DNA of 64,000 nt from Ascidiella aspersa (lineage: Eukaryota): contig OZ004607.1 in NCBI GenBank assembly GCA_963924565.1, positions 35,278,001 to 35,342,000 on the forward strand, given 5' to 3'. The notes below the pieces were generated by a model, which worked only from the letters and a program-made list of their open reading frames with translations, did no database searches and had not been told where the DNA came from. Positions 1 to 64,000 of this stretch are shown here, in pieces. The translations under genes and the position numbers were made by a program. Position 1 is the stretch's first letter. Each line of letters begins with the position of its first letter.

Positions 1-1699
1 CAGACAGATTCTGTTGTTCGAAAGAAAATTCTGATTATTATGTAAAAATCGATTCAGAAACGAACGACAAAAGTATTGTAATTTCATAGCAATTTACTGG
101 CAAATGTTGCAAAACGGACGACCACTGTTCTAAAATTTGTACACGGTACATACAAAAAAAAATCGAAGGGCAAAAAGCAAAAACCCGGGGAAGACGACGT
201 GAGCTACCGACGCGCGATCCCGAAAGTAATGTGAGGTTGAAAGCCTCTGCTTGCGCCAGTACCCGAAAATAATAAGCCGGTCGATTGTTCGCTACTTGGC
301 AAACTTGCATAGAGAGGCTGTCGGGAGAAATATCAACAGTGGAGGGACGAGGTTCGCGGTATGCTGCGCTGAGTTTTTGTCTTTTCAAAATGCAAACCAT
401 ATGTGCGCTTGTCAGAATGGGCGCCCAATGCGGTGTGGTCCCCAAAATTTGGAAGTGTTTTATTGGAAAGCCTGGTTGCTTTTTAATGCTACATGAAAAC
501 GAACTCTTTTAAGTACTGCTGTTTGTGAACCAGTGGCTTGTGAATTAAAAGCAAATTTCTAAAAAATAATTGGGAATAAAAAATAAAGTCGAAATACTGC
601 GCAGATATGCCACTAGTTTGGGGCATGTTGGACACTTTTCTCTAAAAGGAAATATGTTATGGAAGGGTTACATCACTGTATAAAAAGGAATTTGCCAAAT
701 AGTATTTTAACCAAGTTCACGAGATATAATAACAATTAACCAACACTTCTATCAGCTGAAACATGGTGTAAGTGACAGCTGGTCCAAAGACAGACCTATT
801 TGGATTGAAATACTATAAAACAACAGAAAAGTAAATCCGAGGCGAAAAATTGAAAGAAACCTTGCTCCTGTACGCACTTCAAGTGTAACGGCTAAGGGGT
901 GTTTGGGGGCGTCCTCTGATTATTTCGCTTAAACACTACTATGTCTCAATTACGATCCGCCATTTAAAACGTAGAAGGTCAAAATAAAAAGAAACGATTT
1001 TGAATCGGTCTTCACAGGCAAATCGCTCACACAATGGTATAAGAAAAGTAATTATTTTTGTGGACAAAAATCACAAGGCCACGCAACGAAAAGTATATGT
1101 TAGAAAAGTCAGTCGTTTTACAAAAAGTCTATCGTAGGCTAAAATAGAAAGAAAAAGCAATGCTTCAGTGATTCAAGCCTTTTTTAGTGTCGTTACACCG
1201 TTGGGGGAATTGGTTTAAACTATATACTTTAATTTCGCAATCAAATATTGTACGAACAACACTAAAATGGCCGAATAATTTGCAATCAAATGCACATAAC
1301 AAGTTTAAACAATAGGAAGGCTAAACATTAATTTGTACTGTTAAGCGGTCAACCATTCAATCTCAAATCAATGTAAAAAATTTCCGCCTCCAAACTGTAA
1401 ATTATCCTCACAGACTAAGAACCACTGACCTATAAATACTGCATTTTTTTCGGTGTGGGCTTCATTTTAAAGGGGTGAGGGGTGATATTTGACACTTTTG
1501 TTACTTTGTCAGTTGAAACGCTGGTTTACAAAAGGACTCACTTAGTGCGGGTACACAGAGAAATACAAATAAGCAAACAAAAATGCCGCACGAGATCGAC
1601 AAGCCAGGCGCTGCGCGTTTAAAGTGTAGTTTCAAGCCCCATAAGCGAACAGCCAAAAGTTAAACAAGGAGGATAGGCGTTTTGTAGCTACGTGGCGAT

Positions 1700-1945
1700 G
1701 CAACTCGTTTTCGTTAATTGCGAGGCAAGATTGGTTGAATGACTGCAGTTTGTTTAATGGGAGGTTTTTGTTGAGAACTACGCTGTCTTCCCTTGGCCGA
1801 AACCGGCAAGAGTGCGAAACGGTCAGAAGCGGGTGTTCAAGTTTAGGCCTGTCGTGGGATTCGAACCGACGACCCCTTGTGGTTCTGAACAAGGCAAGGC
1901 AAATCTATTGCTGTGTAAGTTTTACCCGAGCGTACCACAGACAAA
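1700..1945 (-). mobile_element. Probable degenerate tRNA-derived SINE
   Basis: Perfect Pol III B-box GGTTCGAATCCC on the - strand (~1856-1867), a weak A-box-like upstream sequence, no intact cloverleaf; boundaries approximate. Confidence 0.5.
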
Positions 1946-3307
1946 ATTGCGAAAGCTTCTCGATAAATTAATATTACAATAAGCCCGCCCGTAAAAATGG
2001 CACTAGCCCATTTATATGGCTTTCCTTCATCTCAAGAAGCAATTTTCCAGACAAAAATTTGATAAAATTGGCATTTTTTTTTTGCTAAACACCATATTCG
2101 CGAAAGGGGAATTTGGGCTTTTTATGTTTTAAAAAGCGGGTTGAATTATTTTGAAGCTGTCGATTCATAACTAAGCAAAGGAACAGAGGTATTTACAGAA
2201 ACGCGTAGCTTTTTGTAAAAAGTTTTTTAGTACAGTAACTTAGGGATCGAATCTATAAGCTTGTGTAATAAAGGAAATAAGCTTTTATGTACTTGCTTTT
2301 TGGTAGAAAGGTCTGTGGCCGCAAATTAATAAAAATGTGATTTTTATTCTTTTACAAACTGTGGCATTATTGGAAGTTTCCGAAGCTTCTTCGTAAAGAA
2401 ACGCATTGGCTTTCGACTGATATCTGGCGGGCGAATAATTTAGCGTGAAAACGTGGCGCGCTCGATGGCGACCTATTACAGACTACTTACGGGCGGGTTG
2501 AGGCACATTCAAAACAAAGCAAAGTAAAAAAAAAACGAAAAAGACGCGTTTTTTGCTGGAAACCGACAGGGCCGTGCAACGTACGAAAAAAAAAAACGAA
2601 ACAAAAAAAACGAGATCAGGCGAAAACAGGGAATTAAAATCTGGAATTGGAACGCGTGAAAACACAGAAAATAGAACTTATGGTGCTGGGGTTGGAAATA
2701 ATTGAGACGAAAACGTCAGTAACTTGGTCGAGGAGAGAGAGACACGACCGTAGGTGGACTCGCGACATGGACACAGTTGTCGCGTAAATATGGTAGTTGA
2801 TGATTGATGCCGGCGGTTTAAATAGATTTTGACGCCATTTTGATATTAGGACAACTCGAACAATAGTGCAAATTAGCTTCGAAGATCAAGAGTACAATAT
2901 TTGCATTTTTCCACCAGAGAGAGCGTTTTTCTTTCTCCCGAATTTGTACTAAAAACGTCAAACGTTTTACAGAGTACGCCACGATTAAAAACCTTGTTTC
3001 TCGATATTTATTTCTTAACTCAAGATTAATTACTTTTATTTTTATTATTTCGTAGTTACGTTGGGTTGGCTTATCAAGCATAATGATCTGTCCTATATAA
3101 AAGTGCCAGAAAAAACGAAGAAAAAATGAGATATTTTTAGCCGAATGTCGATTAAGCCGGAACCTGTTAAGTTAATTCGTTAAAAAATTTGATCTTATTA
3201 GTCCCAAGTTTGGGCACTAAACCAGGAAGGGCAAGCTAAACGACATGCGACGATTCGGTTGCGACTCGACGTCCACGCGCGGTCGTGTCTACCTTCGAAA
3301 AAGCGAG

Positions 3308-5794
3308 TCACTTCAAGTGCAGCGCGCTCGCGGCCCTTTGTTGCGTCACAGGCGACGCGGCGCTCGTCACACCGTTGCTGTGCACCAGCTGGAGGGGAAT
3401 CCCCGCCGCTCCCGTTGTCGTCTGGAAGCCGGTCGTCATGGGAACGACGGCGGGCATGGTGGGAGGAGGAGGGAGCATGGAGGACACAGAGGAACAGAGG
3501 TAGCGCGCCTGGGGAGGAGCAGATGACGGGAGAAAGCTGGAGGAGCAGGAGGAAATGGTGGAGTGAGTGAGAGGAATTTCAGCACTACTACTGCTGCTTG
3601 TGATAAAGGAAGGCTGCTGGTGTTGCTGCTGTTGTTGTTGCTGTTGGTGCTGTTGTTGCATGCTGATGGCCGACACCGCTTTCACCACGTCCCTGGCGTT
3701 GGCTGCCGCGGCGGCTGAGAGAAAGAACGGAAACGGAAATAAAATTTTGCATTTTTTTTTCAAGTTTTTCCATTACCCCGCATACACGACAAAGATTCAC
3801 GAGAAAGAACGGAGATGTAAGTTTGTGACGTCGCGGTTTGACGTAGGGCTAACTTTGTGATGTCATTTTTTAAAATGTCATGGCTACCCAAACAAAAATC
3901 CTAGATTGGCGACTGGATGTAGGTCAGTTTAAAAAAAAAAGCCTTGTGTAGTTGTTAGCCGGTGTATTCTTCACGTCTAGCCCCTTCCACCCCCTCCACC
4001 CCATCCCTCGCCAAACTGTAATTACTACCGCTTTCGAATTTTTAAGTTTTTCCATTACCCCGCATACACGAGAAAAAATCCACGTTATTTGTCAAATGTT
4101 TTAACTATTTGTTAAACTTCAAGTCAAGCCATTGTCATAAACATAAAACTATAAAACTATTAAAATTGATAATAATCATACGCAATAAACTTAAATAAAA
4201 AATAACCAGCAAGAAATTCTTGTTAGGGGTGTAGTAATCTAAATTTCTGTGTTTAGGGGTGTAGTAACCTAATGTATAAAAACACAATATAATATTTTAA
4301 TTGTTTGTCAAAAAATAATTTTCAAGGCTGCGACGTCGGTATAGGTCACCGGTTCTTCAATCTTTTTTTACTTTTTTAGCAAACCCCAAGGTTATTTCGC
4401 GAGCTTTCGTCGAACCCCACGTTTTCGCTCAGTCACAAAAGCAAAAATCTTTGAGTTTTTTTCAAGCATTTATTCGTTTCCGTTTTTGATCTTTTATATT
4501 TTTAAGTTGCTTTAAAGGCTAATAATATTAACGTTGTGGTGTACCAAGTAATCCTCACCTGAGAGAAAGAACGGAGACGGAAATGCCAGTGACGCTGGAA
4601 CGCCGTCTTCCGTCAACCGGGATTGAGCAGCACCAGCGCGATTTTGCTGGTTCTGCTGGTTGCGATGCAGCTCCGGGAGTTCGATCATCTTCTTCTCCGG
4701 ACCCAGTTGGGTGAGCATCTGCCCCGCGTAGTGCCGACCCTTGTTGGGGCCCATAGGGGACATCCCTAGATGCTTGGACCTAGGGTTCGAATAATTAATA
4801 AATCAACGCATATTAGTTGGGTTAGCGTTTAGGTTTTGGCGCATCAAGTGTCTTTATAGATTTCTATCAGCCTTATTCAATATATAACCAGGAAATTAGT
4901 TTTGATTCCAAGAAATCGTTTGTAAACTTGAATTTAGGATGTCGACCCTAGCTTGGAAGTCTGGTAATGCGCTCAACCCTTTACAACCACCACATTGAAT
5001 GATGCATACCCAAAGAAAGCGATTAGTAAGAAAAAAGTTTGGAGAAATGTATTTAAAATGTTCCTAGTAGTTTTTAATTGAAAAAAAGTAAATTATGTTG
5101 ACCCTATAGTTTTTACATGTCCTTTAATATATGATAGTCTAAAATATTTAAGATACAAAACTGTTGTTAAACATTTATTTCACAAAAACTCGATTTTCTT
5201 TATTTAGATTAAAAAAAAACGAGGTAAATTAAAATAAACTTGATCTGTTGTAGAAAACTGCGCCGTCAATGCTGACCACTAATCTCTATAAAACCTCCTA
5301 ACCTTATTATGTTATAGAGATCAGTGCCCCTGAGCAAGAACTGTTAGGGGTTCTTCAACTATATTTACGGCGGACCCTTAAATTTTTAGGAGAAAAATTT
5401 TCAAAAATGACGTCATATATTGACGTCATAATAAAATTTTAATTTTTATTGTTTTAATTTTATTTAAAGTTATTTTATAAATTGATTACTTCTTAAATAT
5501 ACACTGCCATTTCCATTAGGCCTTACTGGACCACCTAAAACTAGTTCACGGACCCCCAAGGGCACCCCAGTTTTAAAAACCCTGATCCATGAAGAAGGGT
5601 CGTGACTTTTTTAGTGACACCTGCCAGTAATACCTGTCAGTGACTTGGTTGGGGACTTCTCGCGATGGGTTCATGGGTGAGAAGGAGGAGTTGGTCTGGA
5701 ATGTGAAGGCGGGGTTGTTGTGGAACGAGGGCTGCTGAGGTTGGGTCTGCTGGGGGTGACAGTGGGTGGGTGAATCGGGAGAGGACATCGAACC
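3308..5794 (-). CDS. POU2: POU2 C-terminal exons (5794-5634, 4779-4559, 3714-3308): Q/P/S/T-rich low-complexity region
   Basis: GC-richer open frames with canonical splice sites and matching phases (0/2, 2/1, 1/stop); contain polyQ, polyS and polyP runs. Confidence 0.82.
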
Positions 5795-8700
5795 CTGGGG
5801 AAAAAATAAAATAAATGCTTCGTTTTCATTTTTGTTGTTTAAAGCTGTCGCAAAAAAAAAATATTCGTTTAAAATGGACTCCAAATCGCACAACAACATA
5901 AATTGGTTTAAAATTTTTCCCATAGTTTGCTATTTTTGTTTTTTCCTTTTATTTTTTTCAGTGATTCAGGACTTAAAGGGCATAAATCAAAATAAACTTT
6001 CGTTTTTATGTTTGAGGTAAGGGGCAGACTTGGACAACTAGATTTATTTTAGCTTTTTAAAGTTAGATTAGAATTTAAAATTAGAGCATTTAACTTTTTC
6101 ACAGTGGGTGGGTAAGTCGGGAGTGGAAATCGAACCCTGGGTAAAAATTAAACTCAAGTTTCGTTCTGAATTTAGAAAAATTGTGGTTAAAAATTGAAAG
6201 GGGTTCATAACACTGATTTTAAAACTGTGTTTAACAAACAACCACTGATTCAAAATTTCTGTACGGAGCATTTTTGTCTTCATATTTTTGCTATCTTTAT
6301 TTTTTCCTTTCATTTTTTTTGTGTGATTCAGGACTTAAAGGGCATAAATCAAAATAAATGTTTCGTTTTAACTTTTGAGGCGTGTTGATATTGTCGTTTA
6401 AAATGAACTGTCAAACTCACAACATAAAATGAAGGGTTTACAACGAGGATTGCTCCACCGCGCCGCAATAGTTTTGTGTTAATTATACGCATAAAGCCAG
6501 GATTGCGAGACCAGAACCTACCTCTGTATGGGCTTTTTGTTTTATACAACTTTGAAAAACCCATGATTTTCTACCTGCCGCGCCGCGTTAGTTCTCTATT
6601 ATTTGCACAAAAGCAAGAGTGTGAGATTGCATTAATATTTATTGTAAAATTGTTTGTAATAACAAGAATGTGTTAAAGGCGATTTTCGTGTTATCAAAAT
6701 GCAGGATGGTATCGGTGCCGATCCGATAGCAAATTAAAGTAGGTATTTCATCCATGATTTGCCATTTAATGCAGCAACTTCTGTCTTGAAGGGTAAATTC
6801 ATCAAAATAAAGTAGGTTAATAACTGTAGACCTCTTAACGCTAAGGCAAACTTAGGCCTATTAACCTGGAAAAACTATCGTTCAACGTTTTAATGTAATT
6901 TATCTCGCTTGTTTGGGCGTAGTAGTAACATCTGATAGGATCGCTATAGTTTTGTCTAAAATACCGGGTAACGGGATTAAAATCTTCAACCATGTGCATA
7001 GAAAAATAAATTTTGGGTTAACGCGGACCAGGGTATAAACGAACTTCTTTCATAAGTTAATGTTACAAAACAAGTATAGACCTTTGAAACCTGCTGTTTT
7101 TGGTCCAAAAATGTTGAAATGGAATCTAAATACATAAGATGCTAATTTAAAAAAAAAAAAATATTTTGAAAATTGAATCAGATATTTAGGCCTTTGTGGA
7201 TCCACGGACACCAATTTAACAAGGTCTGGCCTAGTGAAGCAACTGAAAGTGTGTCCTCACCTCGTTGGATTGCTGCTCATGCATCGCTATCCGCTTTTCC
7301 TTCTGCCTTCTGTTGCAGAACCAAACCCGCACCACCTCCTTGTCAAGACTGCATTCCTCCGCTATGTTGTGAAGGTCTTCCGAGTTCGGTTTCGGGTTCT
7401 GAGCAAAGCAAGGGACGGGATGGGTTAGATTTAACAAATTTGAGTGGACGTTGTAACCAGGGTTGTCTAACACTTTTGGAATGAAGTTTGATAAAATTCA
7501 ACGAATTTTAAGATACGTTGTAACCCAGGGGTGCCTAACTCTTTTGGAATGAAATTTAATACCATTCAACGAATTTTCAAATTACATTTATAAGTTTTTA
7601 AAGACTTAGAGTTGGATCGCTCGACGTTTTTCAAATGTAATTTGAAAACAAAAACAGTATAAACGCCATGTGGTCAACACAATAACAAATATCTTCATTA
7701 AGAAAACATGTTGCGGGCCGAAGTTTGGTGACCACTGCACTAGACGAACAGTCTATCATTCTGATATGTTTATAATGTTTTCCTTTTTATTCACTTTATA
7801 ATTCCAACGTTAAAATACGAGATGAGTTACTTTTGATAGAAAGGTTGTTTCTGGCCAACCGCAATAACCTTCAATGTGAAAAATGGAGGAAATTTACCAC
7901 GGACAAACTGTCTGGTAACGAACAACATTTGACCCCAATCCTGGTTCAGAAAACACGTGACCAGAATCCGTGACCATTTAGAGAAAAAAAACTAGGGTAA
8001 AGGTCAGAGGAAAACTGGGGGTCACAAAATCCCGTGTAGAAAAAAAAATTAAAAAACTTTCGATGTCCGGAGCGGTTTACGAAACGCAGCCAAAACTACC
8101 CGGAGATCGAAAAAAGAAAAAAAAAAATGACAAGACTCCTTGAGTGCAAAGCAATATAAACACAATTCGCCTCCTGCGAAAATACAATTTCGTGGAATCG
8201 AAGCGCAAAGCAATGGTGATGACGTCACATATATGGTCGTGCAGTTTTGTGGGACGATCGTGATAGACCAACAGTCGCCGCCAGACAGGGAATATTAAAG
8301 CGGGATTTTAGTTTGATTTGCTGCAAACTTACACTGAGTTTTGCGGCATCGTATCTAGGGACCTATGTGATTCGTGTATGCTTTACGCAATGTAAGTATA
8401 CACGAAGCTAACTGCAGTACGTTGCAGTTGAAACGAATTCTTTTCGCGTTGTGGCAGGTTCAAAAAGTTGTTTTACAAACCGAAAACAGAAGAAGGGCAT
8501 TTGAAGGGAAAATTTGTGAAACTATAAAGAAATCCGCGTACGTCGTAATTGATCGGATTTAATTCATTTAACTGTGGTTCAAATATCGTCAAGAATTTTA
8601 TTAAAAATTAAAACACAAACGACATGGACACCTAATAAAATTATATTGACTAAAATATACAATACAATAACTTTAAAATGTTATTCCCAAAACCATAGCA

Positions 8701-11700
8701 CTACGAAATCCGTCCATGCAATTTTTTCCAACAACGCTAAATAAAAAAGTTACTTGGCGAGGTAAAAGCCAAAACACTATTTCCAAATTACGACTTGGAT
8801 GTGTTAGGATTATACAACTAACAAAGGGAGGAACTATTCAGTTACGAGTTTTTCACTCGTTTCCTCATAGATGTGATAAAACGTTATTTTAATGTTTTAT
8901 TGTGTACATTAAACTGAGAAGGGCTATTGCGTGGACTGGTGGCATCGATGCCGGCAAAATGGCGACCAAGTGCAATCGGCAAGTACGACTTAGGCGACAG
9001 CTTAGCCCAGTGGTTCTTAAAGTTATTTTAATATTCCTCCCTTACAGCACAAACACTGTTAAATCGTCCCCAGCAAAACACACAGAGTATACTACCTTTT
9101 TTATTTATTAATTTAATGTACTCTGCTGACCAAAAAAAACGTAAAACTAAGCTACAGGAAAAAGTCGATGAAATAACAAACCTACAGGATAAAAGTTGAC
9201 AAAAACCATATGTAAAACTGCAATAGACACATCTGTGCCAAAAGTCAAGACTTGTTACACAATTTGGATGCGTAGGCATTATTTTTATAACTATGTAAAA
9301 ATGCCTGCATTGGTGTATATTTGTTAAATGGTTGTAACTGTGCAGAAACAGTAGATTTTTTGAGCCCAATAGATTCTTTACAATGCCACTCATTACAGCC
9401 AAATACCCCATTAAATAACTTAATCTATTTTACCTCCCCAAATCCTCCTTAGAACAAATTTCATCCTTAAATTTAAAAATTTATCCCAAATTGTGCCGTA
9501 AATCTCGCAAACATTTTTCGCAAAGGCGTCGCGAGAAAAAGTTTTACCAACTATAATGGGTCGATTGATAAAAATAAGAGCGATTCGATCCTGTTTGTTT
9601 TCGAGCAACGTAAAAAATAATCTAATTTTATCAACGGTTTCGTTTTTAGGACACCAGCATGAACCGCTTTAGAAACTGTGCGCCATTTTTTATTTTCCCG
9701 CGCTAGGTAATAGACAGGGTTACCACTCCGTGCTTATTTTTAAGATCAAAGGATCGGCGGCACCTGTGAGTTAGAGCAGAAACGGTGCTAATCAAATTCA
9801 CGACTCGCATCCTGTCACTTGTAGGTAAATGTAAGAGGCGGTATATAAAAAGCGCAAGCCTGTATTTGAATCTAACCGCATCCTGCATAGTTGGAACGAG
9901 AACAGGGTGGCAGCGCAGGGGAAGGTTTCCTAAGACCGAAGTAATAATAGGCCAGTGCACAGGGCCACTTGAATAGAGGTCGCTTATGAGAGTTAGAGGT
10001 GACAAAATTACACAAAAAAGGGGAAAATTGTGGTTTATTAAAGTGGATTCCTGTTTTTTAACACTTTTTAAGGTCGTTTGTTCTTGTGCCGAGCCACATT
10101 ACATATACATTGAATTTCTGTAGGGCAGGTTCCAAATTGCAAATTAAAAATGCCACTTCAATAGCGGTGGCTTACTGATAGGTGACAAAATTACACAAAA
10201 TAGGGGAAAATTGTGGTTGGTTGTTTTAAATGCGCAAATGCAGACACTCTGGACAAGCGTGGGTAAAAAAGTACGGCTTAAGTCAGATACATGGATTTTA
10301 ATTAGCATTTGGGTTTGAATTGTCTCATTAAAGAGCACCTTTTTAAAAGTACGATCATGGATTTTGTGGTTTTAAAGATCTGGAGAATTTAGTACAAATT
10401 TAAATAAATACTACTTGGACTTTAATCTGGCAGAATCAGTGTATTAGACAAATTGGGACATATCAACCACCATGTTTTTAAAATAAGTGCAAAGTTATTA
10501 TATTACGGAGTAACTTACTAAGCAGTATTTCAGCACCACACATACAACTAGTCAAAAGTCTACGAGTCTTTTAACAGAACTAAAAAAAATCGAAGTATAT
10601 CGAGCCTACAGCCCTATTTTACTGTTATTTGCAACTGCAAGTTTGCCAAAATCAAGCTCCTAGAAAACATATTATAATTCCAGATTATAATTTAATGTTA
10701 TGGAAAACAGATTATATTTCCGTTTATGTTTTGGTTTGGTTAGCGCTTTTATACACCGGGCGATAATGTCTGTTGCCAAATCATCACAGGAATTATTATA
10801 ACAGTCAGGAAGGCGCAATTAAGACAACGCCCTTTGTCTTTAAATTCGAGCGCATTCAGCAAGCAATCTTCTTTTAAGTGCAAATTACGCCTCGTTTGCA
10901 TTCAGGAGCAACGATCTCTCAAGGATTAAGTCGAGATTATACGGTGCGCGGTTCACGTGGAACAACTGTTATTTGAATACTAAGGATGAAGCACTCGCAG
11001 TCATAACAGCGACGGAATTGTTTGGGCTCAATTTTGGGGGGATCAGGCCTTGCGATCAATTATCTTTATCTACGGTCGTGCTGAGAGGGATAAGCTTCAA
11101 TATAAACGTCAACAATCGAATTTTTTGAAAATAAACAAAACACAGAAAAGTCGGCTTCGGTAAAAGTGGCAAACAAACAAGCTTTTTCTAAACATGCTAT
11201 TAAACTAATTTTTCTTTTCTAAAGTATGTTGTGATACATCAATCATCTTTATCTACGATCGTTCTGAGAGGGATTAAGCTTTAACATAAACGTCAACAAT
11301 CGAATTTTTTGAAAATAAACAAAACACAGAAAAGTCGGCTTCGGTAAAAGTTGCAAACAAACATGAAAACAGGAATATCGGGGCCTTTTCCATATTATAG
11401 GAAGTTTAAGCTTTGAAACACCAATCGCCGTTATCTCGGTCGTTCTGAGAGGGATAAATCTTTGACTATTACGTTAACAATACATTTTTTTGAAAATAAA
11501 CAAAGCACAGAAAAGTCAGCTTCGGCGAATGTTGCAAACAAACAAGGAAAAGATTGTATCGGGGATTTTTTCCATATTATAGGAAAAAAATATATTTTTT
11601 AAATTATGTTGTGATACAATCACCCTTATCTAGGTCGTTCCGAGATGAAATAAACTTTAATTATTACGTCAACAATCCCCTTTTTTGAAAATAAGCAAAA

Positions 11701-14700
11701 CAAGTCAGCTTCGGCGAAGGTTGCAAACATACATGGATACAAGTGTATCGAGGCCTTTTTCCATGTTATAGGAAATTGTTTAATTTTTTTTATATAAATT
11801 ACGCTGTTCTGCATCAATCGCCCTTATCTGGGCAGTTCTGACCGGGATAGAACTTTAATTATTACGTCAACAATCCATTTTTTAAAACATAAACAAAACA
11901 CATAAAAACACCTTCGACAAAAAGTAAAAAACAGCGTTAGCAAAGAGACGATTTTTTTGATCGGTAGTTGTCCGACAGTTTAGGTCGCTATCAGTTCCGA
12001 TCCCACTCCGAAGACCGAAAGGTAAGTAATGAAAGGTGACAAACGTACCGGCAACAACTATCTTTTTTGATTACGTTTATTCTGTAACATTTTCAGCAAA
12101 CAAGTTGTTTTATCGCGTACTATCCAGGCTTCGATAGGTTGAAGGTATTGTTTACATTAGAATAAAGAATTCAAGACACTTCAATAATAGACTAGAATCA
12201 TTTGTAAAAAGTTAATGTTCTGTTTTTCACTTGAAAAATTTTAAATCTATTTATTACGATGTTAATATTTGTGTTCGATATAGTTCGTTGTAATGAATGT
12301 TTTTACGTTAGTTAACACATAGCGGGTGTTAATGTATTTCCGACTTGTAAAAATGTATTTAATGTATTCAAAACACGAAAAATAAAACATGACCTAATAA
12401 CAGTATTTTATTATCATTTTTTAACCTAAATGTAGAATGAATATTAAGTCCATAAACAACTATAGGCTACAAGTCATTTAATACAGACCCTATATCAAAC
12501 GGCTGATTAAAACCTCCACTCAAAATAAACTAAAATAATATTGGGTAATTGTTTTTTAAAAAAATGTACAAAGCTGTTTGTTTGACCGCAAGCCAAAGGC
12601 ACTAATGCCGATGATTTTTTTAATTGTTTCTAAGTACCACACGTTACATCATAATTTGTTATTTTAATTACGTTTTTTTTTTGTATATACAGTTACACTT
12701 TGTGCGTGTTTTGCACACAAATAAAAAAAAAATTAATAAAATACCTAACGCTGGTTGCGTGGCAATATCAACAAACTTTTACAATGGACAGAAGAATAAC
12801 CGCATCATTGAAACAATGCCTAGCAGCACACTTGCACAACTAGATTTATTTTAGCTTTTTAAAATTAGATTAGAATTAGAATTAGATTGTTTTAAGTTTT
12901 TTCAAATTAGATTAGAATTAGAATTACCGAATTCCAAAAAAAAAAAATTTTAACTAGAATTTCAACTAGAATCACATTCAACTATTTACAACCAATTTAA
13001 TTTAATCGCAAAGTATTCTTATAAGAGTGTGAATGGTAAATATGTGTGTGCTAATTTTTAGGCCTTTTTATGCTTTTTAGACTGTAAAAATTATATACAA
13101 GTCGTTCTGACCAAAGAGTTTTAATTAAAATTTTGTGTTTTAACCGAGTCACTAAAAATGCCGTAGGACAAAGTAGCATTTTTGGAAAAATCTGAACTAA
13201 ATTAGAACTAGAATTATAGCACACAGGCAATTCATAAATTAGATTGGAATTAGAATTAGCCGCATTTTGCTCAAATTCAATGAATTAGAAAACTAGAATT
13301 ATCTAGTTGTCCAAGTCTGCCTAGCAGCAACAGGATATTCATTTTCGCAAGAAAAAAGTTAAAACCACTGCTGTAAACCAAAGTCAAGTTGAGTCCAAAC
13401 AAAATGGCCATCGGGGAAATTTCGCACAACCACACAAGGCGCCGTTGAATTTGTATGCTAATCAACCGTGGACCAAGCTCGTCAAACTCGTGCTTAAATA
13501 TGGATATTGTAAACAAGTAAAGAGCAGTCTCTGCTCGCATACATTTGCTGCATTGTTTCGCCAACCCGACAGCGATTTGGATAAACAAACAAAGACTGAA
13601 TTTAAATGGAACTTTTTTGTTTATTTGGGCAACAGATCCGACCTATTGGCGGTAATACTGCTGACTAAAATCTTAAAAAAGTAATCATTTGTTGCGCTAT
13701 ATTTTACTTAAAGGTGGTTTCTTTTAACTGCATATTCATCGCATTGCGTCGACAATTCAACATTAATTTAAATAAACAAAGAAAAACTCAATTAAACTGC
13801 GGTGTTTCTGTTAACAGGGCTCACAATGCAGTAACCAAGTCTAAGATTGAATTATGTATTTCTAACGCTGAACATGAAAATAAGTTACACGGTTAAAATA
13901 ATGGATTTTAATGTCGCTTTAGCAGACAAGTCATTCCCGCGGTTAGACATATAATCTAAACATCAGTTTAACACAGGGGTTCTTAAACTGTGGTTCATGG
14001 ACGGACAACTTCGGGAAACGCGGGCTAGTTTAGGAGGATCCATAAGAGGCCAAATTATAACTAAAATCACAGTTGAGACATTTTTTTCAAACAAAGATTT
14101 TAATTGAAAACAAGACTCGTGTCGCCTTCTCGTTGAATGGATTTAGACTTCAAATAAGTTTCAAATTTTTTTGACCAAAAACAGCAGATTTCTTAAGCAA
14201 TTTAATTTAAAACCCCACAGTTCTGAAAATTTAATTTTGCCCCGGTTCACAGTGACCAAAAATAATATTGGAGGGTTGCGGTAAAATAGTTTATAAACCC
14301 TAGTTTGTTTCCTGGGTCAACGTGACGTCGTGCTTCGCCCAAGCGCGAATCGACGCCCTCGGACAAATGCCATTGCTTATTTGGATCGATGTGTGAAGGG
14401 CAACACGAACGAAACGCGAGACAAAATGGCAGACGACGATTTCTGCACTTCTACGAACACGTTTTCTACAGCTTTCGGGGAAGCGGTTATTCCTGGAAGG
14501 GGGTGGGGGGTCCATGAGGGGGGCTGAGAATTGGCGGCGGCCCCAAAACGTGCGCGCGCATCCAATTAAACGCCGCCGCGCCAATTTAGCCAGATTTTCG
14601 AGCGAGAATCATGCAAATCGATATTTTTTGACTTGATATATGAGAGGGAATACGTGCGAAATGTTGCGAGCTGCAAGACCGATGCGGACATACGTGCGTA

Positions 14701-17700
14701 TGTACGTACGTAATTGCATAGACTACGCGGACACGTTGATTATGCGTTTGCTGATCACCGACGCTTTGTATTCAAATTGTAAATCCGCAAATGTTTAGGC
14801 TATAGTGCGCTATAGAACCAAGGGAATCCAGAGAGAGTTTTTTTTTTACAAACAGTATCATAATGTTTTTAAAGTAATTTTTGCTCTTGCCACTTCAAAA
14901 ATTAAAAAAATGTTCGCTATAACTACATAAACATTGCTTTATTTGTTTGGCAGCGTATGTTTTTGTACTAGGCCGATAATATGATCTTAGCAAAGCGAGG
15001 GTGCGACATTCGGTTTCTTTTAATTATGAGTCTATTATTTCGGGAATTTGTAAGTTTTAAGTGTAAATATTTGGTAAATTTCCCTTTAATAATGTGCGAA
15101 ATAGGAATCGTATCAGCCAAAACTATCTGGTTGTGGCCATTGTATATGGTAATGCACCTAATATTATATTCTGCCATTTTACTTGCAGGCTTGCGATAGA
15201 CTTTTGTTGTATGTTATTGTGTTTGCGTGTCTCAGCACTCGATAAACTGAATAAAACACCCACTTGCCTCTACAGTACTTTATACTAACACAATTGTATA
15301 CGAACTACCGAGCACCCACAAGTTGTCCAATATGCCACAAAACGAGTACAATAATCGGCTAAAGCACCATTTTCCCACATGACGTCATGAAAGTAACAAG
15401 CTCCTTACTCGACTGAATATGACGTCATAAAAGTAACCAACATGACGTCATGAAAGTAACGAGTTTTTTACAAGACTGAATATGACGTCATGAAAGTAAC
15501 AAGCTTCTTACCCGACTGAATATGACGTCATAAAAGTAACCAACATGACGTCATGAAAGTAACGAGTTTTTTACCCGACTGAATATGACGTCATGAAAGT
15601 AACGAGTTCCTTACCCGACTGAATATGACGTCAAGCGTGCTTCGTTTTTTCTGATCGATGCTCGTTCGCTTCTTACGCTTCCTTCCAGATGGGAATTGAG
15701 TATCGATTTGGGGCATGATCATCGGCCGACCTGCGAAAGAAAAACGTTACATTTTCTCGATTTGTTTTTTTTTGAAAATCTAATTACTTCTGAATAAAAA
15801 CGTGTCACGGTTTTTTGATGGGCAATCGAACTAATTTATATTTATATTAAACATTTAATAAAACTTTGATTCCGATAATATTGAATTTCAGAAAATAGCT
15901 ATCAATTAGAAAAATCCAACTTTTTTAGAAATAACAAAACAGCTAAAATATTTAAAAATAAATTACTTTGTCAAGTTTTAAAATTAAGCAACTGTCTACA
16001 AATTCCGGCATTTTATCGATGTATTATAAAGCCATTTATAAGTAGATTTCCGATTTAAAAAAAATAACTACAAACAAAAAATCAGTTACATTGCGACAGT
16101 ACTATGCGTTTCAAGTAAATTTTAATTTTTTCAGACACAAAAACAAAAACTTTTTTTGTTCCTGGAAATGGCATATTGCTTTTAAAGTGTAAAGAAAATC
16201 GTTTCTGCAAACAATTTTAAACATTAGTGCAAAGGCACCTGAATTAAATTTCAGGAAATATTTATCAATTAGAGATATCATATTTTTTTCAGGTATAACA
16301 AACCAGCAAAAATATTTAATTGTTTAGTCAATTTTTGCAAAAGTATTCAACAAAAAAAAAAAGTAAATTGTAATTTTACTAAACAAGTACTACAGAAAAA
16401 TTAAAAAAAATATTGTAAAAAAATTTGCTGGAATTAAAAAAAGGTAGAAGTATAATTAAACGTAACAGTGCAAATTAAGTTTCTGCATATACTTTTAAAC
16501 AAAAGTTTAGTACAGGCTCCCAACACTTAGGTTAAGCAAAACAAACCGCAGGCCATTCAAAGTAACGACCACGCGTTTCTTCGCATATGACGTTGTTGTT
16601 GCTTTGTTTGTTGGCAACTTTCTTGTATTTAAAGTTTGACCTTATACGAAGGGCTTAGAATGCCGACGATTGTCTGACCATATGGACGAGAACAATCGTT
16701 CGACGCTTTATGCAAATCACCCCGCCGTTTGTGCAACTTTAACCAGATGGCCTTAACTGGTAAATGTGGACGTGGTAGTGGTGGGCTCTAACTAAGGTGA
16801 CTGCGATTTTTGATATGTCTATTTGGGCCTTTTGCTGTTTATAAGTTAAAAAAAAGGTGACTGGGCTCGAATTGGAAACACAATAGGGGGGTGGTATATA
16901 AAATATATAACAAACATTTTTACCTTTTGGTTGTTTACATAGAAAGAAAACCTATAGATAAAAAATCAATTTTTTTAACGTTTGTAGACAAAAAAGTGTT
17001 TTAAGGTTAATTGAATCATAACAAATGCCTAAAACCAATATAAAGAATGACAACAAGTTAAAAAAAAGATTAAAATGTTTAAAAATGAATTTACCATTGC
17101 TTAAAAATTCACGAATTTTGTCAAAGTTCAAAACACAGATGAACTTGTTGGTAGATAACCACCATTTAAAACTCATATTGAGGTGATTTTTAGCTTCTTG
17201 ACAATCATTGGCCCGGAGTTCGCCTCATAATTAATTGATGAATATATTATTTTTGCGTAACATCAATTGTTCCCTAGAACAAAAGTCATTTATTATGGCA
17301 TTCAAATTAACGCAAGACCTTTATCTGTCAAATCATGATAAGGTGCCCAAACGAGAGATCACACATCTTAGCAATCCACCTGAAAAACGTGTCGGACTAG
17401 AAATAGCGTCACCGTGCGGAAAATAGATGAGCTCGATCAGACATTTTTCCTTGTCAAGGTTTTTGCCAAACAAGGGAACAAATAATGAGCAAAACGCAAA
17501 TAGCGAATTGAGGGTTTCGCCCATCCAATAATAGAACATTAGACAAAACAATTGCAAATAAACATTCGTGTTAACGAGTGGGCCCCTATTAGCTTGCCAG
17601 TGAAAGCCGAAGAGGTCACTGGAAGATAAAAGTGTCCTTAATTGCCACGTTAATGAGCCAGGTTTTGACCCAACGCCAAGCTGCGTTTATTATTAGGAAA

Positions 17701-20700
17701 GAACTCGTACCCCGCGCGGGTATTTCGATTATTTTGGAAGGTTACGAAACGATTTGGATTTGGTTCTGAGTATAAAAGGCCACATCAGAATCACGTTTTT
17801 TTCGTTTGTTTCGAAGACGGATTTGCATTAAACATTCCGTCGAACTTGTGATTTGACAAACAGAGCATTATTTGCTGTATATAAAATTAGCAAAAAAACA
17901 TTAAAAAAAAAAGAGAAATATATATGTATAAAACATAAAATAATTTCTTAAAATTTTACAGAAATATATATTTCGCCTTAATAATAAGGATTCTATGTTT
18001 TAACCTTGTTTGTAAACAGTCTTAACATCATTCGACACGAAAGCAAGAATTTTTCTTTTATATTTTATTGTTTGTGGGAGATTTCTAAAGTATAAGTGTA
18101 TCGGTATCAGCTATAAATAAAATTATATCGACATCTCTGATAACAAAAAGCATTTTTTCATCAAGAAGTACGACGGGCACAATTAGCAGTAAAATAAACT
18201 ACACTCGAACATATTGGAAACTGGAAAAGCAGCACAAGCACTTAATGGTGTAAGGAGTTTTTTTGCACGTATTGACGTTTTTATTGAGTCCAGTAAAAAA
18301 ATGTTAGCTTGTCGTTTAACATTAGGGAACTTTTAAGTATGTGGCATAATTTTGCTGGGTTGTACTAAATATGCATATTCGGGCTGTTTTGGGAAATTGT
18401 GGCTTGTGCGACGTTTTACTTAAATCTTGCCAAAAAAATCTAAAAAAAAAAAATGAAAAAAATGAATTACACGTTTGCTGTAACCCAAACCGTGTAAATA
18501 GAACAACCCTTAAAAAAACATTTAAACATTGCTAGAAGTTCTTATTTAAAGCAATTAGGTTTGCCCGATATTAATAGTAAAGGTCATTCGGAGACAAGAA
18601 AGATCTGCTAATTGCCACGTTAAGTAGGCACGGAAGTAAAGCAGCGCCAAACATCGCTCTAATTATACGACGCCACGACGCCTTTCCGAGTAAATGCATA
18701 TTTTTAGAGGAAGCTAGACAAATATAAAATGAAATAAAACGAGCTTTGTCATAACATTACCAAAAACGGATAATTTATTTTCTCAAAAGGCTTTAGAAGC
18801 CTTTCAACCTCGACCCAAAGTGTAGTTACGTAACACAAATTAGAATAAAGTTATTAACAATATTGAAAGCTGTCCTGGCTAAATATTTCGCCACGAGTTC
18901 GTTTTCTAAAATAAAGAAGAAAAGTCCTAAAAGCGACAACAGGCATTGTTGAAGGTTCACTGATCAAACTGTACGCAACCCAAAGGCAATTAAAGCGCAT
19001 GTAAAAATACTATTTTTTAATTTTAATTTTTCGCTAATCATTTATACGCTTCGCTAATCTTGCATTGAGACCTGTTTAAGTCCCACATGTAGCTACGATA
19101 TATGTTGCCAAGGCCGTGTACCATTTTGCAAAGCCGACTAAAGGTGTATTAATTATGCAAGAAGGTCTTTTGAATGACAACCGTTAAAGTGTTGGGTTGG
19201 CATCGGACGTTACAGGTAAAACTGGTTATCGTAGGTCGCTATAAGCTTCAATAAGACGAGTGTTACATGTTTACAATTCAAGTCGATAAGAGCAAGTAGA
19301 CATAATATTGCCCTGAGAAGAGGAATATAATACAAAGCAAACCCCTTTGAGAAGCAACACAGGTCAGCCAATCTTGGGTATTAGGAAGCATCAGACAACA
19401 ATACTTGTATAGCTAGCGTTCAGTAACCAATCTATAAGCCAGTGGTTTCCAAACCTTTTATTGGCTTGTGGCTTCCTACATAAACTAGAAATAGTTCGCG
19501 GCACCCTTGCTCGTATTTTTGCTGAGTAGTTAACTGTAACTTTGCAATAAACGAGATCGAAACAGCACATTAACTGTGCAACAAAGTTGAAATTTTATTT
19601 AATTTTTTTGCACTTTTATCGTACACCAAAAATTGAAATAATTTGAAATATCTCTCGGGCCCCCTTGAGCGTTGAAAATGGCACCCTAGAGTACCGCGGC
19701 ACCCCGGTTGAGAACCACTGCTATAAGCAGTCCAACAGCGTCTTATACGGCCTGCGTTTGCCTATTAGTATAGGATTTAATTATAGCGACCGGGAATTTG
19801 CGCAATCTACGGATGCCCCCACGCCACTTCAATATGAAAAGTCCTTCCGCCGATTCGAGACTCGGGTTACGAGCCCGCCACCACCACCCTGGAAACGCGA
19901 GAGCGCCGCGCGCCAGAGACAATGGAAAAAGAAGCCAGTGACAATCGGATCGCGCCTCTAGGGCAAAACAGTTAAGCTTAAGCCGTATAGTTTTCTAATT
20001 ACGCGTGCATGAGTGTAAACTTTGGGGAAGGCCAACTATAGAAGGCAAGGGTAAAATATCTTCATGTTTTTTTTCAACCTTACTTAGGTTAATAGGATTT
20101 CTGAGTAGCTCTACACCTTGGTAATTAAAACGAACAAGAACTGCAATAAGGCAAAAAAAATGAGTTAAATAGGGTTTTTTCCTCGGTCCTTGGGCAAGTT
20201 AAAACAAGTTAATCGTTTCTCGCGCAAACCCGTTGACCAGTATAAATGCCGGCTATTTTTCTAAAAAAAAAAAACTTTTTTCTCTCTCTTACAGAAACTA
20301 ACAAAAAAAGAACAGGTGCCGAAACGTACGGAAATCAACAAAAATCAAAAACCTAAAGGTTTCATAATGATACATATTTAAAAACTTGCTGAAAAATAAA
20401 ACTTTCGTCAAGTATATAAACTCGGAAAATATAGCTGAGAGTTTTTCGGTGAACGAACTAGTCTAAGGTTCTTAACCCGCAAATGGCATATTTGACACAT
20501 ATGAGGAATTGGTAATATTGACAATCATAAAAGAAGCAGATTTCAGATGACAAATAACAATGTTTTATGTTGATTTGATGTAAACTATTACGTCACTTTC
20601 TACGGTTTATCCATCGATGTACGTCATAACTTAAAAAAAAATGTAGGGAGGTAGAAATCGCAAGGGAAAACAAGAAACAGCGCAGAAACGCGGCGATAGA

Positions 20701-23700
20701 GTCTGTAATTCGTGCACATAGTTAGATTTGTTGAGATTAGTTCTAAACAAGATTTCTCCAAACTTTTAGGACCTGAGGCTAAAATACGAAGACGAGGCTT
20801 AAGTTGCTTAAATTTTAATTTCTTTATGTTAATTGTCTTATGTTTTTTTCGCCTACGAAAAGTCGAGTGAAGAGAATAGGCTTGCTAAAGCTTTGCAGTT
20901 ATACTCGCGCTTAGTATTTGGTGGCCGTAAAAAAGTTGAGAAACAACAAAATCGCAGCTTGTAACTTGCAAATTTAGGATGTTAGAAATCTCAGTTTTTT
21001 CATTACAAGGAAAAAGGTTCACAACCAGCCTCCCAAACAGGACAGAAACACTGTGATAGAGTCTGTTATTCGTGCATTGGCGTAAAAAACGCTTTGCAAC
21101 AGACCGCTCGTCACCAACCATCCCCTTTGCGACCACCAAGGGAGGAACTAGCTAAGCCAACCTTTAATTAACGTAAGAAACAACAACATTAACCGTTAAC
21201 AACGTCAAGATTCGGGCCAACATCACTTAATTCCGTGAACTAAAGGCGCGCGTAATTGACCTCAAACGTTCTCTTTTTGTGTTTGTGTTGACGTCGATGA
21301 CAAAAATTGTGACCTTTTCAAAGGGATGTTTTTTTTCGGTCTGCAGCAAATTCGCCATTTTGCTTAATTGGGGATACGTCGGCGACTTTTTGAAATCGCA
21401 GGCGATAATTGGGCGGTTTTCGCATTTACACTCGCGTTAGACGTAAAAAAATTGGCCAGTTTTGGGGTTTTTACAAGTTCGGCGAAAAGTTTAAATTGTA
21501 GCCCTCGGTAAACAATCATTAATCGCTCAAGTTCGTTGTTGGGTATTTACCATTACCATGTTTTTGTTGTCAAAATATGTGACTATTGGGTATGTTACAA
21601 TATTGTTGTACGTGATTAATGGACATTTTGTGCCCTCACGCTATTATCACCATTAAAAAGTAAATTATCACCATTAAAAAGTAGATTTTTTGAGATAGTT
21701 TTCTTGTTGTTATGCTCAGCGACAAATACCGTATTTTTCTTGATTTTTATGGCAATTTGGTTTTAATTAGAGATAGGCAGATATCTGGTTGCTACCGATA
21801 TATCAGTATCGCTAAATGTAGGCCGATACTTTTGCAGATATTTTAGTACGAAAATATAATACTATATAATAATTTTTCCTGTACAACAAACAACTTACCC
21901 ATTTTTTAATAAAAAAATTGGGTTTTAGCATCACGCCAAGTTAATATGCAAAATAATAGTTTGATAATTAATAAAGGTATATATAATAAAACATTATTAG
22001 GATTTTATTTTCAATTAATTCGAGTTTTAAACATTACCAAGGTATATATATAAATCGGTATCGGGTATCGGTTGACAAAATTATAAAAAATCGGGTATCG
22101 GTCGATCTCTAGTTTTAATACCTGAAAGATATTGTTGTCGGAATATTTTTGTTGATGGGATAAAACTCTAACCTTCAACGCCTCGCAAATGCCAACGTTC
22201 TTTCGCTATTGCGTATGACCTTTTTAGCGTTACAGTTTATGATTTTAAAGGGCGTTTCCTAGATAAACAACTTACCCCATGTTATTTTTTCTTCTGAAAA
22301 TCGGTAATCCACTAGCTTTTAGGTAAACACCTTTTCGAATGAAATCTAAAATATCGCCAATTTATGAAAACATGTGGAAATTTCGCCTCATTACACACTG
22401 TAAAACACAGTTGTGCAAAATCTTTTCGTTTTAAGCAGAATTATTAAGCGATCGGTCCCCAAACTCGTTTGATAAAGCACTCAGAACTGTCCGCCCCTTT
22501 TTTGAAGTTAACTGTGCGAATTTTTAAGCTCGTTTGACCCTATTACGTCTTCTAAACTTTTTATAGATTCCGAACGCCCTGCCAATCTGTTATTAACTAA
22601 AATCGGGGCGATGAGTTAAATATTTGTCCATGGGCCTTGATATGAACAAATCATCGACATTATGAATTTGACGTAGAAAAAAAAAATCTCTAGGTATTTT
22701 ATATTCGCCCAAGTGTGCACGAAAAATAGACTTTTCCCCATTGTTATACGATGCGCTACAAAGCCAAAACTATAACCTACAAAACAAACAAAAAAACAAT
22801 AGGTTGTGGGTAAGTTGTTTATCTCGGAAAAAGCACTTAATAAATCGGAAATTCCGGCACTAAAGAAGGTCGCAAGTGCGCACAACAACGGAAGCGCGCT
22901 GGCCTTTGCAACGGAAAGGTTAAAGTTTTATCCCAACAAAACAACAAACCACAATGGTCGGAGTGCTAATTAGCAGATTCAAAATAGTATTCGTTCGGGT
23001 CACTAGGGATATAGGGCACAAACAGGACTTTAAGGGGACACTGACACAATTTTTACGTCACAAATGCTGCAGCAAGGGTTATAAAACGAAAAAATAATCA
23101 TATTAAATAAAACCTTTGGTCTTGAAATTAAAAAAATGTGAATTATTATTTGTTTTTTATTTGATTAAAACGTGCAATAAGTTGCACTAACCACCAGTGT
23201 GGCAATAAGGCGCTTATTATAGACAATTAAGTGTGATAAACTCAGAGTTGTACTCAACAAGGCTTATTTTTCATTTAGGGTTACAAAAAGAAAACGGTTT
23301 CTCACCGTCTTTTGCTTCGTTCAAAACGGTGTTGGTGTCTCTCAGCCATCTTTCCAGCATCGGCTTCAGCTTGCACATATTCTTAAAGCTGTTGTGAAAA
23401 AAAAAATCAACGAATGGTTGAAAATAGGGAACGGTCGATGCTTGACATTGCATTCCGATACCGATACACGATATTTTTGACAAAAGTATCGCGATCCGTA
23501 ATTGACGTCATAACTAGGCTTAAACAATTAAGGCAAGTAAAACTGAAACGTGAAGTGGTATTTTTTTCTAGGGTATAAGTCCAATATATGATTTAGTATT
23601 AAAAGGTTTAGTTATTTCCGGTTGTTAAAACATTACTTTTTGATAGATTTAACGTTCTAGTTAGAAATCAGTTCATTGCATCGCAAATCTATGGATAAAA

Positions 23701-26700
23701 TGCCCACGTCAATGTGTTATCGGACCGGCACTGATACCACCCAATGGTATGGGACGAGTACCGATATCACAACTTCACATCGGGTATCTACTACGATTCC
23801 ATACTATCGGACATCCTTTGTTGATAAGGTAGTTTGGGTGTAGTGGACCCTTCCTATGCGTTAACCTAAACTTTGAAGGGCCATAGATATTGAAAATGGG
23901 ATTTAAAAAAAATCGTACATCATTCGTACGCTTTTAAAAAGTTTTTTTTCGTACTTTAATCGAAATTTGCCGGTTGGCATTTAAATCATCGTCATTTCGG
24001 TCTGACCTAAATATAACAGAGAATAAGCAAGCGTGATTGAATGTTTAAGTATAAATTTTACCGAGCATTAAAAAAACAGTAAAAACACATTCAACTGTAA
24101 GCGACAGGAAGTCAATTCATACGTTGGAGAAAACGAGCTCTGTTGAAAGTCGCCTTGCCGATGGAACAAATATTTGCTCAGCGCTACTTAAAGGTGTGCT
24201 GAAAATAGGCATGGCGCAACAACTGTTTCGTCCTTACGAACGTAAACAAAACCAAAAATTTGCATTCACGCTAACTCGGAAAGGCAAGGCTGAGTGAGAG
24301 CTTAAAACAAAAGATGATGAGATTGATACGATTAGCGTACGACCGCCGCAGGCAAGTCAACGAGCCTATATCGTGATTACAAAACTTTGTAGCCAAAATA
24401 AGTCGAATTACGTAAAGGGCGTTGATTTTTCAGGCTATAGCCAACTTATGTTTGCTTGCGATCGACTGAAATATTTTTAGAGGCTCGCGATCGACTGGCT
24501 CGGTACAAAAAGTCACAAGAACACTTACTAAACATTTTGAGCGTTAATTGCATTTTAAGGTTAATTTGTTACGTCATCAAAATTGCATACCAATCATAGC
24601 CAAAAAATAATCAAAATATAAAAATAAATGCGGTTTGAATGCCATTGGTTTTAGGAAGATCGTAAAAATTTCGACTTAGCGAAGCAGTCGGTGTTTGTTT
24701 TTTCATCAACGCGAAATGTGCAATAAATTCTCGCGAACCTTATAGTGGGAAGCAAAGAATATTCAACGTTTCCTAATTTAGCCTTGGAAATTAGGCTGCG
24801 CAAGACGCCTATAGAGCACAAGTGGTTGGTAGTATTGTCAGTACACACGCAATAATTATCTGTAATACACATAATCAGATGGCCAAATTAGGTCGATAGC
24901 TATAGTACTATAGTTATGCTGGCCAAATTTAGCCTATTGTACTATACTTGTGCCGGCCAAAATTAGGCCCATAGTACTATAGTTGCGTTGGCCCAAAATT
25001 AGGCCCATAGTAACATAGTTGCGCTGGCCAAATCTAAGCCTATAGTAGGGAAGGTACTCTAGCGGTTTCGCAGCCTTATCACACCGCCTGTCCAAATTCT
25101 AAACCAGGGGCGTGCAACTGTTTATCGCAACGGCTATAATATATAGTTATGATGGTGCTGCGGGCCAGACAATCGAACAACATATACATTTTTTGAACGA
25201 TTTTTCTTAAAACAACGTGAAATAATAATATATATTTTATACACTGCACCTATAAAGTAAGATCACGACCATGTTACTGAATCATTACCAGCAGAACAAA
25301 CAGTTTTACTACAATGCACACTATGACGCAATAATGGATGTTTGGTCAGTGTGACGTAACACAAGTTGAAAAATGCCAATAACTCCGTTACAAATAACTT
25401 TTCCAACAGTGAAAAGTATTTAAAATTAATGCGCTACCTGACGGAGTATGTGCGGGCCACGTAAATAGGTACAGCGGGCCGTGCTGTGGCCCGCGGGCCG
25501 TATGTTGCACGCCTCTGTGCTAAACTAACAGCGATTCGTTTAAAACACCGAGCTGTGAGGGCGTGGACATTTCACTGTAGCACCTGCAGTCCATAATTAG
25601 GCAAAAGGATAACAAAAAAATAACAAAGCATCTGGTTTAATAAAAAAATAACGACCGACACTTTTACTTTAATTTGAAAGTTGAATAACCGCTAGATATA
25701 GGCAGTTAAAAAAATATTATCTTAAAGTAAAAATCACCCTCACCTGAGGTTGAGGGCTTCAAAACGCGAGATAGTCGTCTGACTGAAGTCGTTGCCATAG
25801 AGACGCCCCATGGCTAGCCCCACGTCCCCCTGGGTGAAACCCATCTTGATCCGCTTCTGCTTAAACTCCTTGGCGAAGATTTCCAGCTTCTCCAGTTGAG
25901 CGGCTTCCTCCTGACAAAGTAAAGGGAAGTTTACGGAGAGTGTGTGCAGAAAAACTGAAAAACATATTGTATATACACCACAAGTAGGGAAGTCCAATAC
26001 ACGTTTTAATCCAACACCTGATACTTTAGACTAAGGTTTTGCGTATTGTTAGTAGACACGCAGTAACATATATACAGATGGCCAAAATTAATCCGGCCCA
26101 ACAGGTTTGCAGAAATACTTCACGTCTTCTGCTTTTTCGTGATTTTTTTACGATAATGTCCGGGGATTTGCGTTCAATAGTACTTCGTACATTTGCATGT
26201 AAAAAATAAGACACAATTTAACTTATATTTATAGCTGTAACACTTTTTTGTAGAATTGACGTCGACGTTCTAACGACTCATAAAAATCTTCACTGAACAG
26301 CCAGTTTAAAAAGTTCCGCCCATAAAATGTTGTTTTTTGGCCTAAAAAAGGGGTCGTTTTAAGCAACAAGGGCCGATATTTCAATTCAAAACATTTGAAA
26401 GCTTACTCGGCGAGTATAAAGGACCGTTACTCGTTACTCGGCCCGGCACTCAGCATTGACAGATTGCATTGCAATATGGCCCGAGGTGCAGCCAACTTAT
26501 GTTTGATTGCAATCGACTGAAATATGTTTTAAAGACTCGCGATCGACTGGTTCGGTAAAAAAGTCACAAGAACATTTATTAAACATTTTGAGCGTTAATT
26601 GCATTCCAAGCCAGCGACGGATGTTAATTTGTTACGTCAAAGAACGCTTTATTATGATGGCCGGACATCAATTGGTCAATTGTTCATTTTAATGTACCAC

Positions 26701-29700
26701 TTGTGCGCGACAGCTACTGTAATGACGTAACACATATTCGACGCGATCGACCAGGTAAAATGTGGCGATCGACGTGTTGGCTACCACTGCAATATACGAA
26801 TGCGAAGGAGTTAGAAAGACGACAATACATTGTCTTGTTGTTATGGTCGCCATGAATTGCATGATGTTAAAATAGTTTGTCCCATTGAAATGCTTATGTA
26901 GTCTAGTTTAGGTCGTAGTAAGTTTTACGTCCCATTTCTCCTAACTCGCCCTTGTGCCTTTTGCGTGAAGGAATGTATGTTCACATATCGTGAAGTTTCC
27001 TAAGTCGCGCAACCGAAACTAGAGAAAAACAGTGTTTTAGCGTACAAAACCACATTGCAAAAAAAATTAAAAAAAAAGAAGAAAATAATCATTTTATATG
27101 GGTATTGCGAAATTGTGCCACAAAAGTGTTCTAAAAAGAGAACTTTTCGTAACGCAAATAGCTAAAGTCAAAGTATCCTGGAATCACGCGCATTGGCAAT
27201 GTGGCATCGGGATTTTCGATTTTCTATGCAAATGTGCACGATTAATTAGATAAGACAGTCGACTTGTAGTAAATCGTGTTTGCGATTTCATCATTACGTG
27301 ATACCTTTTAAACGTGGCTCGAACGCCGCCCTCGAAAGTTCCTTAGCGCCAAACTTCGACTATACATCATTCTAGTTGTCTGCGATATGCTGCCAATTCT
27401 AATTCCAAGCTATTTTCAAGCTATTCTTATCCAATCCAAAGCTATTCTTTTTAATTTTAAAATCCAAGATATTTTCAAATACGCCATTTCTGGTGAATTT
27501 GAGGGCGCAAGAAACTGGTGCCGCGTGTTGTACGTTTACGAGCGACGTCTGAACGTATTTGTCAAAAAATGGCTTGTATGTTCAGTTTTTATGCCCTATG
27601 ACGGGCCACGTATTTTGCAAACCCTGAAAAAAGTTTAAGGCAGGTCGAACGGAAACTGTCATTGCAGCATTTTCCAAAACTAAGAGCCATTGCGCCTTGT
27701 TTGCAAAGTTCAAATATGTTTGAAAGCTGTAAACCAGTGGTTCTCAACCTTTTTTGCACCGCGTACCACCTCGACGTTTTATGATCTAGTTGCGTACCAA
27801 AAAATTATCAAAAAACTCAACTTGTATAGATAGCATTATTAACAGGGGCGGATTAGCTTTTTAGTTAGCCCGGAAATTTAGAAACAGACGTGGCCCACTA
27901 CTTTCGAAAAAGTTTCCCTTTTTTAACTTTGCAAGATACCGGTATTCAAGTTTTGTGATTCTTTGTCGTTTTGCTATAATGTCATAAAATAAATTTGCAT
28001 AACTATTTTCCTGAAAAATAATAGGCTAATTCCTGTCATTGATGAGGCATAAAATATTTAACTATACAATCATTACGATGAATGTACAGTTTATTACAAT
28101 AGAAAAAATGCTTAACCTTTTGGTAATACTGTAATTTTACTTAAAAACATACTAAGTACCACCAAAAATGACTTCACGTACCACTAGTGGTACGCGTACC
28201 ACAGGTTGAGAACCACTGCTGTAAACATTACTCTTAAAAATAAAGATGGTTGAAATGCTAGAGTCGCCTGTTGACTTAATTTATATTTGTAAAAAGTAAA
28301 AAAAGAAAAAGCGTAATGGCTGGAGGTTGTAGTTAGACGTAGACAAAATACCAAAGCCTATATACAGAAGTATAGGTGACATTTTCTGCACTTCTAAACG
28401 TTACCGCAAATGCTATACCTACTTCTGCGTAGGCGTTGATATTCGTTCTACGTTTAAAAATAAAAAAGCTCCGTTAAGCTAATTTCGTCACCACCAGACC
28501 ACTTCCCCTTGTGTCGACGAGCACCGGTCGGGCGTGACCGCAACAATGGCGTTTCGTGTGACGTCATAAAGCCACGTTCGACGTTAAGGTCGTGGCGGGA
28601 AAGCGGCTAATCGAAGCGAGACCTGGGGTTTTCGAGAAACCGAAAATGCGCATTTCTGGTGAATTAAGACCGCAAGAAACTGGTGTTCTAGTTATCTGCG
28701 ATATGCTGTTAATTCTAATTCAAAGCTATTCTCAAACTAATCCTAATTCCAAGCTATTTTTTTAATTCCAAATTCAAATACATTTTCAAATACGCCATTT
28801 CTGGTCAATAAACTGGGGCCGTGTTTTACGTTTGCGAGCGTGTTTTTACGTTTGCGAGCCTGTGAACACTTTTGTCAAAAAAATTGGCTTGTATGTTAAG
28901 TTTTTAAATGGCCCCAAAATGCTGTGGTATATTTTTTTGTAAAAAAATGTTGCGACTCTGAATAATTTCACTGTAAATACTATCGCAGAGTTTAAATAAG
29001 AGTTGGTTGCTTTTTGCGCTCTGTTTTCTTTTGTAGCCGTACATTGTTGAACTATTCCGCATTCAACAACAATGCCAATGAATAAATCATAATCTAACAA
29101 GTCCCACAAATTCACGATCTTAAGCGGTGGTGTTGTACATTTACGGGCACCGTCTGAACGCATTTGTCAAAAAATGACTTGTTTTTTAAGTTTTTAAATG
29201 GCCCAAAAAAATTAGAATGTGTGTTAATTTGTTTTTGCGACCCCGTTTGATATCATTGTAAAACGCAATCGCAAATTCACTCGGTCATATTATGTACGTG
29301 CATGATTGTCGCTGGGTGAGCAGCTTAAATATGTTTTCCTGCTCGGTTAAAACGTCCAATGCTTTATAGAATGAAAAAATAAAAACATTTATCTTCCCAT
29401 AAAACACAACAAAGGGTTACTCAAATTAAAAACAAAAAAAAATATTTTAAAAACAAGAAAAAAACGTTGATTGGTTTAAAAACAAGAAAAAAATAACGCC
29501 AACTTTTCCACAAACCCAAAAAACGATAATTTCTACTTTATCCTATTTGCACAACTTGCAACATTTGTCGGGCCAATGCACAGGCGGCAACGGGGCACCT
29601 TCATCCGCCTATACTTTACGCCGTCCCTAAAACTCTAAGGATGCAAGTCGGCGCAGGGAATTAGCAACGAAAAAAAAACTCCGGCGATTACGGAAGCTGC

Positions 29701-32700
29701 CTTCGACTGTATTCGCGCCGTCAAGACAATGGCATTTTGCGGCGCGTCCTTCCAAATGTCGGTGTCGGGTTACGGGAAAGTGCGATATCGGGGGGAAAGA
29801 GGCAAGATAGCGATTGACGGCGGGCAGAAGTTTGCAGAGACAATGGAAATTCCCCGAACACGACCCCAGCCAAGTCGGTGTGTTTCAACAAACTATAGAG
29901 CCTGCTTGAAATAGCTCGGGCGTGATTCGCAACATTACTGAAAGCGATATGCTTTGGTTCTTTGGACGCGCCTCAATCAACAATGCCTTGAGCTTTACAA
30001 AGTCTTGGGACAACGCTGTCGATATTTTGCCTAATTATTTAGATTCTTTCAAACTTTACAAATAAATGCTATGTAAAGTTTTCGATGCCAAACCAGGTTT
30101 TTAAACGCAATGACTCCAAAGTTAGAAGCCTATTTTGATGGCCAGTTAATGCTTGTTTGGCTTCACTAAATTAACATTCATTACAAATATGTTCTGGTCT
30201 CAAAATTGTGAATATAACTGAAGAGGGCCTATGAAAAATCAATTTGAAATGAAAACATGGTTTAACGTTATAAAAATATGAAAAAAAAAACGGGTTAAGC
30301 GTTATTATAAAAATAGAAAAAAACGCGGTTTAGCGCTATAAATTGAAGGCAAACAAAGGTCCTCAACGTGGGTCAATGGAAACACTGGGGTTAAAATTAG
30401 GCTTTCGGGAAAAACCCGTTTACCCTGGGATTGAGAGGGACGCGGTTTCATTCTCGTATTGTTACTCGGACCCTAAGGGTGGTTTTACCCACGTTCCGGT
30501 ATGTCTTTATATAGATATGGTTAGAAAAAATTTGCTCAAACGCAACAGGAGTGTTCATTTAGGGCGAGAGCCAAAAATATAGCTGAAAATTCAAGCATTT
30601 ATATTTTTTTAAGTCAAAAAAAACAAAAACAAAAAAAACTTACTTTTCTAAATGCGGGCGAAAATAAAAAAGGCTAAAAATAAAATTAACTTGAGTCCGT
30701 TTTTTTCAGCTTAACATACGTTTTGGTCGTTCCAACAGTTTTCGAAACGTTCCGTAAAATACAGAAATCACGAAAGGCGAAATAACGCTAAAAATTCACG
30801 CATCTTTTTTTAAACTAGGCCGAAATACTATTGTAATGAATGCGTTAAGTTTTACAGATACATATATATACATCTGCCTAAATAAATAAATTTTCCGAAA
30901 ATATCAAGTTAAGAATGTTTTTTTCCGCAGGCACTGATTTTCGTTCGTTTTAAACGTACATAGTTATACGTTTACGAGTCCTGGACACCTACAGATTTAA
31001 AACAAACTAACGACGAAAAACGAGTTCTCTTTACATTAGCGGTTGCCAAACTTTTCTAAAAGTTTGCCTGGTGGACCCTTTGCATTTAGTTTGATATTTC
31101 GAGGCCCTATATATAAAAATTGAAGGGCCAGTTGATCCGTGTTTGTTGTAGTGCACTAGTGTATTTACGATTCTTTCTAATGTAACAACCTTCTAACTAA
31201 TGAAAACGATTCGCTGATAGCAGAAAGCACAGAGACATCATAAAACACGCTATATGATGGATTAATAAAGCATAACTAAAGCCAATAATGATGACAGATA
31301 TAAAGTTTAAAACATGGACTAACGTTGAAAATCATTCGCCCGAAGCCTAATGTTGGAAAATAAAATATATAAAGACTAATTCTTCTTACGGAGCTCTAAA
31401 ACTGGTGTACGTCCCCAGTTGGGCGCGAATCCCAGTTTGGGAACCTCTGCTTTACATGAACCAATTCAAACCGCGCCGTCAAACTAGGAAAGGAAAAATT
31501 CAAAAAATCGCCCACAAGAAGTCTTCGCGGGATACAAAATGGCAACGAGGCGCAAGTACAAAAGAAGTCGACTGCCGCCTATGCGCGGTAATTAGAACAT
31601 TTGCCACACTCTAAAAAACAAACTTAGAATGGTATCTGCGGGCGGTTAAATTTTAACTGGGCAGACTTTACGCAACTTATTATATAACAACTGCAACGAC
31701 TGGAAATCAGGAAAACTAGGGTATTTTGCAATTCAAAAAAGGCTCTACATCAGTGGTTCTCAACCGGGGGTCCACGGACCCCTGGGGGTCCGCAAAACGT
31801 TTTAAGGGGATCCGCAAAAACTTCTAAATATACCTTTATTATATTATTAATTAACGCTGGGTAGCATGCTTAATCACATTCTTGGTAAGTGATAAAATCA
31901 CATTGTAACATGTTGTAAATCGCATTGAGTGTGACTTAACACTTCCATTGTGATGTAACACAAATATATTGTAAAATGGAAGGCAGCATTACAACAGTTC
32001 ACATGTACTTGATTTTGGTTTATTCTATCGTTCGCAAAGATGACAACGTCTAGCATTGTCAAAAACACAACCACGCATTTTAAGACTTACTTCGGAGATG
32101 CAGCAGCAGAAATCACATTAAAATAAGCGTGTCTTAAAGTAGTTTGGCGTTGTCTGCTAGTTTACCTTACATAAGGTGCACTAGGCAGATATACTAAATA
32201 ATTAAAAATAACTAAACGCAGATATTACACCAGAAAAATGTAAGGGGACGCGGCCATTTTACAGCAACAAAAAGGTTGAGAACCACTGCTCTAAACTATA
32301 TGCTACTGTCAGTGCAGGAACAATATTTGTGCAAAAAAAATTGCTTTTACGTAGTTCAAATAGTCAAAAAATATGATGAATGGCCTCGCGGTAATTAGAA
32401 CTTACCAATTCGTAACCGTGGTGCCTTCGCATCATGTCACCGTCTGCGCCCTGTGGAAACGACAAATAAAAAGCTTTTAAAACATTAGTTTTAAGGTGGC
32501 GACGCCTTTTTTCGGGAAATAACATAACATAGATTCAATACAATCAAATGGACTTGTCTTTGTGTCATTAACATGACTGCGGACGTCTTAAAGATATTCT
32601 ACTCGTACGAACTGCGGTATTAGCATACCACAAAATTCATTCGATTACGTTCCTTACACATTTAATAAATCGAACCGAAAAAAACAAGAATTTTGGTAAT

Positions 32701-35700
32701 TTTGACACTATTTTTTTCGCTTGATATAAGGAATCATAGCCAGTGATTTTTTAAAGAAAAGTGGGTTAACGGACACGGCAGATTCTATGAAAGATATAAT
32801 GTACATGTCATTTAACAACTTGAACCACATATTTTCTATAAAAAATAGCGTCTGCAAGAAATACCACAAACTACACCTAACAGTAAACATTTCTAGTGTT
32901 AAAACAATTTTTCGAAGAACAACCATATTATATTTAACCTAATACATTTTAACTACTAACACATTTACAGCAAATACATACAAAGCAAAATAGGCTGCCA
33001 CACTTAAGCCTTTTCAGTAAAACAATTATGATTATAGAAATGCAAAATAAAATCGATGTTTATTTAATAAGAACAAAACATAAGCTATTTGCAGCAAAAT
33101 GATTTATGGATGCAAAGGCTTTATGAAAGTGTCAATGTGACGGGTTTGGCCACTAGTGACTAAAGTTGCGCGTTTACAAGACTCACAATGAAACAAGCGG
33201 ATTCGTCAGGTGAGTCACTGTCCACAGAATGCCGGTCGTCGTCCTGCAGTGGAATGGGCTGTTGTTGCTGTTGAAGGTCTCCCAAACTGACAGGGATTCT
33301 CCGGTTAGAATTGCTGCTGTTAAGATCTGCGTTGTAAACAATTTAAGATTGTAGGCACTTGATACTAGAGATCGATTTATTTCACACTTTTTCCGACCAA
33401 TATTGATACTACATTTTGATTTTAGGTTTTTTGCTAACCGATATCCGATAAACCGTATCAAATTTTTATATAACTGAAATATGGCAAAAAATTAAAAATA
33501 TTGAAAAATGAAATGTAAATAGCATTGTAGCTTATATACCTATACTTAATAACCTTGTATTTTGTGTATATATTTATATTTATTTTATTTTATAATGCTA
33601 AACAAAAAAACTTTTTGCAAGAAAAATAGAAATTTAAGTTGTTTGTTAGGAACAACTGTATGTATTATATTCTCGTAGTAAAATAACGGCCAAAATTTAC
33701 CGATCCAAATATATCAGTAGAAGCGTAATATCAGCCAATATGACCGACAAACTGATGTATTGATCTGTCTTCACTTATTACAGTATACCAGCACATGTAT
33801 TTCACTAAGTTTTTCAGTTATTTTTTACTGGAATGCAGCTGGTTTGTGTAAACACTGTACCGTGTAAAGGCCTGAGTTCTTAGGTATACTGGTTTGTGTA
33901 AAACATTGCACTGTTTAAAGGCCCGAGTTAAAGTTATCTTAAAAATCTACCACAGTCATATATTAAAATTAATTTTGCAGAAAATTGAAGTTCTTGAGAA
34001 TAGATTCACCTTAAATAAACATGGTACAGTCAATTCATCTCTACCGAATTATTATTAATTTAATTATACAAACAAATAAAAAGTGAGATTTTACTGACGA
34101 CCCCTTTATATTATACACAACATAATTTCCCAAAATTGCAGGAATTCTAGGCTAAAGAGACTATGCTACTAATAACACAGCCAAAGGCTTTTCTCAACCA
34201 TCATAAACACAGGTTACATTCAAACACAAACATGCAAAATAAGTTTATTTTGCCATAGTTTTGTCATATACTGCAAAGCACCATTACAAACTTTGAAATG
34301 AAGCAAGATATATAAACTCACTCATACCACAAATATAGACTCCCATACATAGAGTCCACTCAGCCTCAAAAATTATTGTAGGAAATATAAGTTCATTATT
34401 ACATTGCAAAATAATTTGTGCAGGTGTATACTTAACAAAAGCAATTAAACAAATACAAACTTTAATCTATATTCTAATTTACTATGGGCTTTTAAAATCG
34501 CAAGAGTTACATAATGAGATGCAACATTATGTGTATATACTATATTAAAATATTTTATAATCAACACTACAATAGAAAACAAAGTTTACCTCTTCGATGA
34601 TTTTCAATTATTTCCTGTGTTACATAAGCAGATACATCAGAGTGAATGGTCTTCTTACCAGCCTGTAAAAACACAAGTTTTAATTAGAACTACTCACCTA
34701 GAATTTAATTATTGAACTAAAAACACAATTTTTTTAAGACTCAAGAAAATAGCTAAAAATCTGAGACAAACTAAATTTGATGTGGCACTGACAAAAAATT
34801 CCTTAAAAACAAATCCAACTTAACTATTGAGCTAACTTGACTTTCTAGAAAAATTTAAAAAAAAAACTTTTATTTTTCCTTAATTAAACTAAAAATAGCT
34901 ATCATTCATAAAACAACTTCAACTTTAAGACCACACCGCTGAGTACACAGGAGTATAATGGATCGCCATCGCTGACTTCTGACATAATAAGACATTCACT
35001 TCCCTGAAGCAAGTCAAAAGCCATCTAATATGCAAATGAGCTGCTGCTCAACATGTAAATGAGCTGGGGAAGCTGGTTACCTTACTTCTAGAGGAAAAAA
35101 GACTCCTTTTTTCTCCTGATTTCTCTCACTCTCTCCTAATTTTTTGTGATCTTGGCAATTTGCTAGCCGCTTAATGATAAGTGTGACATCATCAAATCAG
35201 AGTGAAGTGTCGAGTTGTATTCTTAGCCGGCGTGTGCGCGATTGTAGGATTTATGGTAGGCGATTATGCAACGGCTCTTTAGCGTCTCTAGTGAGCAATA
35301 TAAGTGTTTTATCGGGCTTCATGGTGTCGAATAACCAGATTGTTGCCAAGAACATACTTCTCACCGATTTCGGTTGGGAGAAACACTATTTCGGTCGTTA
35401 CACAAGCGGAGGCATTTTCACAAAACAACTGAAATTTAGGTGCGGATACAATTACACTCTATCACAAATGCCTGTTCTGTATGAATTTATGTTGTAAATT
35501 TATTGCACAAATTGTATTGGACATATACAAAATTCAAGCTTGTAGAAATATTTTTTATGTAAACCTGAAGCATGTAGAATTATAATCTTGTCACATCAAA
35601 ACATTGTTGTATTTTTATGTATTATCAACAGGACTGTAAATGTCTGAAAATGGTTAATTTTTTACAACTGTTAAAAATATATAATATGATTTGTGGGAGA

Positions 35701-36120
35701 AGAAATTATAACTATTTATTACATATAAATATTTTTGTGGTAATACTATCAAACAAAACACAATAACTAGGTACACCTCTAGGGCAAAACAGAAAACATT
35801 GCCATTGGTGCTTAAACTACCTTGCTTTATAGGCTATTACAATATTTGGTAAACTTTCCATAACTACCAAAAACACCACTCAACACCTGAAACAACAAAC
35901 ACCACTACCCACTGAGTAGAGAAAATCATGCAGGTGTTTGCCAGACTGCTTATAAAAACAGATAAACTACAGATTTATCTTCCGGGGCAGAAAAAAACAG
36001 TTGTATTTTAGACAATCTTTGCCTTACCATATCGGTCGGATTTTCTGTTCTTTGGTTGAATATATTAGGAGTTGGCTGCTGAGAAGGGACGTTGGGTTGA
36101 ACGTTGGCGTTAGCTGACAT
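3308..36120 (-). CDS. POU2: Class II POU-domain transcription factor (Oct1/Oct2/POU2F-like), 10 coding exons, ~532 aa
   Basis: Exons spliced by hand, all GT-AG and phase-consistent: 36120-36028 (MSANANV..; acceptor at 36144), 34662-34590, 33326-33187, 25910-25744, 23388-23306, 15730-15615, 7398-7261, 5794-5634, 4779-4559, 3714-3308 (TGA). The POU-specific domain ([60 protein letters not shown]) has the class II signature [21 protein letters not shown]. The homeodomain ends in [14 protein letters not shown]. The start codon and any further 5' exon are uncertain. Confidence 0.93.
3614..3659 (-). repeat. (CAR)n polyglutamine tract in the last POU2 exon
   Basis: Encodes [15 protein letters not shown] with mixed CAA/CAG codons. 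Confidence 0.9.
5760..6380. repeat. Local direct duplication (~5760-6018 copied at ~6101-6380) including a POU2 splice acceptor
   Basis: Shared ACAGTGGGTGGGT..ATCGAACCCTGGG and GTGATTCAGGACTTAAAGGGCATAAATCAAAATAAA blocks. Confidence 0.85.
6025..6100. mobile_element. MITE family A terminal fragment
   Basis: Only the first ~75 bp (TIR plus subterminal region) are present, at the junction of a local duplication. Confidence 0.85.
7261..7398 (-). CDS. POU2: POU2 exon: homeodomain helices 2-3
   Basis: [46 protein letters not shown]; ttgctcag acceptor, GAG|GTGAGG donor. Confidence 0.97.
11060..11925. repeat. Tandem repeat, ~5 copies of a 180-200 bp unit
   Basis: TTATCT..GGTCGTTCTGAGAGGGATA..ACGTCAACAAT..GAAAATAAACAAAACACAGAAAAGTC recurs at ~11067, 11248, 11431, 11626 and 11824. 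Confidence 0.9.
12827..13319. mobile_element. hAT-type MITE, family A, full copy
   Basis: High similarity to 62078-62559; perfect 8-bp TSD CCTAGCAG. Confidence 0.92.
13974..14302. mobile_element. MITE-like element (CAGGGGTTCTTAAAC end); relatives at ~5345-5584 and ending ~53289
   Basis: Shared termini and ACTAGTT/GGACCC subterminal motifs. Confidence 0.6.
15379..15633. repeat. Higher-order tandem array (40/23-bp units) overlapping the POU2 exon 3' end and splice donor
   Basis: TGACGTCA at 15380, 15420, 15443, 15483, 15523, 15546, 15586 and 15626 (spacings 40,23,40,40,23,40,40). Confidence 0.95.
15615..15730 (-). CDS. POU2: POU2 exon: linker and homeodomain N-terminal arm/helix 1 (absent from the ORF track)
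   Basis: [39 protein letters not shown]; tctttcgcag acceptor, CGG|GTAAGG donor; joins NPKP with the same RKKRTSI-14aa-NxKP spacing as POU2 homeodomains. Confidence 0.93.
19440..19720. mobile_element. hAT (Buster-like) MITE, CAGTGGTT..AACCACTG termini
   Basis: TIRs and perfect TSD CTATAAGC. Confidence 0.88.
21768..22111. mobile_element. hAT-type MITE (TAGAGAT termini, ATCGGT subterminal repeats)
   Basis: Perfect TSD GTTTTAAT; a related inverted copy lies at ~33366-33773. Confidence 0.82.
23306..23388 (-). CDS. POU2: POU2 exon: end of POU-specific domain and start of linker
   Basis: (S)[27 protein letters not shown]; polyT..acaacag acceptor, G|GTGAGA donor; phases match both neighbours. Confidence 0.95.
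24880..25046. repeat. Minisatellite, ~5 copies of ~35 bp (GGCCAAATTAGGCCCATAGTACTATAGTTGCGCT)
   Basis: Direct inspection; the unit contains the palindrome ATAGTACTAT. Confidence 0.85.
25105..25517. mobile_element. hAT-type MITE
   Basis: CAGGGGCGTGCAAC..GTTGCACGCCTCTG; TSD TTCTAAAC/TGCTAAAC; GCGGGCC subterminal repeats. Confidence 0.85.
25744..25910 (-). CDS. POU2: POU2 exon: POU-specific domain, N-terminal part
   Basis: [55 protein letters not shown]; tttgtcag acceptor, AG|GTGAGG donor. Confidence 0.97.
26484..26789. mobile_element. Degenerate MITE (GATCGAC motifs); partial second copy at ~24431-24580
   Basis: Shared AGCCAACTTATGTTTG..ATCGACTGAAATAT..AAAAGTCACAAGAACA block; ends GTTGGCTACCACTG. 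Confidence 0.7.
27371..29205. repeat. Dispersed and rearranged duplicate blocks (27371-27600, 28648-28915, 29150-29205)
   Basis: Shared TCTAGTT.TCTGCGATATGCTG, AAATACGCCATTTCTGGT and ATTTGTCAAAAAATG.CTTG blocks. Confidence 0.75.
27735..28218. mobile_element. hAT (Buster-like) MITE
   Basis: TIR CAGTGGTTCTCAACCT at both ends; perfect TSD CTGTAAAC. Confidence 0.92.
31751..32288. mobile_element. hAT (Buster-like) MITE
   Basis: TIR CAGTGGTTCTCAACC; imperfect TSD CTCTACAT/CTCTAAAC. Confidence 0.85.
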
Positions 36121-36144
36121 GCTGGACTTCCTTTTCAATGAAAC
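33187..36144 (-). CDS. POU2: POU2 N-terminal exons (36144/36120-36028, 34662-34590, 33326-33187)
   Basis: Phase-consistent chain [21 protein letters not shown]|[14 protein letters not shown]|[30 protein letters not shown]|EEAAQ; donors GTAAGG, GTAAAC, GTGAGT. Confidence 0.75.
33366..33773. mobile_element. Inverted, degenerate relative of the 21768-22111 MITE
   Basis: TAGAGATCGA start, CCGATA repeats, imperfect TSD CTTGATAC/CTTATTAC. Confidence 0.6.
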
Positions 36145-38876
36145 CTGCTTAACAGTCAACAAAAATAAATGTCCAGTTACTGATGAGTTGCTAACAGGAA
36201 TGTTGAGTTATGGGGTGACTAGAGAAACCCTAGTGAAAAGTTTGGGTACTCAGCCCTCCAAAATAGCAATATATCATCATGCAAAATATTATATATTTTT
36301 GTTGATGGTTACGATTTGATGCCATCTTTATAACTAACTATTAACAGTTGTTTAAATATTTCAAATTGCCGTCTATGGGTTGTTAATACCCTAAGGAAAA
36401 TAATAGCTAACTTACTTCTAAAGGCAAAAAAACATACCCCTTCCCCTTTATTAATTAAAAAAATATAGCACAACAGTTACCATCTAATGAGTTATAATCA
36501 TAACTAACTAAATACAAACAAACACATTGCAAGTTCAGATTTTTAACTGTAACTTATTACTTATGCAATAACATTTTGAAACAACATTATTTTTTATTTA
36601 TGAGACAAATTTATATTCAATAAAACTTACTAAAATTATTTTCTAATAAATATACAAACATGTGAAAGCACTGTCAAATCTTTTCACACTTGAGTACAAA
36701 ATATTTATTTAACCAAGGTCGAAACTATGGTATGCAAAAGTCCATTCTTTTGTACTTAAATAAACACTGCTGATACCACTGATCCTAACCAGGTTATCAA
36801 GTTTTTAATTTACATTGATATGGTATTTCAATTTAAACAACAATTAATAAAATGTCAAGTTATGTTATTTAGGAATAAAATACTTTTTGGTTAATTTGTG
36901 TTGATTCTAGTAATTTTATTTTCTTACTACGTTCAAAAGATAAGTCACCAGGCTACATTTCCAATATGAATAAAAACATGGGATTTGTAACCAAAACTAC
37001 AATGCTTTATTATAGACCACTATTTTTGCAAACTCTTGATTTTAAATAACTTTATAATCACCTTAACGAAGCAATTCTACGTACAAGCGTACATTGTATT
37101 CTTCATTTGTGTTTGGCAGAAGCAAAACTGCGGACAAAAATTATACTCCAGACGAAAATTCTGCAGCAAACTGCTCATATCACGTCGAGAAGTCCGTTTG
37201 TGACGTATTCCACTGTCAACAGAGCAACAGCGCCAGACATAGAAATCGTAGGCTAAACCGAGATTTCGGCGTTGCGTAGTTTCGCAACCATGACCACTGA
37301 GAGCGGTCAAGCGCTAAATAGAGCTAGCTGGTTAGAAACTTTTGAATTTAACCGCGTTTGTTAAAGCTGCTATAATAAAAACGTATTGTAAAATCACTTA
37401 ACAAAGAACAAAAAGGTACGGTTCTTCGCTTTTTTAATTCTTGGCCGTTTAAGAACTAAAACATTGACCAAAAAAGTAAAAGTGAAATCCGTCTGTCATC
37501 CAGCTATTTTAGCCCACAATTTTTACAGGCTTACTCAGGCCCAAGGTACGTCCCAAACGAACCCAATAAGCGACCTCGAGCACAACCCAACAAAACCTGT
37601 ATGTCTACTTTTGGATCATGACAGCCAAATTTGCAATTACCATTTGTAGAGCGGTTATATGTAGAATGCATCAACTAACGCTAAAGCACTTCCTTTCGTT
37701 TAACGGCATATGACAGTTGCTTTGAGGTTTAATATTAAACGATTTCAAGCTAATGCTTAGGTTGTTAGGCGCACCATGATGAATAAAAGCTAATTAAAAT
37801 GCCATAAACATTAAAATTGCTATTAAGCTTATAAAAAAAGCTTTAGATTAAATTGTAGTTTGACGCAACAAAGCCACAGTCAACACTGGAATTTGTGTTT
37901 GAATGTTAGCGAGGAAACCTCCAGAAAGGTTAGAAAAGCCCTAAAGTATAAACCGACTACAAAGGCGGAGGATAGCTTCGCTTGCTTGCAACCTAAACAT
38001 GGATTATGAGAAACTAAGTGGACAGAATTGAATTCAAGATAGGAACTTAAAGTAATTGTTTTACAGTGCAAAGGTGGTAAGACATATGTAGGAACAAACT
38101 GTTTACCACTAAACAAGCATTAAAGTTCTGCTCTGCCAAGGGCATAACTAAATAATATAGCGTTTCCGTCGTACAAAATACCCTTGTCATTTCGCAGAAG
38201 TTGCTTGAAATATTTTAAAGTGTAGGACTGTAGGCCCTTTAAGGTTTTAATTTTATAGTGTTAAAAATTGCACAGCCTGCAACAAACGGTTGAATGTGAT
38301 TGATAACATTGGCCATCACCAGTGATGAACAGAGCAAGCTCTTTGAAATATAACGTGTTTGCAAATCAAGGACGTTTTTTCGGTCAATAACCAACTTTCG
38401 CGAATCGAGCTATGACTCTGCCGACCAATGTCAGAGATAGACACGGCACAGCCACAAATAACACGTCCTTCAGAAACAGTAGGCGCGATCGTCAATCGTG
38501 TACTAATAAGAGTAGAAATATTTTAAAGTTACCGGTATAGTACCGACTGAGTAAAATATGCAGCCTAGCAAAGTCATGCCTCCCGACCGTTTTTTGGTTT
38601 TCATTTTTCTAATCTGATCTGCTAAAAGTGTGCCTTTTGACAACAGACGAAAAATTTGTCGAAATAGTTTTTAGCTTGATGGTTTCAATAGAAAGTGAAG
38701 ATATGACCCGAATCTTCCTGGCAACATAAAACTCAGGTAATTGTTTTTTTTAATAAAGTGGGTTTACCTTTGTGGGTTTACTTTGGTATTTCAAATAGGA
38801 GGACATTCAATTGGCATACTAGTTAAAGTGAATGGTATCATGTCACAATCCATGATACTTAGGCCTATGCTTAAAG

Positions 38877-39348
38877 CAATGGTCGGTAAACTGTGGGCCG
38901 CAGAGCCATTTTTAGTGGGCCGCGAGTTATTTTTGAATATTTTAGTGTTATTGTGTAGTTGTGGGCCGCGAGATAGCCATACAATGATTGCACTTTGTTT
39001 TAAAAGTTGGTGTGACATAGAATTTTTAAATTGGCTCAGCTTGGAAAGGCCCACGTGCCAAATGTTGTCCGATTGAGAGCCTGTCGAACTACATTTTTTG
39101 CTTTAACGATATGCAATTGAATATTTTTTTGCACTTTGTGCGTATATTCTTCGTTTTATGCTATGTTTTACAATTACATTATGGTACAGCAGTGTTTTGG
39201 GCATTGAGGCGCCGTGTAATATTTTACCTTAAAATCAAATATCCAGAATCCGCCACTGATTTTTCGTAGTGGTTTTACGTAGTGGGCCTTCAATAGCTCT
39301 GAAAAGAGTACTTTGTGGCCGCGACAAAAAAAAGTTTGCTGACCACTG
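38877..39348. mobile_element. hAT-type MITE (degenerate)
   Basis: CAATGGTCGGTAAACT..AGTTTGCTGACCACTG, GGGCCGC subterminal motifs, TSD GCTTAAAG/GTTTAAGG. Confidence 0.75.
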
Positions 39349-40369
39349 GTTTAAGGAATGACAGATTACTTAGCCAATGACAGGAGTTTTTTATTTTCTT
39401 TTTTAAGATTTTTAAAGGCGTTTTTTGGCCTTAGATGGGTTGCTTAATAAACATGGACTATTGTAGTCTATTTATTACAAACAACAGTGTGATAAATGTA
39501 CCGCTTCTATTACCACAGTCATTTCAACTTACCTTTTGCAAACGTTTACTAACCCTGATAAGTTGCCTTGATGTTTTCAAGCGATTTTAATATTGCGAAC
39601 CAAGAAAATGTATATTGTAATGCAACGGAAATGAAACTTGGTATTCGTAGCGTCATCGCTTTAAAGTTTAAACCGACAAAATCAGAACTTACAGCGCCGG
39701 ACGGAAAAATACACGACTTGGGCTGTTGTGAAACAGAAAATGACGGTTAATGCGTTGTGCCAGGTTCGAAAATATGTCATCGCTGTACATAGCTTCATTT
39801 AAGCATGTTCGTAGATCACGATGAAACTTAGCTTGGGGGCACATTTATTTTTGGATTACACTGAATTAGATTGTTGGTAGGCTATTTGCATTTTGGTTTT
39901 ATGTGAGGAATGTTAAGTTTTTATGTATTTAATGCATTTCTATGCAGATTTTGTGGAGCTTCTACGGCAGTGATTTCTCATACGTTGAACAAGTCCCCAC
40001 TTTTGTTTAAAAAGTCAGGCCCATCAGAGCTACTACACATCATAAGAATATGTTTTGTTCTGTCACTGAAAGCATACATGACATTTTGCCGATGGGATGC
40101 ACGCCCTTTCTCCAGAATTTTTATTTCAAAGTAGGAAACGTTTTGCTGGACTGCTAAAGTGCACAAATTAATGTGGTATCGCATCGGCAGCGATGTTATT
40201 TAAATATTGGATTACACCACTACAGTTACCGGGTAATAGAGATTATCTAAAATCCCTCTAACAACAGTCGAATGCCGCATATATATTCTATTATAAGACA
40301 GGCCATGACAAATTGTTGCAACTTATCAGCTTGCGATGGTTGATTCAGCGGTCCACTGGGCTAAGCGTC

Positions 40370-40459
40370 CTTAACAGGAAGTGATAGGGCTGGCTTACGC
40401 ATTTCAGGCCTGCGCGCGAGCGTAGATTATGACGTTCTGCTGACGTAACAATAGCCCAG
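40370..40459 (+). promoter_or_regulatory. Probable aGPCR promoter and short non-coding first exon ending at CAG|GTAAGA (40459)
   Basis: CpG-rich patch with an ETS-like CAGGAAGTG, GCGCGCG and TGACGT half-sites. A strong donor at 40460 pairs with the acceptor at 40570, 11 nt before the ATG. Confidence 0.55.
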
Positions 40460-40581
40460 GTAAGACCGAGAGCGCTTCTTGGTAGGTTTTAATACGTACT
40501 TAAAGGGATTCAGTTTTGCTTATAAGCGCCGTGCAGCTTTATAATGTCCTGAATCGTAATTTTGACTCAGGTTAAAAAGGC

Positions 40582-43500
40582 ATGGGAATATTTACCGACG
40601 CCTCTCACTTGAAGTGGACTCTGCTGTTGATTTGCACCGCGATTTGCATTCTGTCTGGTACGTTTTTCTGAAAGAACTTTTATGACAATTATTGGTTTTG
40701 GTTTTGTTGCATATATTTTGACATATTTTTCTGATCTAGCCGCAAGATGTTAAGATACTCAACGTTTTTTTTATTGTATTGTTTAGATTAGAGTGTCTTT
40801 GAATATAGGTTAATATTGTTAAAGTAAATTGTTACCTTAAAGCGTAAAACAGACGAGAGAGGTTTACAACTGAGAGATGCATACTAAGATTACAATTCCT
40901 GGCCTTTTTGTACATTTGATCGGTCATACACTGAATCACAATAAAACAACATTTCCACTGTTTTTCGGAAAAAGTTTTAGACATTTTGGTTGATCATTTT
41001 AGACCAGGTTGTTAGAAATCGTTTAACAAATCCGACACAAAAACGCTACGGTTGCCGCTTTCGTTTTTAAAAAAGCCATTTTACATGCTACATATTTTCC
41101 TGCCTGGCACATTTTGCCAAAATGTTTTTTACCAAAATGTTGAATAAAGTGCTTTTCTGTGTTTAGTGAACTCCCAGAGGGAAACTTGCTGCGAACATCA
41201 GATCAACACTTGCGATTTCACCTGTCTCAATACTAACGGTAAGTATAGAAGGATGCCTCTATGAAAGAAACATTTCTTAAAAGAATTAAGAAAAATGACT
41301 CTTAAAATAAATAAGTTTGTAATACAGCAGTGTTTATCAACCTTTTTTCGGGGCTTCACAAATGCTATAAGTGTACGTATAACGGTGAAGCTCTGGCAAG
41401 CCTAAAATGAACAAAAAAGAAATAATACAGTGGCACTAATAAATTCAATTTTAATAAACATGGGTCATGTCTTCTTTAGCAATTTTTGTAATTTTAGGAG
41501 AAATCTTGATGAAAACCCATCCGATTGAATCTAACCATGTAGACCACATCAGTGGGCGACCCAACCAAATCAAACGGCGATCAAATTTTAATTGGCCACC
41601 CGTGGGTTTAGAAACACTGCATTACAGCATTATGTCGTCTTTTGCAGAAGGATTGGCGAAATGCAACAACAGAACTGCCCGGTGTCTCAACACGTCAGTT
41701 GCTTGCTTTTCAGCATTTTGCAATTGTGTGCCACGATATGTACCGCGACAAAGAGGTATAGGTTAATTTTGTTTATAGCCCATTAATAGTACAACTATAC
41801 AAAGAACGAAATACCAAAAGCGACAGAGTTACGTATTTCCGGATTACATCAATCGCGGATAGAATTTGATGATAGCAGGTTGACGATAACTATACGTTTA
41901 ATCAGGTTAAGGTATTTTGTAACGCATTGTAATGATAGGGTTATCAAAATTTGTTTTGGTGTTGTCAATAGAAAAATTATCAATAAACAAAACTTTAAAC
42001 TTAAAATCCGATTTTCTAATTATAAATCAGTTTAGAAAACGCAAAGTTTTTTTAGGAGTCATCTCTAAGAAAATATGTGTAAAAATAACTTGGAAATTTT
42101 CATTTCGTTTCTTTGACCAAGTTTTATTACTTTCTCGGGCAAGCTTGTATTTAGTCATCACAACACTGCTTAACTGTAATGCTCGCCAATCCTTTTTCTT
42201 GTGGCCTAATTTAAACATAAATGAAGCCGCTTTACGGCGCATAAAGTGCTGGGCTGAACTCTTAGAATGAATTCCTCCCCGAAAAATTAAAAAAAATTGA
42301 TAGTTTAGTTAAATGTTAACGACATTTCCAATTTATATTATTCGAAATGGTGCTCGTTCACAATAAATAACCAAAATACCGTATCTAAACTTTTGCATTG
42401 TCAGCTTGTATTTCATTTTATGCGGTATTTTGCCTGTTTTTTAGTACAATATTATCTAATTATTTAACTTCGGTTGCAGATCAATGTAATACACTTTATG
42501 CTTCGTCGGGCGCAACGCAAATCACCTTTCTCGACTTTAGAGTAAACACAGTCGCTTACTCGGAAGAGAAATGCAAGGGCTCAAGTAAGTAGCACTATTG
42601 AAGAGGTCATCTCACGTGGAATGCTTTGAAGTATTATTCTACGTTTAAACAGCATTTCTCTTCTGATAATACGGCAAAATTAAAGCTGCAAGGTTGCTAG
42701 AAATTAAAAAATGGAGAACCGCTTTGCTTGAGAAAGGGGTCCGGCTTTTTAAAGAAGGGCTGCAGAGTCGGTTAAAAATAACTTAAGTTCGACTCCGGCC
42801 AAAAAAAATGAACCCTAGTCGCACTCTTGAGTCCCGAGTCCGAATCCGGTCAAATTTGCGATTTCGTCGAGTCCCGGCCCTGACTCTACAGCCTGTATTT
42901 CACCAATTTACGTAACTAAAATAACGTAGATATTGAGCAATCCGCTTATAGGGGTGTCGTATAATTCATTTACTCAAAATATATTGGAAAATATTCGACC
43001 ATATGCAATTCCACTTTTATAATTTACAGTTAGCGGCTTTGACAGTTTCAAAATTTTCAGAATCGGACTCGGGACTCGGGTAGTTTTACGTGGTTTTACT
43101 CGAGTCCCGAGTCCGACTCCGCAGCCCTGCTTTAAAGTGATGCAAACAGGCTTTATTTACAAGCAAACAATCACATTTTTTAAAGCTTTTGACACTTATA
43201 CATTTATAGCGCGTACATACTAGTTATTTTTTCGACCCAGTACAACTGCGCCCCCAACTTAATTCGCCACTATTTTATTTTTTCATTCGTTTGCTTAAGC
43301 TTACGACTTTATTTCCTAAACTTCGAAACTGAATCAAAAATTCAAAATTTAGAGGGCGTGTGACAACAGTTCAACGACGTTCCAGTTTTTTTTTACTCTG
43401 CAATATCGCTAACGCAAGCCTGAAATAAGGATTTTTTTTCATTTTTATACCAGGTTTGCCACTAGCGTCAATCTCGTGCCAACATAATACAACATGTGGG

Positions 43501-44339
43501 GTTGGCGGGCGAGCAACGTACAACCTAGACACTCTCTATCGATTCAATTGCAACGATACGATAACTTCGGTTGTGGATAACGTAAGTTTTAGCGTTATCC
43601 CCGGTTATACAGTACTTTTTGGTTTGCTGATGTTTTAGTTAGTTGTTCAGATGTTAAAACATTAGTTTCCGGTTCACCAAATGTATACGCTTATATATAA
43701 ACTAGAACCTTTAAAATCCTGGGTAGAATGCTGGGTATACGATTTTCTGTTTTACATGTTATTGTAAATGTTAGCGGGTAAGATCGACATGGGGAAACGC
43801 ACTATTGCTAAAGGATTCCATAAAGATTCCTTCAACTAAAAACCTAACCTCGTTTTGGGTTGCGAGACGTTCAACGTGGTCGGACTGTTCGTATCTTCCT
43901 TCTATGATCATTAGGATGATATTCGATTATACAAATTGGCAATTCGCTAACAATATTCACTGGGTGGAAGTCAAGAGGAATTTAAAAACTGGGTTTGAGA
44001 CTCCTAACTTTTTTCTCTAACGTATGATTAGTAGCAAAGATGATTTAGCTTAGTACCACTCTTGCAATACGTCAAACATTCGTGGTGCGAATTTCGTTTT
44101 CACGGGCCAGAAAGGAGATAAACAAGTCATCAGTTGGAAACCGGTGACTCGGCACCTTTGACGTGCAACTTGCTGCCAAGATGTATTTTGAACTTTGTAA
44201 CTCAGATGAGATATTTACAATTTTCTGATTCACGCAAGGACGCAATTTATCCTTGCAATACATTTACAAATTACAATGATAACAAAGTTCCCATGGAAAT
44301 ACAATACATTTGCGTTTCCGTTAAATCCGAACGTGGTAC

Positions 44340-44409
<70 letters not shown>

Positions 44410-47400
44410 GTGTCATGATGTAAAAACACGTGTAACTAGATCATTGTTTGCAAACCTTTCGAATTAAGCCACATATACAAAATATAAAAAAGCACACTTA
44501 CTTGCAATTTCATTCGGTCGTTTTGTGTAATGATAAATTTTAAATACATTTTTATACCATTAAAACACACCCCATAGTGCGCGGCGAAACCAACGTTTAA
44601 ACCAATGAACTTATCAACCTGTAAGGTCAAGCGGTTATACCGATATATACCGAAAAACAAAACCTATATTTAAGTCATGTCGTTAACGATTCATGTCAAT
44701 GTTTTTCAACCTTTTTCGTGACTACCCAAATACTATAAGCGTAAGTTTAACAACGACTCTTTGGCGACCTATAAATATCCACTGAGATTGTAAAGAATTA
44801 AAATTACCACTGAATTTTTTTTTTCATTTACATTATCCTTGTCCCGAGTCTGCCACAAGCATGAAGTTGTCTTGGATAATGTCTGGTAAAAAAATAGTAT
44901 CTTAATTAAAACAGGCTATATCTAAGTAGTCTGAAATATTTACCTATGCTACTAATTTTGTTATAATGATGAACTGAATTCCCGCAACTACAATTAAAAT
45001 ATTGTTTCTCTAACTTATGTTCTTCCGGCAAGAATATATAAGACCAATAAAACATATTTAACACCAATACCACTAATGCATTGCCAACGCTTTGTACCGA
45101 GCATCCTTATTGGAAGTTCAAGTAAACTGACAACTGACTCCAGGGTCAACTGACTCGATAACCATTTTATGGTTCTTCGTTGAAGCTTTGCTATTGAGGT
45201 CGCATTTATAGCACCAAATAAATGTTTATCTTTATCTTAGTGACAACATAGAAAATCGCCCTTGATTTTTAGCAACAGTCTATATATCGATATTTTGTAA
45301 GTTTAAAGAGCACAAAGCACAAGTAAACTGTAGCATTAATGAAATAAATTTAACTAATGTTAGGCATGTCGTGCTTCCGAAATTTCATAAATTTTTCAAA
45401 TATTTTGCTCAGAACCAATCTCAATCAACCTAAATGTGTGAACTACCGTATAGTGCAGTGGTCTTCAACCTTTTTATTAACTGCACCAAAATTACATATA
45501 AAATGAAATCCGCATTTAGATGCGACCCGAGTTTGTTCTTTGTTAAGTCATTTTTTAGCTTATGACACGAGCGATTAAACATTACGCGTAAAATATATAG
45601 GCTAAAATTTCAGAGAATTGTGGCTACACATGTGTAATGAAATGAGAAGTTCAAATTAACACATGGAATTAAAGTTAACACATGAAACATGATTTTTGAA
45701 TTTTCTTTATTCAGTTTTTAATATACTCATTACGCTCGTTTAAACACTGAGCGCATTAAAACCACTAAACTATACAGGTATTGGTGAGTGATGACGACCC
45801 CAGAATAGGTTTAGGCGACCCCACATGTGGTCGCGACCCATAGGCTGGAGACCACTGGTATAGTGGGCCAAATCAAACCACGCCCCATTTTGGGTTACGA
45901 CTTGTAGTTTCACAAACAGTGATTTACATCAACGATTGTTTTTTATTTTTTGTTATAGGCGTTAAAAGGAGGTTCATCAAGCCTCGACATACTGGAGGCG
46001 GCCAACTACTTGCTGGAGAGTTTGAACTCCACCACAATGCAACTCAATTCCTCGCAACTGTCCAGCCTTGCAGGTTTCATGGCTTTCGTGAATCAACGTG
46101 CGGAGAACCAAACGCTCACGGTGAGGTTATGACGATATTGTACCCAAAGGTAGGACCCAGAGGGGGGCGATGTCCGACTCATAAACTAAAGTTTTTGCTA
46201 CCCAAACTGACTAAGTGTTAAAGTTTATTGCGCTTCGTGTTCCCAATATGTTTTTCCAGTTTAAAGCGAATCCTTCCAGTATCACAAGACGCCATATGCA
46301 TACCAGTGCATGTTCATTCTTTCTATTGTTTATAGAGCCTATAGCGCGGTGATACAAAACGCAATTTCAGCCAAATTCGCCTAGATAAAGAAACGTTTCG
46401 CAATATTACTTGTTCGCAATACAGTTTTTTTTATTTTGAACTGCACCTCTCTAGCTTTCAAACAATAAGATAAATGTTTTATGTTGTGTTGTAAATTGCC
46501 CAAGTTTTTACGTGATTTTTGACTTCCATTAATTTATATCGAGAAATATTTTTTATGTCATACATTATGAGAAATCTCATTAGCTTACAAATGCGTTGTA
46601 GTTTTTATTGGTGCTTATAGCTTTTGTCCATCATTAAATCGGGGCTTTGAAAATAAAAGACTTTGACAAAGTTGTAATCTAATATGTGCATTTTTGGTTT
46701 AAAACTAATTACCGTACTTCACAGACTTGAAAAGCCTTGATCTATAAAAATTTCTCTTGAAAACAAACAGGTGTCTACTGAACTTCTGACAAAAGTGGCG
46801 GGGATTGCAAACAGCTTGACTGGATCTGTCTGGGAGATAAACAACAGCTCGAATGAACAAGCTGTGAAGAACGAACAGAAGAAGGTTATCACGTCCGTGT
46901 CGTCACTTGCACAGAGAGTGAGGCTGGAAAACGCTTCGAGCTCTTTCGAGTTCGCATCTCAATTCCTGGCCATTCAGGTAGACAATTTACTCAAGTATTG
47001 GATGAATCTTGTTCAGAACCAATCCCGATAATCATCAGTGTTGTAAACAAGTCATTTTGAGATGGCTTAAGTATTATAGTTAAGTCTTTCGAATAAATAA
47101 CAAGTCAATTCCGAATCAAATCCTTGTCATAAAACGTAAATTTTAAACTACATTAAACTTGGTTAAATCGTCTAATTATGAGAAATAACCCAACTAAATA
47201 ACAAACACGCATAGCAAGTAAATTGTTTTATGAGCAAAAATTGAGATAAATAACCAAAATTTACAAAAATGCTTAATAAAAACACTTCATTTCAACCCAA
47301 GTTATTTGTACAAAAGACTTAAATCAAGTCAAGTCAAGTCATTAGTTGGAAAGACGTAAGTTAAGTGAAGTCTTTCGAAAACAACGACTTAAGTGCACTA

Positions 47401-50400
47401 TCATTCACTTAATTTATTACAACACTAAATCACAACCCTATATAAACTACTGCAGTCGGTGATCCAATGTAATCAAACGGTAACCCAGTATTGCGTAAGT
47501 ACCCATGTCCAACAAGTTGAGAAAGACTTAAATCATAACTTCTTTAATTGACACCTGCGACATGCAGCGTTTAATATCGCAATATGCGTCACTACCTTCG
47601 CGGCTGTCAAGACCACCCTTCAAGTCATATATTGCAGGCGTGACAGAAAAGAATCATTTACGGCTAAATCTTGAGGACTTGTTAGTTCAGCTTTTATTCA
47701 ATCACGCTTAAACCTTTTTTGCAGTGTTGTAAAACACTGAAATAACTTAAGTCTTTAAGTCGTTTAAATCAAGTCGTTTGAAAAATATTCAGGCTAAGTC
47801 AATTGTCATTATTAAGTCAAGCACATGTCAAGTCACTAGAATTAAAGTTTTAAACGTTTTAAACTCTTTGATGAACTTATTTATTTTCCAAGAAAACAAA
47901 GTGTGTTTAATTTAAACTTCAAATTACACCATAAACAATAGAGCCATATGCATAAATCACCAATACCTATATAACCCAATACCTATAACACCCAATACCT
48001 ATATGCATTATCTTTAATAGGTACAACTTTAGTAAAAAACACACATGTAACATCTTTATGTAATCACAATCTTTTCAAAGGTAAAGGACAATTTCGACCT
48101 AAATGCCCCATCAACTTTCGTTCCCGGTGACGCAGTCCGGGTAACTGTGCCGGCCTCAGCACTTAGACAAGCCCTGGCTCTGTCGAATACAAGCAACCCA
48201 ACTGGTAGAGCCTTGCGTAGCGTCAGGAGTTCATTTGTATTCTATAATGATGGTTCGCTCTTCTATTCGACGCAGAGAGCGCCTTGGGTAAGTTGGTTAT
48301 TGGCATGAAAAACAAATATCTATGATTCTGTTTAAATGAGAGACTAAAGATTGCTTTCTGGCAAAATATGTTTCTCTTATCATCAAAATGACTGACTTTG
48401 ACTAGGACAGAAAAGTATATCTAAATATTTGCTTTAATTTGAAGCCTTTGTCAAAATTTACTTGTAAGGGCGAGGAGATAACTTGTTTATTAGCATTTAG
48501 TTTTTATATCTGTGTTGTATAATACATTCTTTTCACTATTAGAATATATACTAAGACTTCAAAATTGGTTCAAATCGGCCTAAATAAATTATTCGTGAAG
48601 TAATTCCAGCAATAATTTTTGAAGTTCGCGATACACGACATACTTGTCCAGTTTACGTGTTGTTATAAAAAGCGCAAATTTTACATACTAGATTATCGAT
48701 TGTTCTGTTGCATCACTTCAAACCGCTTATATTTTGTTATTTTAACCCATGCCTATTGTCACTATTGTGGAATAAATAATTTTTAGTTTTTTTTTACGTA
48801 AACCTCAGTGTCACGGACATTTAAAATGCCAATTGGTAATGTTGCGAAATAGTTTTGATTTTTCCCTGGACTTCCATACTCGGTAATTAGCCTGATGGAT
48901 GGTTTTCGTTATAAAACCGGTGCTAGTCATTTTAATCCTACCATCAGTGAGGCCTGTATTTTCAGGTGGTCACTATATTGACGTCCGAGAAAAAGCCACC
49001 TAGGGCCAGTTTTAATACTCACATTATTTCAGAGAGAATGTGTAAACGTATTTAATATATATGTGCTGTTTTCTTCCTATGGCAAAGTCACAAATTAGAA
49101 TCGTTAATTCTATTATTTTGTATGGGTTATTCCAATTCAACCATATTTACTCCAGTTACAAGAATGTATTTTTAGGTTGTCTCTATCGACGTCGGAGAAT
49201 CGGTCAAACTGAGTAATCTCAGCGAACCAATCAGAATCCAGAGCACGCAAGATTTCGTAGCGTACGGGAAATCCCCAGTGAAAAACTCAACTCTCCAGGT
49301 AATGATTAGTTAAGGTACAAAACAATAAACTCATTGCTGTTCGGTAACCTTTCAAAGTATGAATGGGATATTAGATGTCAACTTTTTTGCCTGGCATACA
49401 TCCGCTACAGACCAACAATTTGCTTCAGTTAAACGTTCATACACTTTCTTGCTAAGCATGTCTGCAAACGTTTATACTATTGTAAAACCAAAACTTTCAC
49501 CCTACATAGATCCTGTGTGGCGCACAACGTTCGGTAAAAACAAATTTCCTATTATAAGTTGTTTTTTTTTTTGCATTTTTGCGATGGTTTGTAGCTTATA
49601 GTTGTAAAACAGCAATGCCGCCGGCGCTTGTTATCCCTCATGCTGTATATAACTAGTTACTTACTTACTAGAAACTTTTAGCCAGTAATAACAGTTCTTA
49701 AACGTTTTACTGAGAGGTAGCAACCCAGCGTTCTTTTGTACCCCAATTTTGATGTTCATTTCTCGTTCTTTTGATGTTCATTTCTCGTGCGATTTTTTTT
49801 TTTGTTTTTTGCTCTGCAATCCTCTCTGCAATGTTTTAAGGCGGACGTGAGTGTGTAACTCAAACCCCGGGAACACACCGTTTGAATCGCTTCAGAAAAA
49901 ATCAATGTAATTTTCAAATTTTGCTGCAGGCCTTGCTGCATACGAGTAAGTGTGTTTACTGGGACCTGACCTTTGGAGAATGGAGAAGCGATGGCTGCTG
50001 CTTGAACTTAACGGCCGAAACCCCGGAATGCTTGTGCGACCATCTCACAAACTTCGCCGTGTTGGTGGTAAGGTTATCTTTGAAGTAGCCATCGGTTTTT
50101 GGTTAGCATTTCATTGCAAAGGTGTGAGTGTTAAACAGCCACGCTTTGTTTTCTGAAAACTGATACTCAATATTATTTGTGGCCCTAAATAATCGAATAG
50201 CGAAATCAGCAACTAACAAAATCAAAATCGTTTATGTTTAACCTTTTTTTGGTTTCTTTTAACCTTTTTTGTCATTTAGTGAATCCTAATTTGAATGTTT
50301 ATTTGTTTAACTAGTGGCCGACCTTTTTCGGCAAAATTTCAAGTAAAAATATTAGTCTTCCAACGAACGAAAATTAATTCAAGGTTTAGCAATTACTTTG

Positions 50401-53400
50401 TTCTATTATTGCGCGTTTTGAAAAGCTTTAAAAAAATAAACTAATTTTTAGAGATCTGACCTGGTCGCTGCAGATGTGGTGCTTTCCCTAATCAGCGACA
50501 TCGGATGTATACTTTCTATGGCTGGACTTCTCTTCACAATTATTGTGCATCTTATCAACCGGTTCGTAAATTTTCAACGTACTTTTTACGAAATACCTGA
50601 CACAGCAAATCACAAATTAATATTAATGATGAAAACATTCATGCCAGTGTTTTTGTTTCTAAAATTGGTAAAAAAAAACTATAAGTGCAAGCTCCCCAGG
50701 CCAGTGTTGACAACCGCTTAACTTAAAACTTAGTGTGTAAAAATATTTAGCACATGTTTGTGTTGTTTTCCATCTATGGCAACTTTACAAATTAGAATCG
50801 TAAGTAAATTGATTCTATTTTATGGCTTATTCTAATTCAACCATATTTACTCCAGTTTTAAAAATGTAAGGATATGTCAAACCCTATACAGAATTGGACA
50901 TAAAGTGAATATTTAAAACTGTTGGAAATACAGCTTCGTTTTAAACGTTCACACCATATTTCTAACTACTATATCTTAAACGAGTTCCCAAATGGTTCAG
51001 AGTGATAATCTAATTCTTTTGGATTATAATTACAATATCAATTATTTTATCAAATGTCGTCGAATCTCCAAAGAAATAGGGCCAAAAAAAAAGTACAACT
51101 TTGCGTCAACGTTAAACGGTATTCAATTGTTTGGAGTATATTGGTTGGAGGTTGTAGTAAGACGTAGTAAGAATATCAAAGCCTATACAGAAGTAGGTAG
51201 CATTTTAAACGTTCCGAATAACTCTTACGATAATTAATGGAGGTTATAGTATAAAATTTAGAATTAATATAAAAGCCCATACAAAAGAAGGTAGCATTTT
51301 GAACATTTCGAATAAATTTTAATGTATTGGCTGGAGGTTGTAGTAAGATGTAGGAAGAATATCGAAGTCCATAAAGAAGTAGAGAGCATTTTGAACGTTT
51401 GAATAACTTTTTTTTAACATCGATGCTGAAAATGAATAAAGAGTTATTCTAAACGTTTAAAATGATACCTACTTTTGTATGGGCTTTGGTATTCAAATGC
51501 TTTACCAATCCTTCTCCATAGCGATGTCCGACAGCGTCGTCCGGTCAAGATCATGATCCACCTCTGCGCGAATCTTCTCCTCTTCTACCTCGTCTTCGTG
51601 GCTGGGATCGGGAGGGTGGAGCACGAGTACGCTTGCTTCCTCATCACAGCTCTTCTCCACTATTTTCTCCTGACCACTTGGTGCTGGATGAGCGTGTACA
51701 GCTTCGACATGTACAAGTCGCTTGTTAAGGTAAAACAAGGATTTCGCGGATGCAGCAAGCTTAACCTCTTTTTAAACCGCAATATTTACTTTTTTGCTTT
51801 TAAATGAAAATATTTGATTAGATTAAACAATCTCCTTTGAAGATAAAATATAGACCTGTAATGAACGCTTCTTCGTATAACACTTGCTGCTAACTTTTAT
51901 GTTATTATGAGTCAAGAGAAAGCATTTCATTGCGATTTACCACTAAGGCTGATAGACAAAATACATGCTCTTTCGAGTGGCCAACAATTCTATTCTTAAA
52001 TTTGAATAAGCCCAGTCTTCAAACAACTGGGTTTTATGATAAGTAAAGATAAGATAGAGCATCCTGTAAACCTGTTAGTGTCATACGATAAACAACCAAA
52101 ACAGCTTGTGACACAAAAGTTAATCAATCAGACCAATCAAAGAGTTTAACTATTTAATCCTTTTAGATACCAGTACATATAGTGGGCCAACATATTAATT
52201 AGTTCCATTATGACAACAGTTATGCAATGGCAGCTGTGCATATTATAAGTCTCATATTTATTTTCAGCGGGAAAACACATTATAATTAAATTTACCCAAA
52301 ATTAATATTACATACGAGGAAATTTCTCGTAATAACCGATAAAGAACATTGTAAAGAATTCGATAAAGAGAACCACAACTTATTCATGGTAAAAAGGCAG
52401 TTACATATTTTTTTTTAATTGGAGTGTGATAATATTCCAATTTTAATTCTCCTTATGACTTTCTTATCTACTGTTGCTTTTTTACTCAGTTGAAAGCTTG
52501 CTATTCTTTCCGCAGGTGTTCAGCGACCGACGAAGATATTTTCTCCAGCATTGCGTCAGTTTCGCGTACGGGACTCCCCTGGTGGTCGTCATAACAACGG
52601 CAGCCGTGGCGATCGGATATTTCGATCAACAACAGGATAAAAATTCCGATCTGTGCGATCCATCGGGTAAGTAAGAAAATTGACGCCATGGAGAAGGATA
52701 CAAATCTTTCTTTTTACCGCGGACCAGTAGCTGTCTATAAATCCATGACGAGTAGGGATAGTAAGTCCAAATATTGTTTACTGCTTTTAGAGCATTTTTA
52801 GCCTCGCGTGGACCACGGTAGGCAAAACAAATTTTCAAAATGACCTCAAGTCTTTTGCTTTGTACGGCGGCTTGGGTTGGGTGCGAGTGGAACACTCCAG
52901 AAAAGTGTTTTTCAACCTATGGGTCGAGCCAAAATTTCGTGACAGTTAGGTTTGGTTTGTAATTCACGTAGTGAGATTTAACAACATTATTAAGATTGGT
53001 TCTGAGCAAAATTTCTATAAAATTTGAAAAAACTGTGCGATAAACACGAGGACATTGCTCATTTTTAATTTTCATAAATCTGCTGATATTGGCCCAAAAA
53101 ATGTGAAAGTGAAATCGAGTCTAAATAGGATTCAGTGCAAAACCGTTTTATTTTTAATTAAACTGTTTTCTTTAAACAAATCATTTACTTTTTAAAATAT
53201 ACACTAATATTTTAGTTGGCCTTCATGGACCCCTAAAACTAGTTCGCGGACCGCCAAGGGGTCCATTGACCCCTGTTAAAGAACCCCTGTGTTAAACAAA
53301 GGTATTGTGCTGCGGAACGGGGAAAGTGTTTGTTTAAATTGCCGTTACTAGCCGCTCGCAAAAGATTTCCACAAGCTGTTTTACTATCGACTTGATTGCC

Positions 53401-55835
53401 GATGTAATTCGCAAAGTCGCCCATGCTAGCCATTCTGGTCACTGCGATGCACAGAAACAATCACTGCGCAGGTAAAATCCCCTGTTGTGAAATTTGTGTG
53501 GTTGTACGTCAAGTCTTCAGGCATGTCAGCGTTAGGGACAAATTTCTGCAAAAACTGATTCTTTGTTATTCGTTTCCTTCTGTGGTAAACGTTTCTAAGC
53601 AATCGTATTTTGTTCATAAATTGAGTCAACATTGTACTATAAGCTGTATTTCAGGGCTAGTAAATCTTTAGCAAAACTTGTGTACTTGCTTGCATATAGT
53701 TTCAAGTCTACGGCACATTTTCTTAAGCTAAGGCGACAAATTGGCTTTCTATTGCAGGGGTGCCAAGGTATGCAATTGTTGTACCTTTAAGGGATTCTTT
53801 CATTAGTCTACAGATTATAGCACGTTGTTATAGATAAGAAACCAAATTGTAAGCGGGTAAAAACACAAAATGGAAGGCCCACTTCAAATCTAAAAGGCGC
53901 CATTCTTTAGATAAAGGCCCAAAGTGAGTTACAAAACATATATTTTGTTGGCTTGCTTTTCAAAAAAGTCATACGCAATTTGTAGGCAACAAACTCCTCC
54001 AGCGTTTATTTGGGGCTCTTTTGTGATCGTGTTTTACCAATTTGTAATGACTTGACTTAAGTTCACTTATATGTTACTGTTTTCAAATAATTTGACTTGA
54101 CTAAATTCGTTTCGTTTGAATGACTTTACTTGACTTAAGTCTTTCGGAAAAAGGACTTGATTTTGATTTAAGTTCAGTCAATGACTTGGGCTGAAATTAA
54201 TGTTTCATTAAGCAGTTTTTTTATAAAATTGGTTTATTTATCTGAATTTTTGCACATAAAAAAATTGCTTGCTAGATGTTGCATGTATGCTAGTTTTTAC
54301 TTGAGTTATTTGAGGCCCAAGTCACTTCAAAATGACTTGTTTACAACACTGTTTCTTAACCTAAATTCGTTGTTGCAGCGAGCAACGTGATGGAATCGCA
54401 CTACAAGGCGGACAACATGTGCTGGTTGCACAGCAACTCACTGTACATCGGTCTCCTGGCGCCCGTTGGTGTTCTTCTAACCTACAACTGCTGCGTCTTC
54501 GCCGTGGTTACGCACGAGCTCTCGTGCAAGAACATCGAAGTAAGTGCTTAAAAAGGCCGGGAAACGTTTTGCCGTTAAGGCAGGATACAAAGTGTTCTAG
54601 TGTTAACTGTGAGTGCACTTTGATCGGCAATATAGTTTGCGCCAAACATTTTTGTGAGTAATTTTTTAAGAATATTTCTATAAAGAAGCATCAGGCAAAT
54701 TCTTTAATGTAATATCGGATTGGACCAGATGCCACGTGGTGATATCGACACTCGTCTGAAACTAGGTGAAGTTCATATTGGAATTATGTCAAAGTAGAAA
54801 TGAAAGCAATTTAATTGTACAATCCGATCTTCGTTATATAGTTTCACCTGATAACTACATTTTAGTTTCTAACAAAATAACAACGACTTTGCCCGTTGTT
54901 TAGTCGGACGCACCAGGTCTGCGCCGAAGCGCGAAGCAAAAGCTCCTGATCGCCGTAACCATGGTGACCATCTTGGGTCTGGCTTGGTCCTCCGGATACC
55001 TGCTCCTCATCTCGCAAGACGCAACATACAGCACAATCATCAGTTGGGTCTTTGCTCTGTTTTGCACCTTGCAGGTGAGAGAGCAGAACGCGTGGCGTAA
55101 AACAAGGCCTATAGTCAAATCTCATCAGTTTTATAGTCTGAGTGAATAACAGATTTTAAATAAGTGATGCTCTATAGTTTTGCTAAGTATAGGCACTCTA
55201 ATAAATGCGTTTTTTTAAAGTTAGGATTGTTTTTTTAAAGTTAGGATTATATTTTTGTTTAAAGTTGTGTAATTTACAAAATTATTACGGCATTTATAAG
55301 GTTGCTAATAACAGAAAGAGGTATTATTAGTATTTTTAGCTCTTTATTTTCATAATAACATCTTGTTATTTCACACACCTCGTCAAACTATTTTGATTGA
55401 TGTAAGGTCATTTAAAAAAAGTCATAACAACCATAAAAAACAAAAAACATATTTTAGCGTTGTCCCGAGGTAGATTACGTATTTTCGGTCTAATTTAAAC
55501 GGTATTTGATTTCTTTCAAATATATGCTACTCATCATAAAAGTTTACTAAAACTCAACCCAATGTAATCCCTATTTAACATTGTACATGTATTTAACTCT
55601 TCCCAATGTACCTTTAAAGCTTAGCAACCAACAACATTTCGTAATCCAGGGCTTTCTGATTTTCCTCCTGACTTCTGTCCGACGATCCGACATGAGGAAG
55701 ATATGGTGGTCGCCGATTCGCTCCATCGCCCGGAGGACCTCCACCAGCGCATCCAAGAGCGCTCCCAGGAAGCAGTCAGCAACCTCCGGGATGGAAGCGG
55801 CGAGCAAGAAGAACACAAACAGAGGATCCGTCTGA
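40582..55835 (+). CDS. Adhesion G protein-coupled receptor (ADGRG/GPR126-GPR128-like), 16 coding exons, ~770 aa
   Basis: Exons: 40582-40657 (signal peptide MGIFTDASHLKWTLLLICTAICILS), 41167-41238, 41648-41755 (EGF-like Cys pattern), 42480-42584, 43454-43581, 45959-46120, 46771-46977, 48081-48287, 49176-49298 (GAIN, ..SNLSEPIRI), 49930-50067 (GPS), 50452-50561 (TM1), 51522-51729 (TM2-3, ALLHYFLLTTWCWM), 52516-52666 (TM4), 54379-54539 (CWL, TM5), 54904-55074 (TM6-7), 55650-55835 (GFLIF..stop). All GT-AG and in phase. Confidence 0.92.
42755..43129. mobile_element. hAT-type MITE with GAGTCC/GGACTC subterminal repeats
   Basis: AGGGCTGCAGAGTCGG..CCGACTCCGCAGCCCTG; TSD (T/C)TTTAAAG. Confidence 0.85.
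45456..45857. mobile_element. hAT (Buster-like) MITE
   Basis: CAGTGGTCTTCAACC..GGCTGGAGACCACTG; perfect TSD GTATAGTG. Confidence 0.9.
47036..47427. mobile_element. MITE-like element rich in AAGTC (CAGTGTTGTAA termini); relatives at ~47722-47840 and, inverted, ~54045-54351
   Basis: Inverted termini CAGTGTTGTAA..TTACAACACT and repeated AAGTC/GACTT motifs; TSD unclear. Confidence 0.6.
49930..50067 (+). CDS. GPS autoproteolysis motif exon of the adhesion GPCR
   Basis: CVYWDLTFGEWRSDGCCLNLTAETPECLCDHL/TNFAVLV: canonical C-x2-W..W..GC..C-x-C-x-H-L-T consensus and a Stachel-like peptide. Confidence 0.96.
51140..51495. repeat. Palindromic hairpin element cluster (three arms plus an inverted arm); relatives at ~28318-28452 and ~60652-60758
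   Basis: AATATCAAAGCCTATACAGAAGTAGGTAGCATTTT-AAACGTTT-reverse complement. Confidence 0.8.
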
Positions 55836-56247
55836 GGTGGAAGATTAGTTAGGATTGGAGGGATTTCATCAAGGGAGAGACTCACTACCTTGAACCTTGG
55901 TGATATGGGATGAAATTACACCCTGGTGAAGATGAAAATGAAGAAAAAATAAAAGTAAAAGTGGCAATAAGGCAGAAGAATATCAAGATATAGCTATTAT
56001 ACGAAGAAAGTTTTGTTTTTCATTGACGTGTTGGTCAGGACCAAATCAGGCCCCTTTGGAGGCCCTGAGCACTTAAGACCCCCTATTGCCCTATATGTGT
56101 CATTAACATGATGCTTGAGAAAAAAAAATAACTACAAATTTATTTGAACCGGGCCACTTGAGGTCTGAGTCGTCTGACCAACTCGAATTATTTCATTAAA
56201 CACTGAGGCACCATTAAAAATTCGACAAAGAAAATATCTGTGGCGGC

Positions 56248-57192
56248 TAGGGATGTTCAAAGTAGAATACCAAGGTATTCTAGAATAATAGGTTTCGAAT
56301 CTAGAATTACGAATCCAAAATAGCGAATCCTAGTATATTTTTATTAAATTATTTAACCTCGATTTTGTTTGGGGAATGGATTAATCTTTTTCTACCCTAG
56401 AGGGCCCACAATCACAGCAATAAATCGCCCAAACAATTTGCTAACATGTGTACATTATAATAAAAAATGTTTTACATTCTTAACAACTGTCATTTAAAGC
56501 AGTTGTGTAAACTGTAATACATGTCCACTGTTCAGGTTGTTGCCAAAACTTATATTTTTGCCAATAGTGAGTACAATGCAACGCTGCACACAGAACTCTT
56601 TAGCAATTCGGTACAGTTTTTAAAAGCATTGTTGGGTCTTAGTGCTTCTTTTTTGACTAATTGATCTGTTATGCAGTCAAATAATGTACTGCAAAGAATA
56701 CAAAGTTACTATTGACATAACAAATACTTGACAATTTAGGCTGTGCATAACTGCATAACCTCGCTGAATATTGGCCTAAAGTTGACCTTAAGTAACCCTA
56801 TAGCGCATTTTCTCGATGGCCAGCACGTGTTACTTTTGCAACTTAACGCATTTAGGGAAATTGCGAACTCTGCTCCTGACATTACACGTTAGTCGCTCGC
56901 CCAATAACGCTTGATTGACACTTAATTATTAGACGAACGTTATCGCCAGACGCGAAGTAATTGGTCGCCCGAAAAAACGCTGACACTGCACTACCAGGTT
57001 ACATTAAAGCAAGCACTATAAATTGGTCGCCGCAGCGACATGCCAACTTACCGCACGCGTTGGTACAATTAGGAGCAAACAATCGGCGGTAAAACATTAA
57101 ATTATATCGGTTCCAATTACCCGAAATAAACGACAGAATTGGATTCGAATCCAGATGGGGTTGGATTCGATATTCTACTTTGAGCATCCCTA
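56248..57192. mobile_element. Non-autonomous hAT element, ~945 bp
   Basis: TIR TAGGGATGTTCAAAGTAGAATA / TATTCTACTTTGAGCATCCCTA; perfect 8-bp TSD GTGGCGGC; no transposase ORF. Confidence 0.92.
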
Positions 57193-59712
57193 GTGGCGGC
57201 CCTTTCCTTGGTACCCTAAGCACGTGCTTAATTTTATGGTTAATTCAACCCAAGTTGGTTCTTACCAAGAGTGGCAGATGTTTCTCCAAACTTGAATAGA
57301 CTTTAGCGGATCAGGACTATGTTTTGGTGAAATATTAAGCGAAAAACACATCAAAATACAAAACTTGCAAAGAGAAAAAATAACGCTTACCTATGGGTGA
57401 TTAATAGAAAAAATCTTAAAGTCCTGTAGTTTATTATTCCCAACCCGTTGATTTATATAATTTTAATCCAAAAATCTACTATGTTTCTGTAAGGTTTGTT
57501 TGTTGTGTCTTCTTCAAATTTTATGCTTCGTTTCTGTGCTTTATATGCAGTTTTAAATAAAGTAGATTATTTTTTATCTTGCGATCGTGCATACGTGTCT
57601 AACAAAATAAGTAGTGCCCACGGGGGCTAGTCTTTGTAGTTGCTTAATTGTGGTCCTTAATTACCTGTGGGTAATTTTTCTAAATAGAAGTCATGTGACG
57701 ATTTCGTGGTTTAAATAATGTTATCATTTTATTTCTTAAAGACCTTTTTAATGAATCAAGGTTAGTTAAGGTTACGGGTTGTAGCATGAATTCATTTCTA
57801 TACAACTTATCAAATAACTACATTTTTCAACAGCAAACTGTATCTATCAAGTGCAAATAAATGAGTACGCCAAAACCACATCATTAAGATACAACATGGT
57901 TTGTCCTGTGTAAAGCATTGTATGCAAGTAGACAGCAGAAAATTTCGTGCTCTGGGTATACAAGATAACATTATCGACGCGATTGATGACTAGGCTTTTA
58001 CGGGAAGCCTGTGTAAGTTTTGTATATAAAAAGACCACTATTAGTGTACCCAATGTACGCAGGGTCGTTTACTGACGCATAAATTCAGTCCACTGTTTTG
58101 TCGAAAGGACTGAAAGCTGGGTTGAACGCTTTCTGCGAAACCTCATGTCAGTCAAGCAAGTTAGCTGTGCAGTAAATGCCATCGTAGCAGTTCAGGCTTC
58201 GACAGGAAAAGCTAATCAGCGTGGTGCTGTTTTTTTAGGTGAATTTCAGTAGCGAAAAGCTTGCAACACACGTTTTGCAAGTCAAGTTAGCTAAGGGCTG
58301 CGTTTGATTGGTTTTCATATAACGTGGAGCTGGAATCAAGTAAGGCCAGTTACCAAGTTTACTGCCAACACCTATCGCCCGGCAATCGGCTTAACTAAGT
58401 CGTTTAAAAACAGAGGCCTTCCAGGCTATAGACACCCAGCCTTCGTCAGCAAGTCTGAAGTTATGCCTTTTTGTAACCAACCTGACATGCACTGAAACAT
58501 TTTCTTTCAGTATTCGGAATCATATTGACATTTCAAAACGAGCTAGAAATATTTGAAATACGCCGTTATGTGTAGGGTTAGATTTAATTAACACTTGACT
58601 GTTAAATCTGTCGAAAAAAAGACTTCTTTAGTAATAGGTATATTTTTATTCGATAAACAGTCGTTGGACATATTCTGTTTCAACTTATAGTGTCTTTTGT
58701 TTTTCAATAGTGTTCCTACTTATAGAAATCAATGAACAAGATCTATTGGGGGTATAGAATACTGTAAAGGTTAGATTTTTAATCATGTTTTCGGGTTTTA
58801 TTAGCAGCTTTTTCTACTGTTGGGAAGAAGAGCCCAGTTTACATTTTCGCTTTTTCTTTTCGCGACATATTTAGTAAACAACAAAACAAGCGAAAAATGA
58901 GCCTATCATTGTCATTTTCAGAACACCAATTAAAAAAGGCTCGGTGCTCGTGGTCGACAAATAGTTTGAGATAACGCATCTGAAAAAAAGTAGTCAGCGC
59001 CAGAGCTAAACAGTGATTCACACACACTAAACAGGAAAGGTGAAAGCGTTTTGGCGTACTTCCCCCTGTTAATCAAAACGCTTTGTTGAACAGGGAAGTG
59101 AGTAGTCTGCGACGGTTTTTCGTGTATCGAAAGTGCATGCGAAAAGGACAATTCTATGCTCTTTTAATGCTTTATCAGCGAATTTCGGTCTACTGGTTTA
59201 TATCCTTAATCCGGCTGAAGAACTTATAGCTTGAATAATAGAGAGTCTTTCTGGTGATTTGTAATCTTTCACACTGTTTTATTTGCGACACATGGTAAGC
59301 TGTACGGCAAGAGAGAACAGTTTTTGTGATATACTGGTGCCAGTTTACTTTTAATTTTATACAATTTTCTCAAAATGCGAATTTTACAGGGGTGCAAATA
59401 CAATACTGCTTAGGTATGACGGCCATAGGATAAAGCTTAAAGATCTTTTGTCGACGATTTTATTTATTTCAGTTTGATTGATTGGAATTTAATTGCCGAA
59501 ATAAACGATGTTGGTGGAAATGATGGTCAATTGGACACCAGTGACATGCATCACATGCTGCTAATAATTCTCCCAAACATATACCTCGACTGTAGTGGTT
59601 AGTAAACAGTAAATACAGAGAAGCGAAAGTGCTGAAACTTATATTTAAATTACATACCAGGTTGACGATGCTTTTCAGGCTTCTTAGGTTGCGATAATAG
59701 AAACAGCTTAGA

Positions 59713-62700
59713 ATGTTAAATTTGCTTCTTGTTGGAATTCTGTTTTGTTTTACAGTGTCGGCTAATCGAGGTAAGGACGTTTTTTACAGTGGTTTTAACT
59801 TGATTATAACGTAAATTTGGCTTCGGTTCTTGATGAACAAGCGAACGAATTTGATGTTAACAGTAAAGGACCATTTAGTAACACAGAGCTTTGCAATATA
59901 AGGCCCGCAGACCGCAGTACTTGTTTTTTGCCCACAATACCTTCGACAGTAAATGTTGTTCTTTTCCATTGTTCTTTCTGACTTTATATATATCATTTGG
60001 ACTTTCATTGATTTTTGTGAGATATGTTGCTTAAAAATGCCTAGTTAAAAATGTCAAAAGTGATAATAATATATTCGTATTCCGCGAAGCTTTTTATGTA
60101 TTAATTTGTTTTGTTTTTTATGAAAGGTGCCACACATACGACTTTTTTTTTATTGCTTTACAAAAAAGTGGTACATTAAATGATTGATACTAAAACATTT
60201 TATATCCGAATTTTGCCGTCATGAAAAAAAACAGAGTTCCTTCATTTACTGGTAGCCTAATGGTTGTCTTAAGCATGAAATAATGGTTCCCAACAGTAAA
60301 AGATATTTCCTTATTTGCAAGACAGTCACTGTATAGTCACAGCAGCAGCGCTTTTTCACCTAACAGGAAACGTCTATCAAATCGGCGACAAGGCGTATTT
60401 CATCGGTGACCTCGACGCCCAAAGCTGCAGAGATGCACGAGCTACCTGCAGCTTGTCTTTTAACGGAGACCTTCTCACCATCCAAAGTGATGCGGAGATG
60501 AAACTGGTTCAAGCGATGGTGTCCGAGCCACGCTACGGCATACCAACTTGCAAAGGCGCTGTTTACAATTATACTCACCTGGCAACCGTGGCAGGTGTGT
60601 TGTATGTATATCATGTTGTGAACAAGTCATTGCAAAGTGACACAAGTTGAACGTGGTAGGAATATTAGAGCCTGTACAGAAGTAGCCAGTAATTTAAACG
60701 TTTTAAACTACCTACTTATGCATGGGCTTCCATATTCGTACTACGTCTGACTCCAACCGTTATACTTAAATTAAGTATTTTACAAAAAACTTCAATACCA
60801 AGGCAAGTAATTTAAAAACAATAAGTCGTTAGTTGGCCCTTTTCATTCGGGGTCAAGTCCCAAAACGGTAACTGTATTCCGAAGGTAATTGCGAACATTG
60901 TTTCCGTGCATTCAGGTCTATAGTAATACCTAATATGATATTATACGCTGTGGTACAACACAACTGCCAAGCAGCGACATTAAAATTGGGGTGACCTGTT
61001 TGCCCATGGCAAACTTAGCCTTTTGAAATTTGGATATTGCAGTATATATTTAAATTAAATCGGCCAATCATACCACGCTACACTGCGGAATGGGCGGGTT
61101 ACTAAAATGACTAACCATAAGGGAAACCCCGACCGTGTGAAGAAAAGACAAAAATCCTTGAAAAGACAATAAGTATGGAAACCCTATACTAGAGACAATA
61201 GCCTCTAGCTTTATTCATCTACGCGCCGCTAGTCATTAACAGCAGGCGATTCAATTCAAACGTCTTTGATTTGGTAATAGTACAGATTTTACCAAAACGA
61301 ACGCCAAACTAAAGCCATATTTCTTAAAGATCATGGCTTGGGCCAAGCAAAAACTGAAAATAATATTCGCTTGTATAAATGGGAATTACTTAAATAATTG
61401 TTCGATTGATAGTAATGTGTTCAATAACACAAGTTTGACATCTAGGCCTATACACTTTACATTACCTTTTGTCTATTCTTAATCGAAGGATCTGTCATCG
61501 CAAATATGACTTTGTACAAAAGACTCTGAAAAACAGGGAATGGATCAACAATTAATAGGACGACCTATTAGGGCAGTGTTTCGTAACGTTTTTAGCGTTG
61601 GCGCACCTGTAAACCTCTAAAACCTAGCGGAACAGCGGGCCAGCTCAAACTGTTTTGGTGAAACCAGTATTTCGTTTAAAGTACTTGCAAGTTTGCATTT
61701 CATAGTTCGAACAGTTGCTTTATTGTTAAATAACTGTGAAATGAATAAGCTTAGCCGAAACCGAAAGAAAAAATGATGAAAAACATGTTTCATATTTTGA
61801 CATATTTTAACGCATCGGTTAAGAAGAGCTCGTTTTAATGGCATGGCGTTAAGGGTTAACTTTATTTTAAACAAGCCATGCTTAAAATATGTACAGAGAA
61901 GAGTGGACTGTACTACGTTGGAAGAGACAGTGAACTGAGTTGTTTGGTGTACAACAAATCCTCCCACAACACAACGTTGACTCCAAAAAGCAACGGATTG
62001 GCGCTCTTCATTTGTGTTAGAAGAGGTATAATTTCATCACAATTCTATCCGACTAAAATAACGGTAACTCAATGAGGCAGACTTGGACAACTAGATTTAT
62101 TTTAGCTTTTTAAAATTAGGTTAGAGTTAAAATTAGAGCATTTTAGTTTTTTCAAATTAGATTAGAATTAGAATTAACGAATTCCTAAAAAAACAAATTT
62201 CAACTAGAATTTGAACTAGAATCACATACAACCAATTTAATTTAATTGCAATTTATTCTTATGAGAATGTGAATGGTAAATATGTGTGTGCTAATTTTGA
62301 AGCCTTTTTATGCTTTTTAGACTGTAAAAATTATATACAACTCGTTCCAAACAAAGAGCTTTAATTGAAATTCTGTGTTTCAACTGAGTGACTAAAAATG
62401 ACGTTGGACAAAGTAGCAGTTTTGGAAAAATCCGAATTAGATTAGAACTAGAATTGGAGCACACAGGCAATCCATAAATTAGATTAGAATTAGAATTAGT
62501 CACATTTTGCTCTAATTTAATGAATTAGAAAACTAGAATTATCTAGTTGTCCAAGTCTGCAATGAGGGGCGAAATTTAACGAAAACGATAACCGGGATTT
62601 CCGATTTATCGCATTTTATTCCGATACGATATTTTATTCCGATACGATATTTTATTTTTGGCAAAATTATTATCCAATCTGATAAAGTAACGTCGCGTAA

Positions 62701-63496
62701 CTATGGTCAAAACTAAAAAAATTGTTACAAGCGTATTGCGTTACTGGTTTACAAGCAAATATTCGATTTGACGCTGGAAAACATATAAGCTATACTTTAT
62801 TGGTAATATGCCAGTTTCCCAAACAAATACCTTTTAGAAAAGTTAAATATATTTTGCACAACTCCAAAAATAATTTGCTTGATCAAAATCTTCTGATTTC
62901 TTTTCGATTTTTAGTCCGCCATTGGGTAATACTTTATGGTAGGGGTCATGAAACTTTTTTCACATGTAAATCTTGTGTCTAACTTTAAACTTGGTTATTA
63001 TCGCTTAACGAAGAAAAAATTAAAACTATATGCAACAAAAAGTGGAGTACGATGCAGTTAATTGCCATTCAATTTAACATATTAGTTTAGAATGGCATCC
63101 TACAACATTTAAACTATACTTTATCGACATTAAGAAAATATGCCGCGGGCCGGTAAAATTAACTCTGCAGGCCGTAGTTTGATGATTCCTGCTTTACAGA
63201 TGACAAATTGAGAAATATATATGTTGTTGCAGCCTCAAAGATTACATACTCGCCTTCTTTGGGATCCATGAACCTCAACATCGGAAGCAGCCACTATTGG
63301 AACTTCAAGATAGTTGAAGTTACGTATCCCAAATGCTTCTGTGAAAAGCCTAACGTTACCACAAGCGAGCTAACAGACCAAAGAATCAACGTTGAGGTGA
63401 TTTTGCACACGCAATGTCGGCTGAGGTTGAATGTCAGCAAACCACTAGGAGAATGCTGGTGGGACAGCGTCAGTCTTCGGTTTAACTTTACTTACG
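59713..63496 (+). CDS. Secreted or membrane protein with a divergent C-type lectin-like domain (5' part; probably continues past the window)
   Basis: Exons 59713-59770 (signal peptide MLNLLLVGILFCFTVSA), 60322-60594 (..KAYFI..SCRDARATC..GDLLTIQSDAEMKLV, CTLD alpha1/alpha2), 61876-62025 (YYVG..CLVY..LFIC), 63233-63496 (beta-rich, Cys-containing). All phase-1 GT-AG junctions. Confidence 0.78.
62078..62559. mobile_element. hAT-type MITE, family A (TIR CAGACTTGGACAACTAGAT), full copy
   Basis: TIRs at both ends, perfect 8-bp TSD CAATGAGG, internal (A/G)ATTAG subterminal repeats. Confidence 0.92.
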
Positions 63497-63621
63497 GTGA
63501 ATATCCTTTGTAAATGTAATTTGAATTTGCTGTTTATTAATGTTGACTATAGTATAGCCCCGGCGTAGCCCGTCGATCGCGTTGAATATGTGTTACGTAA
63601 TTACAGTAGCTGTCGCACACC

Positions 63622-64000
63622 AGACTTGGACAACTAGATTTATTTTAGCTTTTTAAAATTAGATTAGAATTAAAATTAGAGCATATCAGTTTTTCCAAAT
63701 TAGATTAGAATTAGAATTAGATCATTTTGAGTTTTCTGAAATTAGACTAGAATTAGAATTACCGAATTCGTAACAAAATAAATTTGAACTAGAATTTAAA
63801 CTAGAATTACATCTGATTATTCACAATCAATTACGTTCAAATCGGGAAGTATTTTAATAAGAATGTGAATGATTGTGTATGTGCTAATTTTTAAGCCTTT
63901 TAGCATAGCATATGCTTTTTAGACTGTGAAAATTCTGTTCCAACCAAAGAGTTTGAATTCAAATTCTTTGTTTTGACTAAGAGACTAAAAATGCCGTTGG
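63622..64000. mobile_element. hAT-type MITE, family A, truncated by the window end
   Basis: Starts with CAGACTTGGACAACTAGATTTATTTTAGC and aligns with the other copies. Confidence 0.88.

Follow-up and report, generated by a model that had tools for sequence, protein, structure and literature searches.

The Pou2-like gene and its homeodomain exon

The window analyzed here is a stretch of 64,000 nucleotides, the minus strand of which carries a gene with both a POU-specific domain and a POU homeodomain, as detected by Pfam, PDB and tblastn searches (Table 1). Judging from best hits and exon structure, it appears to be an ascidian Pou2-like gene. With POU class 2 (Oct-1, Oct-2, POU2F3 and the ascidian Pou2, as covered in the relevant part of PMC8948423) it shares the bipartite POU domain and the multi-exon structure. 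For the exon encoding homeodomain helix 1, at whose end the array described below begins, the one relative found, out of four candidates, is a POU protein of Phallusia mammillata, with 82% identity over this exon and 86-98% over the other three POU exons; the residues LDVIF are kept in Phallusia. A sequence-only reading of the same DNA had proposed this exon and an acceptor at 7398, and both are borne out by the Pfam matches to POU and homeodomain exons and by an assembled contig spliced from 15615 to 7398. The ratio of observed to expected CpG over the gene ranges from 0.96 to 1.45, most bins being at or above the sample median of 1.05.

Table 1. Positions in the window of the POU exons, the junction-spanning array and its parts
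Feature	Position	Strand	Details or evidence
First POU-specific-domain exon	25744..25910	-	Pfam PF00157, E 3e-23; 98% to Phallusia
Second POU-specific-domain exon	23306..23388	-	Pfam; tblastn of Phallusia POU protein
Pou2-like exon, 116 nt (linker, homeodomain N-terminal arm, helix 1)	15615..15730	-	tblastn, 82% to Phallusia POU; transcript contig
Next exon, homeodomain helices 2-3	7261..7398	-	Pfam PF00046, E 4e-13; PDB best hits POU2F3, Oct-2, Oct-1
Junction-spanning minisatellite (five 40-nt and two 23-nt units, 9-nt terminal stub)	15379..15633	-	sequence, TRF, parse
First 103-nt higher-order copy (40+23+40)	15491..15593	-	
Second 103-nt higher-order copy	15388..15490	-	
23-nt unit	15531..15553	-	like start of 3' tail joined to last 10 nt of 40-mer
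Second 23-nt unit	15428..15450	-	identical to first 23-nt unit
Terminal 9-nt stub, TGACGTCAT	15379..15387	-	direct repeat of exonic box; putative intronic seed
Exonic CRE palindrome	15626..15633	.	within Leu-Asp-Val-Ile codons, residues kept in Phallusia
Authentic donor, CGG/GTAAGG	15609..15617	-	U1 duplex -10.8 kcal/mol; used in X3 contig 17
Decoy +40, CGG/GTAAAA	15569..15577	-	-7.6 kcal/mol; +5G lost
Decoy +103, CGG/GTAAGA	15506..15514	-	-10.3 kcal/mol
Decoy +143, CTT/GTAAAA	15466..15474	-	-1.6 kcal/mol; effectively dead by prediction
Decoy +206, CGA/GTAAGG	15403..15411	-	-5.0 kcal/mol; -1G lost
In-frame TGA	15591..15593	-	first three letters of second CRE

Anatomy of the array

The array starts 19 nt inside the helix-1 exon and runs into the following intron. 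A unit-by-unit parse of the minus strand from 15633 to 15379 gives units of 40, 40, 23, 40, 40, 23 and 40 nt followed by a 9-nt stub (255 bp), and TRF reports for the same interval a period of 103 with 2.5 copies, 95% matches and a score of 468. Both analyses confirm the proposal that a tandem array with a 103-bp period (40+23+40) has been built from the end of the POU homeodomain exon. Each unit opens with TGACGTCAT, and the 40-mer joins 19 nt from the end of the exon (15730-15615) to 21 nt from the start of the intron. Copies of the donor-like GT thus lie at +40, +103, +143 and +206 (offsets modulo 3 of 1, 1, 2 and 2), exactly where they had been predicted; indeed, every coordinate in the sequence-only reading was right, and a motif count agreed with its eight CRE palindromes, one of them exonic. 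The two 103-bp copies differ at four sites, all four of which fall within donor 9-mers. A genome search located the whole array at one place, and its 3' flank is also single-copy. The array is single-copy and, at 95% identity, young.

Use and strength of the donor copies

Evidence on splicing came from run X3, the kind of which is not on record; its intron bins are almost empty, hence we treat it as RNA-like. Contig 17 of this run (4429 nt, depth 20.3) contains window positions 7260-7398 at record positions 4012-4150 and 15615-15728 at 4151-4264, with zero letters between. This contig alone accounts for a depth of 4.25 (20.3 x 114/544) in the bin 15310-15853, where the mean depth of X3 is 4.26. 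The most upstream donor is therefore used in the Pou2-like transcript, as seen in a single assembled transcript of this run. The X3 assembly yielded no contig spliced at a decoy or retaining the intron, and contigs drop rare forms, so that this result shows use of the first donor and not an absence of decoy use. A raw RNA run, X6, sampled to about 6%, contributed about one read on the array exon.

We compared the donor copies by the energy of their duplexes with U1 (Table 1), using the 5' end of U1 from this same genome. The U1 snRNA genes form a tandem cluster (G000:C5:29506522-29578111) with 42 scored copies at a spacing of about 1.19 kb. The +103 decoy has the best U1 pairing among the 516 GT sites of the 8.2-kb intron, and the remaining donors of the Pou2-like gene range from -7.2 to -11.6 kcal/mol. 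When predicted opening energies are included, this decoy equals or surpasses the true donor in three of six settings. The hexamers had been quoted correctly in the sequence-only reading, but they cover only the intronic part of each site; at positions -3 to -1 the +143 copy has CTT and the +206 copy CGA, and these changes remove most of the U1 pairing. By predicted pairing, then, one decoy (+103) would be a real competitor, one (+40) marginal and two weak.

Masking of the donor by RNA structure was considered and rejected, as the energy needed to open the true donor (4.0-8.2 kcal/mol, depending on nascent length) was rated as lying in the range found for five other donors of this gene (5.2-9.7 kcal/mol). 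The array folds strongly (z -6.5), as expected for repeated palindromes, and the inside of a 49-nt hairpin does not surpass shuffled sequence, 27% of the shuffles being as good.

Predicted consequences of decoy use

Read-through from the exon meets a TGA after seven codons, as had been claimed, with the stop at 15593-15591. All four decoys are also out of frame; their frame is irrelevant, since this one stop lies upstream of the first decoy and so all four would give an identical truncated product whatever the frame. The product of decoy splicing or intron retention would stop seven residues beyond the exon and lack the recognition helix. Under the distance rule, nonsense-mediated decay (NMD) acts when a stop precedes a later junction by more than about 50 nt. 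Decoy splicing places the TGA at more than this distance, and later junctions follow it, so that decoy-spliced RNA would by this rule be an NMD substrate.

The array had been proposed to act as a splicing switch. The consequence envisaged was right, in that a premature stop, the loss of helices 2-3 and a probable NMD substrate would follow, whereas a role as a switch is unsupported: the sole spliced contig uses the first donor, three of the four decoys pair far more weakly with U1, the human precedent described below uses the most upstream site, and the same architecture occurs in unrelated genes of this genome.

Known counterparts

The Pou2 array belongs to the known minisatellites at exon-intron boundaries that include a donor. 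In the sections of Borensztajn et al. 2006 (PMC1557585) on the human F7 gene, the 37-bp VNTR of intron 7 is described as having a first unit that spans the exon 7/intron 7 boundary; its identical pseudo-sites are silent, and the most upstream site prevails, over stronger sites as well. The same sections report the downstream pseudo-sites of the LMNB2 and PDGF minisatellites to be silent, as in F7, and the two nearest pseudo-sites to be also used in CBS IVS13 and in intron 2 of the interferon-inducible gene 6-16. All four of these human minisatellites have, as presented there, the same architecture as the Pou2 array.

The likeness to F7 is close. In the Pou2 array the first unit holds the exon end and the authentic donor, and head-to-tail copies, four of them GT-bearing, lie in the intron; the most upstream donor is the one used in the single assembled transcript, which shows its use and not the absence of others. 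F7, in the portion of that source concerned, likewise has a boundary-spanning first unit, a donor reiterated downstream (4-8 times) and use of the most upstream donor, and its unit length and copy number are similar. By the same description, the F7 pseudo-sites are identical to the true donor, whereas the four of the Pou2 array all differ from it and three are weakened, and each unit includes 19 exonic nt in the Pou2 array versus 4 in F7. Features of the Pou2 array that set it apart from F7 as portrayed there are the higher-order period of 103 bp, the CRE carried by each unit and the stop within the first. The hosts are an invertebrate chordate and human, respectively, and length polymorphism is documented in that account for F7. 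With the Pou2 array, an architecture already described gains a further example, from an invertebrate chordate. We found no earlier description of an ascidian minisatellite at a splice donor in the literature searched, which largely excludes subscription papers.

Junction arrays elsewhere in the genome

A strict search pattern of three perfect donor motifs spaced by 25-52 nt matched 66 times in this genome, at 17 places, versus 389 times for the reversed control, and hence shows no genome-wide enrichment of donor triples. Sixteen of the 17 places proved on inspection to be TRF arrays; ten seem by eye to begin in an exon, and 5 of the 16 arrays passed an automatic test for an acceptor plus an open frame. 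Three of 12 translated upstream frames match Pfam families above the cut-off up to the first donor: Peptidase_M14 (zinc carboxypeptidase), MH2 (identified as Smad4, E 1e-32 in PDB) and NAD_binding_4. In these arrays 3 of 3, 2 of 2 and 4 of 6 decoys, respectively, are stronger than the first donor or weaker by no more than 1 kcal/mol. Over the ten exon-like arrays, U1 pairing is at most 1 kcal/mol weaker than that of the first copy in 78 of the 91 downstream copies, a count that leaves out 3 of the 17 places and comes from a search that selects for intact donors. Unrelated genes of this genome thus share the junction-array architecture, and the class is larger than the strict pattern reveals, because the Pou2 array itself fails that pattern. 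Tandem arrays in general are frequent, with 33 of period at least 20 and score at least 150 among the arrays of period 15-120 in 1 Mb.

Several of these loci carry arrays of in-frame length. The Smad4-like MH2 exon (L098; G000:C7:462000-466000, minus strand) runs at its end into an array of 51 nt x 3.2 that holds two identical decoys; the unit keeps the frame, which stays open for 61 codons, and decoy use would therefore add 17 residues per copy to MH2 with no stop. Arrays of 36 nt x 27 (L101; G000:C7:31444000-31448500) and 51 nt x 4 (L093; G000:C4:155500-159500) also follow exon-like ends, and at both the downstream donors outpair the first donor with U1. Judged by predicted pairing, these two and other in-frame arrays such as the Smad4-like one would be better candidates for alternative donors than the POU array. 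We presume a resemblance of L101 to TAK1, for which Pfam and PDB gave no confirmation. At a further locus (L092; G000:C4:131000-135500) a 31-nt unit, present in seven copies after an exon-like stretch, combines a perfect donor with a perfect CRE. More donor-bearing arrays follow exon-like sequence at L090, L094, L096, L099, L100 and L069, among which Pfam confirmed carboxypeptidase-like and fatty-acyl-reductase-like sequences. Many of the 17 places lie within about 2.5 Mb of contig ends.

Probable origin and tolerance of the array

We hold with fair confidence that the Pou2 array is a minisatellite spanning the exon end and its donor, most likely a tolerated by-product, and that the first donor remains the one chosen in splicing. 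Two 9-bp TGACGTCAT boxes lying 40 bp from each other were its likely starting point, through slippage or unequal exchange. The exonic box may be a by-product of the conserved Leu-Asp-Val-Ile codons, and the intronic box one occurrence of the palindrome that is commonest in this genome. A 40-bp duplication would then have been followed by a 63-bp duplication, leaving a 23-nt junction unit, and by a 103-bp duplication. The 23-nt unit resembles the first 13 nt of the 3' tail plus the last 10 nt of the 40-mer, which is the junction that a 63-bp duplication would be expected to leave. In the Haber and Louis model, as quoted in PMC3389668, minisatellites start from DNA flanked by direct repeats of 5-10 bp. 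The Pou2 array has a 9-bp direct repeat at its unit ends and an incomplete terminal unit, as expected under the two initiation models quoted there, and an origin of this kind is what we infer.

Three features could account for the tolerance. The most upstream donor would be preferred, as in human F7; three of the four decoy copies would be poor competitors in view of their weak pairing with U1; and the stop 22-24 nt into the intron would allow NMD to clear rare mis-spliced RNA.

Two other origins were rejected. The 23-nt unit is probably not a piece of the dispersed family of CRE pairs, given that its spacer similarity is within that of shuffles (15%) and the 3' flank is single-copy. Gain of the intron by tandem duplication does not fit an 8.2-kb intron with the array only at its 5' end; we take this intron to be ancestral.

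Substitutions in the decoys

A possible but less probable history, compatible with a tolerated array, is that the array was slightly harmful: leaking decoys would have lost transcripts to NMD, and substitutions weakening these decoys would have reached fixation under selection. In the 40-mer, four of six variable columns lie at positions -3 to +6 (p 0.016), and the concentration of all four differences between the 103-bp copies in donor 9-mers has p 7e-4 by sites, or 5e-3 when counted as three events. U1 pairing is weakened by at least 2 kcal/mol in 18 of 120 possible substitutions and in three of the six observed events (p 0.047). The test is post hoc and covers only six events, one of which struck a copy already without +5G and another of which (+6) is near-neutral, and the strongest decoy (+103) is still intact. 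In the ten other exon-like arrays there is no donor excess, with 17 variants per 90 donor 9-mer positions versus 52 per 274 positions outside (0.19 versus 0.19), a comparison biased by a search that selected for intact donors. The decoys are probably not fully neutral, and the clustering of substitutions hints at selection against leaking decoys, which speaks against a useful switch. Should such clustering hold across a large set of arrays, it would provide a measure of how strongly selection opposes cryptic donors.

Regulated unproductive splicing as an unlikely alternative

We think it unlikely that the array is a regulated valve of unproductive splicing, in which use of +103 in some tissues or under stress would divert a tunable share of Pou2 mRNA to NMD. 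The reading draws on the standing of +103 as the best of the 516 intron GTs, with pairing about as strong as that of the true donor, on the lengthening of the exon to 219 nt that its use would cause, and on the position of the stop upstream of several junctions. There are also precedents: the part of PMC3510495 dealing with latent 5' splice sites and suppression of splicing reports that heat shock activates latent donors behind stops in human cells, pseudo-sites are used in CBS and 6-16 according to the above-cited sections of PMC1557585, and human tandem repeats can associate with splicing, as stated in PMC10078293 in the part concerned. The latent sites, as characterized in PMC3510495, are like those of the Pou2 array in being intronic donors after an in-frame stop that are normally unused, and unlike them in that the latent sites of the Pou2 array are copies of the true donor. 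Against a valve stand the lack of a decoy-spliced or intron-retaining contig in X3, the degradation of three decoys, the youth (95% identity) and single-copy state of the array, and the commonness of the class in unrelated genes. Each of the four decoys has letters that tell it apart, which allows junction reads to be sorted by donor. The +40 and +103 copies have the last 19 exonic nt in common with the true exon, so that reads with a donor-side anchor of about 22 nt or less would be credited to the true donor. Ascidian embryos permit minigene tests of whether the first donor wins outside mammals.

CRE palindromes

The palindrome TGACGTCA occurs 13 times in the window versus 0.66 expected; eight copies, all perfect, are in the array and five outside it. 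It ranks first in over-representation among the 235 palindromic 8-mers seen in a 400-kb sample, at 16.8 times the count expected from a second-order Markov model, and 149 copies in 1 Mb sampled correspond to about one per 6.7 kb. Pairs of ATGACGTCAT 10-35 nt apart number 880 genome-wide versus 0 in the control, and CRE triples give 607 matches versus 5, six of the 607 coming from the Pou2 array. Eight of nine aligned pair loci share a dispersed repeat with 24-25-bp CRE subrepeats. In several dispersed repeat families (L006-L018) TGACGTCA recurs every 24-26 nt, the box being conserved and the spacers diverged; the conserved boxes may be binding sites for a factor or a transposase. No description of genome-wide CRE enrichment in Ciona or invertebrate repeats was found among the titles listed in the literature searched, again largely without subscription papers.

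Against this background we consider it improbable that the array is an exon-derived homotypic enhancer for bZIP proteins (CREB/ATF), as the sequence-only reading had also suggested. The cluster of canonical CREs is present, with all eight perfect, and the gene body is not CpG-depleted, so that germ-line methylation of the CREs is improbable and they may be bindable; the part of PMC1796609 concerned describes binding of CREB to the canonical CRE and an absence of promoter bias among sea squirt CREs. The cluster is not exceptional, however, since hundreds of multi-CRE clusters exist, mostly in dispersed repeats, and one CRE is met per 6.7 kb. CRE clusters being so common in this genome, eight in a row are expected from the amplification of one box, and the exonic box, lying within conserved codons, needs no regulatory explanation. 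An RFX X-box combined with the CRE as a module was sought and rejected, as there is none near the array and one match in the window versus 1.64 expected.

CRE-bearing minisatellites make up 5 of 168 sampled arrays versus 0.68 expected. We rejected the CRE as a special minisatellite seed because these five are not independent, two being copies of one repeat and four sharing a 26-bp period. A link between CRE-seeded minisatellites and the M26/CRE recombination hotspots of fission yeast is speculation. Slightly more doubtful than the enhancer is a joint reading in which three decoys were pruned and +103 was kept behind the CRE-formed stop, the array would serve as an unmethylated bZIP pad and a stress-activated poison donor setting the Pou2 dose, and TGACGTCA would seed junction-capturing minisatellites genome-wide.

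Read depth and other features of the window

An assembly artefact is very improbable, since the units carry diagnostic substitutions in a nested pattern and the DNA-type run X1 has a mean depth of 70 in the array bin versus 53 and 59 beside it, a depth that does not give copy number (X1 contains 0.58 of the words sampled from another part of the gene). Over 14222-17485 the DNA-type run X2 has a depth of 4-33 versus about 100 elsewhere in the gene, which may reflect either a divergent intron haplotype or a filter effect.

The POU introns contain very high-copy short interspersed repeats at 12830-13320, 19490-19720 and 21830-22100, with contig depths of tens of thousands. Within 3766-4080 on the minus strand, a short stretch near 4075-4040 recurs near 3800-3765, just upstream of the last-exon acceptor; the end of the preceding exon resembles the pyrimidine tract of the last acceptor. 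On the plus strand, we take the exons at about 46700-55900 and 60300-60650 to be those of a putative adhesion GPCR (GPS, 7TM) and a putative C-type-lectin-like domain.
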